Source: a virus. Taken from it: DNA of 64,000 bases. Location of the stretch: positions 96,001 to 160,000 of the IMG/VR virus record IMGVR_UViG_3300045988_119718. One strand, 5' to 3'. The position numbers were made by a program, and so were the translations under genes. The notes beneath the pieces are model-generated. The model ran no database searches, was not told the DNA's origin, and worked only from the letters and a program-made list of their open reading frames with translations. Each line of letters begins with the position of its first letter. Positions within the stretch are counted from its first letter, which is position 1. Of the stretch, positions 1-64,000 are shown one piece after another.

Positions 1-1008
1 ACTATTAAACAAGTTAAGCATCAAACTATAGTGCTTACTTATAGAAATAAAAAGTACTATTCTGATACTATAGTTGAAAATAATGAAGATTATACTGTAG
101 AATTAATACCAGACCCTGGATATACTGCTACTTCATTAATTATTAATGGTAAAACTATAAATAGCTTAAAGTATACTGGTAAAGCTGCTGAAGATCTAAC
201 TATAACAGCAGTACAATCACAAGCAGGTACAGATTCTAACTATTTAGAATTTATATTTAAAGAATTTGATTCTAGAATAGAAAGATTTAGTAATAGTGAT
301 GGGAAATTATTAGTAGGTACTCTACAAGAGGTTACAACCATTATTAACCCAGATAAAAACATATGTGAAATTACTATTATACAGTCTGCTAATCAGACCA
401 TCCATGTATATATACCATACAAAGGCGGTACTGACCACACATCTTCCTTTACTTGTCCGTTAGGTACAACCTATGAAGTAGAGGTTATAGCTGATAAGGG
501 ATATATAGCTGGTACACCGAATACCAAGGTAGGAACAATTAATAGCAATATGTCTATTGATGCTAGCCCTGCTGTAAAGCCTCAAATATATATAGCTAAA
601 GGTAGTAGTGGTGGATGGTATAATAAAGTAAACGAAACAATGGAGTGGAAGGATAAATCTCATGTAATTAAAGTAGATGAATCTATACCAGGACAAGCTA
701 CAGTTATCTGTGATGGTAATATAACTAATATGAAGTATATGTTCTATGCATGTAACAACCTCACTTCAATAGACTTATCTAACTTTGATACATCTAATGT
801 AACTAACATGGGCATGATGTTCTTTGGCTGTGATAATCTTACTACTATTAAAGGTGTATTCGATATGAAGTCTTGCACAAATTATGCCGGTATGTTTGCG
901 ACATGTACTAAACTTACTAATGCTAAGATTAAAAATCCGCCAAAGGATACTGATTGGTGGAAAAATGCTGGATTTAACTCTACATCTCAGTTCACTATAG
1001 TATCATAA
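1..1008 (+). CDS. Tail-fibre / receptor-binding protein (5' end truncated by the window edge). Contains a beta-sandwich repeat module (IQSANQTIHVY..GGTDHTSSFTC..GTTYEVEVIA..GY.AG) followed by C-terminal BspA-type leucine-rich repeats.
   Basis: The frame is open back to position 1 (TIKQVKHQTIV...). The repeat module is shared with at least 6 other ORFs in the window. The LRR consensus NLTSIDLSNFDTSNVTNM.. is present. The C-terminus ...KIKNPP....QFTIVS matches ORF 44919..45674. Confidence 0.6.
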   Translation, partial: TIKQVKHQTIVLTYRNKKYYSDTIVENNEDYTVELIPDPGYTATSLIINGKTINSLKYTGKAAEDLTITAVQSQAGTDSNYLEFIFKEFDSRIERFSNSDGKLLVGTLQEVTTIINPDKNICEITIIQSANQTIHVYIPYKGGTDHTSSFTCPLGTTYEVEVIADKGYIAGTPNTKVGTINSNMSIDASPAVKPQIYIAKGSSGGWYNKVNETMEWKDKSHVIKVDESIPGQATVICDGNITNMKYMFYACNNLTSIDLSNFDTSNVTNMGMMFFGCDNLTTIKGVFDMKSCTNYAGMFATCTKLTNAKIKNPPKDTDWWKNAGFNSTSQFTIVS

Positions 1009-1040
1009 GTATAGATTTTTTTTAAAAGGATTTATAAATT

Positions 1041-1838
1041 ATGGCAACAGTAAATATTAAACAACCAAAGAATGCAACTATCCACGTATATACCCCTCAG
1101 AAAAATGGAGGGGTAGATCATACCTCTACTTTTACAGTAGATGAAAATACTGCATATGAAGCAGAGGTTATTGGTGATAGTGGATACTTACCTGGGGATT
1201 TAGGCGTAGGTATTGAAAGAGAAGTTGCTTCTAAAGATTTAAAATATATTTATCTATATAAAAAAAATAAAATTAAAACTACTCCATTATTATTTGGGCA
1301 TAATGATAATTTATTTGTATCTTCATTATATGACCCGAGTAATATAATTTATAGTGGTAACACTAATAACCCAAAGCTTACCAATAATAAATTTATACAA
1401 CCTGAGATATTGAAGTATTATGGGTTTGATTATTTATTTGGATACTTTGACGAATTAGAGGGAAGTTCTATTAGTAGTGCAACTGTTCCTGTTAAAAACT
1501 CTAATTATAGGCTAACTATAAGATTATTAGGGTTTAATCTATTTAAAATGAGTAAGAATTCTAATAAGAAAACTGGTAGATGGGTTATAGGATTTAATAA
1601 AATCGATAATCTGACTATTAATTCTATAACTATGCGTATAGCTGATAGTAATGGTAATGAAATAGCTGTAATTAAAGATTTTAGATATTTAAATGCTATT
1701 CCTGGGGATACCAATAATAGTAATAGAGTACAGATATATTGCACTAGCTCATCGATAAATAATGAATTAGACCCAACCTATTTATACTTATTAGCTAATA
1801 AATCTAATATAGTTAAAGTAGGGTTAGTAGTAGAATAA
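1041..1838 (+). CDS. Putative tail-fibre protein: N-terminal copy of the repeat module joined to an unrelated C-terminal domain.
   Basis: N-terminus NATIHVYTPQKNGGVDHTSTFTV..AYEAEVIGDSGYLPG. An AAAGGA ribosome-binding site lies upstream of the ATG. Confidence 0.45.
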   Translation: MATVNIKQPKNATIHVYTPQKNGGVDHTSTFTVDENTAYEAEVIGDSGYLPGDLGVGIEREVASKDLKYIYLYKKNKIKTTPLLFGHNDNLFVSSLYDPSNIIYSGNTNNPKLTNNKFIQPEILKYYGFDYLFGYFDELEGSSISSATVPVKNSNYRLTIRLLGFNLFKMSKNSNKKTGRWVIGFNKIDNLTINSITMRIADSNGNEIAVIKDFRYLNAIPGDTNNSNRVQIYCTSSSINNELDPTYLYLLANKSNIVKVGLVVE

Positions 1839-1849
1839 AGGAGGATTAA

Positions 1850-3838
1850 ATGGCTAAAAAAGATCTATATTATAATAATAATGAATCTACTAAACAAATT
1901 ATAACAGAAGTAGAATTAGATAACCATAATACTTCTGATAATGCTCATAAAGAAAAATTTGATAAATATACATTACATACTCCTACTGGAATATGGGATG
2001 CAGTATATCAATTAGGCCCAAATTATAGATTTACTGATCAATCTACTAAAGGATTTGCTAAGTTAGGATTATTTGCATCAGTATATGATACTAAAGACGT
2101 ATTTGAATATCAACCTTCTCAGTTTGGCACTTTATTAAATTTACCTACTACTATAAAAGATAGTAATTTTATTACAGTTACCCAGTTATGGTTTGACCAA
2201 TCTGGGGATTTATTTATTAGAACTGGTACTGTAAATAATCCTATTAATAAACTTCAATTTACTAAAGTAACTTTAATGACTGATGTATTTAATAAATATG
2301 GCAATGAATTCCCAGCTACTAATTTAGTTCCTGGTATGTTATTTTATAGGGCTGATGAAAATAAATTATATGTATATGTGCCTAGTGATAGTAACTCTAA
2401 CTGGAAGATGATTTATGATTTAAATAAAGATGCTAATATAGCAGATGGCTTGTCTCATGCTTGGTATAAATTAGACAATTCTACTAATGATACCAGTATA
2501 CCTAAACTAGCAGAGTCTGAAAACATGAATACGTATATTAAACCTGGTGTATACTCATGCATTTCTGGGCAGATAGCAGGTACTTTAGTAAATAAACCAT
2601 CTGGGGCAAATAGTAACTTTAGATTAATTGTAGAAGAAAATACTCCTGGATATGGAGTACAAAAAGTATTTACTAATAATCCTTGTAAAATTTTTATAAG
2701 AGGCTTTAATACTACTAATAATAAAACTACATTTACAGATTGGAAAACTTTAGTAAATAGCACAGATACAATTTTAAATGCAGAAACAGCAACTAGAGAT
2801 AGTGCTGGTAATGTAATAAAAGATACTTATGTTAAGAAATCTGGAGATATCATGACTGGTGGTATTATCTTTAGTAAATCTGCCACTGGTAATAACTATG
2901 TAGGCCCTGGTGAAGGGGATGTAAGTGATGCTGTAGTTGCTAATCAATCTAATTTAGCAATTAATGGATGGCAGACAGTTGGTGTTAGAAAATCTAGCAG
3001 TGACCCATATACAATTAGTATGAATACTAGAACTGGTGATATCCATACTAAAGGTAGCATCAAAGGAGATAGCACCGCTACATTTACTGGTGCTGTAACT
3101 GCACCTACATTTAATGGTCATGCATCTGAAGCTAGTAAAGTATTAGCAACCAATATTTCTCAAGATACAGTATTGATGGAATCTATCCAAACTGATGGGG
3201 ATGGCTCCAGAATTGTCATAACAGGCGTTGGAGACCATCATGATGGTTGTCATTTAAAATTTCAATTAAACAACTCCGATCCTGGTAATATTGGTAGTCA
3301 AGCAAGCTTCTACCTTGAGCAGTACCATGATAATTATCATACATTAGAAAGTAGGGCTACTCTATTAGATTATGCACATAATACGTCTTTCCCAGGGGTA
3401 TTAACCGCAGCTAGAGTAGTAAATGCTCAGTATAATGACTATGCAGAATTCTTTGAACGTGGCGAAGAAACTGAAGCTGGAGATATTATAGCTTTAGATT
3501 TATCATCTGATGAAGAAAGATATGTTAAAGCTACTCCAAAGAATAGAGTTATAGTAGGAATTCACTCTGATGAATATGCCCATATCATTGGTGGTGAAAA
3601 AGATAAAACCTTAGAAGAGAACTTAAAGAATTTCATTCCTGTTGCATTAGCAGGTCGTGTACATGTTAAAGTATCTGGTGTAGTATATAAAGGGGATAGA
3701 ATTGTTATTAGTAATGGTATGCCTGGTATTGGTATAGCTCTTACTAATAATTCTACTTCTAATAAACAAGTAATTGGTATAGCATTAGAGAATAAATATA
3801 ATCTTGGTATAGGTAAGATTAGATTATTGCTGAAGTGA
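1850..3838 (+). CDS. Tail-fibre protein (662 aa) with a conserved C-terminal domain shared with ORF 29345..30418.
   Basis: Strong RBS AAGGAGG. The C-terminal ~110 aa (YNDYAEFFERGEETEAGDIIALDL...HSDEYAHIIGG..EENLKNFIPVALAGRVHVK) is nearly identical in architecture to the C-terminus of 29345..30418. Confidence 0.55.
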   Translation: MAKKDLYYNNNESTKQIITEVELDNHNTSDNAHKEKFDKYTLHTPTGIWDAVYQLGPNYRFTDQSTKGFAKLGLFASVYDTKDVFEYQPSQFGTLLNLPTTIKDSNFITVTQLWFDQSGDLFIRTGTVNNPINKLQFTKVTLMTDVFNKYGNEFPATNLVPGMLFYRADENKLYVYVPSDSNSNWKMIYDLNKDANIADGLSHAWYKLDNSTNDTSIPKLAESENMNTYIKPGVYSCISGQIAGTLVNKPSGANSNFRLIVEENTPGYGVQKVFTNNPCKIFIRGFNTTNNKTTFTDWKTLVNSTDTILNAETATRDSAGNVIKDTYVKKSGDIMTGGIIFSKSATGNNYVGPGEGDVSDAVVANQSNLAINGWQTVGVRKSSSDPYTISMNTRTGDIHTKGSIKGDSTATFTGAVTAPTFNGHASEASKVLATNISQDTVLMESIQTDGDGSRIVITGVGDHHDGCHLKFQLNNSDPGNIGSQASFYLEQYHDNYHTLESRATLLDYAHNTSFPGVLTAARVVNAQYNDYAEFFERGEETEAGDIIALDLSSDEERYVKATPKNRVIVGIHSDEYAHIIGGEKDKTLEENLKNFIPVALAGRVHVKVSGVVYKGDRIVISNGMPGIGIALTNNSTSNKQVIGIALENKYNLGIGKIRLLLK

Positions 3839-3839
3839 G

Positions 3840-5228
3840 GTGAAACTAATAATGGCTGATGATAATATTAAAAGTACTGTAATAAGAAAAGCAAGAGTAT
3901 CATTTGTTAAAGATAATACCCAGAATATTATCCATTATGAAACCGATGCTGATTGTGTTAAAAATCTTAATACGGCTATAGTAAACGGTGTAACTAATGT
4001 ATTTAATAATGATGATACTATTAGAGATATTATTACTAATATAGCTTTAGGTGGTGCTGATTTAAAATCTTATGCTAAATTAGATTCACCTAGTTTTATA
4101 GGAGAACCTAAAGCTCCTACTCCTATTACTTCTGATAACTCTCTTAAAATAGCAAATACAAAATTTGTAAATAATAAGATAGCAGAAATACGTGGTAATA
4201 CTATTGACAGAAACGATTTAAATAATTATGTAAATAAAACTGGTAATGATACTATTACTGGGTTAAAAACTTTTAATACAGATATTAATACTTCTGATAC
4301 TAGTACTATATACTGGAAAACTGGTAATACTACGGTAGCTAGTATAAATAAGACAAATTACACTGGCACAGCTGATAAAGCAGTTAAAGATCAAAATGGA
4401 AATATCATTAATTCTACATATGCTACTAAGGCTGAATTAAATAATAAACAAAATACTTTAACTTTTGATACTACTCCTAAAGCTGGGAGTACTAATCCAG
4501 TAACTAGTGGTGGTATATATAATGCTATTAAAGCATCTGGCAGTATAAGCGGTGATAGTTTAGCTGTAGTAGCTAAAACTGGTAGTTATACAGACTTAAT
4601 TAATACTCCGAGTTTAGCTACAGATTCTACATTAGGATTTACTAAGTTATATAGTTCTTCTGGTTCTAGAAGTGATGGTACTATTACACAAGCTGGTATT
4701 ACTGAGCTTTTGTCATATAAATTAGATAGAGAAAACTTATCTCCTATAGCGTTAAGTGGTGAATGGTCAGATATTTACAATGTACCTGTAGCTAGTGATA
4801 CTACCCAAGGTATTACTAAGCTCTATTCTACAACAGGTACAAACACTGACGGTGCCATATCTCAATACGGTATAAATAATATATTAGCTAATTATGCTAA
4901 GCTAACTGATATTACAGCTGCATATAGATATAAAGGAACTGTAGATAATTATAGTAATTTACCAACTGCACATAAAATAGGTGATGTATATAATATCAAA
5001 AATGCAGATGCTGCTAATAATATTAAAGCTGGGGATAATGTAGTATGGAATGGTACTGAATGGGATAATTTATCTGGTGTTGTAGATTTATCTGCATACT
5101 GTACTAAAGCTGAGTTAGATAAAAAAGCTAACATAGAATCTCCTACATTTACTGGTACTGCAACTGCAAGTAATCTTACAGTTACTAACTCTCTTAATAT
5201 TCCAGGTGGCAAAATCTGGATAGAATGA
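3840..5228 (+). CDS. Tail-fibre protein (462 aa) with Thr/Ser/Asn-rich fibre repeats and the conserved C-terminal tip ...LNIPGGKIWIE.
   Basis: The C-terminal ~25 aa are shared with minus-strand ORF 27220..28506. The low-complexity composition is typical of fibre proteins. Confidence 0.55.
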   Translation: MKLIMADDNIKSTVIRKARVSFVKDNTQNIIHYETDADCVKNLNTAIVNGVTNVFNNDDTIRDIITNIALGGADLKSYAKLDSPSFIGEPKAPTPITSDNSLKIANTKFVNNKIAEIRGNTIDRNDLNNYVNKTGNDTITGLKTFNTDINTSDTSTIYWKTGNTTVASINKTNYTGTADKAVKDQNGNIINSTYATKAELNNKQNTLTFDTTPKAGSTNPVTSGGIYNAIKASGSISGDSLAVVAKTGSYTDLINTPSLATDSTLGFTKLYSSSGSRSDGTITQAGITELLSYKLDRENLSPIALSGEWSDIYNVPVASDTTQGITKLYSTTGTNTDGAISQYGINNILANYAKLTDITAAYRYKGTVDNYSNLPTAHKIGDVYNIKNADAANNIKAGDNVVWNGTEWDNLSGVVDLSAYCTKAELDKKANIESPTFTGTATASNLTVTNSLNIPGGKIWIE

Positions 5229-5243
5229 TAAAAAATAAAATAT

Positions 5244-5275
5244 ATTCTAGATAGCTCATATGAGCTATCTAGAAT
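5244..5275. terminator. Bidirectional rho-independent terminator between convergent genes.
   Basis: Perfect hairpin ATTCTAGATAGCTCATATGAGCTATCTAGAAT with A/T runs on both sides. Confidence 0.5.
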
Positions 5276-5298
5276 ATATAAGTTCAATTAATCGGAAA

Positions 5299-5715
5299 TT
5301 ATTTTTTTACAAGTTTAAATATACCATTTCTATTTTTTAAATTATACTCTTTGCATTTTTGTGCTAGCTCATTAAATTCGTCATCATATACTTGATAATC
5401 TAGTAATATAAGTTCTGCATAAACATTGCCTAGTGTCCATGTCGCACGCCTGTTTCTAAACTGTTTCATTATCCATCTTTGCTTGTCTTTAGACTCATTC
5501 ATTCCAAAAGCATTTCTCATTCTTTCATAAAAAGATGGAAATTCTTCTACTTCTTTCTTTGACATATGATAAGCTATAGACAAATTATAATGTCTAGGCT
5601 CAATATGCCGGTCAAGTAAACGTATATAAACCTTGATGTCATTATATTCTCTTTCGGTCATTAATAATTCAAAAACATAATGCTCTTTATCATATGACTC
5701 ATCTTTAATTATCAT
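5299..5715 (-). CDS. Hypothetical protein (138 aa).
   Basis: ORF only; no motif recognised. Confidence 0.4.
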   Translation of the reverse strand: MIIKDESYDKEHYVFELLMTEREYNDIKVYIRLLDRHIEPRHYNLSIAYHMSKKEVEEFPSFYERMRNAFGMNESKDKQRWIMKQFRNRRATWTLGNVYAELILLDYQVYDDEFNELAQKCKEYNLKNRNGIFKLVKK

Positions 5716-5762
5716 AGCATACCTTCCCTATAACTTAGTAAGTTTTAGCTTGCTTAATTAGT

Positions 5763-6311
5763 TTAATCGTATTCTCGCGATAGATCTAATCTTTTAAGAT
5801 CAATACAATAAATCTGATTTTTATCTACACTTTTATCTAAAAAATAGTATAAAGATTTATTATCAATATTTAATTGAAACTCATTATTATTTTGTAATTC
5901 ACTCATCAGTTTATCCTTATCAATATATTCACTTATATTTTTGAAGCATTTAGATGATACAATATAATCAACTAGATCTCCCCAATTTTTAAAATTGCTT
6001 TCATAAATTATATTATTATTAGTATTTATATTTAAAACACCAATTATGCTTTCACAGTTATATTTGTTTACTAGTTCTTTATGGATAAAATAAAAATCTG
6101 ATAATACAAATAATCTGATGGCATCAAAACTGTTCATACACTCTAATCGCTTAATTAACTCAAAAAAGCATTCATAATTATTACTATATACAAACGATTC
6201 TATATTGCATTTTATAGTTTTATCTTTATCCTCATTAGTAATATATAGAGTATTTGGTAAACCTACATCATAATCGCCTGTTTTGATATGCAACCCATTC
6301 ATAAAATGCAA
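5763..6311 (-). CDS. Hypothetical protein (182 aa).
   Basis: ORF only. Confidence 0.4.
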   Translation of the reverse strand: MHFMNGLHIKTGDYDVGLPNTLYITNEDKDKTIKCNIESFVYSNNYECFFELIKRLECMNSFDAIRLFVLSDFYFIHKELVNKYNCESIIGVLNINTNNNIIYESNFKNWGDLVDYIVSSKCFKNISEYIDKDKLMSELQNNNEFQLNIDNKSLYYFLDKSVDKNQIYCIDLKRLDLSREYD

Positions 6312-6320
6312 ATCAATATT

Positions 6321-6418
6321 TATGATGTTATTTTTGCCTTCATCGGTATTAACTTGAGATTTTTAGCAAAAACCTTAGCTGCGATTTCCCAATGTCCTTC
6401 TTGAAAAGTAGGAATCAT
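6321..6418 (-). CDS. Small ORF (32 aa, MIPTFQEGHWEIAAKVFAKNLKLIPMKAKITS) with a strong RBS.
   Basis: AAGGAGGG lies 7 nt upstream of the ATG in an otherwise non-coding gap. It is below the ORF-track length cutoff. Confidence 0.3.
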
Positions 6419-6444
6419 TATAAACCCTCCTTTATAAAATAATA

Positions 6445-6480
6445 ATATATATGAATAGCAATATTGCTATTCATATATAT
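6445..6480. terminator. Perfect 18+18 bp palindrome (ATATATATGAATAGCAAT|ATTGCTATTCATATATAT); terminator or operator.
   Basis: It lies immediately 3' of the minus-strand gene 6511..6960, in AT-rich context. Confidence 0.4.
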
Positions 6481-6510
6481 TATATGCAAATGAAAAAATA
6501 TTTTAAGAAA

Positions 6511-6960
6511 CTATTCTACAATGTACCAATCCTTAGACAACAAATCTGCTTGAGATGCTAACCATCCTAACTGTACTCCAGAAGTACCTACAAAAGCAAT
6601 TACTTTATTACCAGAAGTATCATGCTTAGCATTAATAAGATTACCATTACCATCGATATAGCTTGCATTATGTACTAATTCAATATACTGATTCTTGCCG
6701 TTCCATGCTTTTCTAGCACAACGTTCACCTACTTCAAGAGCAGTAATTGCTTCTCCAATACTCATACCAGTAGTTTTATCTTTTAAAGGAGTATAAAGTT
6801 CTTTAAAAATATCTGGCTTACATGGATACTGTTCTCCTTTAATACCTGTAATAATATAATCCCCTACACTAGCTTTCATATCTCCTTCTAATGTATGAAT
6901 AATCTTTTCTTCAAAAGTCTGATATGCTTCAATAATAAATGGTTTCTTTTGATATTTCAT
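6511..6960 (-). CDS. Hypothetical protein (149 aa).
   Basis: ORF only. Confidence 0.4.
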   Translation of the reverse strand: MKYQKKPFIIEAYQTFEEKIIHTLEGDMKASVGDYIITGIKGEQYPCKPDIFKELYTPLKDKTTGMSIGEAITALEVGERCARKAWNGKNQYIELVHNASYIDGNGNLINAKHDTSGNKVIAFVGTSGVQLGWLASQADLLSKDWYIVE

Positions 6961-6962
6961 GA

Positions 6963-8060
6963 TTAAACTCCTTTTGATACAATATCTTTCATAATCTTAT
7001 ATACTGTATTAGTAATTCTCTTAGTGCATTTATCACTCCTTTCAGATAATGTAGGAATATTTGAAATCATATACAAATTCATATTGATGAAATATGGTTC
7101 TACTACATCACCTGTAGATAAATCCATTGTATTAGAAGCTAAAGATAATAATACTACGATAGATCTAGAAAATCTATGGTCTTTATCATTCTTAATAATC
7201 CATTCAAATATATCTTTATCTTCAGGCTTATTCTTAGCCAATAAACCAATAATTAAAGAAGTATACAATGGAATATTATCACAATTTGTAGTTTTAGATT
7301 CTTTATCTGCAACGTCTTGTTTTAAATGATGCCTAATAAGCATATTAACTCTAGATACATGTCTCTTATATCTCTTATCAGAACATTCTTTAATAAGTTT
7401 ACTAAGAGTTATCTTTTTGACTTGTTCAATGAGAGATTCTAAAGTTAAAGCTCTCTTATAAGCTTCTCTACCAATAGAATATTCATTCTTTTCTTTTTCT
7501 TCCAAAAATTCCAAGTCTTCAGTAATACCAAATAAATCATTGTTATGATTAAACCAAGTTCTAAGAATTTCATCAGTATCTACATCGGTGGAAATATCTT
7601 TTACTTTATTAGCAAATTCCATGTTTTCATACATCATATAGGTACTATAAGCTCTAAATAAGATATAAGACTTAATAGCTTTATTTCTTTCTTTCTTATC
7701 TTTAATATCAGAAATATTAAGTTCTTCAGCAAGTATCTTAGCTAAGAAATCTTTATCAATATAATTTTCTACATCTAACTTATCTTCTTTATCATATTCT
7801 AGTTCTCTAGCAATTTTATAAACCTTAATGTCATCTTCGGTAGCTTCTACTTCTTTTAATTGCTCATCACTTAATTCTGGAATAGTAAAGTTTTCAATAT
7901 CTTTTTCAGTTAATGTTTTCTTAATAAGTTCATCAATTTCATCAGCATATTGAATTTTAACATCTTCTATTTCTTTATTACCCGCTTCAATAACATCTTT
8001 AATAGATTTGGTTTTAGTTACTTCTTCTTCCATAATAGTCTCCTTATAACTGTTTATCAA
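6963..8060 (-). CDS. Hypothetical acidic protein (365 aa).
   Basis: ORF, Glu/Asp/Lys-rich. It overlaps the stop of the upstream gene, consistent with translational coupling. Confidence 0.4.
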   Translation of the reverse strand: MINSYKETIMEEEVTKTKSIKDVIEAGNKEIEDVKIQYADEIDELIKKTLTEKDIENFTIPELSDEQLKEVEATEDDIKVYKIARELEYDKEDKLDVENYIDKDFLAKILAEELNISDIKDKKERNKAIKSYILFRAYSTYMMYENMEFANKVKDISTDVDTDEILRTWFNHNNDLFGITEDLEFLEEKEKNEYSIGREAYKRALTLESLIEQVKKITLSKLIKECSDKRYKRHVSRVNMLIRHHLKQDVADKESKTTNCDNIPLYTSLIIGLLAKNKPEDKDIFEWIIKNDKDHRFSRSIVVLLSLASNTMDLSTGDVVEPYFINMNLYMISNIPTLSERSDKCTKRITNTVYKIMKDIVSKGV

Positions 8061-8856
8061 AAATATTAGCTTTATTTATGGTGAAATTCTTTTGTAATTC
8101 CATTTTTACAGAGTTTACTAAGGATGGTGAAATTAAATCATTAGTAAGAATTGGTAGAATTAAAATTCTAAATAAATCAGCGGATGAATCAATATACTGA
8201 AGAAGATAATTCATTCTTACAATTTCATCAGCTGAAGTATAGATATAACTTAATGTAGTTCTAGAATCAAAATCTAACGCTGTAATAAAATCAATACAAG
8301 AATACAATTTAGCACTAATAATGGCTAAAGTATCATTAGAATAATATTGTCTATTATACATAGTAGATATATCTTTAGATTTCTTGTTCTTAATAAGATC
8401 TAATTGATTATAGATAAAATCTTTCTGATTTACAATAAAATTATATAAGAACTTGAATACATATTCATTATAATTAGAAATAAACAAATCAAAGATAATA
8501 GAGGCTAAATATCTTATGTCTACAGAATCTGTATCTTCAATAGTAAACTGAACTCCAGAATTATTAGAAATTCTACTAATAATTTCTAAATAAGTTTTAT
8601 TTCTAGTATAAATAATATTGTCTTTATCAGAAGGAAATTGATCTAATAGTTGTTTGAATGAATACTCTAATTCATCTATAAAATTAGGCTTAGAGATTAA
8701 AGAAAAAGAATTATATCTTTCTCTCATAAGATCATCAACCACATCATAAGTATATGATGAATTAAAATTCGACAGAATAGTAGACAGCTCGCCTTCTGCT
8801 ACTAATGAATATGCTTTATCGACACCATTGACTTCCATAATAAACCTCCATGCCAT
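8044..8856 (-). CDS. Hypothetical protein (270 aa).
   Basis: ORF only. Confidence 0.4.
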   Translation of the reverse strand: MAWRFIMEVNGVDKAYSLVAEGELSTILSNFNSSYTYDVVDDLMRERYNSFSLISKPNFIDELEYSFKQLLDQFPSDKDNIIYTRNKTYLEIISRISNNSGVQFTIEDTDSVDIRYLASIIFDLFISNYNEYVFKFLYNFIVNQKDFIYNQLDLIKNKKSKDISTMYNRQYYSNDTLAIISAKLYSCIDFITALDFDSRTTLSYIYTSADEIVRMNYLLQYIDSSADLFRILILPILTNDLISPSLVNSVKMELQKNFTINKANIFDKQL

Positions 8857-8940
8857 GTAAAGAAATCCTTCCCATTATAATATAGTAAAATAATGAATTA
8901 AAATGAATATAGAGATACCTCTATATGAGGTATCTCTAAT

Positions 8941-11220
8941 TTATCTTTCACCTTTAAAATTTTTAAAATTCATGTTTTTAGCTATTTGCTTCTTAGCTAT
9001 TTCCTCTGGGTCTTCTCCAAAGTTAGTAAACACTGAGTCTGGTATTTTAAACTTGTTAGCTTTATTAGTGGATATTAATTGTTCCTCTGGAATCTGAGAA
9101 TATTCAGCATATGCTTTTCTTACTGCTTTATTTTGAATCATATCCATAAGCATTTGTTCTTCTTGATTTCTTTGTTTTTTCATAAACTCAGAGAACATAG
9201 TACCCATACCAATCTTTAAAGTTTTTAAACACTCATCTACTTCTTTTCTAGTACTGTTTTCATCTTCTATAGGAATTTTAAACTCTTCTACTATTTCAGT
9301 GTACTTTTGTTCTAGGTCTTTACCTATATTATCATCAACAGAATCTTCTGTTTTAATTACACCTTTATCAATATTAAAGTTTTCTTTTAAATACTTACCT
9401 TCATACCAAACATATAATGCCATTAAATATGAGAATACTAAATCATCGTGAGAATTATCAGAGTGTTCTACTTTACCATTTTTCTTAACTACCATTTTAG
9501 ATAGTTCATCATACATAGTAGGAGAAGGCATTTTATCTTTATGCCTTTCCATTCTTTCTCTAAGTATTTCTATAAGTAAATCACGAGAACCTTTAGATGA
9601 ATCTAATCCATATACTTTAGTTTTTCTCTTTACTCTAATTGGTCTTCCTAATTCATCTGAAGTTTCTTCCATTACTCTTTCTTTGATTTCATAATAAAGA
9701 TTATCTTTAATTCCACCTGGTTCTTTTAATTTAGCAATAAGAGATGCTCCAAATCCTCCATTACGCTCGATATTTACTACCGCATTAGGCATCATTGCTT
9801 TAACCATCCAGATTAAAGTTCTTGCTAAATCAGGTATAGTCATATAGTTGCATTTTAAACCAGCGATAAATTGTGTAGTTTTAGAATCTATTACAGATAT
9901 TGCAGTATAGTCTCGTCTATATCCACCAGATACATCGACACCTATTATAGGAGGATTTATAGGTAACCCTGTAATAGATAATGGTATAGTATTATATATT
10001 TTGAATGGGTATTTATTTAATATTAATACTTCTCTTATAGGCTCATGTATCATACCTCTAAGAGTTTCTAAATCATCTTGACTAAATGGAGAATTTTCTG
10101 GAGTATCTATCCATTCGAGTAAAATTTCTCGACGTATATCTACCATCTTCCACATCATGTTTTTACATTGATCATAGAACCATTTTTCTCCCAATCCAAG
10201 TTGTTTATAAGAATACTTTATATATACAAATATGGAATTCATATTATTATTTATGATATCCATAATTTGTTCGTAAGTTAAGTCATACCATCGTTCATTA
10301 AATGGTGTAGCATTTTGTATCATATCATACGCAAATTGACCTTCAAAAGTAGACAATCTGCCTGGGGTAGTAGTTATAGTAATACCATATGGTACATTAG
10401 CTCTTTTAGCATTAATAAATGCTTTATTTAATGCTGGCATAGAGTTTACATAGATAGTAGAGTTAAATGCCGTGAATGCCCATTCGTCAGCCCACCACAT
10501 AGTAATGGTTTGACCTCTTAATAGGTTAGCTGCTGCTGTTTCATTTCTAGCACCAGGAACAGTTCTAATGATATTATGGTTTACTGGATGCTGTATAGTC
10601 TGTACAGTAGAAGGTAATTTCTTCTTTTTACCATTTATCACAGAGAACTCTTGAGATAATTGTAACCATGATGGTAATAAATCTCTAACAGCTTTAAATG
10701 ATTCCAAGTTTCGCTTAGCATCTTGATTCTGCTTATTCATAAATGTAATATTAGAATTAGCAGAAGCAAAGTTATATACATAAAGATATCTTACTATCGC
10801 TGCCATGGTTTTACCAACCTGACGAGGCATTTCAAAAAATAAATTCATATTATACATAGAGCAAAAATTAAAGGCTAAGTTGCCTCTATTAAGCTCATAT
10901 CTAACACCTCTAGGGTTACCATTAGCAGTTACTCTAACTACTTCTCTTAAGAAATACCAATAGTTTCTCTGTACTTCTCTATATATCTTCATTTTCATTT
11001 CCAAAGATAAGCTAGGATCATATGGATCTACACCAGCTAAATCTGGGTCAAATAAAGACAGCATAAATTTATTATTCTTAATACCAATACTCTTCAAATA
11101 ATAATGCATATTAATAAATGACTTATTAGCTGTAGACATTTGGTAATATATCTTTTGGGGAGCATATTGTATTTGCCTAGGTTGTTGCTGAGCAATTAAA
11201 TTAGATATTAAATCCGCCAA
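8941..11220 (-). CDS. Terminase large subunit, T4 gp17-like (759 aa).
   Basis: Walker A RQVGKT (compare T4 gp17 SRQLGKT). A Walker B-like hydrophobic stretch ends in ADEW. The C-terminal region has the character of an RNase-H-fold nuclease (GVDVSGG...D...). Confidence 0.65.
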   Translation of the reverse strand: MADLISNLIAQQQPRQIQYAPQKIYYQMSTANKSFINMHYYLKSIGIKNNKFMLSLFDPDLAGVDPYDPSLSLEMKMKIYREVQRNYWYFLREVVRVTANGNPRGVRYELNRGNLAFNFCSMYNMNLFFEMPRQVGKTMAAIVRYLYVYNFASANSNITFMNKQNQDAKRNLESFKAVRDLLPSWLQLSQEFSVINGKKKKLPSTVQTIQHPVNHNIIRTVPGARNETAAANLLRGQTITMWWADEWAFTAFNSTIYVNSMPALNKAFINAKRANVPYGITITTTPGRLSTFEGQFAYDMIQNATPFNERWYDLTYEQIMDIINNNMNSIFVYIKYSYKQLGLGEKWFYDQCKNMMWKMVDIRREILLEWIDTPENSPFSQDDLETLRGMIHEPIREVLILNKYPFKIYNTIPLSITGLPINPPIIGVDVSGGYRRDYTAISVIDSKTTQFIAGLKCNYMTIPDLARTLIWMVKAMMPNAVVNIERNGGFGASLIAKLKEPGGIKDNLYYEIKERVMEETSDELGRPIRVKRKTKVYGLDSSKGSRDLLIEILRERMERHKDKMPSPTMYDELSKMVVKKNGKVEHSDNSHDDLVFSYLMALYVWYEGKYLKENFNIDKGVIKTEDSVDDNIGKDLEQKYTEIVEEFKIPIEDENSTRKEVDECLKTLKIGMGTMFSEFMKKQRNQEEQMLMDMIQNKAVRKAYAEYSQIPEEQLISTNKANKFKIPDSVFTNFGEDPEEIAKKQIAKNMNFKNFKGER

Positions 11221-11261
11221 TATTGTTTCCTCCTTTCCTCTAAATTAATAAAATGTTTTAA

Positions 11262-11295
11262 ATAAAAAAAAAGAGAGGTCTAAACCTCTCTTTAT
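11262..11295 (-). terminator. Rho-independent terminator (hairpin AGAGAGGTCTAAACCTCTCT plus a U-run on the minus strand).
   Basis: Hairpin followed by T9 on the minus strand, 3' of gene 11340..11645. A near-identical copy lies at 11684..11713. Confidence 0.5.
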
Positions 11296-11339
11296 AAACG
11301 GCAGTTAATTATTGCCGTAAAAATAATTGAACACTTTTA

Positions 11340-11645
11340 CTAATTCTTTTTAGCACAAGCACTCTTAATAATGTTGAATGCTTCATGTGCTTTAGCACTA
11401 GATACATGATCTCTCTTACAGAGGAATTCACCATCATTAATAGCGTTGAATTCGATAGTATCATGAAACAGATTAACCGAAATCCAATATCCGTTACTAT
11501 TGATACTAAAGAATACTTCGCATATACCAAAATTAACAAAGAGAATTTTAGTACCCTCTCTACTAATTACTTGTTTGAGCAAGATAATCGTTTTATCCGC
11601 ACTGCTCAAATTATTTGGCGTTGCTTTCGGTAGTGTTTCTTTCAT
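11340..11645 (-). CDS. Hypothetical protein (101 aa).
   Basis: ORF bracketed by two near-identical terminator hairpins. Confidence 0.4.
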   Translation of the reverse strand: MKETLPKATPNNLSSADKTIILLKQVISREGTKILFVNFGICEVFFSINSNGYWISVNLFHDTIEFNAINDGEFLCKRDHVSSAKAHEAFNIIKSACAKKN

Positions 11646-11683
11646 AGTATTTTCCTCCTTCTAATAACATAGTAAATTATAGC

Positions 11684-11713
11684 AAAAAAAGAGAGATCTA
11701 AACCTCTCTTTAG
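11684..11713 (-). terminator. Rho-independent terminator; duplicate of the 11262..11295 hairpin.
   Basis: AGAGAGATCTAAACCTCTCT plus a U-run on the minus strand, 3' of the GC-rich ORF. Confidence 0.5.
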
Positions 11714-11718
11714 AATTG

Positions 11719-12042
11719 TCAGTCAATGACCGACAGTCCACGGCAGCCACATGGTCTGCCGTCCTCGCCACGAATCATCGGGCCAGGAACTAAAAGGTCT
11801 TTACGACCTTTTGCAGCCGACGCTACCAGTCGGCTGACAACCAGAAATGTTTCTGGCTGTGCTTCAGGGAGATTAATTACCTCCCCGAAGACTTGCTTAG
11901 TAACGGCAATGCCGTTAATAGAAGCTACATGAGCTTCTGTCTGAGTGCATCTAGGAACAATCCCAGATGCCTCAATAGTGAGGATGGTTCCATCCTCACA
12001 AACTACATCTAACTGATGAGGCGTGCAATTTACGATTTTCAT
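11719..12042 (-). CDS. Hypothetical protein (107 aa) encoded in a strongly GC-rich island (moron-like).
   Basis: Local GC is roughly 50% or more, against about 28-30% for its surroundings. The codon usage is foreign. It has its own RBS (GGAGGAAATCATTATG on the minus strand). Confidence 0.5.
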   Translation of the reverse strand: MKIVNCTPHQLDVVCEDGTILTIEASGIVPRCTQTEAHVASINGIAVTKQVFGEVINLPEAQPETFLVVSRLVASAAKGRKDLLVPGPMIRGEDGRPCGCRGLSVID

Positions 12043-12110
12043 AATGATTTCCTCCTTTGGAAAACTATATACATTATCATAGTTATAATATATAATACAA
12101 AAAATAAAAT

Positions 12111-12140
12111 ATTACACTACTCCATATGGAGTAGTGTAAT
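12111..12140 (-). terminator. Terminator hairpin ATTACACTACTCCATATGGAGTAGTGTAAT.
   Basis: Perfect inverted repeat 3' of the minus-strand gene 12156..12515. Confidence 0.45.
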
Positions 12141-12155
12141 ATTTATTATAACTTA

Positions 12156-12515
12156 TTATCTATCTACATAAACCATAGCTCGCTGAACACCAAATTCATA
12201 GCATTCAGCAAGACTATTCATATAGATATCAATAGCACCATCTGTACCACAGATATCATTCACTACATACCAATTATCATTAATCATAACTCTAGTTCCT
12301 AATGGTAAGAAGTTTGCTGCAACTCCTCCTACATAAGGAACCTCTCCTGTAGCAGTAAGCCCACTTGGTGAAGAATCTAACGTATACGCATATAATTCTA
12401 CTTCAATCCATTCAGCTGAAGTAGTATTATAATTCCCAAATAAACTAATAATCGTAAATAAAATAATCAAATACAATTTCTTCATCATAAAGCTTCCTTC
12501 CAATAAAATACACAA
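12156..12515 (-). CDS. Secreted 3D-domain (MltA/RlpA-like, Asp-Asp-Asp) protein; putative cell-wall-active protein.
   Basis: N-terminal signal peptide (MKKLYLIILFTIISLF). The 3D-domain consensus is present (...LPLGTRVMIND.WYVVNDICGTDGAIDIY). Confidence 0.55.
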   Translation of the reverse strand: MCILLEGSFMMKKLYLIILFTIISLFGNYNTTSAEWIEVELYAYTLDSSPSGLTATGEVPYVGGVAANFLPLGTRVMINDNWYVVNDICGTDGAIDIYMNSLAECYEFGVQRAMVYVDR

Positions 12516-12605
12516 AACAAAAACTTTTGAATAACTGATTACTGTAGTGTTATTAAAACTTTGATATCTATACCTACCTATACAGATAGGTATAGAGCAG
12601 CATTA

Positions 12606-13097
12606 TTATTCTAAAACACCATTATAGCAATACTCTTTAATACCCTTAATATAGTAATCATCCTTCACATCTAAAACTAAGAATCCATATTCTTTAAATA
12701 TTTTATCGTAGATTTCAAAGTATTTGCATTTACTAGATAAAGTAACTAAAGGCATATCTACCTTTAATTCAGTAATAGCCTTATCTATTAAAGCTCTTAT
12801 AATATCATCATACTCATTTTTGAACTTAGTATTTACCCAAATAGTGCAAATCTTTTTTTCACCTTGATAGTCTTTAATGATTAGACATCCTTTTTTAATA
12901 GTTTTTGTATCATCCATTAAAAATATAATTTTTCTTTTTCTTGAATTAACTTCAGGAATTACTTTCTCAAATAACCATTTTCTACTTTTAGGATATAATG
13001 ATACTAAAGAATTTATCATTTCTTTAGGCAAAATTTTATCTTTACCTCTTTCAGTAATTTTAATAAGTTCAACAAACAGTGTATTCTTATACTTCAT
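12606..13097 (-). CDS. Hypothetical protein (163 aa).
   Basis: ORF only. Confidence 0.4.
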   Translation of the reverse strand: MKYKNTLFVELIKITERGKDKILPKEMINSLVSLYPKSRKWLFEKVIPEVNSRKRKIIFLMDDTKTIKKGCLIIKDYQGEKKICTIWVNTKFKNEYDDIIRALIDKAITELKVDMPLVTLSSKCKYFEIYDKIFKEYGFLVLDVKDDYYIKGIKEYCYNGVLE

Positions 13098-14698
13098 CTC
13101 ATTCTACTCTCTCTTTCATTTTTAGTTTGTAATGCTGCCTGATAGTTTTCTTCTAGTACAGAATCATCGATGATATACTTTTCATTATCATCATCCCATA
13201 CAAACTTACTAAAATATGTTTCTTCTACAGAAGTAGCATATTTTTCAAATATAGATTTTTTGGATTCATAGCATCCTTTGCATGCATCAAATCCAATATC
13301 TACAAATTCCATATAAGTAGTATCACTATCTCTAGTTCTACCTAACGATTGTCTGGCTAATACTTTAGACTTAAATGGTTCAGCTAATACTACAGTCATT
13401 TTAAGACCTTTAATATCAATAGCTGCACCACAAGATTTAGTAGTAGATAAAATAATCATCTTATCTAATTGCTGTTCTTTGATAAACTTATTCTTCTCGA
13501 TAGAAGTATAAATACCAATATTATTACTCATATATGGATAATTAGCTACAATATAATCATAGACTATTTTAATAGCAGCATTAGTACCAATATATATTAA
13601 AGTCTTACTATTGGTACTAATAATGATTTCCATTAAGATAGTAATGATTTTAAACAAGTAGTCTTTACCTTGTTTAGTAGTAATAAAACTACAGTATTTG
13701 TTTCTATCGAATCCATATCTATTAGTACACCATCTCTGTTGACCTGGTGTAGGATGAGAGTTAAATAATACAGATACATATCTTGTATGAGGATCTGTTT
13801 CTTCATTAAATAAATCTATCTTAGGCATACATCTAAAAGTTTCTTGATATACAGCATCTTCTCCTCTATCAGATCTAGCAGGAGTAGCAGTTAGATATAA
13901 AGTCTTTCTAGTATTAGTATAGAAATCAGTCTTCCAAATATCATCAAACAATAAATGAGCTTCATCATAAATCTTTAAACCAACTCTAAGTTTCTTAAAT
14001 AATTCTGTAATCTTAGTCCAGTCTTCAGATTTACCATTTTCAGTAGCATATGCATGAATAGTTTGATGAGATGCTAAAAAGTATTTAATCTTAGAAATAT
14101 CTACCATACCATTTAAAATCATAGCAATACTAGTTCTACCAGTAATAATATAAATTTCAGATGGTTTGGTATCAGTATATTCTAAAATTCTATCTTTCCA
14201 CTGTTTAATCCACCCAGTAGAAGAAGTAATCATAATACTTCTCATACCAAAGTATGCAGATGAAAATATAGTTACAAAGGTTTTACCTGCACCAGTATTA
14301 AGATTAACTCCTAACTGAGTGAATCTAGCAGTATCAGCATATTCATCTTTACCTAAAATAAACTTAATAGCTTTAAGCTGTGTTTCATTTCTTGGTTGGT
14401 ATTTAAGATTAATCTGTAATCCATCATCATATGGATCCCATGATGTATGAAAGTTAGGAGCAGTATTAAGTTTATCCGCTAACCAAGCAATATCCATTGA
14501 TCTAGGCAAAGTAAGAATCTTATTCTTAGCATCATACCACATAGCTTTATTAGTATACTGATTTAAAGTTTTATCAAATACACTAAACATTTCTTGTACT
14601 TCAGGGCAATCATTTACTTCATAACCAATAAGTTGTATACAAGTATTATAAACCTCTATAGATACATTATGTGATAAAAACATAACTTCTCCTTTCAC
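13094..14698 (-). CDS. Superfamily-2 DNA/RNA helicase (DEAD/DEAH-box type).
   Basis: Motif I GAGKTF, motif II DEAH (KIYDEAHLL) and motif III TATP (LYLTATPARSD). Confidence 0.65.
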   Translation of the reverse strand: MKGEVMFLSHNVSIEVYNTCIQLIGYEVNDCPEVQEMFSVFDKTLNQYTNKAMWYDAKNKILTLPRSMDIAWLADKLNTAPNFHTSWDPYDDGLQINLKYQPRNETQLKAIKFILGKDEYADTARFTQLGVNLNTGAGKTFVTIFSSAYFGMRSIMITSSTGWIKQWKDRILEYTDTKPSEIYIITGRTSIAMILNGMVDISKIKYFLASHQTIHAYATENGKSEDWTKITELFKKLRVGLKIYDEAHLLFDDIWKTDFYTNTRKTLYLTATPARSDRGEDAVYQETFRCMPKIDLFNEETDPHTRYVSVLFNSHPTPGQQRWCTNRYGFDRNKYCSFITTKQGKDYLFKIITILMEIIISTNSKTLIYIGTNAAIKIVYDYIVANYPYMSNNIGIYTSIEKNKFIKEQQLDKMIILSTTKSCGAAIDIKGLKMTVVLAEPFKSKVLARQSLGRTRDSDTTYMEFVDIGFDACKGCYESKKSIFEKYATSVEETYFSKFVWDDDNEKYIIDDSVLEENYQAALQTKNERESRMR

Positions 14699-14964
14699 TA
14701 TTTAAGAATACTGTTTAACCAAATTACGAAATAATCATCTGCTGGAGAATTAATGAATCCTATAGTATAAAGAACACCTTTACAACTATTAAGAATCACT
14801 AGTGCAGCACATAACGCAATATACCATTTAGCTCCCAGCATAAACAAAGCATAGAATACAGAATCATTTTTATGCTTTGGATTTACTGGGGTATAAATAG
14901 TTACTTTAAAGAAAAGATAAGTAACCACAAATACAATCAAACCTTCAAGTACAATATATAGCAT
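14698..14964 (-). CDS. Small membrane protein (88 aa, 2-3 TM helices).
   Basis: Hydrophobic segments. It is translationally coupled to the helicase gene. Confidence 0.35.
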   Translation of the reverse strand: MLYIVLEGLIVFVVTYLFFKVTIYTPVNPKHKNDSVFYALFMLGAKWYIALCAALVILNSCKGVLYTIGFINSPADDYFVIWLNSILK

Positions 14965-14979
14965 ATTTTTTATCCTCTA

Positions 14980-17139
14980 TTAAGACTTAAAAATCGGTGT
15001 AATGAATTCTGGTTTCTTAGGCGCTTTTACTTCATTACTTAAAAATTCTTGTGGTTGTACCATAAAGAACATATCCATTCTAGATGATTCATCCTTAGCA
15101 TAAGTAATTGGATTAGTTAATGTGGATTTAAGATTCTTATATAAGAGACTAATAATAACTGATGGATTATTAGTAAGCGACTGATCTAATGAGAGAATCT
15201 GATATTCTTCATTATCATGCTCCCATTCTGGTAATTTCAATTTAGAATGCACACTTCTAATCTGATTCATAAGCATGCATTCTAGATGAACAGATTGAAT
15301 GGTAATCTTACCTTTAATAATCAGATTAATAAATTTCTTTAATAAAGAATCTTTATCCAAACCAATCAATTCATCTTTCTTGTTAATGAGACTTTCAATA
15401 TCTTTCAAGTTCTTATCGATATCGTTATTAATAATCTGGATATAGAATAATGCATTATCATTCAAAGTATTAATGAGATCTTCAATATCGATATGATACA
15501 TTCTATCACTAGCTAATGATAATCTTTTAAGATAATCAATAAAGTCTTCAGAGAAAAACATTTCAGTCATATTCTCAGAATGAATATCATATTTCTTACC
15601 ATTCGTATCTTCAAATACAAATGAAGTAATATAATTTGTAAACTGAGAAGAATCTGAGAAGGATGATTCCATATTATCTTCTTCATCAGAATCAGATTCT
15701 GTATTCTCCGTATTATCCATAATACTATTTGGATCGATAATAATATGACCAGCTTCAATATTATCATTGACATAGATCATATTTACATTATCTACATAGA
15801 AGAATTTATTAAAATTATCATTCCAATTAATCTTTTCAATTACAGTTTCAAGAAGATGTTTAGCTGACAACTGTTTCTGTGTAGTCTGTGAAGTCAACTG
15901 TTCTACCGCAAACTTACCTACTTTAAGATTAGAATTAATATAAGCAAGTTCTCCATAACATCTCTTACAAATACCATGACCATGTGCAGCGGATGCACAA
16001 GTCATTGGAGAGAAAAGATAAATTGTTTTACCAATAAGAAATGTATCAGTAGGATGAATTAAATAATCAATTCCATCTGGATTGGTTCTATAATATCTTC
16101 CTGTAAGCATACTAAGGATTTTGCTATTATCGATAGTAATCACAATAGGATTATGAGTATTACACTTATAATCCAAATCAGTGTTTAATACAGTATCAAT
16201 ATTATTAATACCCATGATACGAGCAAAGTTACCAGAAGATGATGTATTGTGCTTAACAATAATCTGTGCAACTCTAGAAGATGCAGAGTCTACAAACTGG
16301 TCTGCTACATGCTGTAAACCGCCCATAAGATAAGATCTATCAATGATATGAGGATGTACACCACCAGTACCATCTGGTTTAGAACCAATATGAATCGCAA
16401 ATTCTTTATACTGTCTAGGGCTAACACCTTCTCCAGTTTCAAAAGAATTCTTTAAACAATGATCGTATCCTAAAACAGATTTAGAATTCTTGATAATTTC
16501 GATGCTTCTATCTGCTTTATCCATACCAATATCTTTTACATCTTCGATACTTTTATCAATAAGTGATGTATGAACAAGATTATTGAATTCTGGAATATTA
16601 TTCATCAAATCGATAGTATCTTTAAGATTAATAGTATTAGCCAAGAAGAATGAAAAAGAATCTACATCAGAAAACTTAGATAAGGTATCATCGATAATAT
16701 TATTGAGAGAAATAGTGATTCTTTTCACATCCTGTTTATAGATATGACTAAACCTCTCTACAATAATAGGAATATATCTATCAAAATATTTTTTAATGCA
16801 TTTTCTATTAATTACTTTAGGACAGAATAGTGCTCTTCCATCCAAGGTAATACCACTCTTAACAACCAAATACCACATAATAATATTAAAATACAAATCG
16901 AAGATGGTTAAATCAACTACATCATTATTACCAAAATCTACAGTAATAATGAATCGTTTAATCTCTTCGGTTTCAATATTATCTTTAAGAATATTTAAGA
17001 TACCATCATAATATTCTTGCCAATTAGAACTAGTAATATCACTAGTTCTTAAATAGAATTTCCCAGTTCTAACTAAGTCTGCAAACATATAATAGTTTTG
17101 ATAGTTATTTAACATCTTACTCCTCCTTTTAAACAACAA
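14980..17139 (-). CDS. Large hypothetical protein (719 aa) with a Cys/His cluster (MTCASAAHGHGICKRCYGE) and an acidic Ser/Asp/Glu-rich linker.
   Basis: ORF; a possible zinc-binding motif. No confident family assignment. Confidence 0.4.
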   Translation of the reverse strand: MLFKRRSKMLNNYQNYYMFADLVRTGKFYLRTSDITSSNWQEYYDGILNILKDNIETEEIKRFIITVDFGNNDVVDLTIFDLYFNIIMWYLVVKSGITLDGRALFCPKVINRKCIKKYFDRYIPIIVERFSHIYKQDVKRITISLNNIIDDTLSKFSDVDSFSFFLANTINLKDTIDLMNNIPEFNNLVHTSLIDKSIEDVKDIGMDKADRSIEIIKNSKSVLGYDHCLKNSFETGEGVSPRQYKEFAIHIGSKPDGTGGVHPHIIDRSYLMGGLQHVADQFVDSASSRVAQIIVKHNTSSSGNFARIMGINNIDTVLNTDLDYKCNTHNPIVITIDNSKILSMLTGRYYRTNPDGIDYLIHPTDTFLIGKTIYLFSPMTCASAAHGHGICKRCYGELAYINSNLKVGKFAVEQLTSQTTQKQLSAKHLLETVIEKINWNDNFNKFFYVDNVNMIYVNDNIEAGHIIIDPNSIMDNTENTESDSDEEDNMESSFSDSSQFTNYITSFVFEDTNGKKYDIHSENMTEMFFSEDFIDYLKRLSLASDRMYHIDIEDLINTLNDNALFYIQIINNDIDKNLKDIESLINKKDELIGLDKDSLLKKFINLIIKGKITIQSVHLECMLMNQIRSVHSKLKLPEWEHDNEEYQILSLDQSLTNNPSVIISLLYKNLKSTLTNPITYAKDESSRMDMFFMVQPQEFLSNEVKAPKKPEFITPIFKS

Positions 17140-17368
17140 GGTTAAAAACCTTAATATGAAGTTCCCATGAACTTCATTATCAATTATATAATATATATTT
17201 GAGTAATACTTTTATTTGTAATTTATCTATGTTACCTTAGCGAAAGAAAGGAGAAATAAAGTGAATACCAAAAAGAGAGAGCGAGAGCCATATGACTCTC
17301 GCCAAAAAGTTTTATACTCGATAGCAATAATAAATTTTAAAATAGAGAGATAAAAATAAGAGATAAAA

Positions 17369-17788
17369 TTAATTGTTACCAAAAGTCGTTTTGGTATAAT
17401 AACGCGGATTAGTTTTAAGAATAGCTTTCTGTGCTTTAACAACATCACGCTTAACATTGTTACCATAACGCTTAACGATGTTAGCAATAGCAAGTTTCTT
17501 AAGCATATGAGCTTTCTTAAGTCTCTTCCAGTCAGAAGAATTCTGTTCTTTAGCTTTCTGCATAGCTGCAAGAGTAATACGTCTATTATAATCATCCTGT
17601 TTAGAAAGACGAACAATGGTTCTACGACCAATAGCTTTGGCTTCTACGAGAGCATTTACCTCATCAGATTCAAGGTACTGCTTACGTTCTTCATCGTCCA
17701 TATGGTTGACATAATCGACAAAAAAGGATTCAAATAAAGCGGTAGCATCTTGAATGCCAGCTTCTTGAGTATCATCAATATATGACAC
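17369..17788 (-). CDS. Hypothetical basic protein (139 aa).
   Basis: ORF. The overlapping hydrophobic minus-strand ORF 17227..17631 is judged spurious. Confidence 0.35.
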   Translation of the reverse strand: MSYIDDTQEAGIQDATALFESFFVDYVNHMDDEERKQYLESDEVNALVEAKAIGRRTIVRLSKQDDYNRRITLAAMQKAKEQNSSDWKRLKKAHMLKKLAIANIVKRYGNNVKRDVVKAQKAILKTNPRYYTKTTFGNN

Positions 17789-17937
17789 GATTATTCACCT
17801 CCATAATAATTTGGTTTTATCAGTTATTCATATACCACAAATAGATGTAGTTTATTTAGATGTTATAATATTAAAGTTAAAAATAAGTTTCGTAAGTACC
17901 TTAAAATAAGTATATTTAGGAAAGAGAGGAGAAAAAT

Positions 17938-20115
17938 ATGAACGAAAATTATGCAAAGATATTTAAAAAGTACAAAGATTCTATGAAAAGAAATATGAAA
18001 ATTTTAATGCCAGAATTAGGAGATAGTGAACTGGATAGAGCTATTGATTGGAGTATTAATAGAAGAATTAAAGACCATCAAATAGAGATTGATGATAACT
18101 ATCATAATCAAAGAACTAATATTAACCTAATCAAGTTGTATGAATATATTCAAGAGCGTAAACCAATATTAACATCTTACGGATGTTTATTTACACAACA
18201 TGGAGAAAGACCTAATCCATTATATGAAATGATTCAAGAATTTGCAGATAGACGAAACAACTTTAAAAAGAAGATGCTTCAATATCCAAAAGGGTCTGAA
18301 GAATATAATAGATATAATTTAAATCAGCTAGTTGCCAAAGTAGATACAAACGCAATTTATGGTTGTCTTGGAGCAGCATCTAGTGTATTCTATAATGTAT
18401 ATGTAGCTACATCTATTACCAGACAAGGTAGAAGTAGTATTACAGCATCCATTATGCTATTTGAATCATTCTTAGCCAATAATATTAAATTTGGTTCTTT
18501 AAATCAAATCATTGCTTTTATTGACCATGTACTACAGGAGAAACCAAATAGAAAATTTAGTGATAATGATATCTTAGATAATAGTGTATCTAAAGAATCT
18601 GTATTTGCAAAGCTTATGCTTAGTTGTGGATATAGATGGTTGCCTAATGATGAAGATATGGAAATCATTTGGAGAATGGTACAAAGATTAGATCAAGAAG
18701 ATTTAAATAGATTATATTATAAAAATAATCTATATAGCTTCTTTGATAATGAAGTACCGTTAGAAATAGTAACCGACATTCTAAAAGAATTAGATAGTCC
18801 ATTTATTGATCCTAATAATCCGCCTTCTAATATTCAAGATAAATTAGATGTATTAGTAGATATAGTAAAAGAATACGTTTATTATAGATACCAAATTATC
18901 GATAAGATTGAACGGGTAGAAACATTAATTAGACAAGTAGACTTAACTACTGATACTGATTCATGCATTATTACTCTTAATCCATGGTATACCTTTATTG
19001 CAGATAAAGTCAAAAATGAAGATATGAAAATTAAGCATTTTGATATTGATGCAGTAAAACTAATGGAAAAAGAAAATCTTAATGAAGCTGGAGATATTTT
19101 AAAGAAAGATGATAGCGAATTTATTTATGATTTTAAAAATGATGAAATTATTAAAAGAAAGAGAATGAGAAATCCATTAATGGTTATTCCAGAAGATAGT
19201 CTTAGACATTCTATTATTAATATCTTAGCATATGTAATTGGTAAATTGCTTAGAGATTACTTTGATAGAATTTCTATCATGAATAATGTAACTAATGAAG
19301 CTCATCCATTCTGTTTAATGAATATGAAAAATGAATTTTTATTTATGAAAATGCTTCTTAGTGATGCTAAGAAGCATTATGCTACCTTAGTAGAAGTACA
19401 GGAAGGTCATGTTATTCCAAATGACCCATCTAAACAATTAGACATTAAAGGGTTGGAAATGGATAAGTCTGTAATTCCTAAATCTACTAAAGAAGTATTA
19501 AGTAAGATTCTATATGAAGATATTCTAAAGTCTAAAAATATTGATCAGCTTAAAATCATTAATAAATTAGCAGTATTGGAAAAACAGATTAAAGAAGCCA
19601 TTGTTAATGGTAGTACAGAATACTTTAAACCAATGAAAGTAAAAAGTATTAGAAGTTACAAAAATCCTATGTCTACTCAGCAAGTTAAAGGAAGTATTAT
19701 ATATGATCTTCTTAGAGATAAAAATGAACCATATATAAACTTAGATGAGCAATGCCCAGTACTTGTGGTAAAGACTAAGATTAATAAAAGTATACTAGAA
19801 AGTAGTAGATTTAAAGATGAATACCCAGATAAATATAATCTCTTAATTAAAGCATTTTATGATAATAATAGCATAGTCTTTAAAGTCAGAGATCAAGAAT
19901 ATTTATTTAACTTCTTTAAAGCTACTACACCTAATAATGCTAGAGAAATAACTAGTGTAGCTATTCCATATACTATCCCTACACCAAAATGGCTAATTGA
20001 ATTTATTGATTATGATTCTATTATTAAAGAAAACATAGGAGCATTCCCATTAGAAAGTATTGGTATCACAAAGTTAGATACTAATAGTGCATATAGTGGA
20101 ATCATTCAGTTATAA
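17938..20115 (+). CDS. Family-B DNA polymerase, C-terminal portion only (fingers, palm motifs B and C, thumb). The N-terminal exonuclease and motif A are not encoded upstream.
   Basis: Fingers basic residues, then motif B KVDTNAIYG (Kx3NSxYG). Then ATSITRQGR (compare RB69 ATAITTFGQ). Then motif C LTTDTDS (YGDTDS). About 190 aa are inserted between motifs B and C. RBS GAGAGGAG. Confidence 0.55.
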   Translation: MNENYAKIFKKYKDSMKRNMKILMPELGDSELDRAIDWSINRRIKDHQIEIDDNYHNQRTNINLIKLYEYIQERKPILTSYGCLFTQHGERPNPLYEMIQEFADRRNNFKKKMLQYPKGSEEYNRYNLNQLVAKVDTNAIYGCLGAASSVFYNVYVATSITRQGRSSITASIMLFESFLANNIKFGSLNQIIAFIDHVLQEKPNRKFSDNDILDNSVSKESVFAKLMLSCGYRWLPNDEDMEIIWRMVQRLDQEDLNRLYYKNNLYSFFDNEVPLEIVTDILKELDSPFIDPNNPPSNIQDKLDVLVDIVKEYVYYRYQIIDKIERVETLIRQVDLTTDTDSCIITLNPWYTFIADKVKNEDMKIKHFDIDAVKLMEKENLNEAGDILKKDDSEFIYDFKNDEIIKRKRMRNPLMVIPEDSLRHSIINILAYVIGKLLRDYFDRISIMNNVTNEAHPFCLMNMKNEFLFMKMLLSDAKKHYATLVEVQEGHVIPNDPSKQLDIKGLEMDKSVIPKSTKEVLSKILYEDILKSKNIDQLKIINKLAVLEKQIKEAIVNGSTEYFKPMKVKSIRSYKNPMSTQQVKGSIIYDLLRDKNEPYINLDEQCPVLVVKTKINKSILESSRFKDEYPDKYNLLIKAFYDNNSIVFKVRDQEYLFNFFKATTPNNAREITSVAIPYTIPTPKWLIEFIDYDSIIKENIGAFPLESIGITKLDTNSAYSGIIQL

Positions 20116-20130
20116 TTAAGGAGGATTAAA

Positions 20131-20499
20131 ATGGTTATTTGTAAACAACAGAATGAGAAAAAAGAAAGGTTAATTGAGTTATTCAATACATCTGCTGAAA
20201 AAGCAAGGAAAGCTAAAGTTCCAGTCACTACAATTACTTTAGGTGGTAAATATAATTGTAAGGTTTTCGGATTTAGCTTAAAAGATAAATATTTTCAAAC
20301 ACATTTCATTGGAGTATGTGCAGATGACCATTGCATCTATTTTATAAGTGGTTCACTGAGTAGCGAGTTAGCAATTAAAAGCCAACTTAATAAAAATGAG
20401 TGGAAAGAAGTAATACAACGCATTATGTTTGAAGCGTTTATAAATGATAAATTAATCAACGCATTTGATAGTACGCCTACAACTGAGTTTAATATGTAA
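20131..20499 (+). CDS. Hypothetical protein (122 aa); tandem paralog of 20528..20902.
   Basis: MVICKQQNEKKERLIELFN.../...DHCIYFI is conserved in both copies. RBS AAGGAGGA. Confidence 0.45.
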   Translation: MVICKQQNEKKERLIELFNTSAEKARKAKVPVTTITLGGKYNCKVFGFSLKDKYFQTHFIGVCADDHCIYFISGSLSSELAIKSQLNKNEWKEVIQRIMFEAFINDKLINAFDSTPTTEFNM

Positions 20500-20527
20500 T
20501 ATGAATATTTTTAAAGGAGGATAAAAA

Positions 20528-20902
20528 ATGATTATTTGCAGACAGTGTGACGAGAAAAAAGAAAAATTAATTGAGTTGTTTAATGAAGCTGCTAAAAAAT
20601 CAGAGAAAACCAAGGTTCCATGTATTGTTTATCCTTTAAATAAAGGAAAATATAATCGCGAGGTTTCAGGATTTGCTTTAAAAGATACATATGGTAAAAC
20701 ACATATCATTGGAGGATGCATGGAAGACCATTGTATCTATTTTATAACTGATTTACTGGGTATTAAAAAAATAATTAAAAGTCAACTTAGTAAGAAAGAA
20801 TGGGAAACAGTGAGATATATTATTTTTAAAGCATATATGGATAAAGAAATAAACCACGCATTTGATGGTACACCTGTAACTTCCTTCTATAATAACAGAT
20901 AA
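20528..20902 (+). CDS. Hypothetical protein (124 aa); tandem paralog of 20131..20499.
   Basis: Same as the preceding gene. RBS AAGGAGGA. Confidence 0.45.
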   Translation: MIICRQCDEKKEKLIELFNEAAKKSEKTKVPCIVYPLNKGKYNREVSGFALKDTYGKTHIIGGCMEDHCIYFITDLLGIKKIIKSQLSKKEWETVRYIIFKAYMDKEINHAFDGTPVTSFYNNR

Positions 20903-20935
20903 TTGGTAATGTAAAAAAAAAGAATTGTATATTAT

Positions 20936-20976
20936 TGTATTGAAGCTAGATATCTAGCTTCAATACATTTTTATTT
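20936..20976 (+). terminator. Rho-independent terminator.
   Basis: Hairpin TTGAAGCTAGATATCTAGCTTCAA followed by a T-run. Confidence 0.45.
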
Positions 20977-21001
20977 ATATTTCTTAAGGAGGAAATATAC
21001 C

Positions 21002-21577
21002 ATGGCAACATCTCTTAGAAACGTTATTGAAAACTTCAAAATTAGCATGGACGAAATTGATAATCATCTTAATGCACAGGATGAATATATCAATGATCTG
21101 GCAAGGAAAGCTAAACAGGTTAGCTCTGCACTGAAACTGCTTAAAATTGCAGTAAGATCTAATGCAGATAAAATTGACGGATACTACTATGTGGATGAAA
21201 GGGATAAAGATGCATTTTTGAAAGATGATGATGTGTCTGGGCTTTATAATACCATAGCCGCTGAAGGAACGTATTCTATCATCATTCTTGATGATGAATC
21301 TCCATTGTTCCTTCAGGAGATTCCAGTCACGATTTCTCATGAGTACGATACGGCTAATGATGCTATGACGGCAAGAATTATCTCTTTCTATGCTGATGAA
21401 GAAGAGCATAACTACGTCAATAATACACTTGGCGAATACAAAGAAAACGCTTTCCCACCAATCGATGATACCATTATGATGTTTATCGAAGATACCAAAA
21501 AGAGAGCTAAAGAAATTGAAGATATTCGCAAAGCTACCAGTATTGAGAACCATCCTATTGGTAAAGAAGAAAAATAA
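21002..21577 (+). CDS. Hypothetical acidic protein (191 aa).
   Basis: Strong RBS TAAGGAGGA. The antisense ORF 20984..21607 is judged spurious. Confidence 0.45.
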   Translation: MATSLRNVIENFKISMDEIDNHLNAQDEYINDLARKAKQVSSALKLLKIAVRSNADKIDGYYYVDERDKDAFLKDDDVSGLYNTIAAEGTYSIIILDDESPLFLQEIPVTISHEYDTANDAMTARIISFYADEEEHNYVNNTLGEYKENAFPPIDDTIMMFIEDTKKRAKEIEDIRKATSIENHPIGKEEK

Positions 21578-21593
21578 CAAGGAAGGGTGAAAA

Positions 21594-21632
21594 TAAAAGG
21601 TACTCATATGAGTACCTTTTATTTTTTTTTTG
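21594..21632. terminator. Bidirectional terminator.
   Basis: Hairpin AAAGGTACTCATATGAGTACCTTT followed by T11. Confidence 0.5.
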
Positions 21633-21639
21633 CTATTTT

Positions 21640-21730
21640 CTATGATATTATAGTATATTGAGAAGAAGATAATCCAGCACCATTAAATCTTGATGGAGGA
21701 TTCTTAATCTTAACATTTTTAAGTTTATGG
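21640..21730 (-). pseudogene. Orphan 3' fragment of an LRR receptor-binding-protein gene. It encodes ...HKLKNVKIKNPPSRFNGAGLSSSQYTIIS*.
   Basis: About 90 nt are homologous at the DNA level to the 3' end of ORF 44919..45674. The remainder of the gene is absent. Confidence 0.5.
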
Positions 21731-21850
21731 TATTAGTATTTAACCATTACCATCATGTATACAAAATTATCAAATCTTATAGATTATAATTAAGGTACTA
21801 CAGTAAGCTTAAGCTTACTGTAGTTTTTCAGAATTAGAATTAAAGAAAAA

Positions 21851-22630
21851 TTAATATTTTATCAATAAATAAACTCCATCATCAGGAATATTTGTATTAG
21901 GATAGTATATAGTAATAGTACCAGCTCCACATACGGTTTTTAATATTTTATAGTTATCTAAATCACAAGCTGCGGCTTTATCGGAAGAAGTAATGTCCTT
22001 ATCATCTGTATATACATAATGTGCTGTCGTACCTTCTATTACCCAATCAGCTTTATCTGTACCTGTTCTAATACTACTTCCGCCGCATAAAAGAATCATT
22101 AATGATTGCTCATCAATAGATGATGATGAACCAGCGTTTTTTAAATCATCTTTTGTAGCTAATTCGCTACCTTTATAAGTGATAGTCTCACCTTCACCCA
22201 TATCCAATAATGTCTTAGTACCACTCTCTGTTATAGAGTTTACCTGTAAACCACCATTCATAATGATTTTAGACTGATTGGTCTGTTCTCCATGAGTGAT
22301 TACGGTTTCATTGTTGACCACAGGATGATTAAAAGTTGTATCAGAGTTTACCTGTATTTCTTTTACGTTAAAATCTAAAGCACCATTGAATTCGGTATGT
22401 CCGTTAAATGTTACTTGACCATCGAACTCTGCTAAACCTTCAGCAAATACATTATTACCATTTAAAGTATTATCACCAATTAAGTTTACTTTCTTGTCTA
22501 ATTCAGCTTTAATTACTTTATTTTGTACAGCATTAAGGCTGGTATCAGATAAAGATTCATCTAATTGTGTTGTTGGAGAGGAGTAAATATTCCCCCCCCC
22601 CACAATAACTCCAGATATTGTTTGTGACAT
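21851..22630 (-). CDS. Tail-fibre-like protein (259 aa) whose N-terminus belongs to the polyG family (MSQTISGVIVGGGN...). It is in frame (ON) as sequenced.
   Basis: A G10 tract sits at codons 10-14. The N-terminal motif is shared with the small paralog family. Confidence 0.5.
   Translation of the reverse strand: MSQTISGVIVGGGNIYSSPTTQLDESLSDTSLNAVQNKVIKAELDKKVNLIGDNTLNGNNVFAEGLAEFDGQVTFNGHTEFNGALDFNVKEIQVNSDTTFNHPVVNNETVITHGEQTNQSKIIMNGGLQVNSITESGTKTLLDMGEGETITYKGSELATKDDLKNAGSSSSIDEQSLMILLCGGSSIRTGTDKADWVIEGTTAHYVYTDDKDITSSDKAAACDLDNYKILKTVCGAGTITIYYPNTNIPDDGVYLLIKY
22592..22601 (-). repeat. Homopolymeric G10 tract (C10 on the plus strand) inside the 5' end of gene 21851..22630.
   Basis: Read directly from the sequence. 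Confidence 0.9.
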
Positions 22631-22667
22631 AATATTTCCTCCTTATTAAAAATATATTATATACTAA

Positions 22668-22904
22668 TTATATAGAACAATCAATGAACACAGAAGAATC
22701 CATAATACTGCTTACATCAGAACTATCAAAAATAGCTAAATCTGTAGAACTTATATTAGAACTGTCACTAAATATAGAATCTGCATCAGTTATTTCGGAA
22801 GAATCAAGGTAAAATGGATATATAGAAGCAGTATCAGTTACATTATCATCACATAAAATTTGGCCTTTAAATACATTTACTCGAGGTTTTAAAGTTGGGT
22901 TCAT
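22668..22904 (-). CDS. Hypothetical Ser/Asp-rich protein (78 aa).
   Basis: ORF only. Confidence 0.3.
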   Translation of the reverse strand: MNPTLKPRVNVFKGQILCDDNVTDTASIYPFYLDSSEITDADSIFSDSSNISSTDLAIFDSSDVSSIMDSSVFIDCSI

Positions 22905-22924
22905 AATTGATCTCTCCTATTTAC

Positions 22925-23356
22925 TTAATAATCAGTAACTGTTGGGGTATGAGTATTAATTTCAGGAGACCATGAAATTGTGAAACTGAGCCGATCGGCA
23001 CCATCTGCATTATACTCAGTCTCCCCGATCCAGTATACCAACTTATTTGTACCAGTAACTACGTTATACAAAACTGCATCCATATAGAATGATTCTTGTT
23101 CATCTTGCATTTTGTATTGCAATTCACCAGTAAGCCTATATTCACGGGAAGGTGTTACCCCCACGAAAGTGGTTTCATCAATTTCATTACCATAATAATC
23201 AATACCATACAACCTTGCTTTAACAACTTTTACATTTGGGAGGGGGTAAATACACCCATATGATTAAAATTAGTAGACCCAGTAGGTATACTTACAGTTG
23301 CTGGAGAGGCACTAAATACTACCCCCCCCCACTACTCCCTTAATCGTTGTTGCCAT
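22925..23356 (-). pseudogene. PolyG-family small protein (MATTIKGVVGGG...SPEINTHTPTVTDY) disrupted by two frame changes as sequenced.
   Basis: The true ATG at 23356 has RBS GGAGGAA. Frame is lost at the G9 tract (a G8 or G11 would be needed). It is lost again at CCCCCTCCC (23238-23246), where +1 C is needed. The annotated 95-aa ORF is only the 3' two-thirds, starting at TTG. Confidence 0.5.
23322..23330 (-). repeat. Homopolymeric G9 tract at the 5' end of the disrupted family gene.
   Basis: Read directly from the sequence. Confidence 0.9.
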
Positions 23357-23385
23357 AATAATATTCCTCCTATTATCTTCTATTA

Positions 23386-24750
23386 TTATTTAACACTTAA
23401 ATCACCTGGTAAGTATCCACTAGCAGCTACAACTTCTGCTTCGTAGGTAGTTCCTATTGGGCAGGTAAATGTGGACGTATGGTCTGTACCACCAGATTTT
23501 TGTGGAGTATAAACGTGAATAGTCTGGTTAGCAGACTGAACAATAGTTACAGTTGCTGTAGCTACTGTTGCTGCATTATGAGATACCGTAGTATTACCAT
23601 TTACAGTACCAGACTTTGCAGAACCTGGGTTATATCCACTATCAGCGGTATAGCTAATACTATAAGTAGTTCCGTAAGGAACACTTAAAGTTTGTGAACT
23701 CTTAGTAGCTGTTGTAGTATAAGACGGTAAGGTACCACCATATGAACTATTAGTTGCTAATCTAAGATTATAAGACTGATTTGCAGTAGCCGGAACAGTT
23801 AAAGTATAGTATCTTAATGAAGCACTAGCAGATTTAGCTGGGATAGATGTAGTATTTGTTACTGTACCACTTACTGAATTAGAAGCTGTATATGTATATG
23901 CATTTGTAGCACTATTAGCCGTATAAGCTACAGAGTACGTAGTACCATAATTTACGGTATAAGATGTAGCACTAGCAGTAGCTGCTTTAGCAACTCCATC
24001 TACAGTAGCTACATAAGTCTGGTTAGTAGTTGCTCCAAATGACAAGGTAAAGGTCTTAATAGCAGCAGCTGTAGCAGCTATAGTTACAGAATCAGTAATA
24101 GTACCACTAGTAGATGTTAATGTACCGGCATTATATCCAGTATCTGGAGTTATAGTAGCAGTCCATTTATCGCCATATGTAGCAGTAAATGTAGAAGTAT
24201 GTGCTACACCATTGCATGTTACAGTAATAGTCTGATGATCTGATTGATTAATATAAAATGTAAAAGTCTGTTTAGCAGCAGCGGTACAAGATAATGTAAA
24301 GCTACCAGCTTCAATATTAGCTTGAGTAATTCTATATGGGTTAGATACAGTAGTACCATTAATAGTTGGAGAAGATGCTTTATATCCTGTAGCTGGAGTA
24401 CAAGTAATAGTTAAAGCAGTATTCATTGGTAATAAAGTACCTGTAGATACAGCAGTACCAGAAGCATTAGTGACTCTAATAGTTTGGTTAGCTACTTGAG
24501 TAATATTCATAGCAGCTTGAGTCCATTTTAATATTGCATACTTAGTAGAAGAACCATTCTTCTGAATTCTAATACCAGAAGCATTATTAGCTGTAAGAGA
24601 AGTACCTAAACCAGCATATACATTAGCACCATCTACTTCTAAATTAATAGTAGAATATCCTGCACAGTCAGCTTTAGAAGTATATAAAGCACAAGTTCCT
24701 GAAGTACCATTTGTTTTCTGATAATGAAGAGATTTAGTTATCTTACTCAT
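23386..24750 (-). CDS. Ser/Thr/Ala-rich fibre or structural protein (454 aa) with a C-terminal copy of the repeat module.
   Basis: C-terminus IVQSANQTIHVYTPQKSGGTDHTSTFTCPIGTTYEAEVVAASGYLPG. Confidence 0.5.
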   Translation of the reverse strand: MSKITKSLHYQKTNGTSGTCALYTSKADCAGYSTINLEVDGANVYAGLGTSLTANNASGIRIQKNGSSTKYAILKWTQAAMNITQVANQTIRVTNASGTAVSTGTLLPMNTALTITCTPATGYKASSPTINGTTVSNPYRITQANIEAGSFTLSCTAAAKQTFTFYINQSDHQTITVTCNGVAHTSTFTATYGDKWTATITPDTGYNAGTLTSTSGTITDSVTIAATAAAIKTFTLSFGATTNQTYVATVDGVAKAATASATSYTVNYGTTYSVAYTANSATNAYTYTASNSVSGTVTNTTSIPAKSASASLRYYTLTVPATANQSYNLRLATNSSYGGTLPSYTTTATKSSQTLSVPYGTTYSISYTADSGYNPGSAKSGTVNGNTTVSHNAATVATATVTIVQSANQTIHVYTPQKSGGTDHTSTFTCPIGTTYEAEVVAASGYLPGDLSVK

Positions 24751-25003
24751 TTTCTATCCAAACCTTTCCACCATCTACATGGATAATAAATGAATCCTTT
24801 AGTTTAGATAAAGAATCCACTTGTGATTGTAATTTATTTATTTTTTCTGATAAATCAGTACTTTCTTTTTTAAGATGATCTATTTCATTATTCTTAGCAG
24901 CTAAGATATTATTAAGAGAATCTATCTCTAATGAAAGTTGATTATACTCAGATGAAGTATAACCACCTAATAAGTGTATTAAAAACTTAAACATAGTAAA
25001 CAC
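24743..25003 (-). CDS. Small coiled-coil protein (86 aa).
   Basis: Heptad-like Leu/Lys/Glu-rich sequence. Confidence 0.35.
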   Translation of the reverse strand: MFTMFKFLIHLLGGYTSSEYNQLSLEIDSLNNILAAKNNEIDHLKKESTDLSEKINKLQSQVDSLSKLKDSFIIHVDGGKVWIENE

Positions 25004-25011
25004 CTCCTATG

Positions 25012-25275
25012 TTAGATTGACACACCATCAATCTTTTGGTTTTCAAACTTCTTGTATGCGTCAAGGTATACTTCTTTCTTATCTCCGTTGTATGTAACCT
25101 CGTAGTACATACCATCGGGCAAGGTAGTTGACACCAATGCTTTCCAATTCTGCAAGGTTTTACAGAACCAAACAACGTAAACATTATCTAACGTAATCTG
25201 TACGTTGTCTGTTTTATCAATATGCTTGTTAGCGTAGTTCAAAACAATTTCTTTTGCAATTTCCTGATAGTTCAT
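25012..25275 (-). CDS. Hypothetical protein (87 aa).
   Basis: ORF only. Confidence 0.35.
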   Translation of the reverse strand: MNYQEIAKEIVLNYANKHIDKTDNVQITLDNVYVVWFCKTLQNWKALVSTTLPDGMYYEVTYNGDKKEVYLDAYKKFENQKIDGVSI

Positions 25276-25295
25276 AAATTATTCTCCTTATCTTG

Positions 25296-25698
25296 TTAAT
25301 AATCTGTTATTGTAGGTGTTTTTTTGTTAATTTCTGGTGACCATGATATACGATAGGTAAAGCTATTAAATTCTCTAAGCGGTACTCCATGCACCATCCA
25401 ACTCATATTATCATGTGTGCTGCATTGCACGCCAAAAACCATTGTCTGCCCCTGTCCATGAAAAAAACTTTTGGGTTTATGATATGATCCAGGAGTAACC
25501 CCTATATAAACAGGGTCTAAAGTAAAGATGCCACCACTAACATCCATTGTTAGGCTTAATGCAAGTATGTGAACATTAGCTGGGATAACAAAATTAGGTA
25601 AATCACCTTCATAACTCCCAGTAGGTACACTCACGGTAGCAGGACTAGCACTAAACGTCGTCCCCCCCCCCAATTATACCTTTTAATGTTGTAGCCAT
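25296..25698 (-). CDS. PolyG-family small protein (MATTLKGIIGGG|TTFSASPATVSVPTG...SPEINKKTPTITDY); phase-OFF as sequenced (G10).
   Basis: An upstream ATG with an RBS gives MATTLKGIIGGGDDV* at G10. G9 restores the full 134-aa protein. The ORF-track model starts at a TTG immediately 5' of the tract. Confidence 0.5.
25662..25671 (-). repeat. Homopolymeric G10 tract.
   Basis: Read directly from the sequence. Confidence 0.9.
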
Positions 25699-25719
25699 AT
25701 ACAACTACCTTCTTTCTTT

Positions 25720-26105
25720 TTAATAATCAGTATCGTCTGGTGTGTGAGTATTAATTTCAGGAGAATAATATATAGTTACCCCTTCTATATCATTTTCATC
25801 ATTAACATCCTCAATTTTCCAACTAGTAATTTGATGTATATTATGGGTAAAACAATAAATACCATATACCATAGTATGATGAGGTGGTATATAATCTGTT
25901 TGAAGTCCCCATACATGTGTTGAGCCAGGGGTAACACCCACGTAAAATCCACGTACATAAAGTACCTTTATTCCATTTGGAACTGTAAATCTTTCTGAGC
26001 TATCTGGGCCTATATATATGCTTCCACTCGGTATACTTGCAGTTGCTGGGGTGACACTAATAGTTACCCCCCCCCCCATATAGTTCCTTTTAAAGATTGT
26101 GACAT
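25720..26105 (-). CDS. PolyG-family small protein (MSQSLKGTIWGGG|VTISVTPATASIPSG...SPEINTHTPDDTDY); phase-OFF as sequenced (G11).
   Basis: The RBS-proximal ATG at 26105 reads MSQSLKGTIWGGG* at G11. G12 or G9 restores the frame. The ORF-track model starts at an internal ATG embedded in the tract. Confidence 0.5.
26067..26077 (-). repeat. Homopolymeric G11 tract.
   Basis: Read directly from the sequence. Confidence 0.9.
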
Positions 26106-26123
26106 AATATGATTCCTTTCTTT

Positions 26124-26544
26124 TTAATGATCAGTTACGGTAGGAGTTTGCTTATTTATTTCAGGAGAGTATTTTATATAAAATCTATCTATTTTGCAAT
26201 CTTCGCCTTCTCTGGTTTCAGCATTTACATAAGTATAGTATTTTTTATTTGGAATTACTCCAACGTATACTGTGTGACTAGTAATGCCTTCGCCAGTACT
26301 ATAGATCCATTGACCGCTACTACTATCTACGGTTAGAACTACAATATGTTCTGTACCACTACTAATATAGGCAGATGCATAAACTTCAATCACTTTTACA
26401 CCATTAGGAATTATAAAGTCATCATTAAGGCCGTTTTCATCATTAGATCTATCCACTAAATATCCAGTTGATACAACTATTTCAGTAGCGGGACTAGCTG
26501 TGAATGTTAGCCCCCCCGATTGTTCCCTTCATCGTTGTAGCCAT
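26124..26544 (-). CDS. PolyG-family small protein (MATTMKGTIGG...LTFTASPATEIVVSTGYLVDRSNDENG...SPEINKQTPTVTDH); phase-OFF as sequenced (G7).
   Basis: The upstream ATG at 26544 has RBS AGGAGA. G7 gives MATTMKGTIGGANIHS*. G9 or G6 restores the frame. Confidence 0.5.
26511..26517 (-). repeat. Homopolymeric G7 tract.
   Basis: Read directly from the sequence. Confidence 0.9.
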
Positions 26545-26557
26545 AATAAATCTCCTA

Positions 26558-26734
26558 TTAGTATAACATTACGTATACCACAATTAAACTAATTAAAGAA
26601 ATTATAGAATACTTAACAGAATTTTTAAGATATTCTTTGTAGTTTTCTTTTACGCTTTGTAAAGAAATAGTCTGCCCTACAAATGTTAATACAGCAGCCA
26701 CTACAAGAAATAAAACAAACGTTAATAAAGTCAT
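26558..26734 (-). CDS. Small two-TM membrane protein (58 aa, MTLLTFVLFLVVAAVLTFVGQTISLQSVKENYKEYLKNSVKYSIISLISLIVVYVMLY); holin-like.
   Basis: Strong RBS AAGGAGAT. Two hydrophobic helices. It is below the ORF-track cutoff. Confidence 0.35.
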   Translation of the reverse strand: MTLLTFVLFLVVAAVLTFVGQTISLQSVKENYKEYLKNSVKYSIISLISLIVVYVMLY

Positions 26735-26755
26735 TTTTTATCTCCTTATTATTTT

Positions 26756-27232
26756 CTACTTAGCAATCTTAGAAGCTGATTTCTCAGCTTCTGATTCTAT
26801 TTTTGATCTATTCATAATTACATATTCTTTATCATATTTACTTTGCTGCCATTTATGAACTAATTCATGACAAAGTATTTCTTTTTGTTTATTTATAGAT
26901 AATCCTGATTTATTAAGAAAAATCTTATTAGTATTCCATATTCCACATGCATATGAAGTTCTTACTAATCTATTAGCCATATCTTTAGAAAGTTTATTTT
27001 CTATTAATATTTCTCTATATTCTTTATCTGTATTGGAATAGTATACTTCTAAATCTTCAAATTTATAATTTAAACATGACTCAGTATTTGCAATACACCA
27101 TTCAAAAATAGCTTTATCTTGTGTATTAGCATTTATTAGATTATGAGCACTTATAGATATAAATTGCAAATTTAGTAGTAGAAATACTAATAAGATAATT
27201 CTAATAATTATAAATCTCATTATTCTATCCAA
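26756..27232 (-). CDS. Secreted or membrane-anchored putative zinc metallopeptidase (158 aa) with an HExxH motif.
   Basis: N-terminal hydrophobic signal or anchor. HELVH motif (CHELVHKWQQ). Confidence 0.45.
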   Translation of the reverse strand: MDRIMRFIIIRIILLVFLLLNLQFISISAHNLINANTQDKAIFEWCIANTESCLNYKFEDLEVYYSNTDKEYREILIENKLSKDMANRLVRTSYACGIWNTNKIFLNKSGLSINKQKEILCHELVHKWQQSKYDKEYVIMNRSKIESEAEKSASKIAK

Positions 27233-28506
27233 ATCTTACCACCAGGAATATTTAAAGTGGTAGTAGCAGTTACAGTAGCTGCACTAATTCCTGTGCAAGC
27301 AGTTGGTACACCATTAGTAAAGTATACAGGTTGAGTAGTGCTACCAGCATTAGAAGTTAATTTATTAGCAGCTGCTGCATTAGCAGTCTTACCTAAGTAA
27401 GTATTTGATGCGTCTGTTTTGGTTAAATATCCACTTAAGTCTAATTTCTGTGTTCCTAGCTGTTCCCATTTACTATTTACATAGATATATTCAGTATACA
27501 GGTTTTGAGTATCATTACCTGTCTTTTTCAAATAAATAGTAGTATCAGAAATATTAGTAGTTGGTAAATCATTTACTACAGCAATAGCAAATTTAGGAAT
27601 AGAAGAAATCTGAGCATTAACTTCACCCTTAGTATAGTAATTGCTTAAAGATTGATGGGAAGTAAGTGGAGTAATGCTATTAGCACCAAGAGTAATTACA
27701 CCATTAGCAATCTTAGCATCGGTAATACCATAACCAGATAATGTAGTAGGATTAGTACCAGCAGTTACATGCCCTTGAGCATTAACTGTTACAGATTTAT
27801 ATGTACCCGCAGTTACACCAGAATTAGGGTGAGTATATACTGTGTTAGTATCTGTACTTGAAATAGTAATTACACCATTAGCATCAGATGTAACTGTAGT
27901 AGCACCAGTACCTACAATCTTATGGGAATCTCTTACAGTGCAATTATCTAATACATTAAGGTATACATTGCCATTGCTAGCAATAGCATTAGATGTAGCG
28001 GAAGCAGTTGCACCTACTTTTAAACCAGTAGTATAATGGGTAAGATGAGCAGGAGGGGTATATCCTAAAGCACCAATTACATTATCCGCAGTAAGACTAA
28101 TAGTACCTGTATCTACAGTAATATTAGAGCCTACTTTAACACCACCCTTAGTAGTGGTGTTAGCATCAGGAAGAGAATATACTGTATCTGTAAATTTAGC
28201 ATTAGCTGGTACATTGCTTAATACAGTATGACCATTTACTGTACTAGCATTACCGCCATTAGCAGGTAGCGAAGTAGGAATAGCTACTGATACACTTTTA
28301 CTACCATCATAACTAGCTGTAGAACCACCAGTAAATGAAATAGCATTAGGATTTTTAAGTGAAGTAGGAGTTCCTTTTAAATCAGAGTAATTACCAGTTG
28401 TAGCTACTTTAGATAGTGAATCTTTGGTTGCATATTTGCTATCAGAATTAGTTACCAAACGCTTCAGTGTTTCTATAGTAGCAACAGGTTTAGATAATCT
28501 TGTCAT
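27220..28506 (-). CDS. Tail-fibre protein (428 aa) with a Thr/Gly/Asn-rich shaft and C-terminal ...TLNIPGGKIWIE.
   Basis: Shares its C-terminal tip with 3840..5228. Confidence 0.55.
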   Translation of the reverse strand: MTRLSKPVATIETLKRLVTNSDSKYATKDSLSKVATTGNYSDLKGTPTSLKNPNAISFTGGSTASYDGSKSVSVAIPTSLPANGGNASTVNGHTVLSNVPANAKFTDTVYSLPDANTTTKGGVKVGSNITVDTGTISLTADNVIGALGYTPPAHLTHYTTGLKVGATASATSNAIASNGNVYLNVLDNCTVRDSHKIVGTGATTVTSDANGVITISSTDTNTVYTHPNSGVTAGTYKSVTVNAQGHVTAGTNPTTLSGYGITDAKIANGVITLGANSITPLTSHQSLSNYYTKGEVNAQISSIPKFAIAVVNDLPTTNISDTTIYLKKTGNDTQNLYTEYIYVNSKWEQLGTQKLDLSGYLTKTDASNTYLGKTANAAAANKLTSNAGSTTQPVYFTNGVPTACTGISAATVTATTTLNIPGGKIWIE

Positions 28507-28639
28507 TATTTGTTTCCTTTCTTTTATAAAAAATTAAAAGTTGAAACTTTTATAGTATTGTTATCATTATTGAGTACGCTTATAAAAACAATATAGTAAT
28601 TTTATTTCCTATATTTTTATAGAAAGAGTTGATATTGTA

Positions 28640-29326
28640 ATGAATAAGCGTACCTCTATTTCTGATATTTATTCATCATCGTTAGTCATTAATAGTAAAG
28701 AATTAGACAGAGCTTACAAGAAATTAGATAAAGACCAATTAGATTATTTTAATTCTTTTTCTAATCATATCATCACTTGTGTAAATGCTGCATCTGGTTC
28801 TGGTAAAACGTTTGTAGCTGTGTTAGCAGCATTACAAGCATTTAACCAAGGAGAAGTGAATAAGATTTACTATATTAGAATACCAGATGATAGGTCATTA
28901 AGATTAGGATATCTTCCAGGGTCTTCAGATGATAAACAGTCTATTTATACAACTCCATTCTATAATGCATGTACTAGTTTAGGATTAAGAGAAGAAGATA
29001 TAGATATAGCAAGAGATAATAATGAAATAGTTCTATGTACTGATATAGTACTTAGAGGTACTAATATCTGTAATGCATTTGTTATTATAGATGAAGCACA
29101 AAATGGTAGATTATCTGATTTAAAACTTATATTAACTAGAATATCAGATAACTGTAAAGTAGCATTAATAGGTCACTCAGCTCAGTATGATAACTTTAAA
29201 GGAACTAATGAAAAAGCTTTTGAAAAATATATAGAGCATTTAACTAAGAAATCATGGGCTATAGAATGTAAACTTACTAAAAATTATAGAGGTAAACTTT
29301 CTTCATGGGCTGATGAATTATATTGA
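28640..29326 (+). CDS. phoH: PhoH-like P-loop ATPase.
   Basis: Walker A GSGKTF. Walker B / PhoH signature VIIDEAQN ... LIGHSAQYD. Confidence 0.65.
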   Translation: MNKRTSISDIYSSSLVINSKELDRAYKKLDKDQLDYFNSFSNHIITCVNAASGSGKTFVAVLAALQAFNQGEVNKIYYIRIPDDRSLRLGYLPGSSDDKQSIYTTPFYNACTSLGLREEDIDIARDNNEIVLCTDIVLRGTNICNAFVIIDEAQNGRLSDLKLILTRISDNCKVALIGHSAQYDNFKGTNEKAFEKYIEHLTKKSWAIECKLTKNYRGKLSSWADELY

Positions 29327-29344
29327 TAGAAAGAAGGAATATAG

Positions 29345-30418
29345 ATGGATCAAAACTCTACAGATTGGCGTTCACAACAATTCTTTGTTACTAAGAATGG
29401 TAAAAAAGAATTAATACATATAGAAACTGATACTAAAAATATTGTAGACTTCTATACAGGAGTAATAGCAATTATTAATAAATTAAAAGGCATAGCTAAT
29501 GGCTTAGCTACATTGGATGCAAATGGTCATGTACCGCAAGACCAATTAAACAATATTGAACAGCAATTAAAAGATTTAGAGAAAAAACTCACCAATCTTA
29601 TCAATAACAACAATACTAAGCTAAATACAGATTTAGCAAATGCAGTTAAAGAATTAAAAGGCTTAATATCTGCATTAGATGCAAAGTCTGATGGAGCTTA
29701 TGTTAAAAAAGTAGGGGATACAATGACTGGTTCATTAACATCCACTGTACAATCCACTACTTGGGTTAATGGTATGAAAAATGCGGCTTTAAATTGTAAC
29801 TTTAGTTCTTATTCTGCTATAGCTAATTCTCCTTCTAAAAATGGTAGATTTTCTATTTCTTCTTATCCTGACCAAAATAATAATTTCTATATTTCTTATA
29901 TGACGCAGGATAAAATAAATGCTGATACTAATGCTACTGATAAGCAATTAATTTGGAGTGGTGATACTGGTGTATTGACTTGTACTAAAGTAGTCAATTC
30001 AGTATATAACGACTATGCCGAATTATTCCCTAAAGGTGAAGAAACTGAACCAGGGGATTTAATTGTATTAGACTTAGATTCTAAAGAAGAAAAGTATGTT
30101 AAATCTAGTGCTAAAAATACTAGAGTAGTGGGTGTTCATTCAGATGAATATGCTCAACTTATTGGTGGAGATAATGTTTCATTAGAAGAAAATCTTAAAA
30201 ACTATATTCCTGTATCTTTAGCAGGACGTATTAGGGTTAAATTTATTGGTATATCAAAAAAGAATGAATATGTAGTAGCTGATACTCATAATCCTGGTGT
30301 AGCTAGATTATATTATAAGGATTTAAATAAACCAGAAGATATTATTGGAATACTTGTAGAGGAAGATTCTAATACCAATCCAAATGAAATTAGAAGATTA
30401 AAAATAAAACTTAAATAA
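29345..30418 (+). CDS. Tail-fibre-like protein (357 aa) with an N-terminal coiled coil and the conserved C-terminal domain shared with 1850..3838.
   Basis: C-terminus YNDYAELFPKGEETEPGDLIVLDL...HSDEYAQLIGG...EENLKNYIPVSLAGRIRVK. Confidence 0.5.
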   Translation: MDQNSTDWRSQQFFVTKNGKKELIHIETDTKNIVDFYTGVIAIINKLKGIANGLATLDANGHVPQDQLNNIEQQLKDLEKKLTNLINNNNTKLNTDLANAVKELKGLISALDAKSDGAYVKKVGDTMTGSLTSTVQSTTWVNGMKNAALNCNFSSYSAIANSPSKNGRFSISSYPDQNNNFYISYMTQDKINADTNATDKQLIWSGDTGVLTCTKVVNSVYNDYAELFPKGEETEPGDLIVLDLDSKEEKYVKSSAKNTRVVGVHSDEYAQLIGGDNVSLEENLKNYIPVSLAGRIRVKFIGISKKNEYVVADTHNPGVARLYYKDLNKPEDIIGILVEEDSNTNPNEIRRLKIKLK

Positions 30419-30420
30419 AA

Positions 30421-30458
30421 AAAATAAAGGTCTAGGCTATTTAGTCTAGACCTTTACT
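30421..30458. terminator. Bidirectional terminator.
   Basis: Hairpin AAAGGTCTAGGCTATTTAGTCTAGACCTTT between convergent genes. Confidence 0.5.
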
Positions 30459-30459
30459 A

Positions 30460-31248
30460 TTACTTCTTTTTCTTATTGTTATCAATTCTTACATACTGTA
30501 AAACTGAAATGAATACAATAGTAAGAATTGCAGAAGCAACAACCATTGGATAGCATTTAGTAATTCCATTGTAATATACTTCTGTTGCTATAATAGCAGC
30601 AGTTGCAATGAATACTAAAACACAAAGCACATTATAAAAGAAATCATTGTTGCACAAGAACAATTTCATTGGAATGGTAGTAGCAGGCTTTCTTTTGCTA
30701 ACCTTTTCTTTAGATGTAGTTCTTTTATAATTAGCTTCCGATTCTACAGCAGGATAGAGTTCTTCCTTATAGAAACTAATATTAACTATTCTAGATAATT
30801 TCTTTTTCTCATCTAAAGAAGAATAAACTGCTTTAGCTTCAGCAGTTGCAATATTGTAAGAAATCTTGTTAGATTTATTAGATACAAACAAAATATTCTT
30901 CATTAGTGTATCAATATCAGAAATAGTACTATCAGTTCTTTCCGCAATAACTAAGTAATCAATCTTTTCCAGATTGATATGCTTTAGCTTTTCAATATCT
31001 TCAATAGAGATATATGAATTGGTTGGAATAAACTTATTGCTAACAACTTTATCATTTTTAGCTGAATGATACAGAGAAATAATATATACAATAGATGGAT
31101 AACTCATAAGCATCTTAGCAGAAGTACCAAATTGTGTATCTGCAAAGATTAAAGAGTTATTCGCATTAATCTTAGTCTTATGGATAAGATTATAGTTGTA
31201 AAAGCTTAAAAAATCTACAATACTATTTTCGAGTAATTTAATATGCAT
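30460..31248 (-). CDS. Hypothetical protein (262 aa) with C-terminal transmembrane helices.
   Basis: Hydrophobic C-terminus (VLCVLVFIATAAIIATEVYY...VVASAILTIVFISVL). Confidence 0.4.
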   Translation of the reverse strand: MHIKLLENSIVDFLSFYNYNLIHKTKINANNSLIFADTQFGTSAKMLMSYPSIVYIISLYHSAKNDKVVSNKFIPTNSYISIEDIEKLKHINLEKIDYLVIAERTDSTISDIDTLMKNILFVSNKSNKISYNIATAEAKAVYSSLDEKKKLSRIVNISFYKEELYPAVESEANYKRTTSKEKVSKRKPATTIPMKLFLCNNDFFYNVLCVLVFIATAAIIATEVYYNGITKCYPMVVASAILTIVFISVLQYVRIDNNKKKK

Positions 31249-31280
31249 AATTTACCTCGTTTCGTATATAAATATCATCA

Positions 31281-31868
31281 TCAGTTGGTTTTAGCATGAC
31301 TCTTCTCTTCTTTAATAATCTCCTCTGTTTTTTTAGTATAAGCAGCATTATCATTTTTAATGAGTTTATCTATAGTTTCTGGAGAGATATTAAAACTAAG
31401 ATAAATAGAGTTTTTTTCTCTAATTACCTTTACATAAACAGAATTCTTATAAAAGCAAAAATAGCGATTATTGTCAATACCGATATTATACATGCTATTT
31501 GGCAGCAAAATAAAAGTATTATTTTGTGTAGTACCATTATCAGTACCAAATTCTTTAGAGATTAGTTTCTCGTAATGAGATCCATCATAAGAAGGGCTGG
31601 TAGTGTCTAATGCTTTAACAAAACGAATTTTGTTAGTATTACTTTTAAGTTTATAAGCCATTATACAGTCTTTAATCCATGCCAGCTGATATAATACTTC
31701 TAAACTAGTAGTTTCAAAATAACAATATTCTCCATCAACTTCTAACTCAACTGTAGCTTTATCTTTCTTAGACTTCATATACTCAGTAATACGAAAATCA
31801 GTAATTCTAATATCCTTACCTACCAATTCTCTCATCGTAACTTTTTTCATAATAACTTCTCCTTTCAA
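31281..31868 (-). CDS. Hypothetical protein (195 aa).
   Basis: ORF only. Confidence 0.4.
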   Translation of the reverse strand: MKGEVIMKKVTMRELVGKDIRITDFRITEYMKSKKDKATVELEVDGEYCYFETTSLEVLYQLAWIKDCIMAYKLKSNTNKIRFVKALDTTSPSYDGSHYEKLISKEFGTDNGTTQNNTFILLPNSMYNIGIDNNRYFCFYKNSVYVKVIREKNSIYLSFNISPETIDKLIKNDNAAYTKKTEEIIKEEKSHAKTN

Positions 31869-31979
31869 AATAAATAATATATTAAATCTGTCATAAATAT
31901 AGTATATCTTTAAAAATGAATTTGTAATTATCTATTTTAACTTTATTATAAGTATAATATTTCATATAGGAGGTTTATT

Positions 31980-32618
31980 ATGAAATGGAAACACTCAAAA
32001 ACTTTATTAAAAGTATCCCTAGGCGTATTATTACTATTACCATTATCTGCCTCATCATCATTGGCATCGGATGGTACTACACAAACAACGTCAACTATGA
32101 TGATAGCACAACAGTTAGAGATGAAATTAAATCAGCAGAGTCAACAGTTGATACAGTTCAAGGAGAGGTATCAGACTCTCTTGACACAATTCGAGATGCT
32201 GGAAGCACAGCTACAAGCATCGCAAACACAAATAGAGAATTACAAGCAGAAGGACACAGAACAGCAGAAGGAATTTCAAAACTTGGTGAATCAATACAAT
32301 CAGCTAAAGGAACAGTTGATAGTATGGGAGACAGTATATCAAGAATTGACCAACTCCAATCAGACAAGTCAGAACTTATTGACTCAGCAACAAAGTCAAA
32401 TAACGACGCTTCAATCACTGCTGAAAACATCAGAGAAGAGCTTGCAGCAAGCAAATCTGAACTTGATCAACTTACAACTACAGATGAAGAAATTAGAGGA
32501 CTCCTTCAACAGCTACGTGAAACATGCAAAGAGAACTGAACGTAGATTAAAAAGACAAAAAGTTACAACTGGTATTGTAGCTGGTTTATTTGGATACGAA
32601 GTGGGTAAACATATATGA
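31980..32618 (+). CDS. Signal-peptide protein (212 aa) with a Gln/Leu-rich coiled coil. It overlaps an alternative +1-frame ORF.
   Basis: N-terminal signal MKWKHSKTLLKVSLGVLLLLPLSASS. It has no Cys. RBS GGAGG. Confidence 0.35.
   Translation: MKWKHSKTLLKVSLGVLLLLPLSASSSLASDGTTQTTSTMMIAQQLEMKLNQQSQQLIQFKERYQTLLTQFEMLEAQLQASQTQIENYKQKDTEQQKEFQNLVNQYNQLKEQLIVWETVYQELTNSNQTSQNLLTQQQSQITTLQSLLKTSEKSLQQANLNLINLQLQMKKLEDSFNSYVKHAKRTERRLKRQKVTTGIVAGLFGYEVGKHI
31985..32539 (+). CDS. Alternative-frame ORF (184 aa) with an N-terminal TM anchor plus coiled coil. It is fully embedded in 31980..32618.
   Basis: TM segment IITITIICLIIIGIGWYY followed by Ser/Thr/Asp/Glu-rich coiled coil. Which frame is expressed cannot be decided from the sequence alone. 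Confidence 0.3.
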   Translation: METLKNFIKSIPRRIITITIICLIIIGIGWYYTNNVNYDDSTTVRDEIKSAESTVDTVQGEVSDSLDTIRDAGSTATSIANTNRELQAEGHRTAEGISKLGESIQSAKGTVDSMGDSISRIDQLQSDKSELIDSATKSNNDASITAENIREELAASKSELDQLTTTDEEIRGLLQQLRETCKEN

Positions 32619-33136
32619 GTACAGAAATTATAAACAAAGCTTTATATAGCTTTCCTGTAAAAAATGATTGTACTATTACCCCTATAGTAAAACCTATACC
32701 AACCTTTCAAACTTTAGAATGGCCATTATCTATGCATACTGATATGGATGGTAATAATACATATTTATTTCAAAAAAGCTATGATATAATATTCCCTACT
32801 TGGTGCGAATACGTAAAAATAGAGATGCCTATAATAAAAATAAATGGAGTTGATACTCCATTAAGCACTATTAGTATTACATCAGATTCTAATGTAGTAT
32901 GGTTTGATAATATAACAGAAACAAATAAATTAGTATCTTATGTTAGAGTAACCAGTTATATCGAAAGACCTGATTCTAATAATGTCAATGTTCAATATTC
33001 GTTGATGATTAGTCCTATATCTATTCTTTCTTCTGATAAATATACTATAAAATTTACTATAGGAAATGATATTAACACATATTGTAGAACTAGTCTTTCT
33101 AGTAAAGATATAATCTCAGATATCAAAAATGCATAA
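32615..33136 (+). CDS. Hypothetical protein (173 aa).
   Basis: ORF only. Confidence 0.4.
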   Translation: MSTEIINKALYSFPVKNDCTITPIVKPIPTFQTLEWPLSMHTDMDGNNTYLFQKSYDIIFPTWCEYVKIEMPIIKINGVDTPLSTISITSDSNVVWFDNITETNKLVSYVRVTSYIERPDSNNVNVQYSLMISPISILSSDKYTIKFTIGNDINTYCRTSLSSKDIISDIKNA

Positions 33137-33140
33137 AATA

Positions 33141-33172
33141 TTAGACTAGCTCTTTAATAGAGCTAGTCTAAT
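33141..33172. terminator. Bidirectional terminator.
   Basis: Hairpin TTAGACTAGCTCTTTAATAGAGCTAGTCTAA. Confidence 0.5.
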
Positions 33173-33243
33173 AAGTTGTTGTTAATGTCTTTGATTGAGT
33201 ATATTGCTTCTCTATTTATAGTAGTTTTAAAAATGATTGATTA

Positions 33244-33642
33244 TTAATTCAAAGTAAGGTATTTATAACCTGGATGGAGTTTAGAATTACGCTGTACTAC
33301 TGTAGCTTTGCAAGGGAATACAAGGTTATCACCTTTGTTTTCGATTGCAGAACGAATACCAGAAGAGCCTGTAGAAGTATAGCATTCTTCACCATTTTCA
33401 TCAGTGTATTCAAGAACAAGATATTCTTTATTATCGCCGTAGTTAGACTTTCTATAGTTTACTGCGGTAATAGTAATCGGCTGATCAATAATTTCATCAA
33501 TACGATTTTTCTTCTTATTGTTGTAATTTTTGTTCTGCTGAGCTGGTTCACTACCATCTTTGTTTTTAAAGCTAGAGAAGCTTGGAATAGAAGAAGTTGT
33601 AGTAGTTTCGTTAGAATTATTGAAGTTAAAATTTTCGCTCAT
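33244..33642 (-). CDS. Hypothetical protein (132 aa) with a low-complexity N-terminus.
   Basis: ORF only. Confidence 0.4.
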   Translation of the reverse strand: MSENFNFNNSNETTTTSSIPSFSSFKNKDGSEPAQQNKNYNNKKKNRIDEIIDQPITITAVNYRKSNYGDNKEYLVLEYTDENGEECYTSTGSSGIRSAIENKGDNLVFPCKATVVQRNSKLHPGYKYLTLN

Positions 33643-33735
33643 AATTAAGCACCTAGTTACCTTTCATTTTAAGAGATATAAATATTAGTGTATAAAAAGT
33701 ACTATAAATAGATTACATATAAGTTGTACTATAAA

Positions 33736-36573
33736 TCATTTTTTATTTTTATACTCTATCTCATAATGATCGAAATAGTAACCAGCTTTAGGCTTAGTTG
33801 AGATATTAGCTATTCTATTTCTGATAATAGAATACTTAGTATCAGATACTTTATCTACATTAGTTACGTCTATCTTAGCTTCATTAGCTTCAGAATTATC
33901 TATAGTAATATATACAACATCTGGAACAACTTTAGTAGCACCTATAGTAATATCCTCTGTAACTTGAATAGAAGATACTATATCATGCTTAACTCCATCT
34001 TTACCATAATAATACAAGCTACCAGCTATATAACCATCTTTAATAGATTTAACCGATACTCTGCAATATTTATTATAACCAATAGTAAATTTATTAATAC
34101 CTTTGCTATTAGTTCTAGGAATACCTTCAGCAGTAACTGTAATCAATTCATCTATGGTAGCTTCAATGGTAATATTATATCTTATATCAGTAATCTTAGT
34201 AGAATATATTATAGTATCTTCAGTTACATCTGCTTCAGTTATATTCAATACCCCTTTATTAAACCCTTCTGCAATATAAGTTATTTCAGCTCTTATATGA
34301 GGATATCTAGAGTTTACTACAAATGAGGCTGTATGCGATTCTTCTACACCATCCTTTAAATTATAGACAGTAATAATCTGATTTTGTACCTGATTAATAA
34401 TTACATTGTATTCTTTATAAGATGCAGGAGTAGCAGTTAAAGTAGTATTGCTAGTAATAACTGCTTTAGTAACACTAGGTGTACCTGGAGTATATTTATA
34501 CTTTCCATCTATAGCTTCAGTTCTTACTGTAATTAATGAATACTCAGGTACTTCAAAAGATTCAGTATAAGTTTTACCATTACATTCTACTATAATTCTC
34601 TGATTTGTGTATTTAGTTATATTTACTTTATAAATAGGGATATTAGAGTAGTCTATATCTAAAGAACGTTCTTTATGGGTTAGTATTAATCCATTATTTT
34701 CTTTTCTAATAAGTTCGTTTAATTCATTCATTCCATCAGTATCGAATTCAAAATAATGAGCATAGAAGTCATCTACATTATTGTTTGATAATATCATATC
34801 ATTCAAACCTTCATATTTAACATCTACGACTCTATTTATATTTAGATATGAATCTATAAACTTACTTACTATCTTTTCAGCGTTAATATTTACAGTACAA
34901 TTTAAATCCTTAGATATAATTCTTCTTTTATCTACAGTATAAAAGTCATATAAACTTTTATAACCTTTTGGAATTTTACTATCAAACTTAGATTCTCCAA
35001 AATTAAATGTGCCTGTTACTTTATTATTAAATACACCTTCATCGTGTATAAAGAAATATGGATATTGTATTTTACCATTATCATCTTTATTAAAATCAGA
35101 GAAGTCTATATTCTCTTTGGTGTACTTTAAATTTAGAGAAGCTAGTTTAATACCTTCTATATAAATATCCATAAGATTATTACCTAAATCTAAAGCTACT
35201 CCTATAGTATTCCCTTGTTCTGGAGATATAGAAGTTTCTACATTCTCTAGATAATGTAAATCGTTCTTATCAGAATTTTGCGTAGAATGTCTTACTAAAT
35301 GAAATAAATAAAATCCACCAGAATTATCCAATCCATTAGGAATAAAACAATTACCTCTATATAGATTTACTCTAATAGATTCAGTCATTATAGTATTAGG
35401 ATTAGTAACTTTTTCTTGACTAGGTTCACCTACTAAAGGAACACTAGTTATACCCATAGCAATAGGTATACCTACTATTCTATCCTTTAATTCCCCTTCT
35501 TTAACTGTATATTCAAAGTATACTTTATCTGTAGTAGGTATAGGATAATTTATATATACATTACCACCTACTTTATAAGAGTTCGTAATACCATACTTAT
35601 TATCTTCACCTGTTTCAAAATCATAATCAGCTTTGATATAAGTATTAGCATTCATATTATATTTATTACTTTTAGTAGTAATAAATTCTGGATCATCTGT
35701 TACTAAAGTTAAATTATCTGTATCTGGTTCTAATTCATTTTCTACAGATAATTCTCCATCCCATTGGATACTATAGGGGTTAAATATATCACCACTTATA
35801 TAAACATAGCATGGATTATCATCTGACCCTAATTCTGCATGTATTTCTTGGTCAGCCATACGTTCATAATATGCTTTATATAATGAATCATATCCTGGTA
35901 CTGGATGGGTTAATCCATTCTTACCAAAATTTACATATCCTGAAATATGTTTTAAATCATCCATAGAAGCTATTCTAAAATTATAATCTTCTTCTATATA
36001 TTTATAATTTATATTACTATATATACAAAAATACATATTAGGTTGTTCAGCTAAGTTAAATGGAGGTGTATATGAATAAAATGGTTTATCATATTCTCCA
36101 TCATAAGGATACTCATTGTTATAGTTTACAAACAGTTTAATTTTATTAGTATGATAATCTACTGCTACTCCTATAGTGTCTCCGATACCAGGTTTTCTTG
36201 TTCCTATAACACTATTACCATCAGCATCTATGCTGCTACCATCTATATACAGTACATTATCTGGTATTTCATTAGACAGTATTTCATATCTAGGGTCAGT
36301 TACATCATAGAATAAAGATGATATAGCATAATCTGCTATTAATACACCCAATGAAGGCTCTCTACTAATTCCTACATATAACGGAATGTGTTGTATTTTA
36401 TTTATAGGGTAATAATCAGTTATATTTATTTCAAACATTGTTTTATTTTTAATAGGGAGATTAGCTATTAAAAAGAATGGTTTATCATAATCAAAGTGTA
36501 ACCCATCACTAGATAAAACATTATCTAATGGAGAGCTATTTAAATCATATGACTTCATTAATATATTATTCAT
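33736..36573 (-). CDS. Large structural protein (945 aa) with C-terminal tandem divergent copies of the repeat module; a baseplate or fibre candidate.
   Basis: C-terminal NQIITVYNLKDGVEESHTASFVVNS...AEITYIAEGFNKG and further degenerate copies. Confidence 0.5.
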   Translation of the reverse strand: MNNILMKSYDLNSSPLDNVLSSDGLHFDYDKPFFLIANLPIKNKTMFEINITDYYPINKIQHIPLYVGISREPSLGVLIADYAISSLFYDVTDPRYEILSNEIPDNVLYIDGSSIDADGNSVIGTRKPGIGDTIGVAVDYHTNKIKLFVNYNNEYPYDGEYDKPFYSYTPPFNLAEQPNMYFCIYSNINYKYIEEDYNFRIASMDDLKHISGYVNFGKNGLTHPVPGYDSLYKAYYERMADQEIHAELGSDDNPCYVYISGDIFNPYSIQWDGELSVENELEPDTDNLTLVTDDPEFITTKSNKYNMNANTYIKADYDFETGEDNKYGITNSYKVGGNVYINYPIPTTDKVYFEYTVKEGELKDRIVGIPIAMGITSVPLVGEPSQEKVTNPNTIMTESIRVNLYRGNCFIPNGLDNSGGFYLFHLVRHSTQNSDKNDLHYLENVETSISPEQGNTIGVALDLGNNLMDIYIEGIKLASLNLKYTKENIDFSDFNKDDNGKIQYPYFFIHDEGVFNNKVTGTFNFGESKFDSKIPKGYKSLYDFYTVDKRRIISKDLNCTVNINAEKIVSKFIDSYLNINRVVDVKYEGLNDMILSNNNVDDFYAHYFEFDTDGMNELNELIRKENNGLILTHKERSLDIDYSNIPIYKVNITKYTNQRIIVECNGKTYTESFEVPEYSLITVRTEAIDGKYKYTPGTPSVTKAVITSNTTLTATPASYKEYNVIINQVQNQIITVYNLKDGVEESHTASFVVNSRYPHIRAEITYIAEGFNKGVLNITEADVTEDTIIYSTKITDIRYNITIEATIDELITVTAEGIPRTNSKGINKFTIGYNKYCRVSVKSIKDGYIAGSLYYYGKDGVKHDIVSSIQVTEDITIGATKVVPDVVYITIDNSEANEAKIDVTNVDKVSDTKYSIIRNRIANISTKPKAGYYFDHYEIEYKNKK

Positions 36574-36610
36574 TCGATACCCTCCTTTTTAAGATAATGT
36601 TAAAATACGC

Positions 36611-36640
36611 AATATAACCATGTATGGTTATCCATACATG
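36611..36640 (-). terminator. Terminator hairpin AACCATGTATGGTTATCCATACATGGTT.
   Basis: Inverted repeat 3' of the minus-strand gene 36652..37812. Confidence 0.4.
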
Positions 36641-36651
36641 GTTAATGCACA

Positions 36652-37812
36652 TCATAAAGCTAAATTCTGATTACCTGATAAGAATCTTTTAGAATAGTAA
36701 TCTAAATTAAATTCTCTAGTATCTTTATCTAAATATTCTCTACTAATATACTTATCAAAACATTCTTTTTCAATATCATAGATGACTTTTCTAGATATAC
36801 ATTTATTGTATGAGTTAAATATGTATCTAGTTTCTAATGGGCATTCTGTGCAATATGAAACATGATTACACTGAATACATCTATCAATGTTTTCATTTAA
36901 AAGATTAGTATATAGATTAGTAAAATTAGACATTGATTTAGAATCAAACCCAGTAGAAATATTTCCTAGTACTAAATCATTATTATTATCTAATAATCCA
37001 TCTATTTCTTTTAAAAGTAAACATGGATAAATATCCCCATTAGGCACTACCATAAACATCTTTCCGATATATCTGCATTTATGGTCATAAATAAAATCAG
37101 GGTTTATAAATTTATTATAAATCATATATGTAAGATTATCCAAATCAAAATCATACTGATTATACAGCATATATATTTTATGCAGCTGATGTATAAAGAT
37201 AGTTTTAAACTCTTCAGTATTATAATATTTAGAGTATTCATCATTAAAAATAAAATAGTAAGATAACTTCTTACACCCTTGTTCTAGTGCATATTGAATA
37301 GAGTCAGCTAAATAACAAATATTGTCTTTAGTAACTGCTATAGCTATCATAACTTCATTATTATACTTAGAACAGCCTACTTTATCAACAATAGTAGACA
37401 ACTGTTTATCAGTAAGATGAGTTTGGGCTATTTCAGAAGCATGAATACCATCCCATGATATTTTAACTGATTCAGGAGAAATTATCTTTATTAAATCATT
37501 CATAATAAAGTTGTGATTAGTACCATTAGATACTATACCAATCTTAACTGTTGTATCTTTATATCGCTCAATCTTTTTTAACTCTTTGCATAGATTATAA
37601 AGCTCATTAGGATATATAGTTATCTCTCCCCCTAATAAGTTTATATATAACTTAGGGCCGATATTTAAGGTCTTTAAAAACTCTACCAGCTCTTTGCCTT
37701 TATTGAATACATTGTGCCTAGACCTAGAGTTATTAGTCTCAAAGCAATATTTACAATTCAAATTACAATAGTCATTAAATTTTATCCCTAAGAAATCAAT
37801 TTGCTCATACAT
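36652..37812 (-). CDS. Radical SAM / SPASM-domain enzyme (386 aa), putative peptide maturase number 3.
   Basis: Radical-SAM cluster motif CNLNCKYC (CxxxCxxC). C-terminal SPASM-like cysteines: C..GDIYPC ... CIQCNHVSYCTECP. Confidence 0.7.
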   Translation of the reverse strand: MYEQIDFLGIKFNDYCNLNCKYCFETNNSRSRHNVFNKGKELVEFLKTLNIGPKLYINLLGGEITIYPNELYNLCKELKKIERYKDTTVKIGIVSNGTNHNFIMNDLIKIISPESVKISWDGIHASEIAQTHLTDKQLSTIVDKVGCSKYNNEVMIAIAVTKDNICYLADSIQYALEQGCKKLSYYFIFNDEYSKYYNTEEFKTIFIHQLHKIYMLYNQYDFDLDNLTYMIYNKFINPDFIYDHKCRYIGKMFMVVPNGDIYPCLLLKEIDGLLDNNNDLVLGNISTGFDSKSMSNFTNLYTNLLNENIDRCIQCNHVSYCTECPLETRYIFNSYNKCISRKVIYDIEKECFDKYISREYLDKDTREFNLDYYSKRFLSGNQNLAL

Positions 37813-38992
37813 TTTTCATACCTAATAGCTTAATAAAATTGCTTACTAATTCGGCTTCTTCATCATTTTTCTGTATTGCTTCTATATTATTAATTCTATT
37901 AAAAGTATAATTATCCATCTTAGTAGTGGAGATATCAGTAGATAATGCAAACTTCAAATCTTCTGGTGAAGTATTAATAATCTTACCATTTAAAATTTTT
38001 TCATTATTAATTGCAATAGTAGCATATTTTCTTAACAATACTGCATACTTAATAACTTTAGATCTATCATAATAAGATAATCCTCTAAGAAGAGTCGGCA
38101 TATTGGTAAGACCATCATTGAACAAGTCGATGATCTTGTTCAATAATTTTTTACAAGTTGTAATTCTTTCTGCTCTATTTGTATTACTGATAGAAAATAA
38201 TAAGTACATCAGCATAGTATCACAGAATCTGAGATAACCATAGTTATACTTCTTATATTGATAATCTCCTATTTCACTATATAAGAAATTATCAAGCTTA
38301 TTATACAAATCCTGAAGATCTATTTTAATTCTATTATCTTCTAAAAGTTGATTGATATTATGAATATAGAAGCATACCCAATCACAGAATTGGGAGTTAA
38401 TATTATCTTTATCACTAGAATACTCTAAAGTCTTATTATAATACTTTTTAATAGTATTCATGCATTTGGATGTAATATCTTCTTCTGACATAGAATTTGT
38501 AATAAAGTCTTTAGAGATACTGTCTATAAGAATCTTGTAAGCAATATAGTTATAATAAATAAATTTACTATAGTTTTTAGATTCATGAGATTCAAAATAT
38601 TTAATAAAGGTTTTCATATAAGAGAAATAAACATCTTTTTTATTAGAATCATTAAAATCTATAAATGCAATTAATAATGCTAAATAGTTTTCATCATCTA
38701 ATGCTTTAGTATTATGAATATATTCTTCTCCAATAAAATCTTTACTAATTATTTCAAATTCTTGAAGTAAAATTGGTTCATTTTTTAATGATTCTTCAAT
38801 AGAAGATTTAATATCAGAGTATACTTTCTTATTATCTTCATTTTCTATAAACAAAGAAGAATATTTAATATATTCTTCAAATGTAGTAAAAGAATTATAT
38901 TTATCAGATAGAGCGTTAAGTTTATCTATTACATCAGATACTTTATTCTCTAATATATAATTATAAATTCTTTCTGGTAAAAAATATATCAT
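37805..38992 (-). CDS. Hypothetical protein (395 aa) embedded in the radical-SAM cluster.
   Basis: ORF. Translationally coupled to its neighbours. Confidence 0.4.
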   Translation of the reverse strand: MIYFLPERIYNYILENKVSDVIDKLNALSDKYNSFTTFEEYIKYSSLFIENEDNKKVYSDIKSSIEESLKNEPILLQEFEIISKDFIGEEYIHNTKALDDENYLALLIAFIDFNDSNKKDVYFSYMKTFIKYFESHESKNYSKFIYYNYIAYKILIDSISKDFITNSMSEEDITSKCMNTIKKYYNKTLEYSSDKDNINSQFCDWVCFYIHNINQLLEDNRIKIDLQDLYNKLDNFLYSEIGDYQYKKYNYGYLRFCDTMLMYLLFSISNTNRAERITTCKKLLNKIIDLFNDGLTNMPTLLRGLSYYDRSKVIKYAVLLRKYATIAINNEKILNGKIINTSPEDLKFALSTDISTTKMDNYTFNRINNIEAIQKNDEEAELVSNFIKLLGMKNV

Positions 38993-38993
38993 A

Positions 38994-40046
38994 TTAAACC
39001 TCCATATCTACATTATTAACCTTATATAACCAATTCTTATATCGCATAATTATTTTATAAAGTTCTGCTAATTCTTCATGATTAAGACTTGCTAAATATT
39101 TAGTAATAAGATTATCATAAACTTTCATAAGTTTACATGTTTCTGGTAAATAATTATCTAACCATTTATCACCAAACTTTAGCATTCTTTCATATCTACA
39201 TCCACCATCGCAAAGGTAAAAATATTTACAATTTTCTATCTGACAATCTTTACTGGTACAACGCTTCTGTATTTTATCAAAGTCTTCATATTTCTGTTCA
39301 GTAAATGCGATAGAAGTGCATGATGACATAGTTTTATCTGTAAGATAAGACTGTTCTTTACCTGCTGCGCATGACTGCATTGGTGCTCTATTAATATATG
39401 CCATTATCTTATTAAGATTTTCTGTATATGGATGCTCTAATGTACCTTCAAAAGTACAATAAAGATTCTCTTCTAAATCTTTAAACCATTGATCGTCATG
39501 GTCTTCACCTCTAGCAATACAGTATTGACCATTAATATGAAACTCTTTATCTAATCTATGGAATAACTTATTAAGTCTAGGTATATCTTTTACATTAGCA
39601 TTATTAATTACAGTCTTAATATCAAAGTGGTCTAGTCCTTCAGATATAGCATAATTAATATTATTCAATACTCTATCGGCAATACTTCTACCAGAAGTAT
39701 CTACTCTAGAATCTTTAAATCCATCCCAAGAAATTTGTAATTCTATATGCCATTTCTTTTGGAACTTAATAAACTCTTTCCAATTAGCCATACTAGAAGT
39801 TATAACTTGAAAGTTCATTTGATCGTGATACTTTTCTAAGGTGTATTCCATTAAGTCTAATCTCATTAATGGTTCTCCACCAAAGAATACCACTCTATTT
39901 GGTTTATTTTGCTCTATACACTCATCTATATCTTTTTCTGTAAGACAATCATTATTATACTTGATATAACAATAATGGCATCTATTAGGACATTGATTGG
40001 TTAAAAATAAATATATTTCTTTATACATTAGAATCCACCACCACAT
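38994..40046 (-). CDS. Radical SAM / SPASM-domain enzyme, putative peptide maturase number 2. The start is probably MYKEIYLF at 40031.
   Basis: CPNRCHYC (CxxxCxxC), FFGGEPL, and a C-terminal Cys cluster: CAAG...C...CTSKDCQIENCKYFYLCDGGC. Confidence 0.7.
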   Translation of the reverse strand: MWWWILMYKEIYLFLTNQCPNRCHYCYIKYNNDCLTEKDIDECIEQNKPNRVVFFGGEPLMRLDLMEYTLEKYHDQMNFQVITSSMANWKEFIKFQKKWHIELQISWDGFKDSRVDTSGRSIADRVLNNINYAISEGLDHFDIKTVINNANVKDIPRLNKLFHRLDKEFHINGQYCIARGEDHDDQWFKDLEENLYCTFEGTLEHPYTENLNKIMAYINRAPMQSCAAGKEQSYLTDKTMSSCTSIAFTEQKYEDFDKIQKRCTSKDCQIENCKYFYLCDGGCRYERMLKFGDKWLDNYLPETCKLMKVYDNLITKYLASLNHEELAELYKIIMRYKNWLYKVNNVDMEV

Positions 40047-40519
40047 TTCTTATCATGACATGTACCACCATGGCATGATTGGCAAGATATTTGGCAAGTA
40101 GACTGACAAGATGCTTGACATACAAGTTTGCATGGGCCTGCCCAATAATCATCAGACTTAGAATTCATTTGCTGTAGTAAAAGTTTTGCTATATTATAAA
40201 TAATACCTATATCATTAGCTGTAATTATTTTTTGTTTTTGAACTTTATTGTTGATATCTTTTAATTGATTATAGTTTGCTGAAGTAGTTCTAGAAAGCTG
40301 TGTAATAGTTTTACTATAACCATTACCACCTTTTCTACTTATTTCGTTATCAGTAACAGCATTAATAGAATCTAATTCTGTAATATTTGTAAGCAAACAA
40401 TTTATCGTATTATTAAAGAAATCATTTGTAATGAAATGATCTTTAGCAGGAGAATCTGGTAAATAATATTTTACAGATTGTCTAATTACTTCTGTAGCCA
40501 TTAGAAACCACCCCCACAT
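40028..40519 (-). CDS. Cys-rich precursor protein B (about 157 aa from MATEV...) with a SCIFF/ranthipeptide-like C-terminal core, LVCQASCQSTCQISCQSCHGGTCHDKKCGGGF.
   Basis: Seven Cys with C-x3-C spacing at the extreme C-terminus. The core is identical to that of precursor A. It lies immediately upstream of a radical-SAM/SPASM gene. Confidence 0.65.
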   Translation of the reverse strand: MWGWFLMATEVIRQSVKYYLPDSPAKDHFITNDFFNNTINCLLTNITELDSINAVTDNEISRKGGNGYSKTITQLSRTTSANYNQLKDINNKVQKQKIITANDIGIIYNIAKLLLQQMNSKSDDYWAGPCKLVCQASCQSTCQISCQSCHGGTCHDKKCGGGF

Positions 40520-40911
40520 TTCTTATCATGACATGTACCACCATGGCATGATTGGCAAGATATTTGGCAAGTAGACTGACAAGATGCTTGACAGACTAAT
40601 CCACATGTACCATTGTTATTCCAATATTTCCAAGAATGTTCTTGCAATACATTGGAAATAGATTTACATAAATTATATATAGCTTTAGCATCATCTGCTT
40701 TAATAACATCACCTTGACTGATTAAGCTAATAATAGAATGAACAGTTTTAGGAACACCAATTCTAGAATATTCTATAATCTGTTTCTTTCTATATTCGTC
40801 TTTCTCTAATTCATCTATATTAGATAACATAGTCTCAATCATGTTATCATAAATAGTCTTACTAGAATTGACTAAATTATAGTGTATACCATTATTTACT
40901 ATCTTTTCCAT
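40501..40911 (-). CDS. Cys-rich precursor protein A (136 aa) with the identical C-terminal core, LVCQASCQSTCQISCQSCHGGTCHDKKCGGGF.
   Basis: Same as precursor B. The N-terminal roughly 100 aa are unrelated to precursor B. Confidence 0.65.
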   Translation of the reverse strand: MEKIVNNGIHYNLVNSSKTIYDNMIETMLSNIDELEKDEYRKKQIIEYSRIGVPKTVHSIISLISQGDVIKADDAKAIYNLCKSISNVLQEHSWKYWNNNGTCGLVCQASCQSTCQISCQSCHGGTCHDKKCGGGF

Positions 40912-42322
40912 TATCTTCTACACCACCTTTATTATTCAATGAATATAAAATCATAGTCATAAGAATTTCAGATTTCTTTCTAAAGTATTCTTCAAATGTA
41001 GGGAATACATTATCAGAACCCAAATTATTAATCATTTCTTTAAGATGAATCAATCTAAGCTTTAATGCAAAAGTATTAGATAAATCCGCAGTATCCATAA
41101 TCATATCGATATACTTCTTAATCTCTAAATTAGTCTTAAGAATATTTAAGTATCTACTTCTAATATTAGTAGCATTAAGAATCTCAGCTTGCTTAATAAT
41201 AATTACATCGGTCATAATCTTATGAAGATCACAATAAGATTGTAAGACTTTATTCTCATCACCATTTTCTCTAAGGTTTTCTTCAGGGCAACCATTCTTA
41301 CAATTTCCTTTAGCTTTACAAGTTTCACATTCTTCTTTTTGATATACTGCTTGTTTTTCTTTTCTATCAGTATGGACTTTGGTTTCATCTACGTCAGTAT
41401 AGATATTACCAATCTTCTGTACTAATTTAATTTCATCCTTAGAAGTTGGTAATTGATGGCATGGATAGATATCCCCATTATAATCAATAGTACACCATTT
41501 ATTCAATCCAATAGGGCAAAGTAAATCATCAGATACTTCTGGTTCCATAACCTGTCTCATAAAGTCATCTATATTCTTAATAGCTATATTTCTCTTAGAA
41601 CCTTCTTCATTAAGTTTATCGACATACATATCCACTAATTCAATATAGTTTTCTTTATAGTCATTCAGTTGTTCTTCTGTCCACTCTACATCAGTTACTG
41701 GCATAGGACAAATAGAATCTATTCCTAAAGTATTTACTAAGTAATCTACACCATCATACATATACTTTGCATCTTCTGGTAAGATAGTCATTCTAGCTTC
41801 AATAAATACTTTCAATCCATTAGTAATAAGAATCTTTAAGTTCTTTACTACTTGATTCCATGAATTAGAACGGTTCTTATCATGAACATGTTTAATACCA
41901 TCAATAGATACTAATAAACCAATATTATTATCATCTACGTATTGAATGAAGTCTTTTGGCAAGAATGATAAGTTAGTAGTCATACCATAATCTACTAATC
42001 TATGATGCTTATTATTATCATCTATAACTGCTTTAATACATTCCCAATTCAATAATGGCTCTCCACCAAAGAAATTGACTTGGAACCTTCTATTAAAACC
42101 AGATAAATCATTATATGCCAGTCTCATAGCATCTACTGCTACTTCTGGCTTCATATATTTTTTATTTTTATCTTTTTCAAAACAATAGATACATTTAAAA
42201 TTACAATCATTAGTAATATCCAATGTGATAGAATCACAATCATAGACTTCTCTAAATGGTTTCATAATTATTCCTCCTAAAAAATAAATTATTATAATGT
42301 AAAAAAGATTATTAGTAGCCAT
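40892..42322 (-). CDS. Radical SAM / SPASM-domain enzyme, putative peptide maturase number 1. The start is probably MKPFREVY.
   Basis: CNFKCIYC (CxxxCxxC), FFGGEPLL, and a SPASM cluster: CPIGLNKWCTIDYNGDIYPCHQL...CETCKAKGNCKNGCP. Confidence 0.7.
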   Translation of the reverse strand: MATNNLFYIIIIYFLGGIIMKPFREVYDCDSITLDITNDCNFKCIYCFEKDKNKKYMKPEVAVDAMRLAYNDLSGFNRRFQVNFFGGEPLLNWECIKAVIDDNNKHHRLVDYGMTTNLSFLPKDFIQYVDDNNIGLLVSIDGIKHVHDKNRSNSWNQVVKNLKILITNGLKVFIEARMTILPEDAKYMYDGVDYLVNTLGIDSICPMPVTDVEWTEEQLNDYKENYIELVDMYVDKLNEEGSKRNIAIKNIDDFMRQVMEPEVSDDLLCPIGLNKWCTIDYNGDIYPCHQLPTSKDEIKLVQKIGNIYTDVDETKVHTDRKEKQAVYQKEECETCKAKGNCKNGCPEENLRENGDENKVLQSYCDLHKIMTDVIIIKQAEILNATNIRSRYLNILKTNLEIKKYIDMIMDTADLSNTFALKLRLIHLKEMINNLGSDNVFPTFEEYFRKKSEILMTMILYSLNNKGGVEDNGKDSK

Positions 42323-42350
42323 ATAAACGGCTACTAATATTTTCTACTAA

Positions 42351-42962
42351 TTATTCTTCATCATCATCATCTTTATGCTCACGAATATAAATAGCATTCC
42401 CTCTGATGGTATCTCCACCAGAACGCCATTCATCTCCATCTTTAAGAATAGCTAAATCCCATCTAGTAATACCATCACTAGGCTGTGGATCAGACCATAC
42501 TGCATATGGTTCATGAAGATACAATCCATCTTCATTATCAGCAGCTTCACCATGAGTCATAATTCTATCTAAATCAATAGTTAAATCTAAAGCATCTGCT
42601 GCTGCTTCAGTCAATGCACATAAAGACCAAATCTGAGCATCAGTTGGGGGGTATGGCCCTAAGTCATATCTACCATCTGGCCAGCACATAGCATTATAAG
42701 CACAACAAAGAGCTATTGCAATAGATCCAGAGTTTCTCTTATATGTAGCAGCTACAGGCTCATTTACATCGCCAGTATAATGAATATTACCTTCACCATC
42801 AATACAGAAATTATAGTCATCATAAACGTTCGTATAATTATCAGCAGTCCAGTGTAAATAAATTTTTGCGTCTCTATCATACGCTTTAGCGTTTTCCCAA
42901 ATATAAGAATATGCATCAGAAATAATTTGCTTAGCTTCTTCTATAGATACTATTCTATCCAT
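42351..42962 (-). CDS. N-acetylmuramoyl-L-alanine amidase (Amidase_2 / T7-lysozyme-like); an endolysin or virion lysin candidate.
   Basis: IYLHWTAD, NSGSIAIALC and THGEAAD align to the T7 lysozyme motifs IFVHCSAT, NHNSIGVCLVGG and AHHEVAP. Confidence 0.65.
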   Translation of the reverse strand: MDRIVSIEEAKQIISDAYSYIWENAKAYDRDAKIYLHWTADNYTNVYDDYNFCIDGEGNIHYTGDVNEPVAATYKRNSGSIAIALCCAYNAMCWPDGRYDLGPYPPTDAQIWSLCALTEAAADALDLTIDLDRIMTHGEAADNEDGLYLHEPYAVWSDPQPSDGITRWDLAILKDGDEWRSGGDTIRGNAIYIREHKDDDDEE

Positions 42963-43297
42963 TCTTTTCCCTTTCTTTTTGTTAATAGATTATATAAAGC
43001 ATTTTTCATAGCAGAATAAGAAGAATAAGTTTGTGTATAGATAGCATCTTTGTTTTCAACTGTAATAGTACTAATTTTAGACTTTTTATTGTAAGTTTTA
43101 TATTCAGTATTATTTACTTTTTTGAATAATGCATTAGGATAATTAAAGAATACATCACATGGATTCGTATTAATAATAAATTGATTTAGTGATAAAACGA
43201 TGTCATTTAGTGTAAGTTCATTATACTTAGATAGTATAAACTTAACCCAAACATAGTTATCATTATCATTCTTTACTTCAATATAGAAATATTTCAT
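42950..43297 (-). CDS. Hypothetical protein (115 aa).
   Basis: ORF only. Confidence 0.35.
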   Translation of the reverse strand: MKYFYIEVKNDNDNYVWVKFILSKYNELTLNDIVLSLNQFIINTNPCDVFFNYPNALFKKVNNTEYKTYNKKSKISTITVENKDAIYTQTYSSYSAMKNALYNLLTKRKGKEWIE

Positions 43298-43337
43298 TAT
43301 TATTTATACCCCTAATCTATACACAAACTAAAATAAA

Positions 43338-44444
43338 TTATCTCATATTATTCATATCTAAAATATAGTTAATCACTGGAGCAATAGCAGCAGCTTTAGC
43401 TTCTGCTTTCTCTTCTTCTTCTTTTTTAACGTATTCTTCTGTTTTCCAGTTCTGAGGAATTGTAGTATCTTTATAAACTTCGTTTACAAATTTACCACCA
43501 TTGATAGTAATAGAAGCTGTATCTTTATTGGTTACACCAGAAAGTTCAATATCGAAAGTACCATTCTCAATCGTAATCTTAGCTGATTCAGTCCATTTAG
43601 TACTTGTTCCTGGAAGAGTTTCAGGAGCTGAGGAAGATTTATCATATTCTACAGCACCTACTACTTTACCAGTGAAGTCCTTACCAAAAGTAATTACTGG
43701 AGCAGCATTATAATACTTCTTTAATAATCCATAATAGCAGTCAAATGCTACTCTACGGAATCCATCAGTATTAGGTGCATTGATAATTGTATTACCTTTG
43801 CAAGTTAATCCACCATAGTTATTGGATACTGCATATGCACACTGAGTTCCTTTAGAAATATCTACAGTTACATCTTCTAATACTAATTCAGAATAGTTCT
43901 GAATAAACATTTTGCAATTTGCAAAGTTAGTAGTAAGAGTACCATTCTTAAAAGTAACTTTACAACCTTCCATAAGTCTAAATGCAATAGTCTGATATTT
44001 AACACTAGCACCTACTAATGGAAGTTTAGAAACATTTACGGTATGACCATTTAAATCAAATGTAATGTATCTATCTTGAGTATGGTCATTTTCTACACCA
44101 ACTTGAGTACCACAAGTATCAATATCTTCTAAAAGAGTAATTGTAGTTTCAGTCTTAGGTTTAGCTGCATTTACTGCTTCTTGGAAAGTAGCATATTTTA
44201 CACCATTAGATTCAATTACATATTTTACAGCTTCAGTAGCACTAAATTCAACAGTAGTATCTGATTCTGCTACAGTATAAGTCTCTTTATTTAAAGTACC
44301 AGCTTTATAGCCTTCACTAGCTACAATAGAAGCAATGAGTTCTTTACCAGTTTCTACAGTATCACCATCATGATAAGTTTTAGAATCTAAATCTGAAACT
44401 GTAATAACCTGATTAGCAGATTGAATAATTTTTAAAGTTGCCAT
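43338..44444 (-). CDS. Tail-fibre-like protein (368 aa) with an N-terminal repeat module.
   Basis: LKIIQSANQVITVSDLDSKTYHDGDTVETGKELIASIVASEGYKAGTLN. The C-terminus is acidic and Ala-rich. Confidence 0.45.
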   Translation of the reverse strand: MATLKIIQSANQVITVSDLDSKTYHDGDTVETGKELIASIVASEGYKAGTLNKETYTVAESDTTVEFSATEAVKYVIESNGVKYATFQEAVNAAKPKTETTITLLEDIDTCGTQVGVENDHTQDRYITFDLNGHTVNVSKLPLVGASVKYQTIAFRLMEGCKVTFKNGTLTTNFANCKMFIQNYSELVLEDVTVDISKGTQCAYAVSNNYGGLTCKGNTIINAPNTDGFRRVAFDCYYGLLKKYYNAAPVITFGKDFTGKVVGAVEYDKSSSAPETLPGTSTKWTESAKITIENGTFDIELSGVTNKDTASITINGGKFVNEVYKDTTIPQNWKTEEYVKKEEEEKAEAKAAAIAPVINYILDMNNMR

Positions 44445-44464
44445 AATTTATAAATCCTTTCTTT

Positions 44465-44893
44465 TTAATAATCGGTTAAAGTAGGAGTTTTATTATTTAT
44501 TTCAGGAGAATATTTTATATAAAATCTGTCTATATAAGATTCACCACCACGAACACCAACGTACACCCTAATAGAGTATCGCTTATTCGGAGTTACACCA
44601 ATATATCCTAGAAATGAAATCGTCTCGCCATAATCACCACCACGGTACCATTGTTTGTTATTACTAAATACAGTCATACAAACTGGGTAATCCTCCTCGT
44701 GAGACGAACTAGCACTTGCATATACTTCAATCACATGTATACCATTAGGAATTGTGATAGTTCTAGTAATATCATCATTATAAGTATTTTGTTCATTTAC
44801 CAAATACCCTGTTGGTATGCTTACGGTTGCTGGGCTAGCCGTGAATGTTAGCCCCCCCCCAATTATACCTTTCATTGTTGTAGCCATATACAA
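44465..44893 (-). CDS. PolyG-family small protein (142 aa, MYMATTMKGIIGGGLTFTASPATVSIPTG...YSPEINNKTPTLTDY); phase-ON as sequenced (G9).
   Basis: Intact ORF with the family N- and C-terminal motifs. Confidence 0.55.
   Translation of the reverse strand: MYMATTMKGIIGGGLTFTASPATVSIPTGYLVNEQNTYNDDITRTITIPNGIHVIEVYASASSSHEEDYPVCMTVFSNNKQWYRGGDYGETISFLGYIGVTPNKRYSIRVYVGVRGGESYIDRFYIKYSPEINNKTPTLTDY
44852..44860 (-). repeat. Homopolymeric G9 tract.
   Basis: Read directly from the sequence. Confidence 0.9.
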
Positions 44894-44918
44894 CTACCTT
44901 CTTTCTTTTTAATCGTAT

Positions 44919-45674
44919 TTATGATACTATAGTGTATTGTGATGCAGATAATCCAGCACCATCGAATCCTGCTGGTGGATTCTTAATCTTAACATTTCTA
45001 AGTTTATGAGAATAGTTAAACATTTCATTCCAATGCTTGCATGATTTCATATCAATTACACCTTTAATGGTAGTAAGATTATAGCATTTATAGAACATCA
45101 AGACCATATCAGTTACTTTAGAAGTATCAAAATTAGATATGTTCAATGTGGTAAGATTATCACAGTTAGAGAACATAGAGGCCATACTTTCTACATTAGA
45201 AGTATCGAAGTTGGATAAGTCTAACGATGTAAGATTACGACAATCCCAAAACATACCTTCCATAGTATACACATTAGAAGTATCAAAGCTAGATACATCT
45301 AATGAAATAAGTTTAGAGCAGTTAGAGAACATAAATTCCATATCTATTGCATTAGAAGTATCGAAATTAGATACGTTTATTGAAGTGAGTTTAGGGTGAC
45401 CATAGGCATTTTTAAACATACCTTCCATAGTATATACTTTAGAAGTACTAAAATTAGATAAGTCTAATGAAGTAAGATTATCAGTGCAGTGACCAAACAT
45501 ATAGCTCATACTCATTACAAAACCATCACATGTAACTGTAGCTTGACCTGGGACTGATGTATCTATTTTATCCACACAGGATTTATCATCCCAATTATCA
45601 TTATACCATGGACTAGAACCTTTAGCTATAAAAATTTGATCTTTGAAGGCTGCATAGCTAACAGTAATAGTCAT
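44919..45674 (-). CDS. BspA-type leucine-rich-repeat receptor-binding module (251 aa). As sequenced it is a separate ORF lacking an N-terminal anchor domain.
   Basis: Tandem LRRs (LTSLDLSNFDTSNV..M..MF). Collinear with the C-terminal half of ORF 1..1008. There is no Shine-Dalgarno site other than the G-tract itself. Confidence 0.55.
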   Translation of the reverse strand: MTITVSYAAFKDQIFIAKGSSPWYNDNWDDKSCVDKIDTSVPGQATVTCDGFVMSMSYMFGHCTDNLTSLDLSNFSTSKVYTMEGMFKNAYGHPKLTSINVSNFDTSNAIDMEFMFSNCSKLISLDVSSFDTSNVYTMEGMFWDCRNLTSLDLSNFDTSNVESMASMFSNCDNLTTLNISNFDTSKVTDMVLMFYKCYNLTTIKGVIDMKSCKHWNEMFNYSHKLRNVKIKNPPAGFDGAGLSASQYTIVS

Positions 45675-45685
45675 ATCACTATTAA

Positions 45686-46708
45686 TTACCCCCCCCCACT
45701 AACGTTCAATGCTCCTGGTTTATACCCACTATCAGCTATAACTTCAGCTTCATATGTAGTTCCCCTTGGACAAGTAAAGGTAGAAGTATGATCGGTTCCT
45801 CCATTCTTTTGAGGTGTATAAACGTGAATAGTCTGGTTAGCAGACTGAACAATAGTTACTGTAGCATTAGCTACTGTTGCAGCTTTAGCACTAATAATCA
45901 TATTGCTATTAAATGTACCACCCTTGGTATTTGGTGTACCTGCTATATAATTATTAGCAGCTATAACTTCTACTTCATAAGTAGTACCTACAGAGCAGGT
46001 GAATGATGAAGTGTGGTCAGTACCACCAGATTTTCTAGGTGTATATACATGGATAGTCTGATTATCACTTTGAACTATAGTTATTTTAGCATAGGATATA
46101 GCAGGGTTAGCATTAATAGACATATCACTATTAATTGTACCATTCTCATTAACATTTAATGACCCTGCTGTATAACCATTTTCAGCTATAACTTCAGCTT
46201 CATATGTAGTTCCCCTTGGACAAGTAAATGTAGAGGTATGATCTGTTCCACCAGACTTCTTAGGAGTATACACATGAATAGTTTGATTAGCAGATTGGGT
46301 AATAGTTACAGTAGCATTAGATTTTGTAGCAGAAGTAGCATTGATAGTTTTATTTTTAGTAAATGTACCACTTCTGCTAATATTTAGTGTTCCTGCCTTA
46401 TAACTATTTTCAGCTATAACTTCAGCTTCATAAGTAGTTCCTGCTAGACAGGTAAAGGTAGAAGTATAATCTATACCACCAATCTTTTTCGGTACATATA
46501 CATGAATAGTTTGATTATCTGACTGATTAATAGTAATTGTAATATTCTTTTTTTCATTATGAGTTTTCTTATAAAGGTCATCTATTAGATCTTGTAATTT
46601 CTTCCAAGTAGGGTCATCTTTAGAGATTCTTTTTAGAAGAATATTTTGAAGAGAAGCATCTAAATCTTCTAATCTTATTCTTCTAATTTCCTTTTTGTTA
46701 TCATTCAT
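45686..46708 (-). CDS. Protein with four tandem ~68-aa repeat modules (340 aa). It ends ...LNVSGGG* directly in a G9 tract.
   Basis: Four near-identical repeats: QSxNQTIHVYTPxKxGGTDHTSTFTC.xGTTYEAEVIAxxGYxAG. Confidence 0.55.
   Translation of the reverse strand: MNDNKKEIRRIRLEDLDASLQNILLKRISKDDPTWKKLQDLIDDLYKKTHNEKKNITITINQSDNQTIHVYVPKKIGGIDYTSTFTCLAGTTYEAEVIAENSYKAGTLNISRSGTFTKNKTINATSATKSNATVTITQSANQTIHVYTPKKSGGTDHTSTFTCPRGTTYEAEVIAENGYTAGSLNVNENGTINSDMSINANPAISYAKITIVQSDNQTIHVYTPRKSGGTDHTSSFTCSVGTTYEVEVIAANNYIAGTPNTKGGTFNSNMIISAKAATVANATVTIVQSANQTIHVYTPQKNGGTDHTSTFTCPRGTTYEAEVIADSGYKPGALNVSGGG
45689..45697 (-). repeat. Homopolymeric G9 tract at the junction of ORFs 45686..46708 and 44919..45674.
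   Basis: Read directly from the sequence. A +1 or -2 shift fuses the two ORFs. Confidence 0.9.
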
Positions 46709-46719
46709 AATATCACCTA

Positions 46720-47742
46720 TTATGAAACTCTATACCAAGCTGCTAATACTGCACCATATGGATTATTTGGTAATGGAGTAGATTTACAATTTGGTGATAA
46801 AGTTGAAGAGATAGTATGTCTATGAGCACCATCAGTAGATGTATTAGGTAAAACATCATCCTTGTCAGATTTTCCGCAGCCTAAATTTTTATTACTACTG
46901 TCATACACCCCCCATTTGCATCTATCAGGCCAATGCTCACCAAATACGGTTCCATGATGATGATCGCCGGTTGTATTAGTTGAACTACCGTTATGACTAT
47001 GCGGAGGCAAATTAGCCTCTGTAAACTTTAATGTGCTACTACCAGTCTTAGTAGTTATATCTGAAGTAGAATTCTTAATATTAACTTCCTCTACACTAGG
47101 ACTACCAATCTTTACATATGCATCACTAATTCTTACCCAATGTGTTCCTGGATATTCTGTACTAGGATTTACATTATAAGCATAGAATATAACTCTGCCT
47201 ACAGCTGGTACACCACTTACATCATCACTAGTCATTACTCTCTTAAATTTGGTATTATTTATATTACCATTACTAGCTCGAATGTATAATTTTCCATCTG
47301 GTTGAGAGATAAATAATTGTGTAGAATAATTTGTGTCTTTATCATAAGGCATATTTATTAATTGACCAGAACTAGCAGGTTGATTAGAAATAGTAGGTCT
47401 ATTGTAATTTGAAATATACATGCCTTGACTATTCCAATCAGCATCACTTGTTCCAGGATTATAGTTATCTTCTAATTTATGGAATGCTTCCCATACTTCA
47501 GTTTTCTTAACAAATTGATCAGTTATATTACCTAAATTATCTGCAATAAAATTTAGCTTTTTTACTAATTCATCATAACTATCTTTAGTTACTGTATTCT
47601 TAAATAGCTCTTGTAATGATGGAGCTAATTCTTCAAAGGTGATCTTATTTTCATTATCAACTTCAGCCATTAAAAAACCTCCAATCTTATTGATTCTAAT
47701 AGGTTTACGCCTATAGGTTACTAGTATGTTAATGTGCTCCAT
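46720..47742 (-). CDS. Tail-fibre protein with a phage tail-collar-type C-terminal domain and His-rich (HxH) motifs.
   Basis: VIFYAYNVNPSTEYPGTHWVRISDAYVKIG (tail-collar-like), LPPHSHNG...GDHHHG...GAHRHT. Confidence 0.5.
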   Translation of the reverse strand: MEHINILVTYRRKPIRINKIGGFLMAEVDNENKITFEELAPSLQELFKNTVTKDSYDELVKKLNFIADNLGNITDQFVKKTEVWEAFHKLEDNYNPGTSDADWNSQGMYISNYNRPTISNQPASSGQLINMPYDKDTNYSTQLFISQPDGKLYIRASNGNINNTKFKRVMTSDDVSGVPAVGRVIFYAYNVNPSTEYPGTHWVRISDAYVKIGSPSVEEVNIKNSTSDITTKTGSSTLKFTEANLPPHSHNGSSTNTTGDHHHGTVFGEHWPDRCKWGVYDSSNKNLGCGKSDKDDVLPNTSTDGAHRHTISSTLSPNCKSTPLPNNPYGAVLAAWYRVS

Positions 47743-47795
47743 TTTGCTTCGACATTACATTAAATATTATAAATACAAAATGGGGTGTTAAAAAA

Positions 47796-48752
47796 ATGAA
47801 TAAAGATAGTAAAAAATTTCATCTTTTATTAGTTCTGATTCCTATTTTTTGCTTTATTATAATTTCAGATATATTTGTATCTGATATAAGAGCTATAAAA
47901 CAAGATACATCAGAAAATATACAGACACTAGAAGAAAAGAAAACTGAATCTATCCATTATATAGTTGATAATAGAATTAGACAAGCCAGATTGCAAAATG
48001 CTTATATAGAAAGTGCTTTTAAATCTTATATAGCAGATTATGATACATCTCAATTACAAAAAGAAATGAACTCTGATGTATTGGATAATAAAATTATAAA
48101 TATACTTTCTAATATAATCATTTATGATACAAAAATAACAAGTATTTTTGAAACACATTATTCGGATCATATCTTGTTTATTAGTAATAAGAATGGTATA
48201 ATTAATATATGCAATTTATCTTCTAATAATCCAGAGATAATGTTTACTAATTGGGATGATTATATTGCTAAGAAGAATAATACCCAACTTACTTCTTCTG
48301 CTATAGATAAGCTTATTAATAAAGAAGAATCTGTTTTAGTATGGGAATCTAGTATAGCTACTAAAAATAATATACTCAATACAGAGTATACTACTTCTTC
48401 TGAAGAAACTATAGATAAGATTATACAGACTGATAATAGTTTTGAATATAGATATTATAATATTCTTGTACCTACTTATGTAAATATAAATAACCAAGAT
48501 GATACTTATGATTTCATAATAGTAAGAGAAATAAACTTATATAAAACTTTAGAACCACTTAGCTATAATATAAATAAGTATGATACGATAATAGAAGATT
48601 ATAAACATGAAATGAGTAACTTGCTATACATAACTATTCTTTTCTCTATTTCAATTACCATCTCGTTGTCTATCAGTATAATCATTGGGGTTCTTAAAAC
48701 CAATAATTATATAAAATATAAATTTAAGTTTAAGAAAGATGGTGATAAATAA
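47796..48752 (+). CDS. Membrane-anchored hypothetical protein (318 aa).
   Basis: N-terminal TM (LLLVLIPIFCFIIISDIFV) and a C-terminal TM. Confidence 0.4.
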   Translation: MNKDSKKFHLLLVLIPIFCFIIISDIFVSDIRAIKQDTSENIQTLEEKKTESIHYIVDNRIRQARLQNAYIESAFKSYIADYDTSQLQKEMNSDVLDNKIINILSNIIIYDTKITSIFETHYSDHILFISNKNGIINICNLSSNNPEIMFTNWDDYIAKKNNTQLTSSAIDKLINKEESVLVWESSIATKNNILNTEYTTSSEETIDKIIQTDNSFEYRYYNILVPTYVNINNQDDTYDFIIVREINLYKTLEPLSYNINKYDTIIEDYKHEMSNLLYITILFSISITISLSISIIIGVLKTNNYIKYKFKFKKDGDK

Positions 48753-49183
48753 TGCTAAAAGATGTGGTATTAGATGAAGAATTATTATTAATTCTTATAA
48801 TAATTACCATATCATTGATTGGAAGCCTAGTAAAAAATTATTATGAATTATTATATCATCATAAACGTATGAAGGTTGGACTTATAATTTTATCCACGGT
48901 ATCAACTTCTATACTAGATTATTCCATAAGCTCCCATCTATTAAAATTTTTAGGGTATAGACCTTTCATAGGAGTAACTTTCTTTTTAGGGTTAATAAGT
49001 ATGGAGCTTTTAGGAAAGCTTTCAAACCTAAATGATGTGTTTTTAATTATAAAAGTTATAATTTTTCGAGATAAAGATGACATAAAAAAATTACTAGATG
49101 ATAAAACTAGCAAAGATAAAAACAATCAAAACCACACCGATAATAGCACGAATAACAACATAAATATCACTATTAAGAAATAA
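48752..49183 (+). CDS. Small membrane protein (143 aa).
   Basis: Multiple hydrophobic helices. Overlaps the stop of the upstream gene. Confidence 0.35.
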   Translation: MLKDVVLDEELLLILIIITISLIGSLVKNYYELLYHHKRMKVGLIILSTVSTSILDYSISSHLLKFLGYRPFIGVTFFLGLISMELLGKLSNLNDVFLIIKVIIFRDKDDIKKLLDDKTSKDKNNQNHTDNSTNNNINITIKK

Positions 49184-49224
49184 ACATTATTATAATATTT
49201 TAAAAAGGAGGAGCTAATATTCCA

Positions 49225-50529
49225 ATGGCATACTTAAAGACATTGTGGCTTGTTGACGGTATTAGAAATAAACTGTACAAATATGAAGATAATGAATTAC
49301 AGCAAGAAAGTTATACCATTCCTGTTGTAAATACATGTGTACCAGTTGGTGATTGTAAGGTCTTAGTTTCAACTGACCAATCCAATGTATACATCTTATC
49401 TCCTACTGGATATTTATTTAAGTTTAATACCAAAGCAGAAACCTTCGTTAAAACTATTCGTCTTACTGATGGTTCTTCTGGTATAGCTCAAGGTGTTTTA
49501 CATGAGTGTAACACTTCACCTATTTTCGTCTCTAACTATAACGAAAATACAGTATCTGTAATCATGGATGACACTATTAAATATGATATTCCAGTTGGTT
49601 TAGGCCCTACAAATATCATAGTAGATAGTAATGGGTCAGCATATGTTTGTAATAGTATCGAAAATACTATTTCCATTATTTCTTACCAAAACTGTAAATA
49701 TATATGCTATAAAAAGATTAGATTACTTTCTAATCCTATAGACGTATGTGTTGATAAGCATAATACTTTATATGTATTATGCAAAGATTCTAAGATATAC
49801 AAACTTATGGCTAATGATAAATCATGCAAACGTTTATCATTTGACGTAGGAGAACAGCCTAGTGCTATTACTGTAGATAATCAAAATAATATTATCGTTA
49901 CAAACTATGGTGAAGGAACTATTACTATTATTGATCCAAACTCTATTATTAAAACAGTTGGATTACAAGAATTCCATCCTATAGCGGTAGATGGTGATAT
50001 TGACGATAATATCTTTGTAATTACTTCTCATAATATTATCATTGAGATCAATCAGGCTGGTAGAATTATTAATAAATTCTATGCTAATATTCCAGCATCT
50101 ATTACTACATTAAATGACTTTACTGGTATGAAAACCAGTAAGGCATTATATGCTGCTAACAATCCTGGTGGCAAACCAACTACCAAAGATGACCTTGATG
50201 AATTAAAAAAACAACTTGATAATAAAATTCAGAATTATCCTAATAAGGATGCATTCCCATATCCATCATCTAATCCAGACAGTAAAGCTCTGTATATTGA
50301 TGATGAAAATGGAACTATTTATAGATTCGATAAAGATAAAAAAGAATACAAAGTTCTATACGGAACTAGTATAGTAAATGCTAGATATGATGATAGTTCT
50401 GAAACATCATTGTCATTAGTATCAGTTAATGGCACTGTAAAACCATTAGAACTCAAGGATATTACTAATACCGTTTTATCTAAATATAATACAATCTTGG
50501 ATTCTGAGATTGATAAGGTGTTTGAATAA
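49225..50529 (+). CDS. YVTN/NHL-type beta-propeller repeat protein (434 aa); a receptor-binding or fibre-associated candidate.
   Basis: Repeated ~40-aa units (..YVCNSIENTISIIS.., ..IIVTNYGEGTITIIDPNS..). RBS AAGGAGG. Confidence 0.5.
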   Translation: MAYLKTLWLVDGIRNKLYKYEDNELQQESYTIPVVNTCVPVGDCKVLVSTDQSNVYILSPTGYLFKFNTKAETFVKTIRLTDGSSGIAQGVLHECNTSPIFVSNYNENTVSVIMDDTIKYDIPVGLGPTNIIVDSNGSAYVCNSIENTISIISYQNCKYICYKKIRLLSNPIDVCVDKHNTLYVLCKDSKIYKLMANDKSCKRLSFDVGEQPSAITVDNQNNIIVTNYGEGTITIIDPNSIIKTVGLQEFHPIAVDGDIDDNIFVITSHNIIIEINQAGRIINKFYANIPASITTLNDFTGMKTSKALYAANNPGGKPTTKDDLDELKKQLDNKIQNYPNKDAFPYPSSNPDSKALYIDDENGTIYRFDKDKKEYKVLYGTSIVNARYDDSSETSLSLVSVNGTVKPLELKDITNTVLSKYNTILDSEIDKVFE

Positions 50530-50530
50530 A

Positions 50531-50570
50531 ATGGTTATTATTAATATATATACATAACCATATTTTTTTA
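50531..50570 (+). terminator. Rho-independent terminator.
   Basis: Hairpin ATGGTTAT...ATAACCAT followed by T8. Confidence 0.4.
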
Positions 50571-50589
50571 TAAAAGGGGACATACAATT

Positions 50590-51831
50590 ATGCCAGAAAC
50601 TAAATATTTTCTTGATGCGGCTGGTTTAGCTCGTTTTAAAACAAAGCAGGATGCAGCTAATGAAGGCAAATTCTTAGGTATTAATGCTAAAGCTAAGACT
50701 GCTGGTGCAGCAGATACCGCTGCAAAGCTTGCTGCTGCTGTAGCTATCAACGGTGTACTCTTTGATGGTTCTAAGGCTATTACTATTGAAGATGGCACTA
50801 AGCTTTCTCTCGCTGATGCTGAAAAGCTTTATCTCAAGAAGGCTACTGCTGATACCACCTATCTTCCGCTCCATGGTACTGCCGATAAAGCAACCAAGCT
50901 TGCTAATCAGGTAAAGATCAATGGTGTACTCTTTGATGGCTCTGCTGATATCACTGTAGAAGATGCTACCAAGTTACCGCTCCATGGTAAGGCTGATACC
51001 GCTGGTACTGCTGACACTGCTGCTGAAGCTACTCATGCTGCTGCCGCAGATACTGCAACCAAACTTGCAGCTGCTGTAACGATTAACGGTGTTGACTTCG
51101 ATGGTTCTAAAGCTATCACTATCAATGCTGTAGATTCAACTGCTCGTATCGCTGAATCTGAGAAGGGTGTTGCAAACGGTGTTGCTACCCTTGATACTGC
51201 TGGTAAGGTTCCGGCTGCTCAGTTACCGTCTTACGTTGATGACGTAAAAGAATATGAAAACAAGGCTGCTTTCCCTGAAACTGGTGAAGCTGATAAGATT
51301 TATGTAGATATTGATACCGGTAGCATTTATCGTTGGTCTGGTACGCAGTATATTCAGATTAATACTTCTGTAGCATCTGCTGATACTGCTGTCAAACTTG
51401 CAACGGCTCGCAAGATTGCTGGTGTTCCGTTTGATGGTTCTGCTGATATCACCATTCCGGCTGGTAACGTCGGTGCTTTCACCAAAGAAGAAACCACTAC
51501 TACCTTCCTTTCCAAAGCTGATGCTACGACTACTTATGTTGCTATTACTCCAGGCAAAGACCTCTCTGATAACAACTTCACGACTGAACTTCTCACCAAA
51601 CTTAACGGTATTGAAGAAGGTGCTAACAAGTATGATCTTCCGCAGGCTTCCTCTACCACCCTCGGCGGTGTAACGGTTGGCAGCAACATTACCGTAAAGA
51701 CTGGTACTATTTCTTTAGCTAAGGAAAATGTAATTGCAGCTCTCGGTTATACTCCGTCTGATTCCGCAGCAGAAGTACCGGTAGAAGCTATTTCCGATAC
51801 CGAAATCGATAAGCTCTTTGCTACTGAATAA
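50590..51831 (+). CDS. Tail-fibre protein (413 aa) with classical phage tail-fibre repeats (ATKLA..V.INGV.FDGS..ITI).
   Basis: At least 5 copies of the K(L)A..V.INGV.FDGSA.IT motif. GC content and codon usage are noticeably different from neighbouring genes. Confidence 0.55.
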   Translation: MPETKYFLDAAGLARFKTKQDAANEGKFLGINAKAKTAGAADTAAKLAAAVAINGVLFDGSKAITIEDGTKLSLADAEKLYLKKATADTTYLPLHGTADKATKLANQVKINGVLFDGSADITVEDATKLPLHGKADTAGTADTAAEATHAAAADTATKLAAAVTINGVDFDGSKAITINAVDSTARIAESEKGVANGVATLDTAGKVPAAQLPSYVDDVKEYENKAAFPETGEADKIYVDIDTGSIYRWSGTQYIQINTSVASADTAVKLATARKIAGVPFDGSADITIPAGNVGAFTKEETTTTFLSKADATTTYVAITPGKDLSDNNFTTELLTKLNGIEEGANKYDLPQASSTTLGGVTVGSNITVKTGTISLAKENVIAALGYTPSDSAAEVPVEAISDTEIDKLFATE

Positions 51832-51868
51832 TAAATAATTATATTTATGAACTAGCAAAGGAGGATAT

Positions 51869-52375
51869 ATGGCAAGTGCTACACCAATTATCACTATTTG
51901 TGATAGGGATGATAGAGAAATCAGTTCTCCTTGGGGAGTAGGAACCTTAGATGTAAATAATGGCTCTGCTGTACCTCAGTCCGAAACTAAGGAAATCCAT
52001 ATATGGAATAATAAGGGTGGCATTGAAAGTGCAGCTGACTTAGTAAGTTCTTATATCACCACTAAGAATATTAATGGTGATAACTTGAATGAACAGTTAG
52101 TTACTGATAAATGGGTACAAGCTAATTATAAGAATGAATCTATCTCAGCTCTTAACGGCTTCCATGCTATTGGTGGGGATGATATATTAGAAATTTGCTC
52201 TGATAGTGCTACTGGTATAGACAAAGAAAATCATGTAATTTCTGGTACTGCTAACTCCGGTTCTACAACTGATATGTCTAACTTTGCTACTGTTCGTTTA
52301 AAAGTAGTTCCTAAAATAAATGCATTAAAAGGTCTACATCAGTTTAAAGTAAGAATATCAGGGTATTATACTTAA
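51869..52375 (+). CDS. Hypothetical protein (168 aa).
   Basis: ORF with RBS AAGGAGG. Confidence 0.4.
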   Translation: MASATPIITICDRDDREISSPWGVGTLDVNNGSAVPQSETKEIHIWNNKGGIESAADLVSSYITTKNINGDNLNEQLVTDKWVQANYKNESISALNGFHAIGGDDILEICSDSATGIDKENHVISGTANSGSTTDMSNFATVRLKVVPKINALKGLHQFKVRISGYYT

Positions 52376-53025
52376 TGATGGTATATGAATTAAAATCTAT
52401 TCCATTATATACTAATTCATCTGAACAATCTTATGGTTGGTTTATTATTTACAATAATCATTCCATTGTATATGAGCATACTAGCTATGCTCATATACAA
52501 TATTCAACTATTTCTAAAGATAATATCAATCTATTTGGATTATATGGGAATGATTTTAAATTAGTTTCCAACTTCTCAGATGGATCTATGTATATTTATT
52601 GGAAAGATAATCTGATTACTAAATTTAATTTTCTATTGTCAAATAAAGCAATAGAAACGAATTTAAACTCACATGTATACCATTGTAGACCATTTCATTT
52701 AAAAAGTTTTATTTATGATTTCAATATGTTTAATGCCATTAATTCTAATGGATATATGACTAATAAATATTACTCTGGGTATAATGGGTTGATTTTAGCC
52801 AATAATTATCCATTAAAAGTAAAGCAGTACTTCTCTATAGACTTAATGGATCATCCTAAGGAGTTAGCTATAATAACTAAATTAGAAAAAATAAAAGATA
52901 TTGAATATCCAAAAGATAATTTTATATTCTCAGTAATTAAGAATGATAAAATTTCTAAAGACAATTCTCAATTAAACTTATTAAATGATAATGTATTTAA
53001 ACATAAAACTATTTTTAAACTCTAA
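52375..53025 (+). CDS. Hypothetical protein (216 aa).
   Basis: ORF. Overlaps the upstream stop (ATGA). Confidence 0.4.
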   Translation: MMVYELKSIPLYTNSSEQSYGWFIIYNNHSIVYEHTSYAHIQYSTISKDNINLFGLYGNDFKLVSNFSDGSMYIYWKDNLITKFNFLLSNKAIETNLNSHVYHCRPFHLKSFIYDFNMFNAINSNGYMTNKYYSGYNGLILANNYPLKVKQYFSIDLMDHPKELAIITKLEKIKDIEYPKDNFIFSVIKNDKISKDNSQLNLLNDNVFKHKTIFKL

Positions 53026-53068
53026 AGATAGGTGGTGTGCTTAAATTCATATAAGATCATCAGTATAT

Positions 53069-53350
53069 ATGCACATTTTCTATGCATTAATGGCTATTTC
53101 ACTGTTACTAATATCATTATATAAGCTTCAATATAGTAATATAAATGATAGCTTAAAGGAAAATGCTTCTATTAGAGGAAATGCAAATTTATTATATCTT
53201 CAATCCAGCATAAAAAAAGAAAATAGTGTATTAACGTCCATCTATTCTAATAATACTAATAGTAACTTTGATAAAGCCGCTATACAAGCTATTATCAATG
53301 AGCCTAAGATCGTTGGTAATGTGATAGAAACAAAAATATTAGCAAGATAA
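53069..53350 (+). CDS. Small protein with an N-terminal signal or TM segment (93 aa).
   Basis: ORF only. Confidence 0.35.
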   Translation: MHIFYALMAISLLLISLYKLQYSNINDSLKENASIRGNANLLYLQSSIKKENSVLTSIYSNNTNSNFDKAAIQAIINEPKIVGNVIETKILAR

Positions 53351-53378
53351 TTGGATAGCTCTTTATAGAGCTATCCAA
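53351..53378. terminator. Bidirectional terminator.
   Basis: Hairpin TTGGATAGCTCTTTATAGAGCTATCCAA. Confidence 0.5.
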
Positions 53379-53380
53379 TT

Positions 53381-54715
53381 CTATATATTGTTATTTTGGT
53401 CTTTTACTCTATTAGAATATCCTTTTTGAGTATTAATAGCATAGTTATTAATAAACTCTAAGTCTATATAGAATACTAGCTCTGAAGTTCTTTCTACTAA
53501 TGGTTGGTTAGTACTAATTGTATAGGTATTCCAATCTATTTGTATAGGAACTTCTGATAATCCATTAAATAGTTTTACATCCATAAATACTGATGGAGAT
53601 ATAAATATAGACTTAGTGTATTCAGCTATGTCAAATAATGAATTTTCATTTCTAGATTGTATGAGTTCTTTAAAGTGAATTGTAGAAGGTTTATGTTGCT
53701 CATATATATCGTTATCTTCTATATAATCAGTAGTCATATACTGATTCCAGCCTTTATCATTCTTAAATGGTATTGCTCCAATATAGAGATTATAAATAGT
53801 ACATTTTAATGCTTTATCTATTAAAGCAAAATCATGTTTATCTTTAGCATAATAAGCATAGAATTTAGGAGCTGGGAATAAACATTCTATCTGAGTAGAT
53901 ACAACAAAGTTATTGTCTGTTTGACCTTCTCTTTCTCCTTCATCTACTTCTATATCACCACATCTAAGATGTACATACATATCTGTAAGCTTAATAAAGT
54001 ATTCATATTCTCCTTTAGTTCCTCTAAACTTACAAACAAATGGTAATCTAGAGTTCTTATTTAAGAATGATAAGAATTTACAATTATCAACTACCTGTTC
54101 ATTTCTTATCTCGAATCCAGAATCTTTAGCTATAGCCAGCATCAATGCTTTAGGAACATTAAAGTCTATTTCTGCATATCTAGTTTCAGTAGCATTAGCT
54201 CTACATGCAATTTGCATAAACTTGTATAAATCCATAGCGGTATTAAATGAAGATACTTTAATTCTAAATTCAAAATCTACTTTCCATTGTTCTAAAGTAA
54301 GAGAAACCATATTCTTATTAGTAGGGTTTACAAAGAAACAATCTTTAAATCTAGTTCTATTATTAATGATATTTCTTCCTAGTAAGTATAAATCAGTATT
54401 TTCTCTATTAAAAGTATAATCCATTCTAGGTCTAATAGCTAAAGCTGGTTTATTCTTTCTAATATTATTAATCATATCATTAGATAAAAAATCTCTAAGT
54501 ATATTTCTACCAGCTATATATTCTGATTTAAAGAAATCAGGTTGAAATTTATTTTTAAACCATTTTCTCATATATTCTACACAAATAGAATATGATGAAG
54601 AAACCGATGGAATACATAATGACATAGCATATTCATTCTTAAATCGCTTTAAATCTTTTATTGGAGAATCATGAGTAGTTACTAAATATTGAGGGTTATC
54701 ATGATTAAATCCCAT
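53381..54715 (-). CDS. Hypothetical protein (444 aa).
   Basis: ORF only. Confidence 0.4.
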   Translation of the reverse strand: MGFNHDNPQYLVTTHDSPIKDLKRFKNEYAMSLCIPSVSSSYSICVEYMRKWFKNKFQPDFFKSEYIAGRNILRDFLSNDMINNIRKNKPALAIRPRMDYTFNRENTDLYLLGRNIINNRTRFKDCFFVNPTNKNMVSLTLEQWKVDFEFRIKVSSFNTAMDLYKFMQIACRANATETRYAEIDFNVPKALMLAIAKDSGFEIRNEQVVDNCKFLSFLNKNSRLPFVCKFRGTKGEYEYFIKLTDMYVHLRCGDIEVDEGEREGQTDNNFVVSTQIECLFPAPKFYAYYAKDKHDFALIDKALKCTIYNLYIGAIPFKNDKGWNQYMTTDYIEDNDIYEQHKPSTIHFKELIQSRNENSLFDIAEYTKSIFISPSVFMDVKLFNGLSEVPIQIDWNTYTISTNQPLVERTSELVFYIDLEFINNYAINTQKGYSNRVKDQNNNI

Positions 54716-54750
54716 ATTAACTCCTCCTTTCTAAAATTAATGATATGTCC

Positions 54751-54790
54751 AAAAAATAAAGAGATGCTGAATAATCAGCATCTCTTTATA
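54751..54790 (-). terminator. Rho-independent terminator 3' of RNAP beta-prime exon 2.
   Basis: Hairpin AAAGAGATGCTGAATAATCAGCATCTCTTT plus T-run on the minus strand. Confidence 0.5.
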
Positions 54791-54792
54791 GA

Positions 54793-55032
54793 TTAATCAA
54801 TATGGTATTTTTCTTTCAACTGTTGTATCTTCTGTTTCTGCCCTATAGAATAATTATCTCTTCCAATATTGATTAAACCATTAGCATTAATAATCATATC
54901 TTTAAAAATATTCATATCATTGTTAAAGGTTCCATCATTTCTAGAAATCATCATAGAATTTCTTGGATTAAATACTTCCATAGCAGATTCCCAAAACTTT
55001 TTATTTGGCACATAGATAATATTCAAGCAATC
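54793..55032 (-). CDS. rpoC: RNA polymerase beta-prime subunit (N-terminal-half gene), exon 2. It resumes at D of NADFDG|D, then CLNIIYVP...PRNSMMISRNDGTF.
   Basis: After removal of the intron the junction reads AADFDG|DCLNIIYVP. Downstream, NSMMISRNDGTF matches E. coli ALMMSTNNILSPANGEP. The ORF-track entry 54793..55095 extends spuriously into the intron. Confidence 0.6.
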   Translation of the reverse strand, partial: DCLNIIYVPNKKFWESAMEVFNPRNSMMISRNDGTFNNDMNIFKDMIINANGLINIGRDNYSIGQKQKIQQLKEKYHID

Positions 55033-55399
55033 CTTTTTCTTTACATAGGTCGTTAGTCTATGCAGTTCTCTTAAGAACGTCTTATGCGTTAGCATAAGTA
55101 GAGACTATATCTACATCTCATAGAGATGATACGCACTTCGGATACACTTGTATCCTACTCCTTACGGATAGTCGTTGAACAGAATTAGAAATTCATATTT
55201 CTAAAACTTGCTGCTGATTGTACATTGCATATACTTTTAGGATTTCTCCATGAGTAATCTTATAGATTTTTTCTGTATTTCTACTGCATTCACACTTATA
55301 CTTTCTATCGTATTATGTTGTAGCTCTATAAGCTTTAGCACTTTCCAGCAATTCACGTATTTTAAATTACACTATCGCTAGTATAATTGGCAATTATTT
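55033..55399 (-). mobile_element. Group I self-splicing intron (367 nt, no internal ORF) inserted in the NADFDGD codons of the RNAP beta-prime gene.
   Basis: On the minus strand: P AATTGCTGGAAA, Q AATCAGCAGC, R GTTCAACGACTA, S TAGATATAGTC. P7 pairs GACTA with TAGTC. The exon ends in U (GGU) and pairs with the IGS GCCA. The intron ends in G before GAT. Splicing restores an in-frame DFDGD. Confidence 0.7.
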
Positions 55400-56773
55400 A
55401 CCATCGAAGTCTGCTGCCATAGTTGCAAGAATCTGTAAAGGCATACCCATTGTGTAGTCATCATTAATAGCTACACATTGTACTGCCAGAATAGAACCAT
55501 AATTAATTGTAGGATTACGATTAATCAATACATTAATACCAGAAGTATCGATGATATTTTGAATAATATCTCTAATACGTTTATCCTCTTTCAGTAATCC
55601 TTGCTTATATCTCATATATGCTGTATTATATGAAATATTATAAGTTCTTACTAAAATATTAATTACAGTCTGTTGAAGTAATTCCAATAATGTAAAATAA
55701 GATAATGTAACCTGATCTACTCTAAGTTTAGGGTCGGGAACAATAACTGATCTAGATGTAAATCCACATCTACCACCAATCAGTCTTTTAATAACACCAT
55801 TCTTATCTTTGCAGATATTAATTACTTCAGTATACAGCTCCAGATATCTCTGTTGAAGATTCCACAATAGTACATTTCTATGTTTTGGAATTCTGTAAAT
55901 AGACAATGTGTCATCATTAATCTTAGCTGCTAACTTAGCCATCATATTATAGATACCATTGGTTTTTTCATATGTAAATCTACCATCTCTTCTATCAAAT
56001 GGTCTAAGAGCTGTAGAATACACTGGAATACTATGAATAAAGATTTTATCTCTATTCTCTAAGATATCTTGATAATAATCAGGTTTCTTATTTTTATTCT
56101 TCTTATGAAAATATTCTAGGATTTCATCAAATCTATGATAAAATTCAATCAATCCAATTCCTTTATACTTTTCATCTAACTTAGTCTTTCTAGTAGACCT
56201 CTTAGCTGTAGATTTAATAATTTTAGAAGAATACTTTTGTACTGGTTTACCATTTTCATCGAGATCAATAATTGGTTCTACAATAGAAGCAAACTGATCT
56301 TTACCAATATAGCTTTCCAATACATAGAATAAATTCGGATGAATAATTGGATATCCTTCTTTAAGAGTAATCCAACCAGTCATCTCAAAATCTTCACCTA
56401 CATAGATTACTCTGGAATGACAATATGGGCAGATCATTCCTTCATAATTCTTCCCTTGTGTTCTTTTGCATTTACAAGAATATCTATCTGTAAATGCATC
56501 AGGGTCTTGCATAGTTTTTGTAAACTTGGATGAGAAAATAGAATTATCGCTTTTTAATCCTACATCAATAGCTTTCTTATCATCCTCAGGTTCATCAATA
56601 ATAAACCCTTTTCCCGATATCAGGTCTTTTGCTTTCTCTTCATCTAGATTTAATCGTAACAACCTAGTTTGGAAAGTAAACTTCTTTGATACTGGATAAT
56701 TAACGGTTAAGTTTAATTCCATATTACTCTCCTTCTCTTTAAAAACAAATAAAAAAGAATGAGTCAAGCTCAT
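55400..56773 (-). CDS. rpoC: RNA polymerase beta-prime subunit (N-terminal-half gene), exon 1 (458 aa, ending ...AADFDG).
   Basis: Zn-finger CKCKRTQGKNYEGMICPYCHSRV (E. coli [23 protein letters not shown]). VLINRNPTINYGSILAV aligns with VLLNRAPTLHRLGIQAF. The ORF stops one codon after DFDG. Confidence 0.7.
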
Positions 56774-56784
56774 TCTTTTTTATA
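56741..56784. terminator. Bidirectional terminator.
   Basis: Hairpin AAGAATGAGTCAAGCTCATTCTT with A/T runs on both sides. Confidence 0.45.
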
Positions 56785-56788
56785 TTAT

Positions 56789-57085
56789 CTACTTGTTTTT
56801 ATCTTTGTCAATCTTAATATGAATACCGCTATCATCTTTTTTAAATTTTATTTTAAGATCAAACAGTATATTTGCAATATCACTAAGTACTCCAGCTACA
56901 CCACTACTTTCTGTTGGGCTATCATCTGGATAATAGTTTCTCTTAATTCTATGAGTATTGGATTTATCAATACGATTAACGACATGTCTCAATTCTTTCT
57001 TTTCATCTGTCATAATAAACATCCTTCCCATAAAAATAATTGTTACTGAATATGATGAGGCATGGTATTCATAGCAAAAATACAA
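56789..57085 (-). CDS. Hypothetical protein (98 aa).
   Basis: ORF only. Confidence 0.35.
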   Translation of the reverse strand: MYFCYEYHASSYSVTIIFMGRMFIMTDEKKELRHVVNRIDKSNTHRIKRNYYPDDSPTESSGVAGVLSDIANILFDLKIKFKKDDSGIHIKIDKDKNK

Positions 57086-57351
57086 CCGTCATCATATGAG
57101 CACTCAGGTATTCCTTTAAGATTGATATCTACATGAGTTAAAGCTTCATTGAAAATATCAAATAAATGCATAATTTTACCGTCTGGATATTTGATTTTCC
57201 AATCCAGCATTCGTCTTATATCAACATTCATCTCGATATCATTATCATTATATAAGGTATATACTTCTTTACCTTTCTCATCGATAATCTTTAACTCATA
57301 ATCAGTATTGTTTTGTATCATCATTATTATCACCTTCTTTACTAACAACAA
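57043..57351 (-). CDS. Hypothetical protein (102 aa).
   Basis: ORF only. Confidence 0.35.
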   Translation of the reverse strand: MLLVKKVIIMMIQNNTDYELKIIDEKGKEVYTLYNDNDIEMNVDIRRMLDWKIKYPDGKIMHLFDIFNEALTHVDINLKGIPECSYDDGCIFAMNTMPHHIQ

Positions 57352-57754
57352 TAGACTGATTATGCCACAACTTAATCATTCTTTTATAAAGCAAATTAAG
57401 CCTTCTTACTTTGTTATACCTTTTAGAAAAAGTATAGTACAAACTAAGAATACAAATATTAGATGGCTTAGGAATGGCAGCAAAATCACTTTCTTGTTTC
57501 GCATCACGTACCATATTCATAATAACCTCAGAATTCCAAACAAGATTTCCATGATTATCGTAAATGTCACTCATTGGATTATCAATAATTTGTTTATCGA
57601 AATCATACAACGCATTATAAACCTCAGGTTTATAATTACCATTAGCATCTTTACATACGCTAAAGAAATACCTTTCAATAGCTGTTGTAGGAATAGCGAT
57701 AACGTTTGTAGGCAAACGATCATTAGAACCTTTTTTATCAAATACTAATTTCAT
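57302..57754 (-). CDS. Hypothetical protein (150 aa); paralog of 57941..58378.
   Basis: Shared core ..PTT..E...F......GN.KP.VYN.LY.....I.DN...D.Y. Confidence 0.4.
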   Translation of the reverse strand: MKLVFDKKGSNDRLPTNVIAIPTTAIERYFFSVCKDANGNYKPEVYNALYDFDKQIIDNPMSDIYDNHGNLVWNSEVIMNMVRDAKQESDFAAIPKPSNICILSLYYTFSKRYNKVRRLNLLYKRMIKLWHNQSIVVSKEGDNNDDTKQY

Positions 57755-57797
57755 TTTAATTACTCCTTTACTTCATACAAAATAAGTGCTACAAAAT

Positions 57798-57953
57798 TCA
57801 TATACACATGATCCCCAGTAGATGAAGTTTTATATCAATAATTTTACCTTTATCCTCTGCTTGAATTTCTGTAATACGTTCATTAATTAAACTTTCTATA
57901 GAATAATCACGATCAGTTACAGTATTATATTTAACGCACGCTACTTGTACCAT
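57798..57953 (-). CDS. Small ORF (51 aa, MVQVACVKYNTVTDRDYSIESLINERITEIQAEDKGKIIDIKLHLLGIMCI) with a strong RBS.
   Basis: GGAGGAAG lies 6 nt upstream of the ATG in an unannotated gap. Confidence 0.3.
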   Translation of the reverse strand: MVQVACVKYNTVTDRDYSIESLINERITEIQAEDKGKIIDIKLHLLGIMCI

Positions 57954-58378
57954 TTTTCTTCCTCCGTATCTTTGAGTAAAATATCTATACCAGCCTTAAT
58001 AATTTTATCTGTCATTTCACGATTATTATTAATAGTATAGAATAAGTCGATCAAGCACAAAGTACTAGGCTTTAGAAATGGTAATTTTTTTATAGTCCAC
58101 TTATCTTCTTCTTTATCACGCAACCTTTCTACTTCATCCTTAATAATTTGGGATGCAATATATGCATCCCTATTGTCATCACCATAACTATCATGAAAAA
58201 TATTATCAACAATACCATCTCTGTAATTGTATAACATATTATACACAGATGGTTTAATATTTCCATGCTCATCAGTGGACTTCTTAATAAATTCTTTCTC
58301 CTCTTCTGTTGTTGGAACACAACAGATTCGATTTTTTTCAAATAATAAGCATTCATCATCATCAACACGAATTATCAT
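57941..58378 (-). CDS. Hypothetical protein (145 aa); paralog of 57302..57754.
   Basis: See above. Confidence 0.4.
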   Translation of the reverse strand: MIIRVDDDECLLFEKNRICCVPTTEEEKEFIKKSTDEHGNIKPSVYNMLYNYRDGIVDNIFHDSYGDDNRDAYIASQIIKDEVERLRDKEEDKWTIKKLPFLKPSTLCLIDLFYTINNNREMTDKIIKAGIDILLKDTEEEKWYK

Positions 58379-58460
58379 TTAATATTACTCCTTTCTTAAA
58401 TACAATCTGAAGATTTCAGATTATTATACATTCAATAATATAATATACAATTATTTTTAA

Positions 58461-58488
58461 TTTTTAAAATATACTGAGCCTAATATTA
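58461..58488 (-). terminator. Terminator hairpin ATACTGAGCCTAATATTAGGCTCAGTAT.
   Basis: Perfect inverted repeat 3' of gene 58503..58751. Confidence 0.45.
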
Positions 58489-58502
58489 GGCTCAGTATAG
58501 TA

Positions 58503-58751
58503 TTATCTATTTTTATATTTAACCATCAAGATATTACCAATTCTTATAGGCAATACATTAGCATATACTCTAGATTCAGCATCTATAGATATATTAAGTT
58601 TAACCCCTCTAGGGCCTATCATTTTATAGTCTGACTGTTTTACTCTAGTACCATTAATATCTATTGATATAATACGTGCATTCATTCTATACTTATAGTT
58701 ATTAGAGAAGTAAAATTCATTACCGTTCTTTCTTACTAGTTCTATTCTCAT
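58503..58751 (-). CDS. Hypothetical protein (82 aa).
   Basis: ORF only. Confidence 0.35.
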   Translation of the reverse strand: MRIELVRKNGNEFYFSNNYKYRMNARIISIDINGTRVKQSDYKMIGPRGVKLNISIDAESRVYANVLPIRIGNILMVKYKNR

Positions 58752-58755
58752 AATA

Positions 58756-60012
58756 TCACTTCTTTAATCCGAATGCTTTCCATACATCTATTTCATGAAG
58801 TTTAACTGTAGAGTCATGGAATGCCTTTAATGCTTTAAGCTTTAATGCTGATGCTACTTGTGGCATAGCAACACCAATATCTTTAAATCCCGCTCTATAG
58901 AATAGATTTCCTGCACATACATTACAAATCTTATTAGGTTCTTTATATTCACATAAAGAAGAGAATCTCATTCTAACTGTTTTACCTAAATATTTATCTT
59001 TATTAGTAGAATTCAATTCTATAAGTTTATTTCCTTCTACTATATAAGAATACATCATAAGTTTAATATTATACTTATCTAATGTAATTTCTATAGTTCT
59101 CTTAGTACCACAATCAGTTCCTTTAGGAGCTAAAGTAAGATGCTGAAATGCTCTTAATAATAGTTTTTCATTGTACCCGCCTTCAGGGGTCTTCTTAGAT
59201 CTAGAATATGGGCCAGCTGCTAATGCTTTAGCTAATTTAGAATAATCATCTCTAGAAATACCATCAATGTAACTTGACATAGCTACGTCATAACCCTTAG
59301 TAGGGTCTGGGTCTTTAATAGCACCTTTCATTACAAAGATATTTTTAAAGTTATTAGCAAAAGAACCTTTAGCTTTGGAATCATACATATCCATAGATAT
59401 ATCATCTTTAAGTTCTTTTTTAGCATAGTCTAATAATTCTTTTTCTATCTTATCCGCAGCATACATATTTCTTTCTGGATCTGCTAATTCATCTGCATAT
59501 TTCTTTTCTAATTGTTTTTTCATTTTATCAATCTTATAAGAAATAGTAAGCATGTTTGTAGTAAATCCAGAGCATAGTATATTACAATAAGGCTGGAATT
59601 TCTGCTGTCTCATTAAATATCTTTTTAATGCAGACAATGGTAATCTATCTTCCATAATAGCATATGAAATCTGATCATTCATATCGCCTAATACATCTTT
59701 ATTTATAGGCTTATTGATATAATGGAATAAATCAAATAAGTCTTGTTCTATAAAACACTTATTGAACCACCATCTACCTAAAGTAGTAGTAAAAGTATTT
59801 TTATTCTTCTTATTACCAATACCATAAGAATTAGGTGGAATAGTAATAATATCATATGTATTATACTTTGGTGCTTTACCATTTAAAGTACCAAAAGTTT
59901 CCATAAGTTTAGAAAGAGATTCTACATCTTTTTGAGATAAATTTAAAAAATAATCTACTTCATCTTTGTTTGTAATCTTTCTAGCAACACGTTTGTTAGT
60001 AGATACTGCCAT
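58756..60012 (-). CDS. Hypothetical protein (418 aa).
   Basis: ORF with its own RBS AAGGTGG inside the 3' end of the HNH gene. Confidence 0.4.
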   Translation of the reverse strand: MAVSTNKRVARKITNKDEVDYFLNLSQKDVESLSKLMETFGTLNGKAPKYNTYDIITIPPNSYGIGNKKNKNTFTTTLGRWWFNKCFIEQDLFDLFHYINKPINKDVLGDMNDQISYAIMEDRLPLSALKRYLMRQQKFQPYCNILCSGFTTNMLTISYKIDKMKKQLEKKYADELADPERNMYAADKIEKELLDYAKKELKDDISMDMYDSKAKGSFANNFKNIFVMKGAIKDPDPTKGYDVAMSSYIDGISRDDYSKLAKALAAGPYSRSKKTPEGGYNEKLLLRAFQHLTLAPKGTDCGTKRTIEITLDKYNIKLMMYSYIVEGNKLIELNSTNKDKYLGKTVRMRFSSLCEYKEPNKICNVCAGNLFYRAGFKDIGVAMPQVASALKLKALKAFHDSTVKLHEIDVWKAFGLKK

Positions 60013-60015
60013 TTA

Positions 60016-61068
60016 TTAGCTCACCACCTTTTTATATATTCTACCTTTATAAACATTAGAGGCAACTATACCATTTAATCTATTTTTTATATTGCCTCTA
60101 TCTTTTTCAACATAATTATTAGCTCTAAGATATTTATTTAACCCTCTATATTTTCCTATAAATTCATTAGTGGCTTCGTCATATACTTCAAATTCAAGAT
60201 TATACCTTCTATTATTAGATTGCTCTTCTTGTGTTGCCCATGTACAATTTTCAGGAGAATAGTCTTTATTTACATCTATTCTATCCATAGTTGTATTTAT
60301 TAATCCATGTTTATCAGCAAATTCTTTAAAAGAGTTCCAATTATCTAAAAAATAATTATGGAAATCATGCCATCTATCACAAACTTTTATACCTCTCCCG
60401 CCATATAACTTGTAACGATTATTAGATGGATTATAACGTTGCATCATACCTCTCCATCTTTTATAAAAAGCTCTATATGAAGGATCAGTTCTATCCTCGA
60501 TTTCGTTGTAAATTAAATGAGAATATTCATCATGCTTAGTTCCATGCCTTTTACAAAAATTACTGTAATATATTTCTTTTGTATATCCGCAAATTTTACA
60601 TTTAGCTAAAAATCTAGGCATATTATTTTTATATCCTAAAAATTTAATTAATACCATATCTTCAATAGTTTCTCCGACTTTTTCTTTATAATAATCTTCT
60701 TCACAATTTAGCCTATTGTGAAAATAATTATATTTTATAAAATTACTTTTTAATACTTTTTTTATATGCCCACATTTAGTGCATTGAATATTGCAGTATT
60801 GCTCATTACGATCTGTATACTCATCTAAAAGCTCTTTAAACTTATAATCAGTTCTAACTACATTTTTCAAAAAATCTTCATTGCAAGTATCTAGCGAATG
60901 CTTATAATGATATAACGTAATACTCTGCTTTGTTATATGTTTAATATGACCGCATTTAGTGCATTGAATAGTATAAACAGGGGCATAATGTTTATTTCTT
61001 CCATCATACGATATAATTTGGTAATCACCGATTATTTCTCCGACTAAATCTGAATAATTAGTTTTCAT
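60016..61068 (-). CDS. HNH homing endonuclease (350 aa) with three N-terminal Zn-ribbon-like repeats (C.KCGHIK).
   Basis: HNH_3-type motif: FYKRWRGMMQRY...GGRGIKVCDRWHDF...DRIDVNKDYSPENCTWATQEEQSNN. Strong RBS AAAAGGAG. Confidence 0.7.
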   Translation of the reverse strand: MKTNYSDLVGEIIGDYQIISYDGRNKHYAPVYTIQCTKCGHIKHITKQSITLYHYKHSLDTCNEDFLKNVVRTDYKFKELLDEYTDRNEQYCNIQCTKCGHIKKVLKSNFIKYNYFHNRLNCEEDYYKEKVGETIEDMVLIKFLGYKNNMPRFLAKCKICGYTKEIYYSNFCKRHGTKHDEYSHLIYNEIEDRTDPSYRAFYKRWRGMMQRYNPSNNRYKLYGGRGIKVCDRWHDFHNYFLDNWNSFKEFADKHGLINTTMDRIDVNKDYSPENCTWATQEEQSNNRRYNLEFEVYDEATNEFIGKYRGLNKYLRANNYVEKDRGNIKNRLNGIVASNVYKGRIYKKVVS

Positions 61069-61557
61069 ATGCTAATATCTCCTTTTATTTTTATATTAAT
61101 ATAAGTGCTATAAAAACTAATTATTAATTTTTGGTTTTATTGTATTTTTAGAAGTAAATACTATAGTTAATAGTTATTGACTTACGTAAATCGATCAATG
61201 CATTTTTATTCGCTTAGAGTCGTTAATTCTAAACCGCTTATTTAAAGCCGCTTTATGTCTCCATAAAGAGTAGATCATATCATAATCTCTATTAAAGAGA
61301 TTTCTCCCATTTCCACCCACTTGGATGTACGTCATAAAGACTGATCGTTGAACCTTCTCTATAAAAGAGCTTGGCTGCTGATTGTGCATTGTTTATACCT
61401 TTTAGGTTTTAGCCATGAGGCATCATAAAGATTGTTTCTGTTTTTCAACAACCTATGTTTAAAATATAGGTTCTTTATGCTTTAGCAGTTTCCAGCAATT
61501 AAGGAGATTTGCAAATCTATATCGCTATAGACTGGAACCATTGAATAATAATATAGC
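61069..61557 (-). mobile_element. Second group I intron-like element, homologous to 55033..55399. Its boundaries and exons are not resolved.
   Basis: P AATTGCTGGAAA, Q AATCAGCAGC, R GTTCAACGATCA, S TATGATATGATC. The P7 pairing has co-varied to GATCA/TGATC. The embedded ORF 61195..61389 is probably spurious. Confidence 0.5.
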
Positions 61558-62394
61558 TTAACGCTTGTTATTATCGCTTAATTCATTTGGTATGTTTAAC
61601 CTAGTTACAGGTCTGATATTCATATATTCAGCATTATCCACTGTATCAGACAATTTACCATCTGTTTTTACATAACCAGTACAAAGAGAGATAGAGTTAA
61701 TTCTAGCATCATTCAATCCTGTACCATAAAAGAAAAAGTCTCTACAATCGTCTTTGGTAATAGACATCTGCATTGAAACTATAGATTCTACTTCCATATC
61801 AGTAGACTCTTGTGTTGTATATACATTAGCGTCTATAGGAGTACCATCTGTAAATTGCTGTGTAAATACTGGATTAGAATCAAACTTCTTAAAGTAATAT
61901 GCGATTCTATCTGATTTCTCTTTTCTACCAAAGTAAGTACCAGTCTTAGTATAGTCTCTCTGTACTGGGGTTAAATCAGTATCTGGAGTGGTGTATCTAA
62001 ATGGAACAATACCACCATAAGTATCTGTATAAGCTGGATTAATCCATGAAGCATATTTAGCTGCATATACTTGTGAATTTTCTCTACCGCAGCCATCTGT
62101 ACCTACACAGAACAAGCATACTTTTTCTAGTTTATTTTCAGTATTAGATTCTTCAGAATTAGCAAAAGTAAAATCAAGCATAGAATTATAGTTCGGTGTC
62201 TTTTCAGGTTCATCAATATCAAATAACAACCTAGCTATAAATCCACCACCAGCTAATGTCATAATATTATGAGTTGTGAATAATACTTCCCCAGTATCAG
62301 TATACCATGCTTTAATAACTGTTTTAAAATTAGTACGTTCACCAGTTATACCCATGGTATCTTTTAGAGATAAAGGTTTATTTATAATAGACAT
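61558..62394 (-). CDS. Hypothetical protein (278 aa). It lies immediately 5' of the intron-like element, so its 3' end may be misdefined.
   Basis: ORF only. Confidence 0.4.
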   Translation of the reverse strand: MSIINKPLSLKDTMGITGERTNFKTVIKAWYTDTGEVLFTTHNIMTLAGGGFIARLLFDIDEPEKTPNYNSMLDFTFANSEESNTENKLEKVCLFCVGTDGCGRENSQVYAAKYASWINPAYTDTYGGIVPFRYTTPDTDLTPVQRDYTKTGTYFGRKEKSDRIAYYFKKFDSNPVFTQQFTDGTPIDANVYTTQESTDMEVESIVSMQMSITKDDCRDFFFYGTGLNDARINSISLCTGYVKTDGKLSDTVDNAEYMNIRPVTRLNIPNELSDNNKR

Positions 62395-62448
62395 AAAATC
62401 CTCCTTTTTATCAATACAATATTATAGTAAAGTTGGAGGTTATAAATA

Positions 62449-62490
62449 CAAAAAAAAATAAAAGGTCGTAAGACCTTTTATTTTTAAATG
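62449..62490 (-). terminator. Rho-independent terminator (AAAGGTCGTAAGACCTTT flanked by A9 and T9).
   Basis: 3' of gene 62503..62970. A near-duplicate lies at 63057..63092. Confidence 0.55.
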
Positions 62491-62502
62491 ATGAATCAAA
62501 GC

Positions 62503-62970
62503 TTAATATAGTTTTGTTGCATTCAGAAGTTGTTTCAACAGGTCTTTCTGCTGCTGCATATCATCCTGTAGGTGTTGCAGATCCATAGTAACCTCATCTC
62601 TCATATTGCTAATATGCTGATATATCGCATTTAATGCAGCAATACCAGGATGTGCTGCGTCACTAGAGAATTTATCTCTAGTAGAAGAACAAAAAGTTTC
62701 ATAGGGGTAAAGTTTTTCCCATTTATTTTCTACGAATGCATAAACCCTTTTCGTTACAAATTTCATCTCATCGAATGAGATTACATGGTTCCACCATAAA
62801 TCGGTGGCAACCTGAGTGACTTTCACCCAAGCTTTAGTTAAAAGTTCTTCGGCTTCTGAGTAGTGACCTTCTTTAATCGTTTTTTCAAACTCCGCATCTA
62901 ACCGATTAATTACTACATTGATTACGTCTGCAATTAATTCTTTCTGTTCACTATTGTTATTGTTTTCCAT
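62503..62970 (-). CDS. Hypothetical protein (155 aa); paralog of 63101..63628.
   Basis: Shared ...LW(W/I)(N/H)(H/N)(V/H)ISF(D/A)(E/K)M... core and duplicated flanking regulatory sequence. Confidence 0.45.
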   Translation of the reverse strand: MENNNNSEQKELIADVINVVINRLDAEFEKTIKEGHYSEAEELLTKAWVKVTQVATDLWWNHVISFDEMKFVTKRVYAFVENKWEKLYPYETFCSSTRDKFSSDAAHPGIAALNAIYQHISNMRDEVTMDLQHLQDDMQQQKDLLKQLLNATKLY

Positions 62971-63056
62971 GATGTTCCTCCTTTAGGAAAATGGTAGAAT
63001 TATAGTCCACCTTGATTCACTATTATATTATATAGCTAAGTATTATTTTAAGAATT

Positions 63057-63092
63057 ACAAAAAATAAAAGGTCTTATGACCTTTTATTTCTA
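63057..63092 (-). terminator. Rho-independent terminator (AAAGGTCTTATGACCTTT).
   Basis: 3' of gene 63101..63628. Confidence 0.55.
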
Positions 63093-63100
63093 ACGATGCA

Positions 63101-63628
63101 TTACTTCATAATGATAATGATTGTGGAAAGTTTAGAAGACTTCATGCTCTTCTGCATTTCATCATACTCACGATATATCTCCTGAAGCTTCTCATTGATA
63201 TGACGATCAAATTCATCATAGTCAATGGATTCATGTTCTTTTACGCTTCTCTGATAGGTACCTTCAAACTCATGCCTTCTCTGTTCAGCTTCTCTATTGA
63301 ATTCTTCATCATCCTTTCTAGAAGCTTTATCCCAAAGCTCATCTCTCTTTACCTCTGCAAAACTGTGAAATCGATTTTTTAATTCTATCATTTTCGCAAA
63401 TGAGATATGGTTGTGGATCCACAACGAATCCACAAACGTAATAACAGTTGCCTCAAGTCGAGAAACAACTGTACGAGCTTTTCTAAACTCACCTTCATCG
63501 ATGAGTTCATAAAACTCTTCAGCTAATCTTCTCATGCTCTTTTCAAACATGGGAACATCAGGATGATTTGCAAGACCTAATTTGGCAACTTCGTTCATCA
63601 CTGCATTTACTAAATTTTCGCTTTTCAT
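63101..63628 (-). CDS. Hypothetical protein (175 aa); paralog of 62503..62970.
   Basis: See above. Confidence 0.45.
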   Translation of the reverse strand: MKSENLVNAVMNEVAKLGLANHPDVPMFEKSMRRLAEEFYELIDEGEFRKARTVVSRLEATVITFVDSLWIHNHISFAKMIELKNRFHSFAEVKRDELWDKASRKDDEEFNREAEQRRHEFEGTYQRSVKEHESIDYDEFDRHINEKLQEIYREYDEMQKSMKSSKLSTIIIIMK

Positions 63629-63753
63629 GATTGTTTTCCTCCTTTAGGAAACTGACTGGAGTAATCTTCTCCAGTAACATAGATAAATGAATACACTTAT
63701 ATATGTATTCATTGTTATAGTACATAAGTATAGATTATAAGTATTACAAAATA

Positions 63754-63779
63754 TACCCTACCTAATATTAGGTAGGGTA
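63754..63779 (-). terminator. Terminator hairpin TACCCTACCTAATATTAGGTAGGGTA.
   Basis: Perfect inverted repeat 3' of the partial gene at the window end. Confidence 0.45.
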
Positions 63780-63795
63780 ATATAATAAATTAATA

Positions 63796-64000
63796 ATCTG
63801 TAACAGTAGGAGGTATTTTATTTATTTCAGAAGACCAAGACATAACGACACTAACACCACCAACTTCTTCACCAAAGTCGGATTCGTATGTAAGTTGTAA
63901 CTCATATGTTTTTTTAGGTGTCACACCAACATAGCTAATACTAGTAGCTGAGTCACCATAACCAGTAACAGATGCCCAGATATTACTAGAACCACCAAGC
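63796..64000 (-). CDS. 3' portion of another polyG-family small protein (...MSWSSEINKIPPTVTDY*); its 5' end lies beyond the window.
   Basis: C-terminal family motif S.EIN...PT.TDY. Confidence 0.45.

Follow-up and report, generated by a model that had tools for sequence, protein, structure and literature searches.

A probable phase-variable receptor-binding kit with poly-G switches in a giant gut phage

The 64,000-nucleotide stretch of viral DNA analysed here (the window) probably encodes a phase-variable (contingency-locus) receptor-binding kit composed of a stalk module, interchangeable heads and poly-G switches, a reading to which we assign a probability of roughly 0.65. An all-beta module of ~70 residues would be strung as a stalk, in one to five copies, behind an N-terminal anchor, and the distal end of this stalk would bear one type of head, i.e., a DUF285/BspA LRR, a ~105-aa jelly-roll or a fibre-like domain. 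Precisely at the stalk-head joint lies a run of 7-13 G on the coding strand, encoding a loop ahead of the module's last two strands in fused genes, and the turn between these strands, after a 9-codon leader, in stand-alone head genes. Slipped-strand mispairing at replication would alter the length of the run, moving the head in or out of frame.

Placement of the tracts is non-random and conserved across lineages, and tract polymorphism is the sole class of indel between near-identical genomes. Genomic context and weak fold matches (TM ~0.5) suggest that the proteins are virion fibres of a jumbo phage and that the heads bind receptors, and we infer that switching inside a population occurs at a high rate. 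A previous sequence-only reading of this DNA saw recombination only; the shuffling is real, but the poly-G joints were overlooked, and the data point to hypermutable switches.

Results

The stalk module

The window comes from a giant gut phage, a jumbo phage of ~250 kb with a low GC content (29%). Its genes include those for pieces of a multisubunit RNA polymerase, for a DNA polymerase of divergent type and for a large terminase. The genes carrying the module, together with the head gene K and its joint, are:

1..1008, plus strand: A, 3' portion of a gene cut by the left window edge; degenerate module (aa 1-70), canonical module (aa 124-192, nt 370-576), DUF285/BspA LRR head (aa ~200-335)
1041..1838, plus strand: B, N-terminal module without its last two strands (aa 4-55) and a domain of ~200 aa
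23386..24750, minus strand: E, N-terminal domain of ~75 aa, then five modules, the last ending after strand 5 (...GYLPGDLSVK, then stop)
33736..36573, minus strand: I, 945 aa, N-terminal part weakly SPRY-like, three degenerate modules at aa 655-886 (nt 33916-34611)
43338..44444, minus strand: J, one complete module (aa 4-73), then a C-terminal domain of ~290 aa without a family
44919..45688, minus strand: K, DUF285/BspA LRR head without its own Shine-Dalgarno sequence or leader
45689..45697, minus strand: L/K joint tract, G9, connecting L to K
45686..46708, minus strand: L, N-terminal anchor motif of ~55 aa and four modules

A module HMM built from the four L copies only matched these copies (E-values 1e-43 to 1e-36), A (6e-36), B (2e-23), E (1e-31, plus weaker copies), I (1e-3) and J (9e-4). 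A second profile, rebuilt without I and J, matched I at 1e-11, 4e-7 and 3e-3 and J at 2e-12. Module profile scores were 1e-30 and 4e-11 for A and 5e-16 for B, the last over profile positions 1-49 only. In total there are ~16 copies in six ORFs (two in A, one in B, four in L, five in E, three in I and one in J), all significant by profile search. The six ORFs listed in the sequence-only reading, the four copies it placed in 45686..46708 and the degenerate C-terminal copies it saw in 33736..36573 were all recovered, while its count of at least eight ORFs falls to six. Eight is reachable only if the two-strand module fragments opening K and the cassette genes are included.

Modules 2-3 of L are predicted (pLDDT 95) to adopt an all-beta fold of seven strands with no helix, and the best PDB matches of the model are stalk domains of Gram-positive pili and adhesins. 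Given these stalk-type matches, the variable copy number and the position between anchor and head, a role as spacer or stalk is more likely for the module than the host-binding role previously proposed. Transitive homology places it as a divergent relative beside Pfam Flg_new_2 / InlB B-repeat: among relatives, segments that the module profile aligns in register also pass Flg_new_2 (PF18998), and no window copy reaches Pfam thresholds. The resemblance to InlB B-repeats noted earlier holds by way of the relatives.

Poly-G tracts at the stalk-to-head joints

The window contains seven poly-G runs (7, 9, 9, 9, 10, 10 and 11 G), where ~0.005 runs of at least 9 G would be expected by chance. All seven lie on the coding strand of minus-strand genes, in one common sequence context and at stalk-to-head joints, one between L and K and six behind the 9-codon leader of stand-alone head genes. 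The stand-alone heads are:

21851..22630, minus strand: stand-alone head gene, fibre-like, 259 aa, leader MSQTISGVI, G10 at 22592-22601, ON
22928..23356, minus strand: jelly-roll cassette, leader MATTIKGV, G9 at 23322-23330, OFF
25296..25698, minus strand: jelly-roll cassette, leader MATTLKGII, G10 at 25662-25671, OFF in the window
25720..26105, minus strand: jelly-roll cassette, leader MSQSLKGTI, G11 at 26067-26077, OFF
26124..26544, minus strand: jelly-roll cassette, leader MATTMKGTI, G7 at 26511-26517, OFF
44465..44887, minus strand: jelly-roll cassette, leader MATTMKGII, G9 at 44852-44860, ON
63793..63999, minus strand: one more jelly-roll cassette, with only its C-terminal portion inside the window; the 5' end and a tract, if present, lie outside

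Every stand-alone head has a Shine-Dalgarno sequence, an ATG and a leader of the form M-x-T-T-x-K-G-x-x ahead of its tract. The frame of K begins within the last module of L (VINSDMTITV...), and this fourth module ends in the poly-G loop, ahead of its last two strands. The cassette part at 63793..63999 is 35-39% identical to cassettes 44468-44893 and 26127-26528, and J adjoins cassettes in all relatives. Cassette 22928..23356 is probably decaying, because it has a second frameshift, at a C5TC3 site; an LRR-head relic of 30 aa lies at 21643-21732.

In 28 other ORFs, GGG accounts for 7.8% of 631 Gly codons; at stalk-head joints it is used exclusively, as is also true of joints in lineages whose GC content differs widely. 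Alleles that are in frame have two to five Gly (GG to GGGGG), and the stand-alone tract instances (n = 30) range from 7 to 13 G.

In the module profile, cassette N-termini fall at positions 52-69 and truncated terminal modules end at positions 49-54; stand-alone heads open with exactly the two strands missing from truncated stalk modules. This register suggests that stand-alone heads may dock in trans on stalks whose final module is truncated (E, or L in its OFF state), donating two strands. The suggestion is weakened by 24 of 145 family representatives in which the last module is cut off at just this place, as a terminal module may be stable in this form.

Tract-length variation and head frame

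The comparison of indels was restricted to assemblies at least 99.8% identical, and all indel columns (7/7) fell within tracts. Over 9.4 kb, assembly L018 has no substitution relative to the window and three indels, each within a tract; over 18.5 kb, L009 has 11 substitutions and a single indel, located in the L/K tract. The G10 tract at 22592-22601 has 11 G in L019 and L020, the G9 tract at 23322-23330 has 8 G in L018, and the G9 tract at 44852-44860, in which the contigs of L011 and L012 terminate, has 10 G or more in both. At 25662-25671 the window has G10 (OFF), and the otherwise identical L018 and L022 have 9 G (ON). The G7 tract at 26511-26517 is OFF in 4/4 near-identical assemblies.

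The L/K tract has 8 G in L009, 9 in the window and L010-L012, 10 in L013 (fused) and 7 in L014 (fused); in L015 it is interrupted, GGGAGGGGGG, leaving the genes fused and locked. Thus 9 or 8 G give L alone and 10 or 7 G an L-head fusion. These states match separate stable gene calls in many clusters (340-aa vs 460-595-aa forms), and K is fused to L in P0002 and P0014.

Stand-alone tracts are in frame in 8/30 instances, the expectation for unconstrained lengths, hence consensus states bear no sign of selection for ON. Intact ORFs of 114-143 codons follow all tracts and cassette dN/dS is 0.28-0.68, an OFF/OFF pair included; the ORFs behind out-of-frame tracts are intact and selectively constrained. 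Leader-type N-termini are present in 33 of the 88 cassette protein clusters; the remaining 55 are called from alternative or internal starts. Tract lengths were read from assemblies alone and part of their variation could be technical, because long runs of G invite errors in sequencing and assembly; contigs L002, L011, L012 and L021 start or end in or beside a tract.

Heads, fibres and domain exchange

Distal heads on modules are DUF285/BspA LRRs, a jelly-roll 'cassette' family (~125 aa) and fibre-like domains. K matches PF03382 (121.7 bits) and PF13306 (33 bits), A matches PF03382 (44.6 bits), and the two are 49% identical over 139 aa, in agreement with the earlier report of modules joined to BspA-LRRs. 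The cassette is modelled as a jelly-roll (pLDDT 85, N-terminal 20 aa disordered), its best matches, all weak (TM ~0.5), being the lambda gpJ receptor-binding domain, phage fibre heads and C1q/TNF-like heads. A Pfam search with the C-terminal ~200-aa domain of B returned no family match. Genes for further fibre and tail proteins, all without the module, are:

1850..3838, plus strand: C, fibre protein with a T4 gp36-like stretch (PF03903, 27.7 bits); predicted C-terminal Peptidase_G2-type intramolecular chaperone domain at nt ~3395-3829
3840..5228, plus strand: D, tail-fibre protein (PHROG tail-fibre families, E-values to 7e-11), C-terminus LNIPGGKIWIE
27220..28506, minus strand: F, fibre-like protein, C-terminus LNIPGGKIWIE
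29345..30418, plus strand: H, fibre protein, C-terminal 145 aa (nt ~29969-30400) a chaperone-type domain as in C
46720..47742, minus strand: M, Gp10_C-like baseplate or tail protein (PF21939, 28.3 bits; PHROG tail, 3e-16), immediately upstream of L

The tail-collar domain that had been described as a partner of the module occurs in no module ORF; the Gp10_C-like M and L have only an N-terminal motif of ~38 aa in common.

Two pairs of fibres had also been said to share C-terminal tips. For C and H the sharing is real (50% identity over 145 aa, E-value 7e-41), but by homology the region is a Peptidase_G2-type intramolecular chaperone domain, cleaved off in characterised relatives, rather than a fibre tip. 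The domain of C scores 21 bits (E-value 2.4e-4) against PF11962, below the cut-off of 25, and H on its own has no Pfam match; most of 80 homologues carry PF11962. The prototype of this family is the phi29 pre-neck appendage (Pfam description). D and F share only their last 11 residues, LNIPGGKIWIE, with codons that differ synonymously. This is a terminal motif rather than a tip, and it also terminates fibre proteins of Dialister-type prophages. F has a 42-aa stretch in common with ORF 50590-51831.

The claim of a large, shuffled fibre/adhesin repertoire spread over several loci stands. L orthologues in related phages have 2, 3 or 4 modules, followed by an LRR head, a jelly-roll head or no head at all, and A orthologues exchange C-terminal halves (full-length ones are P0029-P0031). 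Heads are found both fused and free and are exchanged between orthologues; cassette 25720..26105, for example, is homologous to the C-terminal head fused onto L in P0003. Cassette 5' and 3' ends (the latter ...SPEINxxTPxxTDY) are conserved in DNA and the cores diverge; leaders from different cassettes are 96-97% identical across ~62 nt. Cassettes are all co-directional, and a search for an invertase, a reverse transcriptase and inverted repeats found none.

Relatives in other lineages

The design of module, G7-8 and head is shared by phage contigs of 44-49% GC and by a Dialister sp. prophage, where it is flanked by tail-fibre genes on one side and holin/endolysin on the other; both ON and OFF alleles are seen among these relatives. 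Megasphaera and Dialister-type phages have a split stalk/head arrangement without any G tract (head 2 starts MKSGTFTSDTQFTAT...). The N-terminal domain of E is 38% identical to its counterpart in a Dialister prophage fibre, and E orthologues form more than 80 clusters of 454 aa. The link of the window phage to Dialister and Negativicutes as hosts is indirect, and its GC content is 29% vs ~48% at the prophage locus.

Discussion

Alternative explanations

It is conceivable that the G runs are flexible glycine linkers, their length differences sequencing or assembly errors and the heads constitutive without switching. Homopolymers of G9-G13 pose difficulties for sequencing, contig breaks coincide with tracts, and the range of in-frame alleles implies a loop that tolerates a variable number of Gly. 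However, a codon that is rare elsewhere is exclusive at the joints across lineages of differing GC, roughly two in three instances lie out of frame over many independent assemblies from different studies, the L/K state tracks stable gene calls, and one relative has a locked, interrupted tract, all of which make this explanation improbable. We consider programmed recoding similarly doubtful, i.e., RNA polymerase slippage or ribosomal frameshifting at a fixed short:fused ratio with no heritable DNA switch, for which the tail assembly chaperone G/GT provides a precedent. The short L product and its longer frameshifted fusion do resemble known phage frameshift pairs, and jumbo phages have their own unusual RNA polymerases. 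Against this, the length polymorphism exists in the DNA and is the only indel class, stand-alone heads would have to be recoded in their first 10 codons, orthologous tracts occupy all three frames, which a fixed recoding signal would not tolerate, and prophages with the same design are transcribed by the host polymerase. Recoding and DNA-length switching could coexist.

Conserved cassette ends with divergent cores, near-identical leaders and heads that are fused, free or swapped among orthologues would also fit joints that serve mainly for recombination, the leader plus G tract and the 3' end allowing cassette exchange and frame states being incidental. This is essentially the view of the sequence-only reading. 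Cassette exchange needs no homopolymer and leaves the selective use of GGG unexplained, near-identical genomes differ in tract length without cassette swaps, and the cassettes are co-directional with none of the recombination elements searched for, so that we hold it unlikely as the main explanation; recombination joints are compatible with poly-G switching and probably both operate. Less probable still is that out-of-frame cassettes are pseudogenes decaying after duplication and only in-frame genes matter. The second frameshift in the cassette with tract 23322, the LRR-head relic and the OFF state of tract 26511 in all four close genomes are in line with decay, but the other cassettes all keep 114-143 open codons (random chance ~5e-5 at 29% GC, a rough estimate), dN/dS is below 1 even for an OFF/OFF pair, and the cassette at 25662 is ON or OFF in otherwise identical assemblies.

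Comparison with known systems

In chaperone-usher pili, donor-strand complementation completes an incomplete Ig-like domain with the N-terminal extension of the next subunit. The docking suggested above would be a functional analogy only, a truncated module being completed by another protein's N-terminus; the donated element would be a hairpin of two strands rather than a single strand, there is no chaperone or usher, docking is read purely from sequence register, and many family members are naturally truncated. Programmed tail-fibre diversification is also achieved by the invertible segments of Mu Gin / P1 Cin and by the diversity-generating retroelements of Bordetella phage. Such systems give one genome alternative receptor specificities through stochastic switching, as is proposed here, whereas the proposed switch here is homopolymer length; both are named in PMC12823448.

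InlB B-repeat / Flg_new_2 (PF18998) modules are 'periscope' spacer domains of Gram-positive surface proteins (PMC12415215). Both they and the window module are ~70-aa tandem modules that project a functional domain, often beside LRR domains, but the present context is phage fibres, and the closest PDB structures to the predicted helix-free fold are pilin, CnaB and SdrD-B type stalks, not InlB. Short homopolymers in T2/T4 and other phages cause reversible frameshifts and bet-hedging (Gomez, Barrick and Waters, bioRxiv 2025, PMC12633550), and repeats of at least 6 bp are under-represented in coliphage tail fibre genes (PMC12633550). Homopolymer frameshifts in phage genes are common to both, whereas in the present phage the long G runs cluster in genes for fibre heads.

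The closest parallel is Fletchervirus (Campylobacter phages), in which, as summarised in PMC12633550, receptor-binding protein genes contain tracts of 7-11 G (Sorensen et al. 2021, Cell Rep 35:109214) and changes in tract length shift the frame, producing sub-populations that differ in receptor use. As far as that summary goes, both systems combine 7-11 G runs within receptor-binding genes (putative ones in the window), frame shifting by length and a low-GC genome. In contrast, the present system involves a ~250-kb jumbo phage and Dialister-type prophages rather than a Campylobacter phage, has at least 7 tracts per 64 kb, places them at a fixed structural site (two loops of one stalk module), uses them to govern interchangeable heads, including stand-alone genes with a 9-codon leader, and is known from sequence alone.

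Under the poly-G switching reading, a phage population would be a mixture of head repertoires, hedging its bets on host range. Such poly-G bet-hedging has so far been documented mainly in Campylobacter phages.

The probable stalk module and its partners

A profile built solely from the four tandem copies of the ~70-aa repeat in protein L recovered the module, with significant scores, in each of the ORFs where the sequence-only reading had placed it. Profile search found about 16 copies in six ORFs, so that the earlier figure of at least eight was an overcount:

1-1008, protein A: two module copies
1041-1838, protein B: one copy
23386-24750, protein E: five copies
33736-36573, fibre protein I: three copies
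43338-44444, protein J: one copy
45686-46708, protein L: four copies

All copies were still significant after iteration and when I and J were left out of the profile. The BspA-LRR partners are genuine DUF285/BspA repeats by Pfam: for PF03382 (cut-off 25) the LRR head ORF K (44919-45688) scored 121.7 bits and A 44.6 bits, while for PF13306 (cut-off 27.7) K passes at 33 bits and A falls below at 23.9 bits. The tail-collar domain that had also been proposed as a partner occurs in no module protein; the Gp10_C-like protein M (46720-47742) lacks the module and has a short N-terminal motif in common with L, but nothing more.

Prediction of the repeat structure, which had been suggested as a check, gave an AlphaFold2 model of two consecutive modules with seven beta strands each and no helix (pLDDT 95). 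Its best PDB structural matches were domains from the stalks of Gram-positive pili and adhesins (PitA, TIE, SdrD B, Cna B and pilins); the modelling of two domains at once keeps the TM-scores low. The top 50 of these matches contained no InlB entry, but instead pilin, CnaB and SdrD-B stalk domains. PDB sequence searches with the module profile and with the fibre-like protein C (1850-3838) returned nothing significant, and direct assignment of the module to Pfam or PHROG families was rejected, as it yielded sub-threshold noise alone (DUF3244, MrpH_C and Ig-like families).

An exhaustive search with the module profile collected 706 cluster representatives; in some of them a single protein has as many as 12-19 copies. 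PF18998 (Flg_new_2) had no match at E <=0.1 in the window proteins and matched one of 18 two-module segments, at 4e-6, this segment coming from a distant relative. The same family was passed by 10 of 94 family representatives (best E 3.8e-17), and the Pfam stretches coincide with the module-profile matches (176-251 against 196-247 in P0310; 436-491 against 434-509 in P0386). Since these relatives pass PF18998 in register with the module profile, the module is best classified as a divergent branch of the Flg_new_2 / InlB B-repeat spacer ("periscope") superfamily. The InlB B-repeat has a fold of the beta-grasp, or ubiquitin-like, kind (PMC12415215), and the earlier comparison with InlB was a good lead, although the window copies themselves lie below the Pfam threshold. 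The variable copy number among L orthologues (two, three or four), the position between an N-terminal anchor and a variable end, and the resemblance to stalk domains argue that the module is a stalk and not a binding surface.

Heads and the cassette family

Orthologues of L have three endings: 340-aa forms stop at SGGG, forms of 515-595 aa finish with a DUF285 LRR and those of 460-468 aa with a ~105-aa domain, and so the claim that the module is combined with different distal domains holds. The ~105-aa head domain closes with ...SPEINxxTPxxTDY and is also found on its own, in a set of related small ORFs of the window:

22928-23263, cassette-family ORF
25299-25673, cassette-family ORF
25723-26130, cassette-family ORF
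26127-26528, cassette-family ORF
44468-44893, cassette-family ORF
63793-63999, cassette-family ORF, partial

The domain of these stand-alone heads, or cassettes, is confined to this phage clade, where it forms 88 clusters. It was modelled (pLDDT 85) as an eight-strand jelly-roll behind ~20 disordered residues; the best structural matches, weak but coherent, included the receptor-binding end of lambda gpJ, the phi812 spike knob, C1q/TNF-like heads, and tail-fibre and host-specificity proteins of phages. A common leader opens 33 of the 88 protein clusters; for the remaining 55 the gene calls use alternative or internal starts, which we read as the footprint of OFF alleles, i.e., those with the head out of frame.

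Poly-G tracts and their length variation

Chance would give ~0.005 runs of at least 9 G, and the window has seven tracts of 7-11 G, all of them within head or fibre genes. GGG is a rare codon: in the rest of the window it makes up only 7.8% of the Gly codons. Two of the seven tracts (22592 and 44852) are in frame and five out of frame.

Poly-G tracts in the window, by start position, with length and frame of the head
22592: G10, in frame
23322: G9, out of frame
25662: G10, out of frame
26067: G11, out of frame
26511: G7, out of frame
44852: G9, in frame
45689, L/K joint: G9, out of frame

Six of the seven are preceded by a Shine-Dalgarno sequence, an ATG start and a leader of nine codons (MATTMKGII or a variant of it), and are followed by (L/V)TF(S/T)ASPAT... 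and then the head domain. The remaining tract lies at the boundary of L and K, which reads AGT GGG GGG GGG TAA, such that one extra G creates a fusion (...LNVSGGGVINSDMTITV...) as found in P0002 and P0014. An exact-pattern metagenome scan for tracts gave three more loci and no others, and the matches of a loose DNA pattern scan of IMG/VR were mostly unrelated. Orthologues of E (P0037, P0053, P0116 and others) carry a hypervariable insert in the first module, which the window's E is without; in several of them the insert has HQGGGG, which may represent a further in-frame G run. On the minus strand at 21643-21732, 3' of ORF 21851-22630, a 30-aa open fragment with 79% identity to the C-terminus of K is an apparent relic of a lost LRR head, and a T10 run lies close by at 21622-21631.

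Tract length varies among near-identical genomes. The L/K joint has 9 G in the window and in three assemblies, and 8 G in a 99.94%-identical contig, where this is the sole indel over 18.5 kb. Among relatives, L is fused to an LRR where the joint has 10 G and to a jelly-roll where it has 7 G, and with GGGAGGGGGG the fusion is a locked one; with this interrupted tract aside, fusion occurs at 7 or 10 G only. A public contig (ERZ27229725:k119_143398) shows identity to the window over 21 kb, and in the 19-29 kb region a second locus from the same ENA record (L018) departs from the window's sequence at three poly-G tracts, from which it follows that the window derives from another copy or assembly of the same genome. 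Over 9.4 kb this comparison has no substitutions and three indels, each in a tract, and one of them switches cassette 25662 ON. In ~66 kb of alignments at identities of at least 99.8%, every indel column (7/7) falls inside a tract, and several short contigs begin or break off at one. Across loci, the 30 stand-alone tracts have 7-13 G and eight are in frame.

The ORFs that follow the tracts stay open for 114-143 codons and cassette dN/dS is 0.28-0.68, including one pair that is OFF in both genomes, which together indicate that OFF cassettes are not ordinary pseudogenes. In cassette 23322 there is a second frameshift, and this gene is probably in decay. In L015, a locus with the interrupted, locked-ON L-LRR fusion (nt 10001-12927), no stand-alone cassette lies between the fusion gene and J; relatives with an uninterrupted L/K tract have one or two between L/K and J. 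For annotation, these data are a warning that gene calling in the clade systematically mistakes fibre genes for split or truncated ORFs.

Phage clade, prophage relatives and host

The window has a GC content of about 29%, and its ORFs include a large terminase, a helicase, a divergent family-B DNA polymerase and several multisubunit RNA polymerase beta/beta' pieces. Metagenome contigs of 230-260 kb carry relatives of its proteins, and a 252,690-bp ENA human-metagenome contig is 100% identical to nt 35686-56708, therefore we regard the phage as a jumbo phage of an uncultured clade. The clade is present in many human-gut metagenome assemblies. Searches of isolate phage genomes (megablast with nt 1-12000; tblastn with L; 50,697 phage records) found no match, and the clade is missing from isolate collections. 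An alternative genetic code, considered on account of the low GC and jumbo size, is needless as code 11 gives long uninterrupted ORFs.

A 258-aa protein occurs on phage contigs of 44-49% GC and in the chromosome of a Dialister sp. isolate. Its N-terminal domain has 38% identity to that of E, and is followed by one module with 77% identity to the window's, a G7-G8 tract at the matching codon and then a jelly-roll head. Alleles of both kinds, in frame and out of frame, were found. The Dialister gene is prophage-borne: a 2321-aa tail protein and tail-fibre genes precede it and holin and endolysin follow, which is where a receptor-binding protein classically lies. The window contains no tRNAs from which to infer a host. 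Given this prophage of the same design, together with homologues of a chaperone-like domain in fibre proteins C and H that are labelled Dialister and Acidaminococcus (and also Fusobacterium), a Negativicutes host is a reasonable but unproven guess.

Shared C-termini and other loci

Two pairs of fibre-like proteins had been described as sharing C-terminal tips. For C and H (29345-30418) the homology stands, with 145 C-terminal residues in common; however, the segment resembles a chaperone. The C-terminus of C scored 21 bits against Peptidase_G2 (PF11962; cut-off 25) and H had no match, and most of 80 homologues of the segment (48-60% identity) carry PF11962. By analogy it would be a cleaved-off folding chaperone, not a receptor-binding tip. 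The second pair, D (3840-5228) and F (27220-28506), was ruled out as it shares just the 11 residues LNIPGGKIWIE, with codons that differ synonymously. The motif lies at 5193-5225 and 27223-27255. Similar ends (...NGSELWIE*, ...DGKQIWVE*) occur in fibre genes of Dialister-type phages (L004, L005, L007, L008 and L016), and the small ORF after each prophage fibre gene closes with the same kind of motif. A 42-aa stretch at 74% identity is shared by F (aa 119-160) and the fibre/head-fibre-like ORF 50590-51831 (aa 363-404); GC is 0.39 at 50-52 kb against ~0.29 elsewhere.

Further loci of the window were recorded alongside:

36652-37812, 38994-40046 and 40892-42322, within 36652-42322, minus strand: radical-SAM ORFs, among which lie a 395-aa ORF and a pair of paralogues of ~140-160 aa
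40028-40519 and 40504-40917: these two paralogues (38% identity)
8941-11220, minus strand: large terminase, with profile matches in two separate stretches (aa 22-188 and 468-603)
14980-17139, 55394-56773 and 58756-61068: separate RNA polymerase beta/beta'-like ORFs, resembling phiKZ/AR9-like multisubunit polymerases
60016-61068: HNH endonuclease directly adjoining one RNA polymerase-like ORF
20116-20496 and 20525-20899: tandem paralogous small ORFs (53% identity)
57305-57772 and 57944-58378: tandem paralogous small ORFs (34% identity)

The radical-SAM cluster has fibre protein I on one side and the amidase endolysin on the other, is kept in all relatives, and may be a peptide- or nucleotide-modification cluster. 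The terminase profile suggests a ~280-aa insertion (intein or other) between the ATPase and nuclease parts.

Proposed docking of free heads

Truncated proteins of the family (E, L in its OFF state, and one from a Megasphaera prophage with the end ...GTLSVN*) are without module strands 6-7, and their profile matches end at positions 49-54. The N-terminal segment of every stand-alone head aligns to positions 52-69, starting at 52-53. In jumbo-phage heads the G tract falls at the hairpin turn of this segment; tract-free equivalents are MATIKGTVNKNLSISASAATV in Megasphaera and MKSGTFTSDTQFTAT... in Dialister-type phages. In the model of a head by itself, this segment is disordered.

Truncated stalks end where head-start segments begin, and docking of free heads would be the simplest reading. 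According to the module model, the loop before strands 6 and 7 is what the G tract encodes in fused genes, and a frameshift there would cut the last stalk module after strand 5, as in L when OFF; E has this form permanently. Stand-alone heads, which would start with exactly strands 6-7 and carry a separate G tract at the turn of the hairpin, could then dock non-covalently on the truncated stalk by completing its module. With independent ON/OFF switching of one socket-or-fusion gene and at least six plug genes, the receptor-binding heads would become combinatorial. As a functional analogy, the sequence register of acceptor (49-54) and donor (52-53) fits a putative donor-strand complementation. 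The same truncated module end is common, being present in 24 of 145 family representatives, and for this reason the last hairpin may be a mere inter-domain linker. We put the probability that the split stalk module is a plug and socket, giving a combinatorial, heritable and reversible choice of heads on the same scaffold from a gut jumbo phage to Dialister/Megasphaera prophages, at about 0.35.

With regard to how switching might be brought about, an invertase shufflon or a diversity-generating retroelement was considered and set aside for want of supporting features: no convincing inverted repeats were found at the cassettes, all of which are co-directional, and there was no recombinase or reverse transcriptase among the ORFs scanned (small ORFs covered in part). 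Poly-G tracts of 7-11 G are documented in receptor-binding genes of Campylobacter Fletchervirus phages (PMC12633550), and contingency loci have lately been described in coliphages (PMC12633550). The tracts reported here share with the Fletchervirus type long coding G runs beyond chance in fibre or receptor-binding genes, and a length that is polymorphic among near-identical genomes and whose change toggles an intact reading frame. Unlike in Fletchervirus, there are many tracts, their place within the structure of a B-repeat-like stalk module is fixed, and a family of fused or free heads is kept from jumbo phage to Negativicutes prophages. The likeness points to a device of that kind, though with a new anatomy and in a setting that is new for it.

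If true, plug-and-socket docking would be a natural modular swap of phage receptor-binding domains without covalent fusion, and of direct interest for host-range engineering. Little is known about the ways in which uncultured gut phages deal with host surfaces that vary or undergo phase variation, and this clade appears to concentrate hypermutable switches in interchangeable receptor-binding heads. These switches would extend the poly-G paradigm of Campylobacter phages to jumbo phages and Negativicutes prophages, and the combination of module, G tract and head offers a sequence signature by which such systems can be sought in metagenomes.

Follow-up and report, generated by a model that had tools for sequence, protein, structure and literature searches.

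A Crn4b-type ring nuclease gene in a hypervariable cassette slot next to the terminase gene of an AR9/PBS1-like jumbo phage

The locus and its source

The window (the whole 64-kb stretch of DNA that was analysed, positions 96,001 to 160,000 of IMG/VR record IMGVR_UViG_3300045988_119718) comes from a jumbo phage of ~250 kb and 29% GC, which is distantly AR9/PBS1-like and belongs to a clade known from metagenomes only. Its terminase large subunit (TerL) is 38-39% identical to the TerL proteins of the Bacillus jumbo phages Goe21, PBS1 and AR9. Megablast comparison of the 3-kb region with 50,697 phage records gave no match; the clade is absent from cultured-phage collections. All genes around the locus lie on the minus strand. 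In the direction of reading the locus contains the following features:

12107..12144, minus: terminator of the upstream 110/119-aa gene, a 17-bp stem followed by a T-run (terminator scan); 5′ border of the slot
12078..12097, minus: candidate early promoter of the Crn4 unit, TATTATATATTAT-AACTAT-G, matching the AR9 consensus at 11 of 13 positions, with its G 36 nt before the ATG
12050..12058, minus: Shine-Dalgarno sequence AAAGGAGGA, 8 nt ahead of the Crn4 ATG (read from the sequence)
11719..12042, minus: gene of the Crn4b-type ring nuclease, 107 aa (profile, fold and residue matches)
11713..11739, minus: palindrome specific for the Crn4 unit, CTGTCGGTCAtTGACTGACAG, overlapping the last Crn4 codons and the stop codon; first of two tandem hairpins (RNA fold)
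11688..11711, minus: shared terminator hairpin, copy 1, AAAGAGAGGT-TTAG-ATCTCTCTTT and a T-run; end of the Crn4 unit
11676..11684, minus: TGCTATAAT, a perfect extended -10 box that immediately follows the T-run, at the 5′ edge of a 418-bp indel
11340..11645, minus: p101, a 101-aa ORFan gene between the two hairpins, which some near-identical phages have and others lack
11298..11318, minus: palindrome specific for the 101-aa unit, ACGGCA-ATAATTAAC-TGCCGT (RNA fold)
11270..11293, minus: shared terminator hairpin, copy 2, AAAGAGAGGT-TTAG-ACCTCTCTTT and T9; end of the 101-aa unit and of the slot
11246..11257, minus: AACA-TTTTAT-TA, fitting the AR9 late consensus, 26 nt before the TerL start; 3′ border of the slot
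8941..11220, minus: TerL gene, 759 aa (PHROG terminase large subunit, E = 4e-50); conserved downstream anchor of the slot

An earlier reading, made from the sequence alone, had described the 107-aa ORF as a moron with a phage-style RBS. The order of terminator, candidate promoter, RBS, ORF and terminator agrees with that description, and AAAGGAGGA is such an RBS. The same arrangement recurs in independent assemblies obtained from different samples with different assemblers (L011-L013 and L001-L004; L numbers denote loci). Assembly chimerism, which the sequence-only reading had named as a possible objection, was ruled out on this ground. In relatives the TerL gene is split by an insertion of ~340 nt, for which an Rfam search found no family.

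The 107-aa ORF encodes a Crn4b-type ring nuclease

By sequence, fold and catalytic residues the product of ORF 11719..12042 is a CRISPR ring nuclease of the Crn4b type. The protein search that the sequence-only reading had proposed gave a clear answer: a profile built from 26 homologues (alignment A1) matched the PDB entries 9r7b (Crn4b) with E = 8.6e-17, 9sma (Crn4a) with E = 8.2e-15 and 9qs9 with E = 3.6e-13. The single sequence matched Crn4 structures with E values between 5e-8 and 2e-6, and PADLOC Unk_01 ('sometimes fused to CARF') matched the protein with E = 1.3e-21. Searches of Pfam and NCBIfam yielded nothing significant, and PHROGs returned families of unknown function only.

The AlphaFold (AF2) model of the protein (pLDDT 94.9) displays the elements of the Crn4 fold: paired beta strands, one short helix (residues 71-76) and an extended beta-hairpin arm built from strands E31-42 and E45-56. 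This long arm, which mediates dimerisation of Crn4, is present in the monomer model. In a Foldseek search of the PDB the top seven matches were all Crn4 (E ~4e-9, TM 0.76, best match 9r7b), and the next match had E > 1.

Residues T7, H9 and R91 align with T13, H15 and R112 of Crn4a, and all three are invariant in the 26 homologues; the catalytic counterparts in Crn4b are His H17 and Arg R103. In Crn4a the H15A and R112A replacements abolished activity (PMC12830947). The counterparts of S91 and R92, which contact the ligand in Crn4a, are Ser70 and Arg71; among the aligned homologues Ser70 is almost invariant, and a few have another residue in place of Arg71. The alignment to Crn4b is contiguous (query residues 3-106 on chain residues 10-117), whereas the alignment to Crn4a falls into two pieces with extra chain residues between them. 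As in Crn4b, the segment of ~10 residues that Crn4a has at the base of the hairpin is missing from the 107-aa protein. The dN/dS of the gene (0.15-0.45) indicates that the protein is kept under selection.

Base composition of the Crn4 gene

With 48.8% GC (GC1/2/3 = 0.61/0.45/0.40) the Crn4 ORF is the GC-richest 324-nt stretch of the window, whose GC content is 29.9%. The GC3 of neighbouring genes is 0.17-0.22. There is a step in GC content at the borders of the ORF, from 20% in the upstream intergenic segment to 49% in the ORF and 27% in the downstream intergenic segment. The description of the gene as a GC-rich ORF in an AT-rich genome thus stood up to recalculation, which did not give a uniform composition.

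The expected composition was calculated by back-translating the Crn4 protein with the codon usage of the window itself. This predicted 39.0 ± 1.2% GC and a GC3 of 0.165 ± 0.033. The observed GC3 of 0.40 deviates from this value by z = 7.2, whereas the z values of neighbouring genes are between -0.7 and +0.7; the codon usage is foreign, as had been claimed. Because back-translation accounts for only 39.0% GC, roughly half of the GC excess comes from the amino acid composition and half from atypical codon choice.

A higher-GC origin of the gene, which the sequence-only reading had also considered, is plausible. Crn4 homologues outside the clade have GC3 values up to 0.74 (L038, L016), a homologue with 36% identity is found in a Streptomyces genome (L034), and the characterised cellular Crn4a is from the actinobacterium Actinomyces procaprae (PMC12830947). 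No donor can be named, since a search of IMG/VR gave distant Crn4 homologues and one TerL fragment, nothing more, and a single degenerate peptide pattern, run against GTDB genomes, found two loci only. Homologues from low-GC contexts fall into a graded series by GC3 (0.74 > 0.58 > 0.40 > 0.31 > 0.21), which looks like amelioration.

The high GC content could also be maintained by selection and carry no trace of transfer, if it reflected amino acid needs combined with constraints at the nucleotide level (mRNA structure or stability, the 3′ palindrome). The amino acid composition alone lifts the expected GC to 39%. GC3 stays between 0.35 and 0.44 in Crn4 alleles separated by dS > 1, which would likewise fit selection on composition in place of incomplete amelioration, and the third-position GC/AT differences between the alleles are balanced. 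The 3′ 54 nt of the gene are its GC-richest part (63%), are the most conserved between alleles, and contain the palindrome. Three observations make us regard this explanation as unlikely. The homologue in a Megamonas MAG has a GC3 of 0.21, in line with its genome, which shows that the family can make do with AT-rich codons. Across hosts, the graded series of GC3 values resembles amelioration. Finally, the window was compared with L035 and L036, to which it is 100% and 99.6% identical in the TerL exons; here the Crn4 gene has a dS of 0.55 and the backbone a dS of 0.04-0.06. This tenfold difference at synonymous sites indicates that cassettes are exchanged by recombination, and it speaks for real transfer between genomes.

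Predicted activity of the protein

The Crn4 protein would most likely be an early-expressed anti-CRISPR that degrades cyclic oligoadenylates. By homology it would be a homodimeric, metal-independent phosphodiesterase in which His9 serves as general acid and Arg91 is supplied by the partner subunit, and it would open cA3, cA4 and possibly cA6, giving linear products that end in a 2′,3′-cyclic phosphate, as expected of a Crn4 enzyme. The predicted target molecules are made by Cas10 of type III CRISPR systems, and cA3 also by some CBASS systems. Destruction of the messenger would keep the CARF and SAVED effectors off, and this would constitute the anti-CRISPR action. For jumbo phages of this kind, type III CRISPR, which senses RNA, is regarded as a major threat. 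An anti-CRISPR role has been proposed for phage orthologues of Crn4b (PMC12830947). A Tad2-like protein is encoded ~5 kb from the Crn4 gene, and a 62%-identical Crn4 homologue adjoins an AcrVA2-like gene.

The identity to Crn4b is only ~31%, and the substrate range is therefore not readable from the sequence. This low identity to the characterised enzymes leaves room for a different job of the Crn4 fold, such as cleavage of another nucleotide signal or of RNA 3′ ends, or a role as ligand sponge; Crn4a slowly cuts poly-A RNA as well (PMC12830947), and some close relatives of the phage do without the gene. We find such a job distinctly improbable, because the homologues show no variation at the catalytic His and Arg or at the conserved Thr, Ser70 (nearly invariant) and Arg71 (replaced in a few members) align with the ligand-contacting residues of Crn4a, and a sponge would have no need of a general acid.

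A hypervariable slot upstream of TerL

The Crn4 gene lies in a hypervariable slot before TerL, which is a site where related gut jumbo phages swap cassettes. The survey of the slot covered 24 loci of related phages from metagenomes, all with a TerL identity of 92% or more. Between the 110-aa gene and TerL these loci carry one to three units in eight arrangements, and the number of hairpins equals the number of units. Crn4 is accessory, as the comparison with relatives suggested by the sequence-only reading revealed: L027-L030, whose TerL is 97-98% identical, have no Crn4 and carry other cassettes in the same place.

The 20-nt sequence AGAGAGRTCTAAACCTCTCT occurs in exactly two copies in the 64-kb window (11272-11291 and 11690-11709; 0.01 expected in shuffles). 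The two copies surround the 101-aa ORF 11340..11645(-), as the sequence-only reading had noticed, and bound a 418-bp indel whose content is the p101 gene. L010 and L014 encode an identical Crn4 protein, lack the p101 gene and have one hairpin.

p101 is a member of an ORFan superfamily which is confined to this phage group, and whose members fill other slot positions in relatives. The superfamily comprises proteins of 101, 109/111, 116 and 123 aa, with an alpha-beta5-alpha model that matches no known fold. For p101 four clusters were found at E < 1e-10 among 1.84 billion representative proteins; Pfam, PHROG and NCBIfam gave no match, and its AF2 model (pLDDT 78) had no PDB neighbour at E < 0.1. 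A weak PADLOC match of p101 to CorA (E = 0.007) was dismissed as noise. The GC3 of the gene is 0.287 (0.184 expected, z = 2.9). The non-Crn4 units of the slot are paralogues, and some of the repeated hairpins could therefore stem from tandem duplication.

Crn4 alleles found in the slot across the clade are 71-100% identical (up to 27% protein difference, dS > 1), and a Crn4 homologue adjoins TerL even in a relative with 61% TerL identity. The sequence-only reading had seen here a recently acquired cargo gene, inserted together with a duplicated terminator. The foreign look of the gene and the rapid turnover of the slot agree with the first part of this view, but the divergent alleles throughout the clade and the homologue in the 61% relative do not fit a one-off recent insertion. 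The second part is contradicted by the content of the indel, by the single hairpin in L010 and L014, and by the presence of the hairpin at the end of all units.

If the GC-rich gene had come from a high-GC donor in one recent insertion event that also duplicated the local terminator, this would explain the foreign codon usage, the sharp GC step at the ORF borders, the absence of the gene from some close relatives, and the two hairpin copies. We nevertheless consider this scheme very unlikely. The hairpins flank the 101-aa gene, which is itself the indel, and L010, L014 and L036 contradict the scheme; the hairpin is carried by units of unrelated content; and GC-rich Crn4 alleles occupy the same slot clade-wide.

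Hairpins at the ends of the units

Both hairpin copies read as intrinsic terminators of the minus strand, in which a T-run follows a 10-bp stem capped by a 4-nt loop. In the predicted folds each copy takes the second place in a pair of tandem hairpins (dG -20.5 and -21.9 kcal/mol; z = -5.4 and -3.5). The terminator at 12107..12144, which is conserved in relatives, has an RNA folding energy of -23.3 kcal/mol (z = -7.2). Whatever its content, every slot unit ends in the shared hairpin AAAGAGAGGTTTAGACCTCTCTTT and a T-run, with up to three consecutive units in L036, and in relatives an analogous palindrome stands just ahead of the shared hairpin of every unit; the palindromes of non-Crn4 units are AT-centred. 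Two unrelated IMG/VR contigs matched the hairpin pattern with a different loop, and these matches were treated as generic terminators.

The slot would be read as one to three small transcription units, each separately terminated by a unit-specific palindrome and then the shared hairpin. The repeated hairpin and the conserved flanks could provide short homology for gain, loss and swap of units between co-infecting relatives; this hairpin-mediated exchange is what we infer from the end states. That the palindrome and hairpin ends are instead attC-like sites at which a dedicated recombinase moves the units is suggested by the imperfect palindrome and conserved hairpin at the end of every unit and by the arrayed layout, but it is highly improbable. 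Inspection of the 10 kb around the slot revealed no integrase or recombinase gene at any locus. In contrast to integron cassettes, most units seem to bring promoters of their own. The 64-kb window has only one array with two hairpin copies, and the conserved flanks of the allele swaps suffice for homologous exchange.

Candidate promoters

The early consensus of the AR9 virion RNA polymerase is AAATATATATTAT-(6N)-G (PMC5312081). Four copies of its core, TATATATTAT-N6-G, are present in the window, where 0.77 would be expected; a count of four was attained in 3 of 100 shuffles. Three of the four sites lie just upstream of same-strand ORFs. The enrichment is restricted to the exact 10-nt core: with up to two mismatches to the full 13-mer, 14 sites were found and 11.9 expected. 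The motif is kept upstream of Crn4 in the eleven relatives in which Crn4 is the first unit (L001-L004, L010-L014, L035, L036). In L005-L009 Crn4 has no early motif and is translationally coupled to a 123-aa gene. From this conservation and the weak enrichment, the motif at 12078..12097 can be put forward as a candidate early promoter of Crn4.

The box TGCTATAAT at 11676..11684 is a candidate promoter of the 101-aa unit. Five hairpins at internal junctions were examined, and directly behind four of them (L001, L030, L036) stands TGCTATAAT or TGTTATAAT; the junction in L027 has a different sequence. The short motif AACA-TTTTAT-TA is conserved in all relatives and is consistent with a candidate late promoter, the AR9 late consensus being AACA-(6N)-TA/G (PMC5312081). 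A scan of the region for sigma-70 promoters found seven, against 9.3 expected in shuffles; since this is no better than shuffles, host-type promoter calls were not relied on. The Crn4 gene adjoins a late gene (TerL), a location that counts against the early-promoter call.

Proposed explanation and wider significance

We think it probable that the locus is a Crn4b-type ring nuclease cassette in a hypervariable swap slot made of hairpin-terminated units, with a GC content that is partly imported. Homology, fold, catalytic residues, composition, the presence/absence pattern and the excess divergence of the alleles are observed. What the enzyme does and on which substrates, its role as an anti-CRISPR, when it is expressed and how the units recombine are predictions drawn from these. 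Expression right after DNA entry would fit the candidate virion-RNAP early promoter. The GC excess would in part be intrinsic to a protein rich in Gly, Ala, Val, Pro and Arg; what remains may be a not-yet-erased codon signature of import from GC-richer genomes.

A broader reading, which we offer tentatively and hold to be rather unlikely, is that the slot is a dedicated early counter-defence array of gut AR9-like jumbo phages, in which Crn4 and the ORFan superfamily are interchangeable or cooperating inhibitors of cyclic-nucleotide immunity. If so, the superfamily would be a new anti-defence family, acting for example as a cOA sponge or an effector inhibitor. Alternatively, it would protect the phage from guard systems, type II Panoptes for example, that are triggered by the removal of cA3. 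A guard-system trade-off would then lie behind the presence/absence polymorphism of Crn4; guard systems that detect the loss of cA3 are a possible cost of carrying a ring nuclease (PMC13577387).

Crn4 was described only in 2025, and the locus adds abundant and highly polymorphic viral alleles from uncultured jumbo phages. Near-isogenic genomes that differ in slot cargo only are natural controls for the costs and benefits of a ring nuclease, and the co-resident ORFan superfamily is a candidate for new counter-defence functions. There is also a lesson for annotation: the GC island is here a small cassette with a predicted anti-defence role, neither contamination nor a chimera.

Comparison with known systems

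Integron arrays resemble the slot in having short single-gene units, each with an imperfect palindrome at its end. They differ in that no integrase was present among the called genes and Pfam matches around the slot, and no attC-like sequence was found; moreover, integron cassettes are promoterless, whereas most slot units show an RBS, promoter-like boxes and terminators.

Lambdoid morons (the concept of Hendrix and Juhala) are autonomous promoter-gene-terminator units which lie between conserved genes, deviate in composition and are absent from close relatives. The Crn4 unit shares with them its own and an upstream terminator (11711-11688 and 12144-12107), the deviant GC content and the absence from L027-L030. 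For the promoter trait there is a candidate, the AR9-type motif 36 nt upstream of Crn4, which is conserved in relatives and only weakly enriched in the window. Unlike morons, the units form an exchangeable array with a common terminator in a virulent-type jumbo phage, and the cargo is a predicted counter-defence enzyme rather than a lysogenic-conversion gene.

The PeSL (promoter-early stem-loop) cassettes of T4-like phages (PMC2839356, PMC4122927) are alike in that a repeated terminator stem-loop with a promoter flanks small accessory ORFs, mostly ORFans. In both systems the repeats mark the limits of the indels and replacements that distinguish near-identical phages (here the 418-bp indel and the eight architectures), and the repeats are proposed to act as short homology for the exchange of units. 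Sequence and phage lineage are unrelated. PeSLs occur in dozens of copies per genome, whereas here the repeat was seen in one slot with 2-3 copies (two in the 64-kb window); in addition, here the stem-loop precedes the promoter box and a second palindrome stands ahead of the stem-loop.

AcrIII-1 (DUF1874) shares the predicted role, that of a viral enzyme which destroys cyclic oligoadenylate and thereby disarms type III CRISPR effectors, and in AcrIII-1 and Crn4 alike a histidine serves as general acid (PMC12830947). Fold and family are unrelated, and the specificity differs: AcrIII-1 acts specifically on cA4, and Crn4 enzymes cut cA3 as well (Crn4a cA6 too).

The closest likeness is to Crn4b itself (9r7b; Chi et al. 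2025, PMC12830947), of whose family phage and plasmid members were already known (PMC12830947). The phage protein (107 aa, ~31% identical) differs in its location, a slot of an uncultured jumbo phage instead of a type III CRISPR locus. It has in common with Crn4b a significant match in sequence and fold over the whole length, the short length without the insert of ~10 residues, and the architecture of a small all-beta protein with a long beta-hairpin arm; the conserved Thr and both catalytic residues, His and Arg, are shared as well.

Composition and identity of the GC-rich gene

The features of the window are listed below.

6511..6960, minus strand, Tad2-like (Thoeris anti-defence 2) domain protein, 149 aa
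8941..11220, minus strand, terminase large subunit (TerL), intact
11272-11291 and 11690-11709, two copies of the shared terminator hairpin
11340..11645, minus strand, 101-aa ORF (p101)
11719..12042, minus strand, GC-rich ORF, 107 aa (Crn4)
12156..12515, minus strand, conserved gene upstream of the slot
14980..17139, RNAP-beta-like ORF
50590..51831, plus strand, second GC-rich island

The GC-rich ORF, oriented like every gene around it, has 48.8% GC (GC1/2/3 = 0.61/0.45/0.40) in a window of 29.9% GC, and is the highest-GC 324-nt stretch within it. The GC step falls sharply at the ORF borders (upstream 20%, ORF 49%, downstream 27%), and GC3 of the adjoining genes is 0.17-0.22. Back-translation of the 107-aa protein with the codon usage of the 37 long ORFs of the window gave an expected GC of 39.0 ± 1.2% and an expected GC3 of 0.165 ± 0.033; the observed GC3 deviates by z = 7.2 (neighbouring genes, -0.7 to +0.7). 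These values indicate that the GC excess is due in about equal parts to amino-acid composition (Val, Gly, Ala, Pro, Arg) and to atypical codon choice. The ribosome binding site, AAAGGAGGA, lies 8 nt upstream of the ATG. The sequence-only reading, which had described a GC-rich gene with foreign codon usage and a phage-style ribosome binding site, was correct in these respects. The second GC-rich island (>42% GC over ~1 kb) encodes a 413-aa, Ala/Thr/Gly-rich protein with repeated 'INGV.FDGS..ITI' units, which resembles a tail fibre; its GC excess looks driven by amino-acid composition.

The 107-aa protein had no match in Pfam or NCBIfam, and in PHROGs it matched only families without known function. 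PADLOC returned 'Unk_01, unknown small protein, sometimes fused to CARF' (E = 1.3e-21). A homology search, which had been proposed as a check, was performed with a profile of 26 homologues (A1) and identified solved structures of Crn4: Crn4b (9r7b, E = 8.6e-17), Crn4a (9sma, 8e-15) and Crn4 H15A (9qs9, 4e-13). Crn4, a CRISPR ring nuclease first reported in 2025, is small and homodimeric, has its own distinct fold, and degrades cA3 and cA4 and, in the case of Crn4a, also cA6 (PMC12830947). The AlphaFold2 model of the protein (pLDDT 94.9) retrieved only Crn4 entries from the PDB (E ~4e-9, TM 0.76 to 9r7b; next E > 1). In HMMER alignments T7, H9 and R91 correspond to T13, H15 and R112 of Crn4a, and the latter two residues also to H17 and R103 of Crn4b. 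None of the three varies within A1, and in Crn4a the H15A and R112A replacements each abolish activity (PMC12830947). The protein aligns contiguously to Crn4b, whereas its alignment to Crn4a is interrupted by an extra Crn4a segment; it is therefore of Crn4b type. The dN/dS between Crn4 alleles (0.15-0.45) indicates that Crn4 is kept as a protein. By profile and fold prediction, the GC-rich gene is a phage Crn4b ring nuclease.

Crn4b homologues were reported in 11 of 28,137 phage genomes and proposed, without assay, as anti-CRISPRs (PMC12830947). Our tblastn search with the 107-aa protein found 21 phage records (29-42% identity), from Paenibacillus, Bacillus, Thermobifida and Microcystis phages and archaeal viruses. 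The phage Crn4b is very likely an anti-CRISPR, and it may also counter cA3 signalling. Type II Panoptes guard systems are activated by Crn4 expression (PMC13577387), a possible reason why close relatives differ in carrying Crn4. The Tad2-like protein (PF11195, E = 3e-18, above the curated cut-off), whose gene lies ~5 kb away from Crn4 and is also conserved in the relatives L001, L010 and L011, is a candidate second counter-signalling gene.

Phage group and promoters

Genes of the window include those for a divergent family-B DNA polymerase, for an RNAP-beta-like protein, for a helicase and for TerL. The best annotated TerL relatives are those of the Bacillus jumbo phages Goe21, PBS1 and AR9 (38-39% identity), and metagenome contigs with the same genes measure 150-260 kb.

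In AR9 the early (virion RNAP) promoter consensus is AAATATATATTAT-(6N)-G and the late consensus AACA-(6N)-TA/G (PMC5312081). A perfect 13/13 early motif lies 42 nt upstream of the RNAP-beta-like ORF (17181..17200, minus strand) and is conserved even in L023, a relative with 61% TerL identity. An 11/13 motif with correct spacing lies 36 nt upstream of Crn4 and is kept in eleven Crn4-first relatives (L001-L004, L010-L014, L035, L036). The exact 10-nt early core occurs four times in the window (0.77 expected; 3 of 100 shuffles reach four). AACA-TTTTAT-TA precedes TerL. Exact copies of the core, TATATATTAT-N6-G, lie at:

17181..17200, minus strand
25758..25774, minus strand
31072..31088, minus strand

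These motifs suggest that transcription in this phage group relies on AR9-type virion-RNAP promoters. Crn4 may be transcribed early by an injected polymerase, which would be fitting for a counter-defence enzyme.

The TerL gene of several relatives is interrupted after codon 488 by a ~340-nt ORF-less insertion (L001/L002 6820-9446; L035 5423-8049; L036 6357-8983; L005-L008 about 6404-9035). On the two sides of the insertion, protein identity to the window TerL is 100% and 99.6%. The insertion matched no Rfam family at E <= 0.01 and could be an unclassified intron or reflect a genuinely split gene. The AR9 and PBS1 TerL genes are likewise annotated in pieces.

Architectures of the slot

Exact-protein look-ups yielded 24 loci of the same phage group (TerL 92-100% identical). 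Between the conserved 110-aa gene and TerL they show eight architectures, and L027-L030 lack Crn4.

Architectures of the slot in the window and in related loci (L numbers)
Crn4, then p101: window, L011-L013
Crn4 (93% allele), then p101: L001-L004
Crn4 alone: L010, L014
Crn4 alone (71% allele, 113 aa): L035
123-aa gene translationally coupled to Crn4 (73% allele): L005-L009
111-aa gene, then p101: L027-L029
116-aa gene, then p101: L030
Crn4 (71% allele), then p101, then 109-aa gene: L036

The shared hairpin pattern occurs exactly twice in the window (0.01 expected). On the minus strand both copies resemble terminators, each forming the second hairpin of a tandem pair, and they bracket p101, as had been noticed. 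Across slots, the number of shared hairpins equals that of transcription units, one to three. L010 and L014 encode a Crn4 protein identical to that of the window, lack p101 and have one hairpin; in alignment A2 the two hairpin copies mark the limits of a clean 418-bp indel. It is therefore the 101-aa unit that the hairpins bracket and that varies in presence. The earlier proposal of a foreign cargo gene inserted together with a duplicated terminator holds for foreignness (composition, codons) but not for the link between terminator duplication and Crn4 insertion. Each slot unit closes with a palindrome of its own and then the conserved hairpin, and at four of five examined internal junctions the T-run leads into TGCTATAAT or TGTTATAAT.

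The 101-aa protein had no family or fold match, and a search of 1.84 billion representative proteins gave only 4 clusters related to it. The 116-aa and 123-aa proteins are its paralogues, and the 109/111-aa family is a distant homologue (profile-profile, 97% probability, E = 5e-11); all non-Crn4 slot cargo thus belongs to one ORFan superfamily. Tandem duplication of its units may explain part of the hairpin repetition. Where a superfamily member stands first, the upstream region (L027 3327-3460; L030 3434-3573; L005 5481-5632) is unlike that before Crn4; a leader hairpin, AAGCTTGAA..TTCAAGCT, is conserved there and separates a TATAAT-like box from the ribosome binding site. The small protein encoded by the conserved upstream gene begins with a hydrophobic, signal-like stretch; it weakly matches PHROG families without known function and, faintly, L-alanyl-D-glutamate peptidase (E = 0.05).

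Evidence for allele exchange, and possible origin of Crn4

When window-type loci are compared with L035 or L036, protein identity is 100% and 99.6% for the TerL exons and 99% for the helicase, and backbone dS is 0.04-0.06, whereas the Crn4 alleles are 71% identical (dS 0.53-0.55). This contrast is evidence for exchange, as read from the sequences, and not for in-place divergence. Between the window and L001, Crn4 dS is 0.14 and backbone dS 0.03-0.06; 12 of the 20 nucleotide differences in Crn4 fall within nt 21-45, which looks like a recombination patch. Conservation is highest in the 5' flank and over the final 54 nt of the gene, which provide homology through which alleles could be replaced. 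In L023 a GC-rich homologue lies in an uncalled 650-nt helicase-TerL gap (4405..4724, minus strand of the locus), in opposite orientation and in two frames, apparently frameshifted; this leaves a pseudogene or an assembly error as explanations. Phages with 77% and 58% TerL identity had no Crn4 near TerL.

GC content of Crn4 homologues (gene GC / flank GC; GC3)
L038, unidentified contig: 0.62 / 0.50; 0.74
L016, IMG/VR viral contig: 0.59 / 0.43; 0.74
L023, TerL-61% relative: 0.53 / 0.31; 0.58
Window Crn4: 0.49 / 0.30; 0.40
L035, close relative: 0.46 / 0.29; 0.38
L037, another low-GC phage: 0.43 / 0.30; 0.31
L033, Megamonas MAG: 0.32 / 0.31; 0.21
L034, Streptomyces genome: 0.71 / 0.71; 0.93

In phage-type contexts the homologues are mostly GC-richer than their flanks (exception L017, 0.60 vs 0.65), and in the two cellular genomes they match the genome. 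The characterised cellular Crn4a is from an actinobacterium (PMC12830947). Selection on composition could also account for the GC content: GC3 is similar between Crn4 alleles at dS > 1, and the 3' end is both the GC-richest and the most conserved part of the gene. The gradation is consistent with acquisition from genomes of higher GC and partial amelioration since then; among the homologues found, no direct donor of the window Crn4 was identifiable. In L038 (4794..6751) and L039 (491..2448), a 62%-identical homologue with 62% GC in a ~50% GC contig adjoins a 447-aa gene with a precomputed AcrVA2-like Pfam match (PF26125), which resembles an anti-defence region of an unrelated element.

Crn4 is one unit of a small cassette array, in which the shared terminator marks exchange junctions. 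The closest analogues of this array are the PeSL cassettes of T4-like phages (PMC2839356, PMC4122927) and classical morons.

Follow-up and report, generated by a model that had tools for sequence, protein, structure and literature searches.

The stretch of DNA analysed in this work (hereafter, the window) is 64,000 nt long, corresponds to positions 96,001 to 160,000 of the virus record IMGVR_UViG_3300045988_119718, and has a GC content of 30%. It harbours seven G runs of 7–11 bases, every one of them formed by coding-strand G residues of minus-strand genes: five lie within small paralogous genes (the knob genes A–E), one in the 259-aa gene F, and one at the 3' end of the gene for a 340-aa fibre protein (Table 1). 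Six tracts are placed 9–10 codons past an ATG, the seventh at a domain linker, and tail fibre and baseplate genes surround them. An original prediction, made from the sequence alone, had listed the five tracts of the knob genes; their coordinates and lengths held fully, with the G residues on the minus (coding) strand, and the tracts of gene F and of the 340-aa fibre gene had been missed.

Table 1. Genes and polyG tracts of the window (coordinates are those of the window; states are as sequenced).
Feature	Position	Strand	Leader	PolyG tract	Characteristics
Knob gene A	26124..26544	minus	MATTMKGTI	G7, 26511-26517	out of frame
Knob gene B	25720..26105	minus	MSQSLKGTI	G11, 26067-26077	out of frame from ATG1
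Knob gene C	25296..25698	minus	MATTLKGII	G10, 25662-25671	out of frame from ATG1
Knob gene D	44465..44887	minus		G9, 44852-44860	in frame, 140 aa
Knob gene E	22925..23356	minus		G9, 23322-23330	out of frame
Fibre-like gene F	21851..22630	minus	MSQTISGVIV	G10, 22592-22601	in frame, 259 aa
340-aa fibre protein	45686..46708	minus		G9, 45689-45697	four ~75-aa tandem repeats ending GYxxGxLNVS
DUF285/BspA-type LRR module	44919..45674	minus			251 aa; Pfam DUF285, E 1.8e-35
454-aa repeat fibre protein	23386..24750	minus			paralogue of the 340-aa protein; ends ...ASGYLPGDLSVK, directly upstream of gene E
428-aa tail-fibre-like protein	27220..28506	minus			upstream end of the A-B-C cluster
Baseplate/tail protein	46720..47742	minus			C-terminal domain is Gp10_C-like; gene adjoins that of the 340-aa fibre on its upstream side

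The tracts greatly exceed what chance would give, since a first-order Markov model predicts 0.22 runs of at least G7 and 0.01 of at least G9 in the window, against seven and six observed, respectively; under the same model, A and T runs occur in the window at the expected frequency, with no enrichment. Moreover, GGG represents only 8% of the Gly codons of the long ORFs, and long G runs are confined here to fibre and knob genes. The enrichment and the position of the tracts are thus shown directly, and one criterion for a contingency locus, i.e., a homopolymer longer than chance allows in a coding region or at its 5' end, is met. A role of the G runs as G-quadruplexes or promoters was considered and rejected, because each site is a single run, within coding sequence and at a fixed codon position.

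The alignment of the knob family confirmed the N- and C-terminal motifs that had been proposed as shared by its members, with paralogues being only 35–60% identical. A strong Shine-Dalgarno sequence is located 7–10 nt 5' of each upstream ATG, and the leader is in frame in 33 of 88 homologue clusters from public assemblies; on these grounds, the claim that the ORF models start downstream of the true N-termini also held. The span given for gene D (44465..44893) had instead to be corrected, its ATG being at 44887 and the TTG at 44893 lying in frame two codons upstream. The leader of gene F is of the same kind as those of the knob genes.

According to the six-frame translation, the frame states proposed for the five copies held. 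The frame of gene A is restored by G6 or G9 (the repaired product being 139 aa long), that of gene B from ATG1 by G9 or G12, and that of gene C from ATG1 by G9 (or G12). For gene E the required length is G8 or G11; this gene has, as claimed, a second frameshift as well, which we mapped to a coding-strand C5 run at 23242-23246; a C6 run at this site would restore the frame, as found in the intact orthologue P0087 (145 aa). The designation of genes B and C as OFF held in part: both are out of frame from the leader ATG, yet, as sequenced, they are in frame with starts abutting the tract, which are an ATG in gene B (MGGGVTI..., 119 aa) and a TTG in gene C. For this reason, OFF strictly means OFF from the leader ATG, and it is possible that the two genes still give leaderless products. 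With the tract-abutting ATG and TTG codons as starts, two of the three phases might be productive; yet all three phases are populated, without clear preference.

The knob proteins lack any Pfam or PHROGs family. A structure model of the monomer, with gene D as the reference member, predicted a beta-sandwich in accordance with the criterion for a C1q/TNF-like domain, which is a compact jelly-roll of 8–10 strands at the C-terminal tip of a fibre, the sequence identity to known domains of this type being only 3–14%. These small proteins are therefore predicted to fold as C1q/TNF-like knobs such as those carried on tail-fibre tips. As for the surrounding genes, the 428-aa protein matches annotated tail fibre and tail proteins in tblastn searches and families of unknown function among PHROGs, and the baseplate/tail protein whose gene immediately precedes that of the 340-aa fibre matches a PHROG tail protein (E 3e-16) and Pfam Gp10_C (28.3 bits vs. 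a cut-off of 27).

The phage is an uncultured AR9/PBS1-like jumbo phage of the gut. Its closest terminase large subunits are those of Bacillus phage Goe21 and of the AR9/PBS1 group (37–39% identity), and it encodes an AR9-like multisubunit RNA polymerase (in split genes) and its own DNA polymerase. For the inference of the host, no tRNAs were found, and the phage relatives of the amidase were only Synechococcus phage proteins (~30% identity). Neither the cluster region 22800-27300 (megablast) nor knob D (tblastn) had any match in 50,697 cultured-phage records, and IMG/VR provided only distant relatives. The scanning of 185,579 species genomes retrieved a single match, a contig of a Fusicatenibacter saccharivorans genome bin, which represents a phage type with ~47% GC and not the jumbo phage. 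The junction formed by fibre repeat, polyG and knob is also present in ~40-kb phage contigs and in the Fusicatenibacter genome bin. The jumbo-phage lineage recurs across many human metagenome samples.

The comparison of tract lengths in related genomes revealed that they differ between near-identical contigs. A stretch (L008) from a 252,690-bp contig of another sample aligned with the window over 12,264 nt with 0 mismatches and 3 indels, all of which are tract-length changes (in genes E, C, and B); in other words, three of five tracts are altered with zero substitutions over 12 kb. Two further contigs (L016 and L017) had 0 mismatches and 1 tract indel each, and L007 had 11 mismatches in 16.7 kb and one tract indel. 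These data meet the second criterion for a contingency locus, that is, a tract length mutating much faster than its flanks (L008, L016, L017). It must be underlined that the assemblies compared may include re-assemblies of the same samples, so that the number of independent populations is uncertain.

The third criterion, length toggling the frame among near-identical contigs, is met by genes C (G9 ON, G10 OFF) and F (G10 ON, G11 OFF). Gene C is ON in L008, where G9 gives an in-frame 133-aa product, and its tract is G9 also in L012, a contig whose start falls inside the leader; in L009 it is G11, via an A>G substitution. The G11 tract of gene F arose by insertion in L009, putting the gene out of frame, and by substitution in L010, with the frame kept, and the orthologues in L024 and L031 have G9 and are out of frame. 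Of the other contigs, four have G10 at the tract of gene B and one has G11. It is, then, an observed fact that tract length is polymorphic among genomes that are otherwise identical, and that both states exist in nature. Furthermore, tract C is the exact contig break point in three samples; this might be an indirect sign of mixed tract lengths within the population, a possibility for which there are no read data.

It might be objected that the true tracts are all in frame, and that homopolymer errors of sequencing or assembly account for both the OFF states and the differences between samples. G homopolymers of at least 10 bases are indeed error-prone on Illumina and could add to contig breaks such as those at tract C, and the platform behind the window is unknown. 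Against this, the same lengths recur across assemblers (MEGAHIT "k119/k141" and SPAdes-style "NODE/scaffold" contig names), including G7 for gene A in six of six contigs and G10 for gene B in four; short tracts are out of frame too (gene A at G7, the fibre junction at G8); the SPAdes contigs have a coverage of 50–80x, judging from their names; the gene calls across the 88 clusters display the full range of states; and fused and unfused fibre orthologues were each found many times. An artefact is thus very unlikely.

A different objection is that duplication left the OFF copies behind as pseudogenes, with polyG representing a fragile Gly linker devoid of adaptive role. Two copies speak for it. 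Gene E has two frameshifts, and even with the G8 tract of L008 it would yield a product of only 41 aa; it is likely a decaying copy. Gene A has G7, and is OFF, in all six contigs covering it, and its C-terminus is TDH instead of the near-invariant TDY of the family; among its relatives, one (P0049) has four in-frame Gly codons after the leader and another (P0056) a frameshifted leader. Given the state of these two genes, not every copy is an active switch. As a general explanation, however, decay appears very unlikely: frames of 125–140 codons stay open in the OFF copies despite 30% GC; at least three consecutive rare GGG codons are found at every site, across paralogues sharing 35–60% identity and two unrelated phage types; and ON and OFF alleles of one gene coexist among near-identical genomes.

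Considering the whole family, the share of homologue clusters with the leader in frame, about one third, is that expected if all three phases are visited. Of the leader-type tracts, 38 were non-redundant and followed by an intact frame of at least 100 aa; 11 of these were ON and 27 OFF, their lengths ranged from G7 to G12, and the mode, G10, is the OFF state for most copies. These figures also bear on a third alternative, according to which stuttering of the RNA polymerase, or ribosome shifting on GGG, would allow every copy to be expressed at a reduced, mixed level whatever its DNA phase; the tract would then be an expression attenuator or a generator of isoforms, rather than a heritable ON/OFF switch. 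Homopolymer runs are known to promote transcriptional slippage, and the phage has its own AR9-like multisubunit RNA polymerase. Moreover, the three phases are populated with no in-frame excess (11 of 38 ON), the mostly OFF modal length also fits a DNA phase of little importance if polymerase or ribosomes slip, and gene A keeps a 139-codon open frame even though it is out of frame in six of six contigs.

On the other hand, length polymorphism of the DNA is a direct observation and near-identical genomes differ mainly in this respect, and a fused fibre form (L063) has an interrupted tract, which is sensible only if the DNA phase matters. There is, in addition, no conserved stimulatory structure; the criterion for programmed frameshifting or transcriptional slippage, a slippery site of fixed length kept among relatives, is not met, as lengths span G7 to G13 in the relatives and vary even between near-identical genomes. 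We therefore regard RNA-level slippage as an unlikely explanation of the tracts, although it is not excluded and might coexist with slippage of the DNA.

The seventh tract would act in a different way. In the 340-aa fibre gene a TAA directly follows the G9 tract, and tract lengths of G7 or G10, set in silico, would read through into the next ORF, joining the fibre to the DUF285 module in a 595/596-aa fusion. A natural fused orthologue of 595 aa does exist (P0248), with an interrupted tract, GGGAGGGGGG. A peptide across the fused fibre junction would be expected to contain ...LNVSGGGVINSDMTITV... The orthologue clusters of the 340-aa protein comprise eight short and ten long (fused) forms. The tract is G8 in L007; at the fibre junction of L023, G7 gives an actual 468-aa fusion of fibre and knob, and G12 leads to a stop in L027. 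In these last two contigs the downstream module lacks its own start codon at the place of the window's ATG, where it has AAG. The DUF285/LRR module is a candidate for such an extension, gated by polyG, at the C-terminus of the 340-aa fibre. Proteins 43–44% identical to the 340-aa protein were found, one of them on the 252,690-bp contig matching the window, and the C-terminal repeat of the 454-aa protein matches a protein fused to a knob in L003/L004. Two in-frame members of the family (P0004 and P0059) have non-Gly residues within the Gly run and may be further interrupted tracts, as far as can be judged from the protein only.

The presence of either DUF285 or a C1q-like knob after the same junction in orthologous fibres raises a fourth alternative, namely that leader, polyG and linker are mainly a patch of homology for the exchange of knob and fibre cassettes, with length variation as a by-product. 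In agreement with this, the 5' regions of genes C and D are ~97% identical over 62 nt (blastn, alignment) vs. 43% identity of their proteins, and the junction is common to jumbo and ~40-kb phages. Nevertheless, this would leave unexplained both the upkeep of a homopolymer of the rarest Gly codon and the frame switching, so that it is very unlikely as the main explanation; a role as recombination junction is compatible with the contingency-locus model and likely adds to it.

On the whole, the tracts are likely phage contingency loci, in which slipped-strand variation of polyG gives combinatorial receptor-binding tips. Since near-identical copies differ almost only in run length, the phage probably varies its host-binding tips by slippage at replication, a process that is itself inferred. 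In this model, each alternative distal module of the tail fibre is closely preceded by Gly-linker codons in which a G tract is embedded, and slipped-strand mispairing during phage DNA replication would add or remove single G's. In genes A–E and F, the length of the tract after the 9–10-codon leader would set whether the leader ATG reads into a body of 125–250 codons; that OFF alleles are not expressed is also inferred. In the 340-aa fibre, the tract at the last inter-domain linker would choose between a stop (short fibre) and read-through to a C-terminal module, the present genome having DUF285/LRR at this place and its relatives a C1q-like knob. Such switching would therefore cause the progeny of one phage to carry differing sets of C1q/TNF-like knobs and fibre tips, and the mixed tips may act as bet-hedging where host receptors vary. 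The presence of the products on the virion, their binding of receptors and the change of host range remain inferences, and within-population heterogeneity and reversibility are inferred from the comparison of assemblies only, with no reads, RNA or virion data. The mode of attachment of a free 130–140-aa knob to the virion is a weak point of the model.

The original prediction had claimed that slipped-strand length variation gates alternative small proteins of the receptor-binding apparatus. Its core is supported by the tract-only indels of L008, by gene C being in frame in two other samples, by the open frames of the OFF copies and by the predicted C1q/TNF-like fold, the effects on expression being only inferred.

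A bolder reading, for and against which the arguments seem to us evenly balanced, is that polyG-gated tips are a general and unrecognised device for host-range bet-hedging in human-gut Bacillota phages, with one junction common to ~250-kb AR9-like jumbo phages and to ~40-kb contigs with a Fusicatenibacter-bin counterpart. It would exist in two forms:

i. ON/OFF arrays of free-standing C1q-like knobs; as many as six or seven tracts in one genome would give dozens of virion types.

ii. A frameshift "fusion switch", in which a repeat fibre would be either bare-ended or provided with an LRR or C1q-like distal domain.

If the tracts act as the model above infers, host range would belong to the population and not to the genome in abundant gut phages. 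This would explain the fragmentation of the assemblies of these phages and the truncation of these genes by gene callers, and frameshifted tail genes in metagenome-assembled phages should not be read as pseudogenes or errors. The tracts would also provide a concrete genotyping set for longitudinal metagenomes, tracking phage–host arms races.

Regarding known systems, the obtaining of alternative receptor-binding tips from one genome is shared with diversity-generating retroelements (Bordetella phage BPP-1) and with the invertible G/C segments of Mu and P1 (PMC10579305). The mechanism is entirely different, and no reverse transcriptase or invertase was found among the ~40 ORFs scanned with Pfam or PHROGs (no systematic repeat search was carried out). 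As in the bacterial SSR contingency loci (polyG/polyC of Campylobacter, Haemophilus, and Neisseria), an in-frame homopolymer is located close to the 5' end, indels of one base switch the frame, and many loci per genome give combinatorial states. Bacterial contingency tract lengths are known to cluster around G9–G10 (see also PMC4965091), as they do here. Unlike those loci, the present ones belong to a virus with its own DNA polymerase, and they target virion tip modules rather than enzymes modifying the cell surface. In T-even and other coliphages, short homopolymer repeats mutate by polymerase slippage and generate bet-hedging diversity (Gomez, Barrick & Waters, bioRxiv 10.1101/2025.10.21.683753); those repeats start from 6 bases, are scattered over all gene classes and are significantly under-represented in tail-fibre genes (same reference), whereas the long G runs described here are found only in fibre and knob genes. 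The C1q/TNF-like trimeric head domains of phage and spore fibres used for comparison were the receptor-binding domains of the cyanophage A-1(L)/A4 tail fibres, PRD1 P5, and the C-terminal domain of Bacillus BclA; with respect to such fibre heads, the domain is here often a free-standing gene product of 130–140 aa, whose homotrimeric state and receptor binding are inferred.

The closest parallel is that of the Campylobacter Fletchervirus phages, whose receptor-binding proteins are made phase-variable by hypermutable polyG tracts (Sorensen et al. 2021, Cell Rep 35:109214, as cited in PMC10579305 and PMC11959909). Phage receptor-binding proteins that vary in phase through polyG have so far been documented essentially in this group, and a recent review treats such variation as exceptional. 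Both systems have an AT-rich phage genome and intragenic polyG in host-recognition genes; in Fletchervirus, changes in tract length lead to phase-variable expression and phenotypic diversity, and the same principle is proposed here. The lineage is, however, unrelated, being that of an AR9/PBS1-like jumbo phage whose multisubunit RNA polymerase genes are split, and the searches of the 50,697 phage records described above (tblastn of D, megablast of 22800-27300) detected no sequence similarity, so that the homology criterion for descent from the Fletchervirus system is not met. It is likely that the same principle arose independently in an uncultured jumbo-phage lineage and in unrelated ~40-kb contigs. 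The architecture is also richer than that of Fletchervirus: C1q-like knob paralogues, stand-alone and in tandem, form gated arrays, each paralogue having a conserved leader of 9–10 codons and a Gly linker in front, and the final linker of a repeat fibre holds a putative stop/read-through fusion switch.

In a window of 29.9% GC, all G/C homopolymers of at least 7 bases are plus-strand C runs, that is, coding-strand G runs in minus-strand genes (Table). Under a first-order Markov model of the window, 0.22 runs of at least 7 bases and 0.01 of at least 9 would be expected, while A and T runs show no departure from expectation, and GGG represents only 8% of the glycine codons in the long ORFs. The runs lie in five small paralogous genes (knob genes A-E), after a leader of 9-10 codons, and in two fibre-like genes.

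The original prediction was that the small genes undergo slipped-strand phase variation, and it assigned a frame state to each of the five copies. Six-frame translation of the window confirmed all these states: the Shine-Dalgarno-proximal ATG is out of frame with the gene body in A, B, C and E, and in frame in D. In the sequenced state, an ATG abutting the tract of B is in frame with the gene body, as is a TTG abutting that of C. The predicted list of tracts was, instead, incomplete, lacking that of gene F and that at the end of the 340-aa fibre gene. Gene F encodes a 259-aa fibre-like protein outside the knob family and harbors the same type of leader, with a sixth leader-type tract. Simple pseudogene decay, in which out-of-frame copies would merely be degenerating, fits E, with its second frameshift, and perhaps A, but does not account for the whole system.

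Coordinates of the tracts and of the other features discussed
Feature	Coordinates	Coding strand	Tract	Tract coordinates	Remarks
Gene F	21851-22630	minus	G10	22592-22601	leader ATG in frame
Knob gene E	22925-23356	minus	G9	23322-23330	out of frame; second frameshift at C5 run, 23242-23246
Knob gene C	25296-25698	minus	G10	25662-25671	out of frame
Knob gene B	25720-26105	minus	G11	26067-26077	out of frame
Knob gene A	26124-26544	minus	G7	26511-26517	out of frame
Knob gene D	ATG at 44887	minus	G9	44852-44860	in frame
340-aa fibre gene	45686-46708	minus	G9	45689-45697	tract at extreme end, TAA directly after
251-aa DUF285/LRR ORF	44919-45674
5' region of C	25699-25735
5' region of D	44888-44925
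86-aa coiled-coil protein	24743-25003
DUF6275 protein (87 aa)	25012-25275				E 1.5e-36
Radical SAM block	36652-42322	minus
759-aa large terminase and three separate ORFs matching RNA polymerase beta-subunit PHROG families	8941-11220, 14980-17139, 55394-56773, 58756-60012

Near-identical contigs were retrieved from several other samples by exact-sequence look-up of small flanking proteins. The alignment of the window with L008, a locus from a 252,690-bp contig, spans 12,264 nt with 0 mismatches and 3 gaps, all falling in tracts: E is G8 versus G9 in the window, C is G9 versus G10, and B is G10 versus G11. Since three out of five tracts changed with no substitution in 12 kb, the tracts mutate far faster than ordinary sites. 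Moreover, the B tract is the sole difference from the window in two further loci (L016 and L017), and in a third (L007) 11 substitutions in 16.7 kb are accompanied by a single tract-length difference, G8 versus G9 at the fibre junction. The G9 tract places gene C of L008 in frame (133 aa); the same length was found in L012, whose contig begins within the leader. Gene F is out of frame through an insertion (G11) in L009 and, with G9, in more distant relatives. In two cases the tract grew via an A>G substitution at its 3' edge, leaving the frame unchanged, and tract A is G7 in all six contigs covering it. Contig ends fall exactly at tract C in three samples, as is typical when an assembler meets an unresolved mixture of lengths, though such breaks could also come from a coverage drop in G runs.

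The knob protein retrieved 88 homologue clusters from a collection of 5.8 billion proteins, every one metagenomic, and a profile search of 1.84 billion representatives yielded 307 clusters; in nearly all the listed proteins the domain is C-terminal. The leader is in frame in 33 of the 88 clusters (MATTxKGxI followed by GG, GGG, GGGG or WGG); in 18 the called start codon directly adjoins the tract (MGGG...), four read through a frameshifted leader, and 33 start downstream of the tract. At the DNA level, 38 non-redundant leader-type tracts with a downstream frame intact for at least 100 aa range from G7 to G12 (mode G10), 11 being ON and 27 OFF; about one third in frame is the expectation if all three phases are freely visited. 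One relative carries six leader-type tracts (G13, G10, G9, G11, G8, G11) inside 4.2 kb. Short leaders and G runs also precede ORFs not obviously belonging to the knob family in two other phage contigs, L002 (G10, 7922-7931), where the 165-aa frame is open in the +2 phase only, and L001 (G8, 6158-6165).

The 340-aa fibre protein consists of four repeats of about 75 aa, each ending with GYxxGxLNV, and a short linker (for instance RSGTF, ENGTINSDMSINA or KGGTFNSNMIISA) comes after each of them; in the last linker, the Gly residues are encoded by the polyG tract. Translation ends 0-1 codon past a tract of G9 (window) or G8 (L007); in silico, G7 or G10 would allow read-through via VINSDMTITV... into the DUF285/LRR ORF, giving 595 or 596 aa. 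In the related locus L023, where the tract is G7, the gene encodes a fusion of 468 aa with a knob family member as its C-terminal part; L027 has a G12 tract, and there the fibre protein stops. Because AAG replaces the window's ATG in both loci, the downstream module lacks its own start codon at that position. Among 18 orthologue clusters (at least 81% identity), eight are short (339-342 aa) and ten long, the long ones carrying either a knob (460-468 aa in total) or DUF285 (515-595 aa). In a 595-aa form (L063) the tract is interrupted, GGGAGGGGGG, and resembles a locked allele. From sequence alone, the tract is inferred to act as a stop/read-through switch. A pure sequencing artefact, in which the G-run lengths would not be real, appears unlikely: identical lengths recur over assemblers and samples, short tracts are out of frame too, and both fibre states are common.

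The best-supported mechanism is that these are phage contingency loci. Slipped-strand mispairing at replication would alter the G-run lengths, and this, in turn, would generate heritable and reversible ON/OFF and short/fused states; replication slippage is probable, reversibility and effects on expression being inferred. As the chief alternative, or as a further layer, the phage RNA polymerase or ribosomes might slip on these runs, blurring ON and OFF. This would fit the absence of a preference for in-frame lengths and gene A, fixed OFF yet intact, but it leaves the DNA polymorphism unexplained and does not account for the interrupted tract accompanying a fused allele.

The AlphaFold2 model of D (34 homologues, pLDDT 84.5) shows residues 1-16 (leader and Gly run) as disordered and residues 27-126 as an eight-strand sandwich. 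The five copies share 35-60% pairwise identity, with variable stretches between conserved segments (the N-terminal strand, TITIPNGVKVIEV, YIGVTPNKQY and the C-terminal YSPEINxxTPTxTDY), and their neighbours encode tail-fibre-like and Gp10_C-like baseplate proteins. From fold and gene context, the knobs are inferred to be alternative receptor-binding tips. Since the stand-alone knob N-terminus (GGG-LTFTASPATVS) is similar to the inter-repeat linkers of the 340-aa fibre, the knob genes look like detached "linker plus tip" modules. Furthermore, over 62 nt the leader/RBS/tract regions of C and D share about 97% identity, against only 43% for the proteins; the near-identical 5' ends suggest gene conversion or recombination at the leader, and leader and tract could also serve as a recombination patch. 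The DUF6275 protein lies between the knob cluster and a 454-aa fibre gene in all relatives, and the end of the coiled-coil protein (...GGKVWIENE) echoes the C-terminus of a 428-aa fibre protein (...IPGGKIWIE); both might be assembly factors.

Split multisubunit RNA polymerase beta/beta' genes and a family B DNA polymerase gene are present in the window, whose large terminase shares 37-39% identity with those of Bacillus phages Goe21, BpSp and the AR9/PBS1 group. The terminase and RNA polymerase ORFs are hallmarks of AR9/PBS1-like jumbo phages, and related contigs measure 227-264 kb; the phage is an uncultured member of this type from human-associated metagenomes. The cultured-phage collection contained no DNA-level match to the knob cluster and no protein-level match to knob D, and no tRNA genes were found in the 64 kb. 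Directly adjoining the fibre/knob module, a block that is conserved in the relatives L023 and L027 is bordered by genes for a 945-aa protein and for an Amidase_2 protein. It encodes three enzymes of the radical SAM type, of 386, 350 and 476 aa (the 476-aa one has a SPASM domain), along with several ORFs that lack annotation, and may represent a peptide or sugar modification pathway.

The same fibre-tract-knob junction was found in phage contigs of about 38-41 kb (46-50% GC) and in a Fusicatenibacter saccharivorans genome bin (loci L003-L005, L028, which is the bin contig, and L044-L052; contigs up to 127 kb). The fibre repeat ends with ...GYTAGTLNVNA or ...NVST; a G7-G8 tract comes next, then (R/I)INSDMTFSAS and the C1q-like knob, the protein being fused in six loci and stopped in four. 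This smaller phage type is unrelated to the jumbo phage. In L003, a second knob gene without a tract lies directly downstream of the first.

In Campylobacter Fletchervirus phages, hypermutable polyG tracts are reported to generate phase-variable receptor-binding proteins (Sorensen et al. 2021, Cell Rep 35:109214), a system that other authors count among three known strategies by which phages switch tropism, and that a review regards as an exceptional case. A 2025 preprint (bioRxiv 10.1101/2025.10.21.683753) describes contingency loci based on short repeats in T-even phages and others, and reports that such repeats are depleted in coliphage tail-fibre genes. The Fletchervirus phages and the window phage are alike in working principle but not related, and the latter has its own layout, with a leader and a Gly linker before arrayed stand-alone C1q-like knobs, plus a putative stop/read-through fusion switch. 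This probable polyG-gated tip system is present in two very different phage types.
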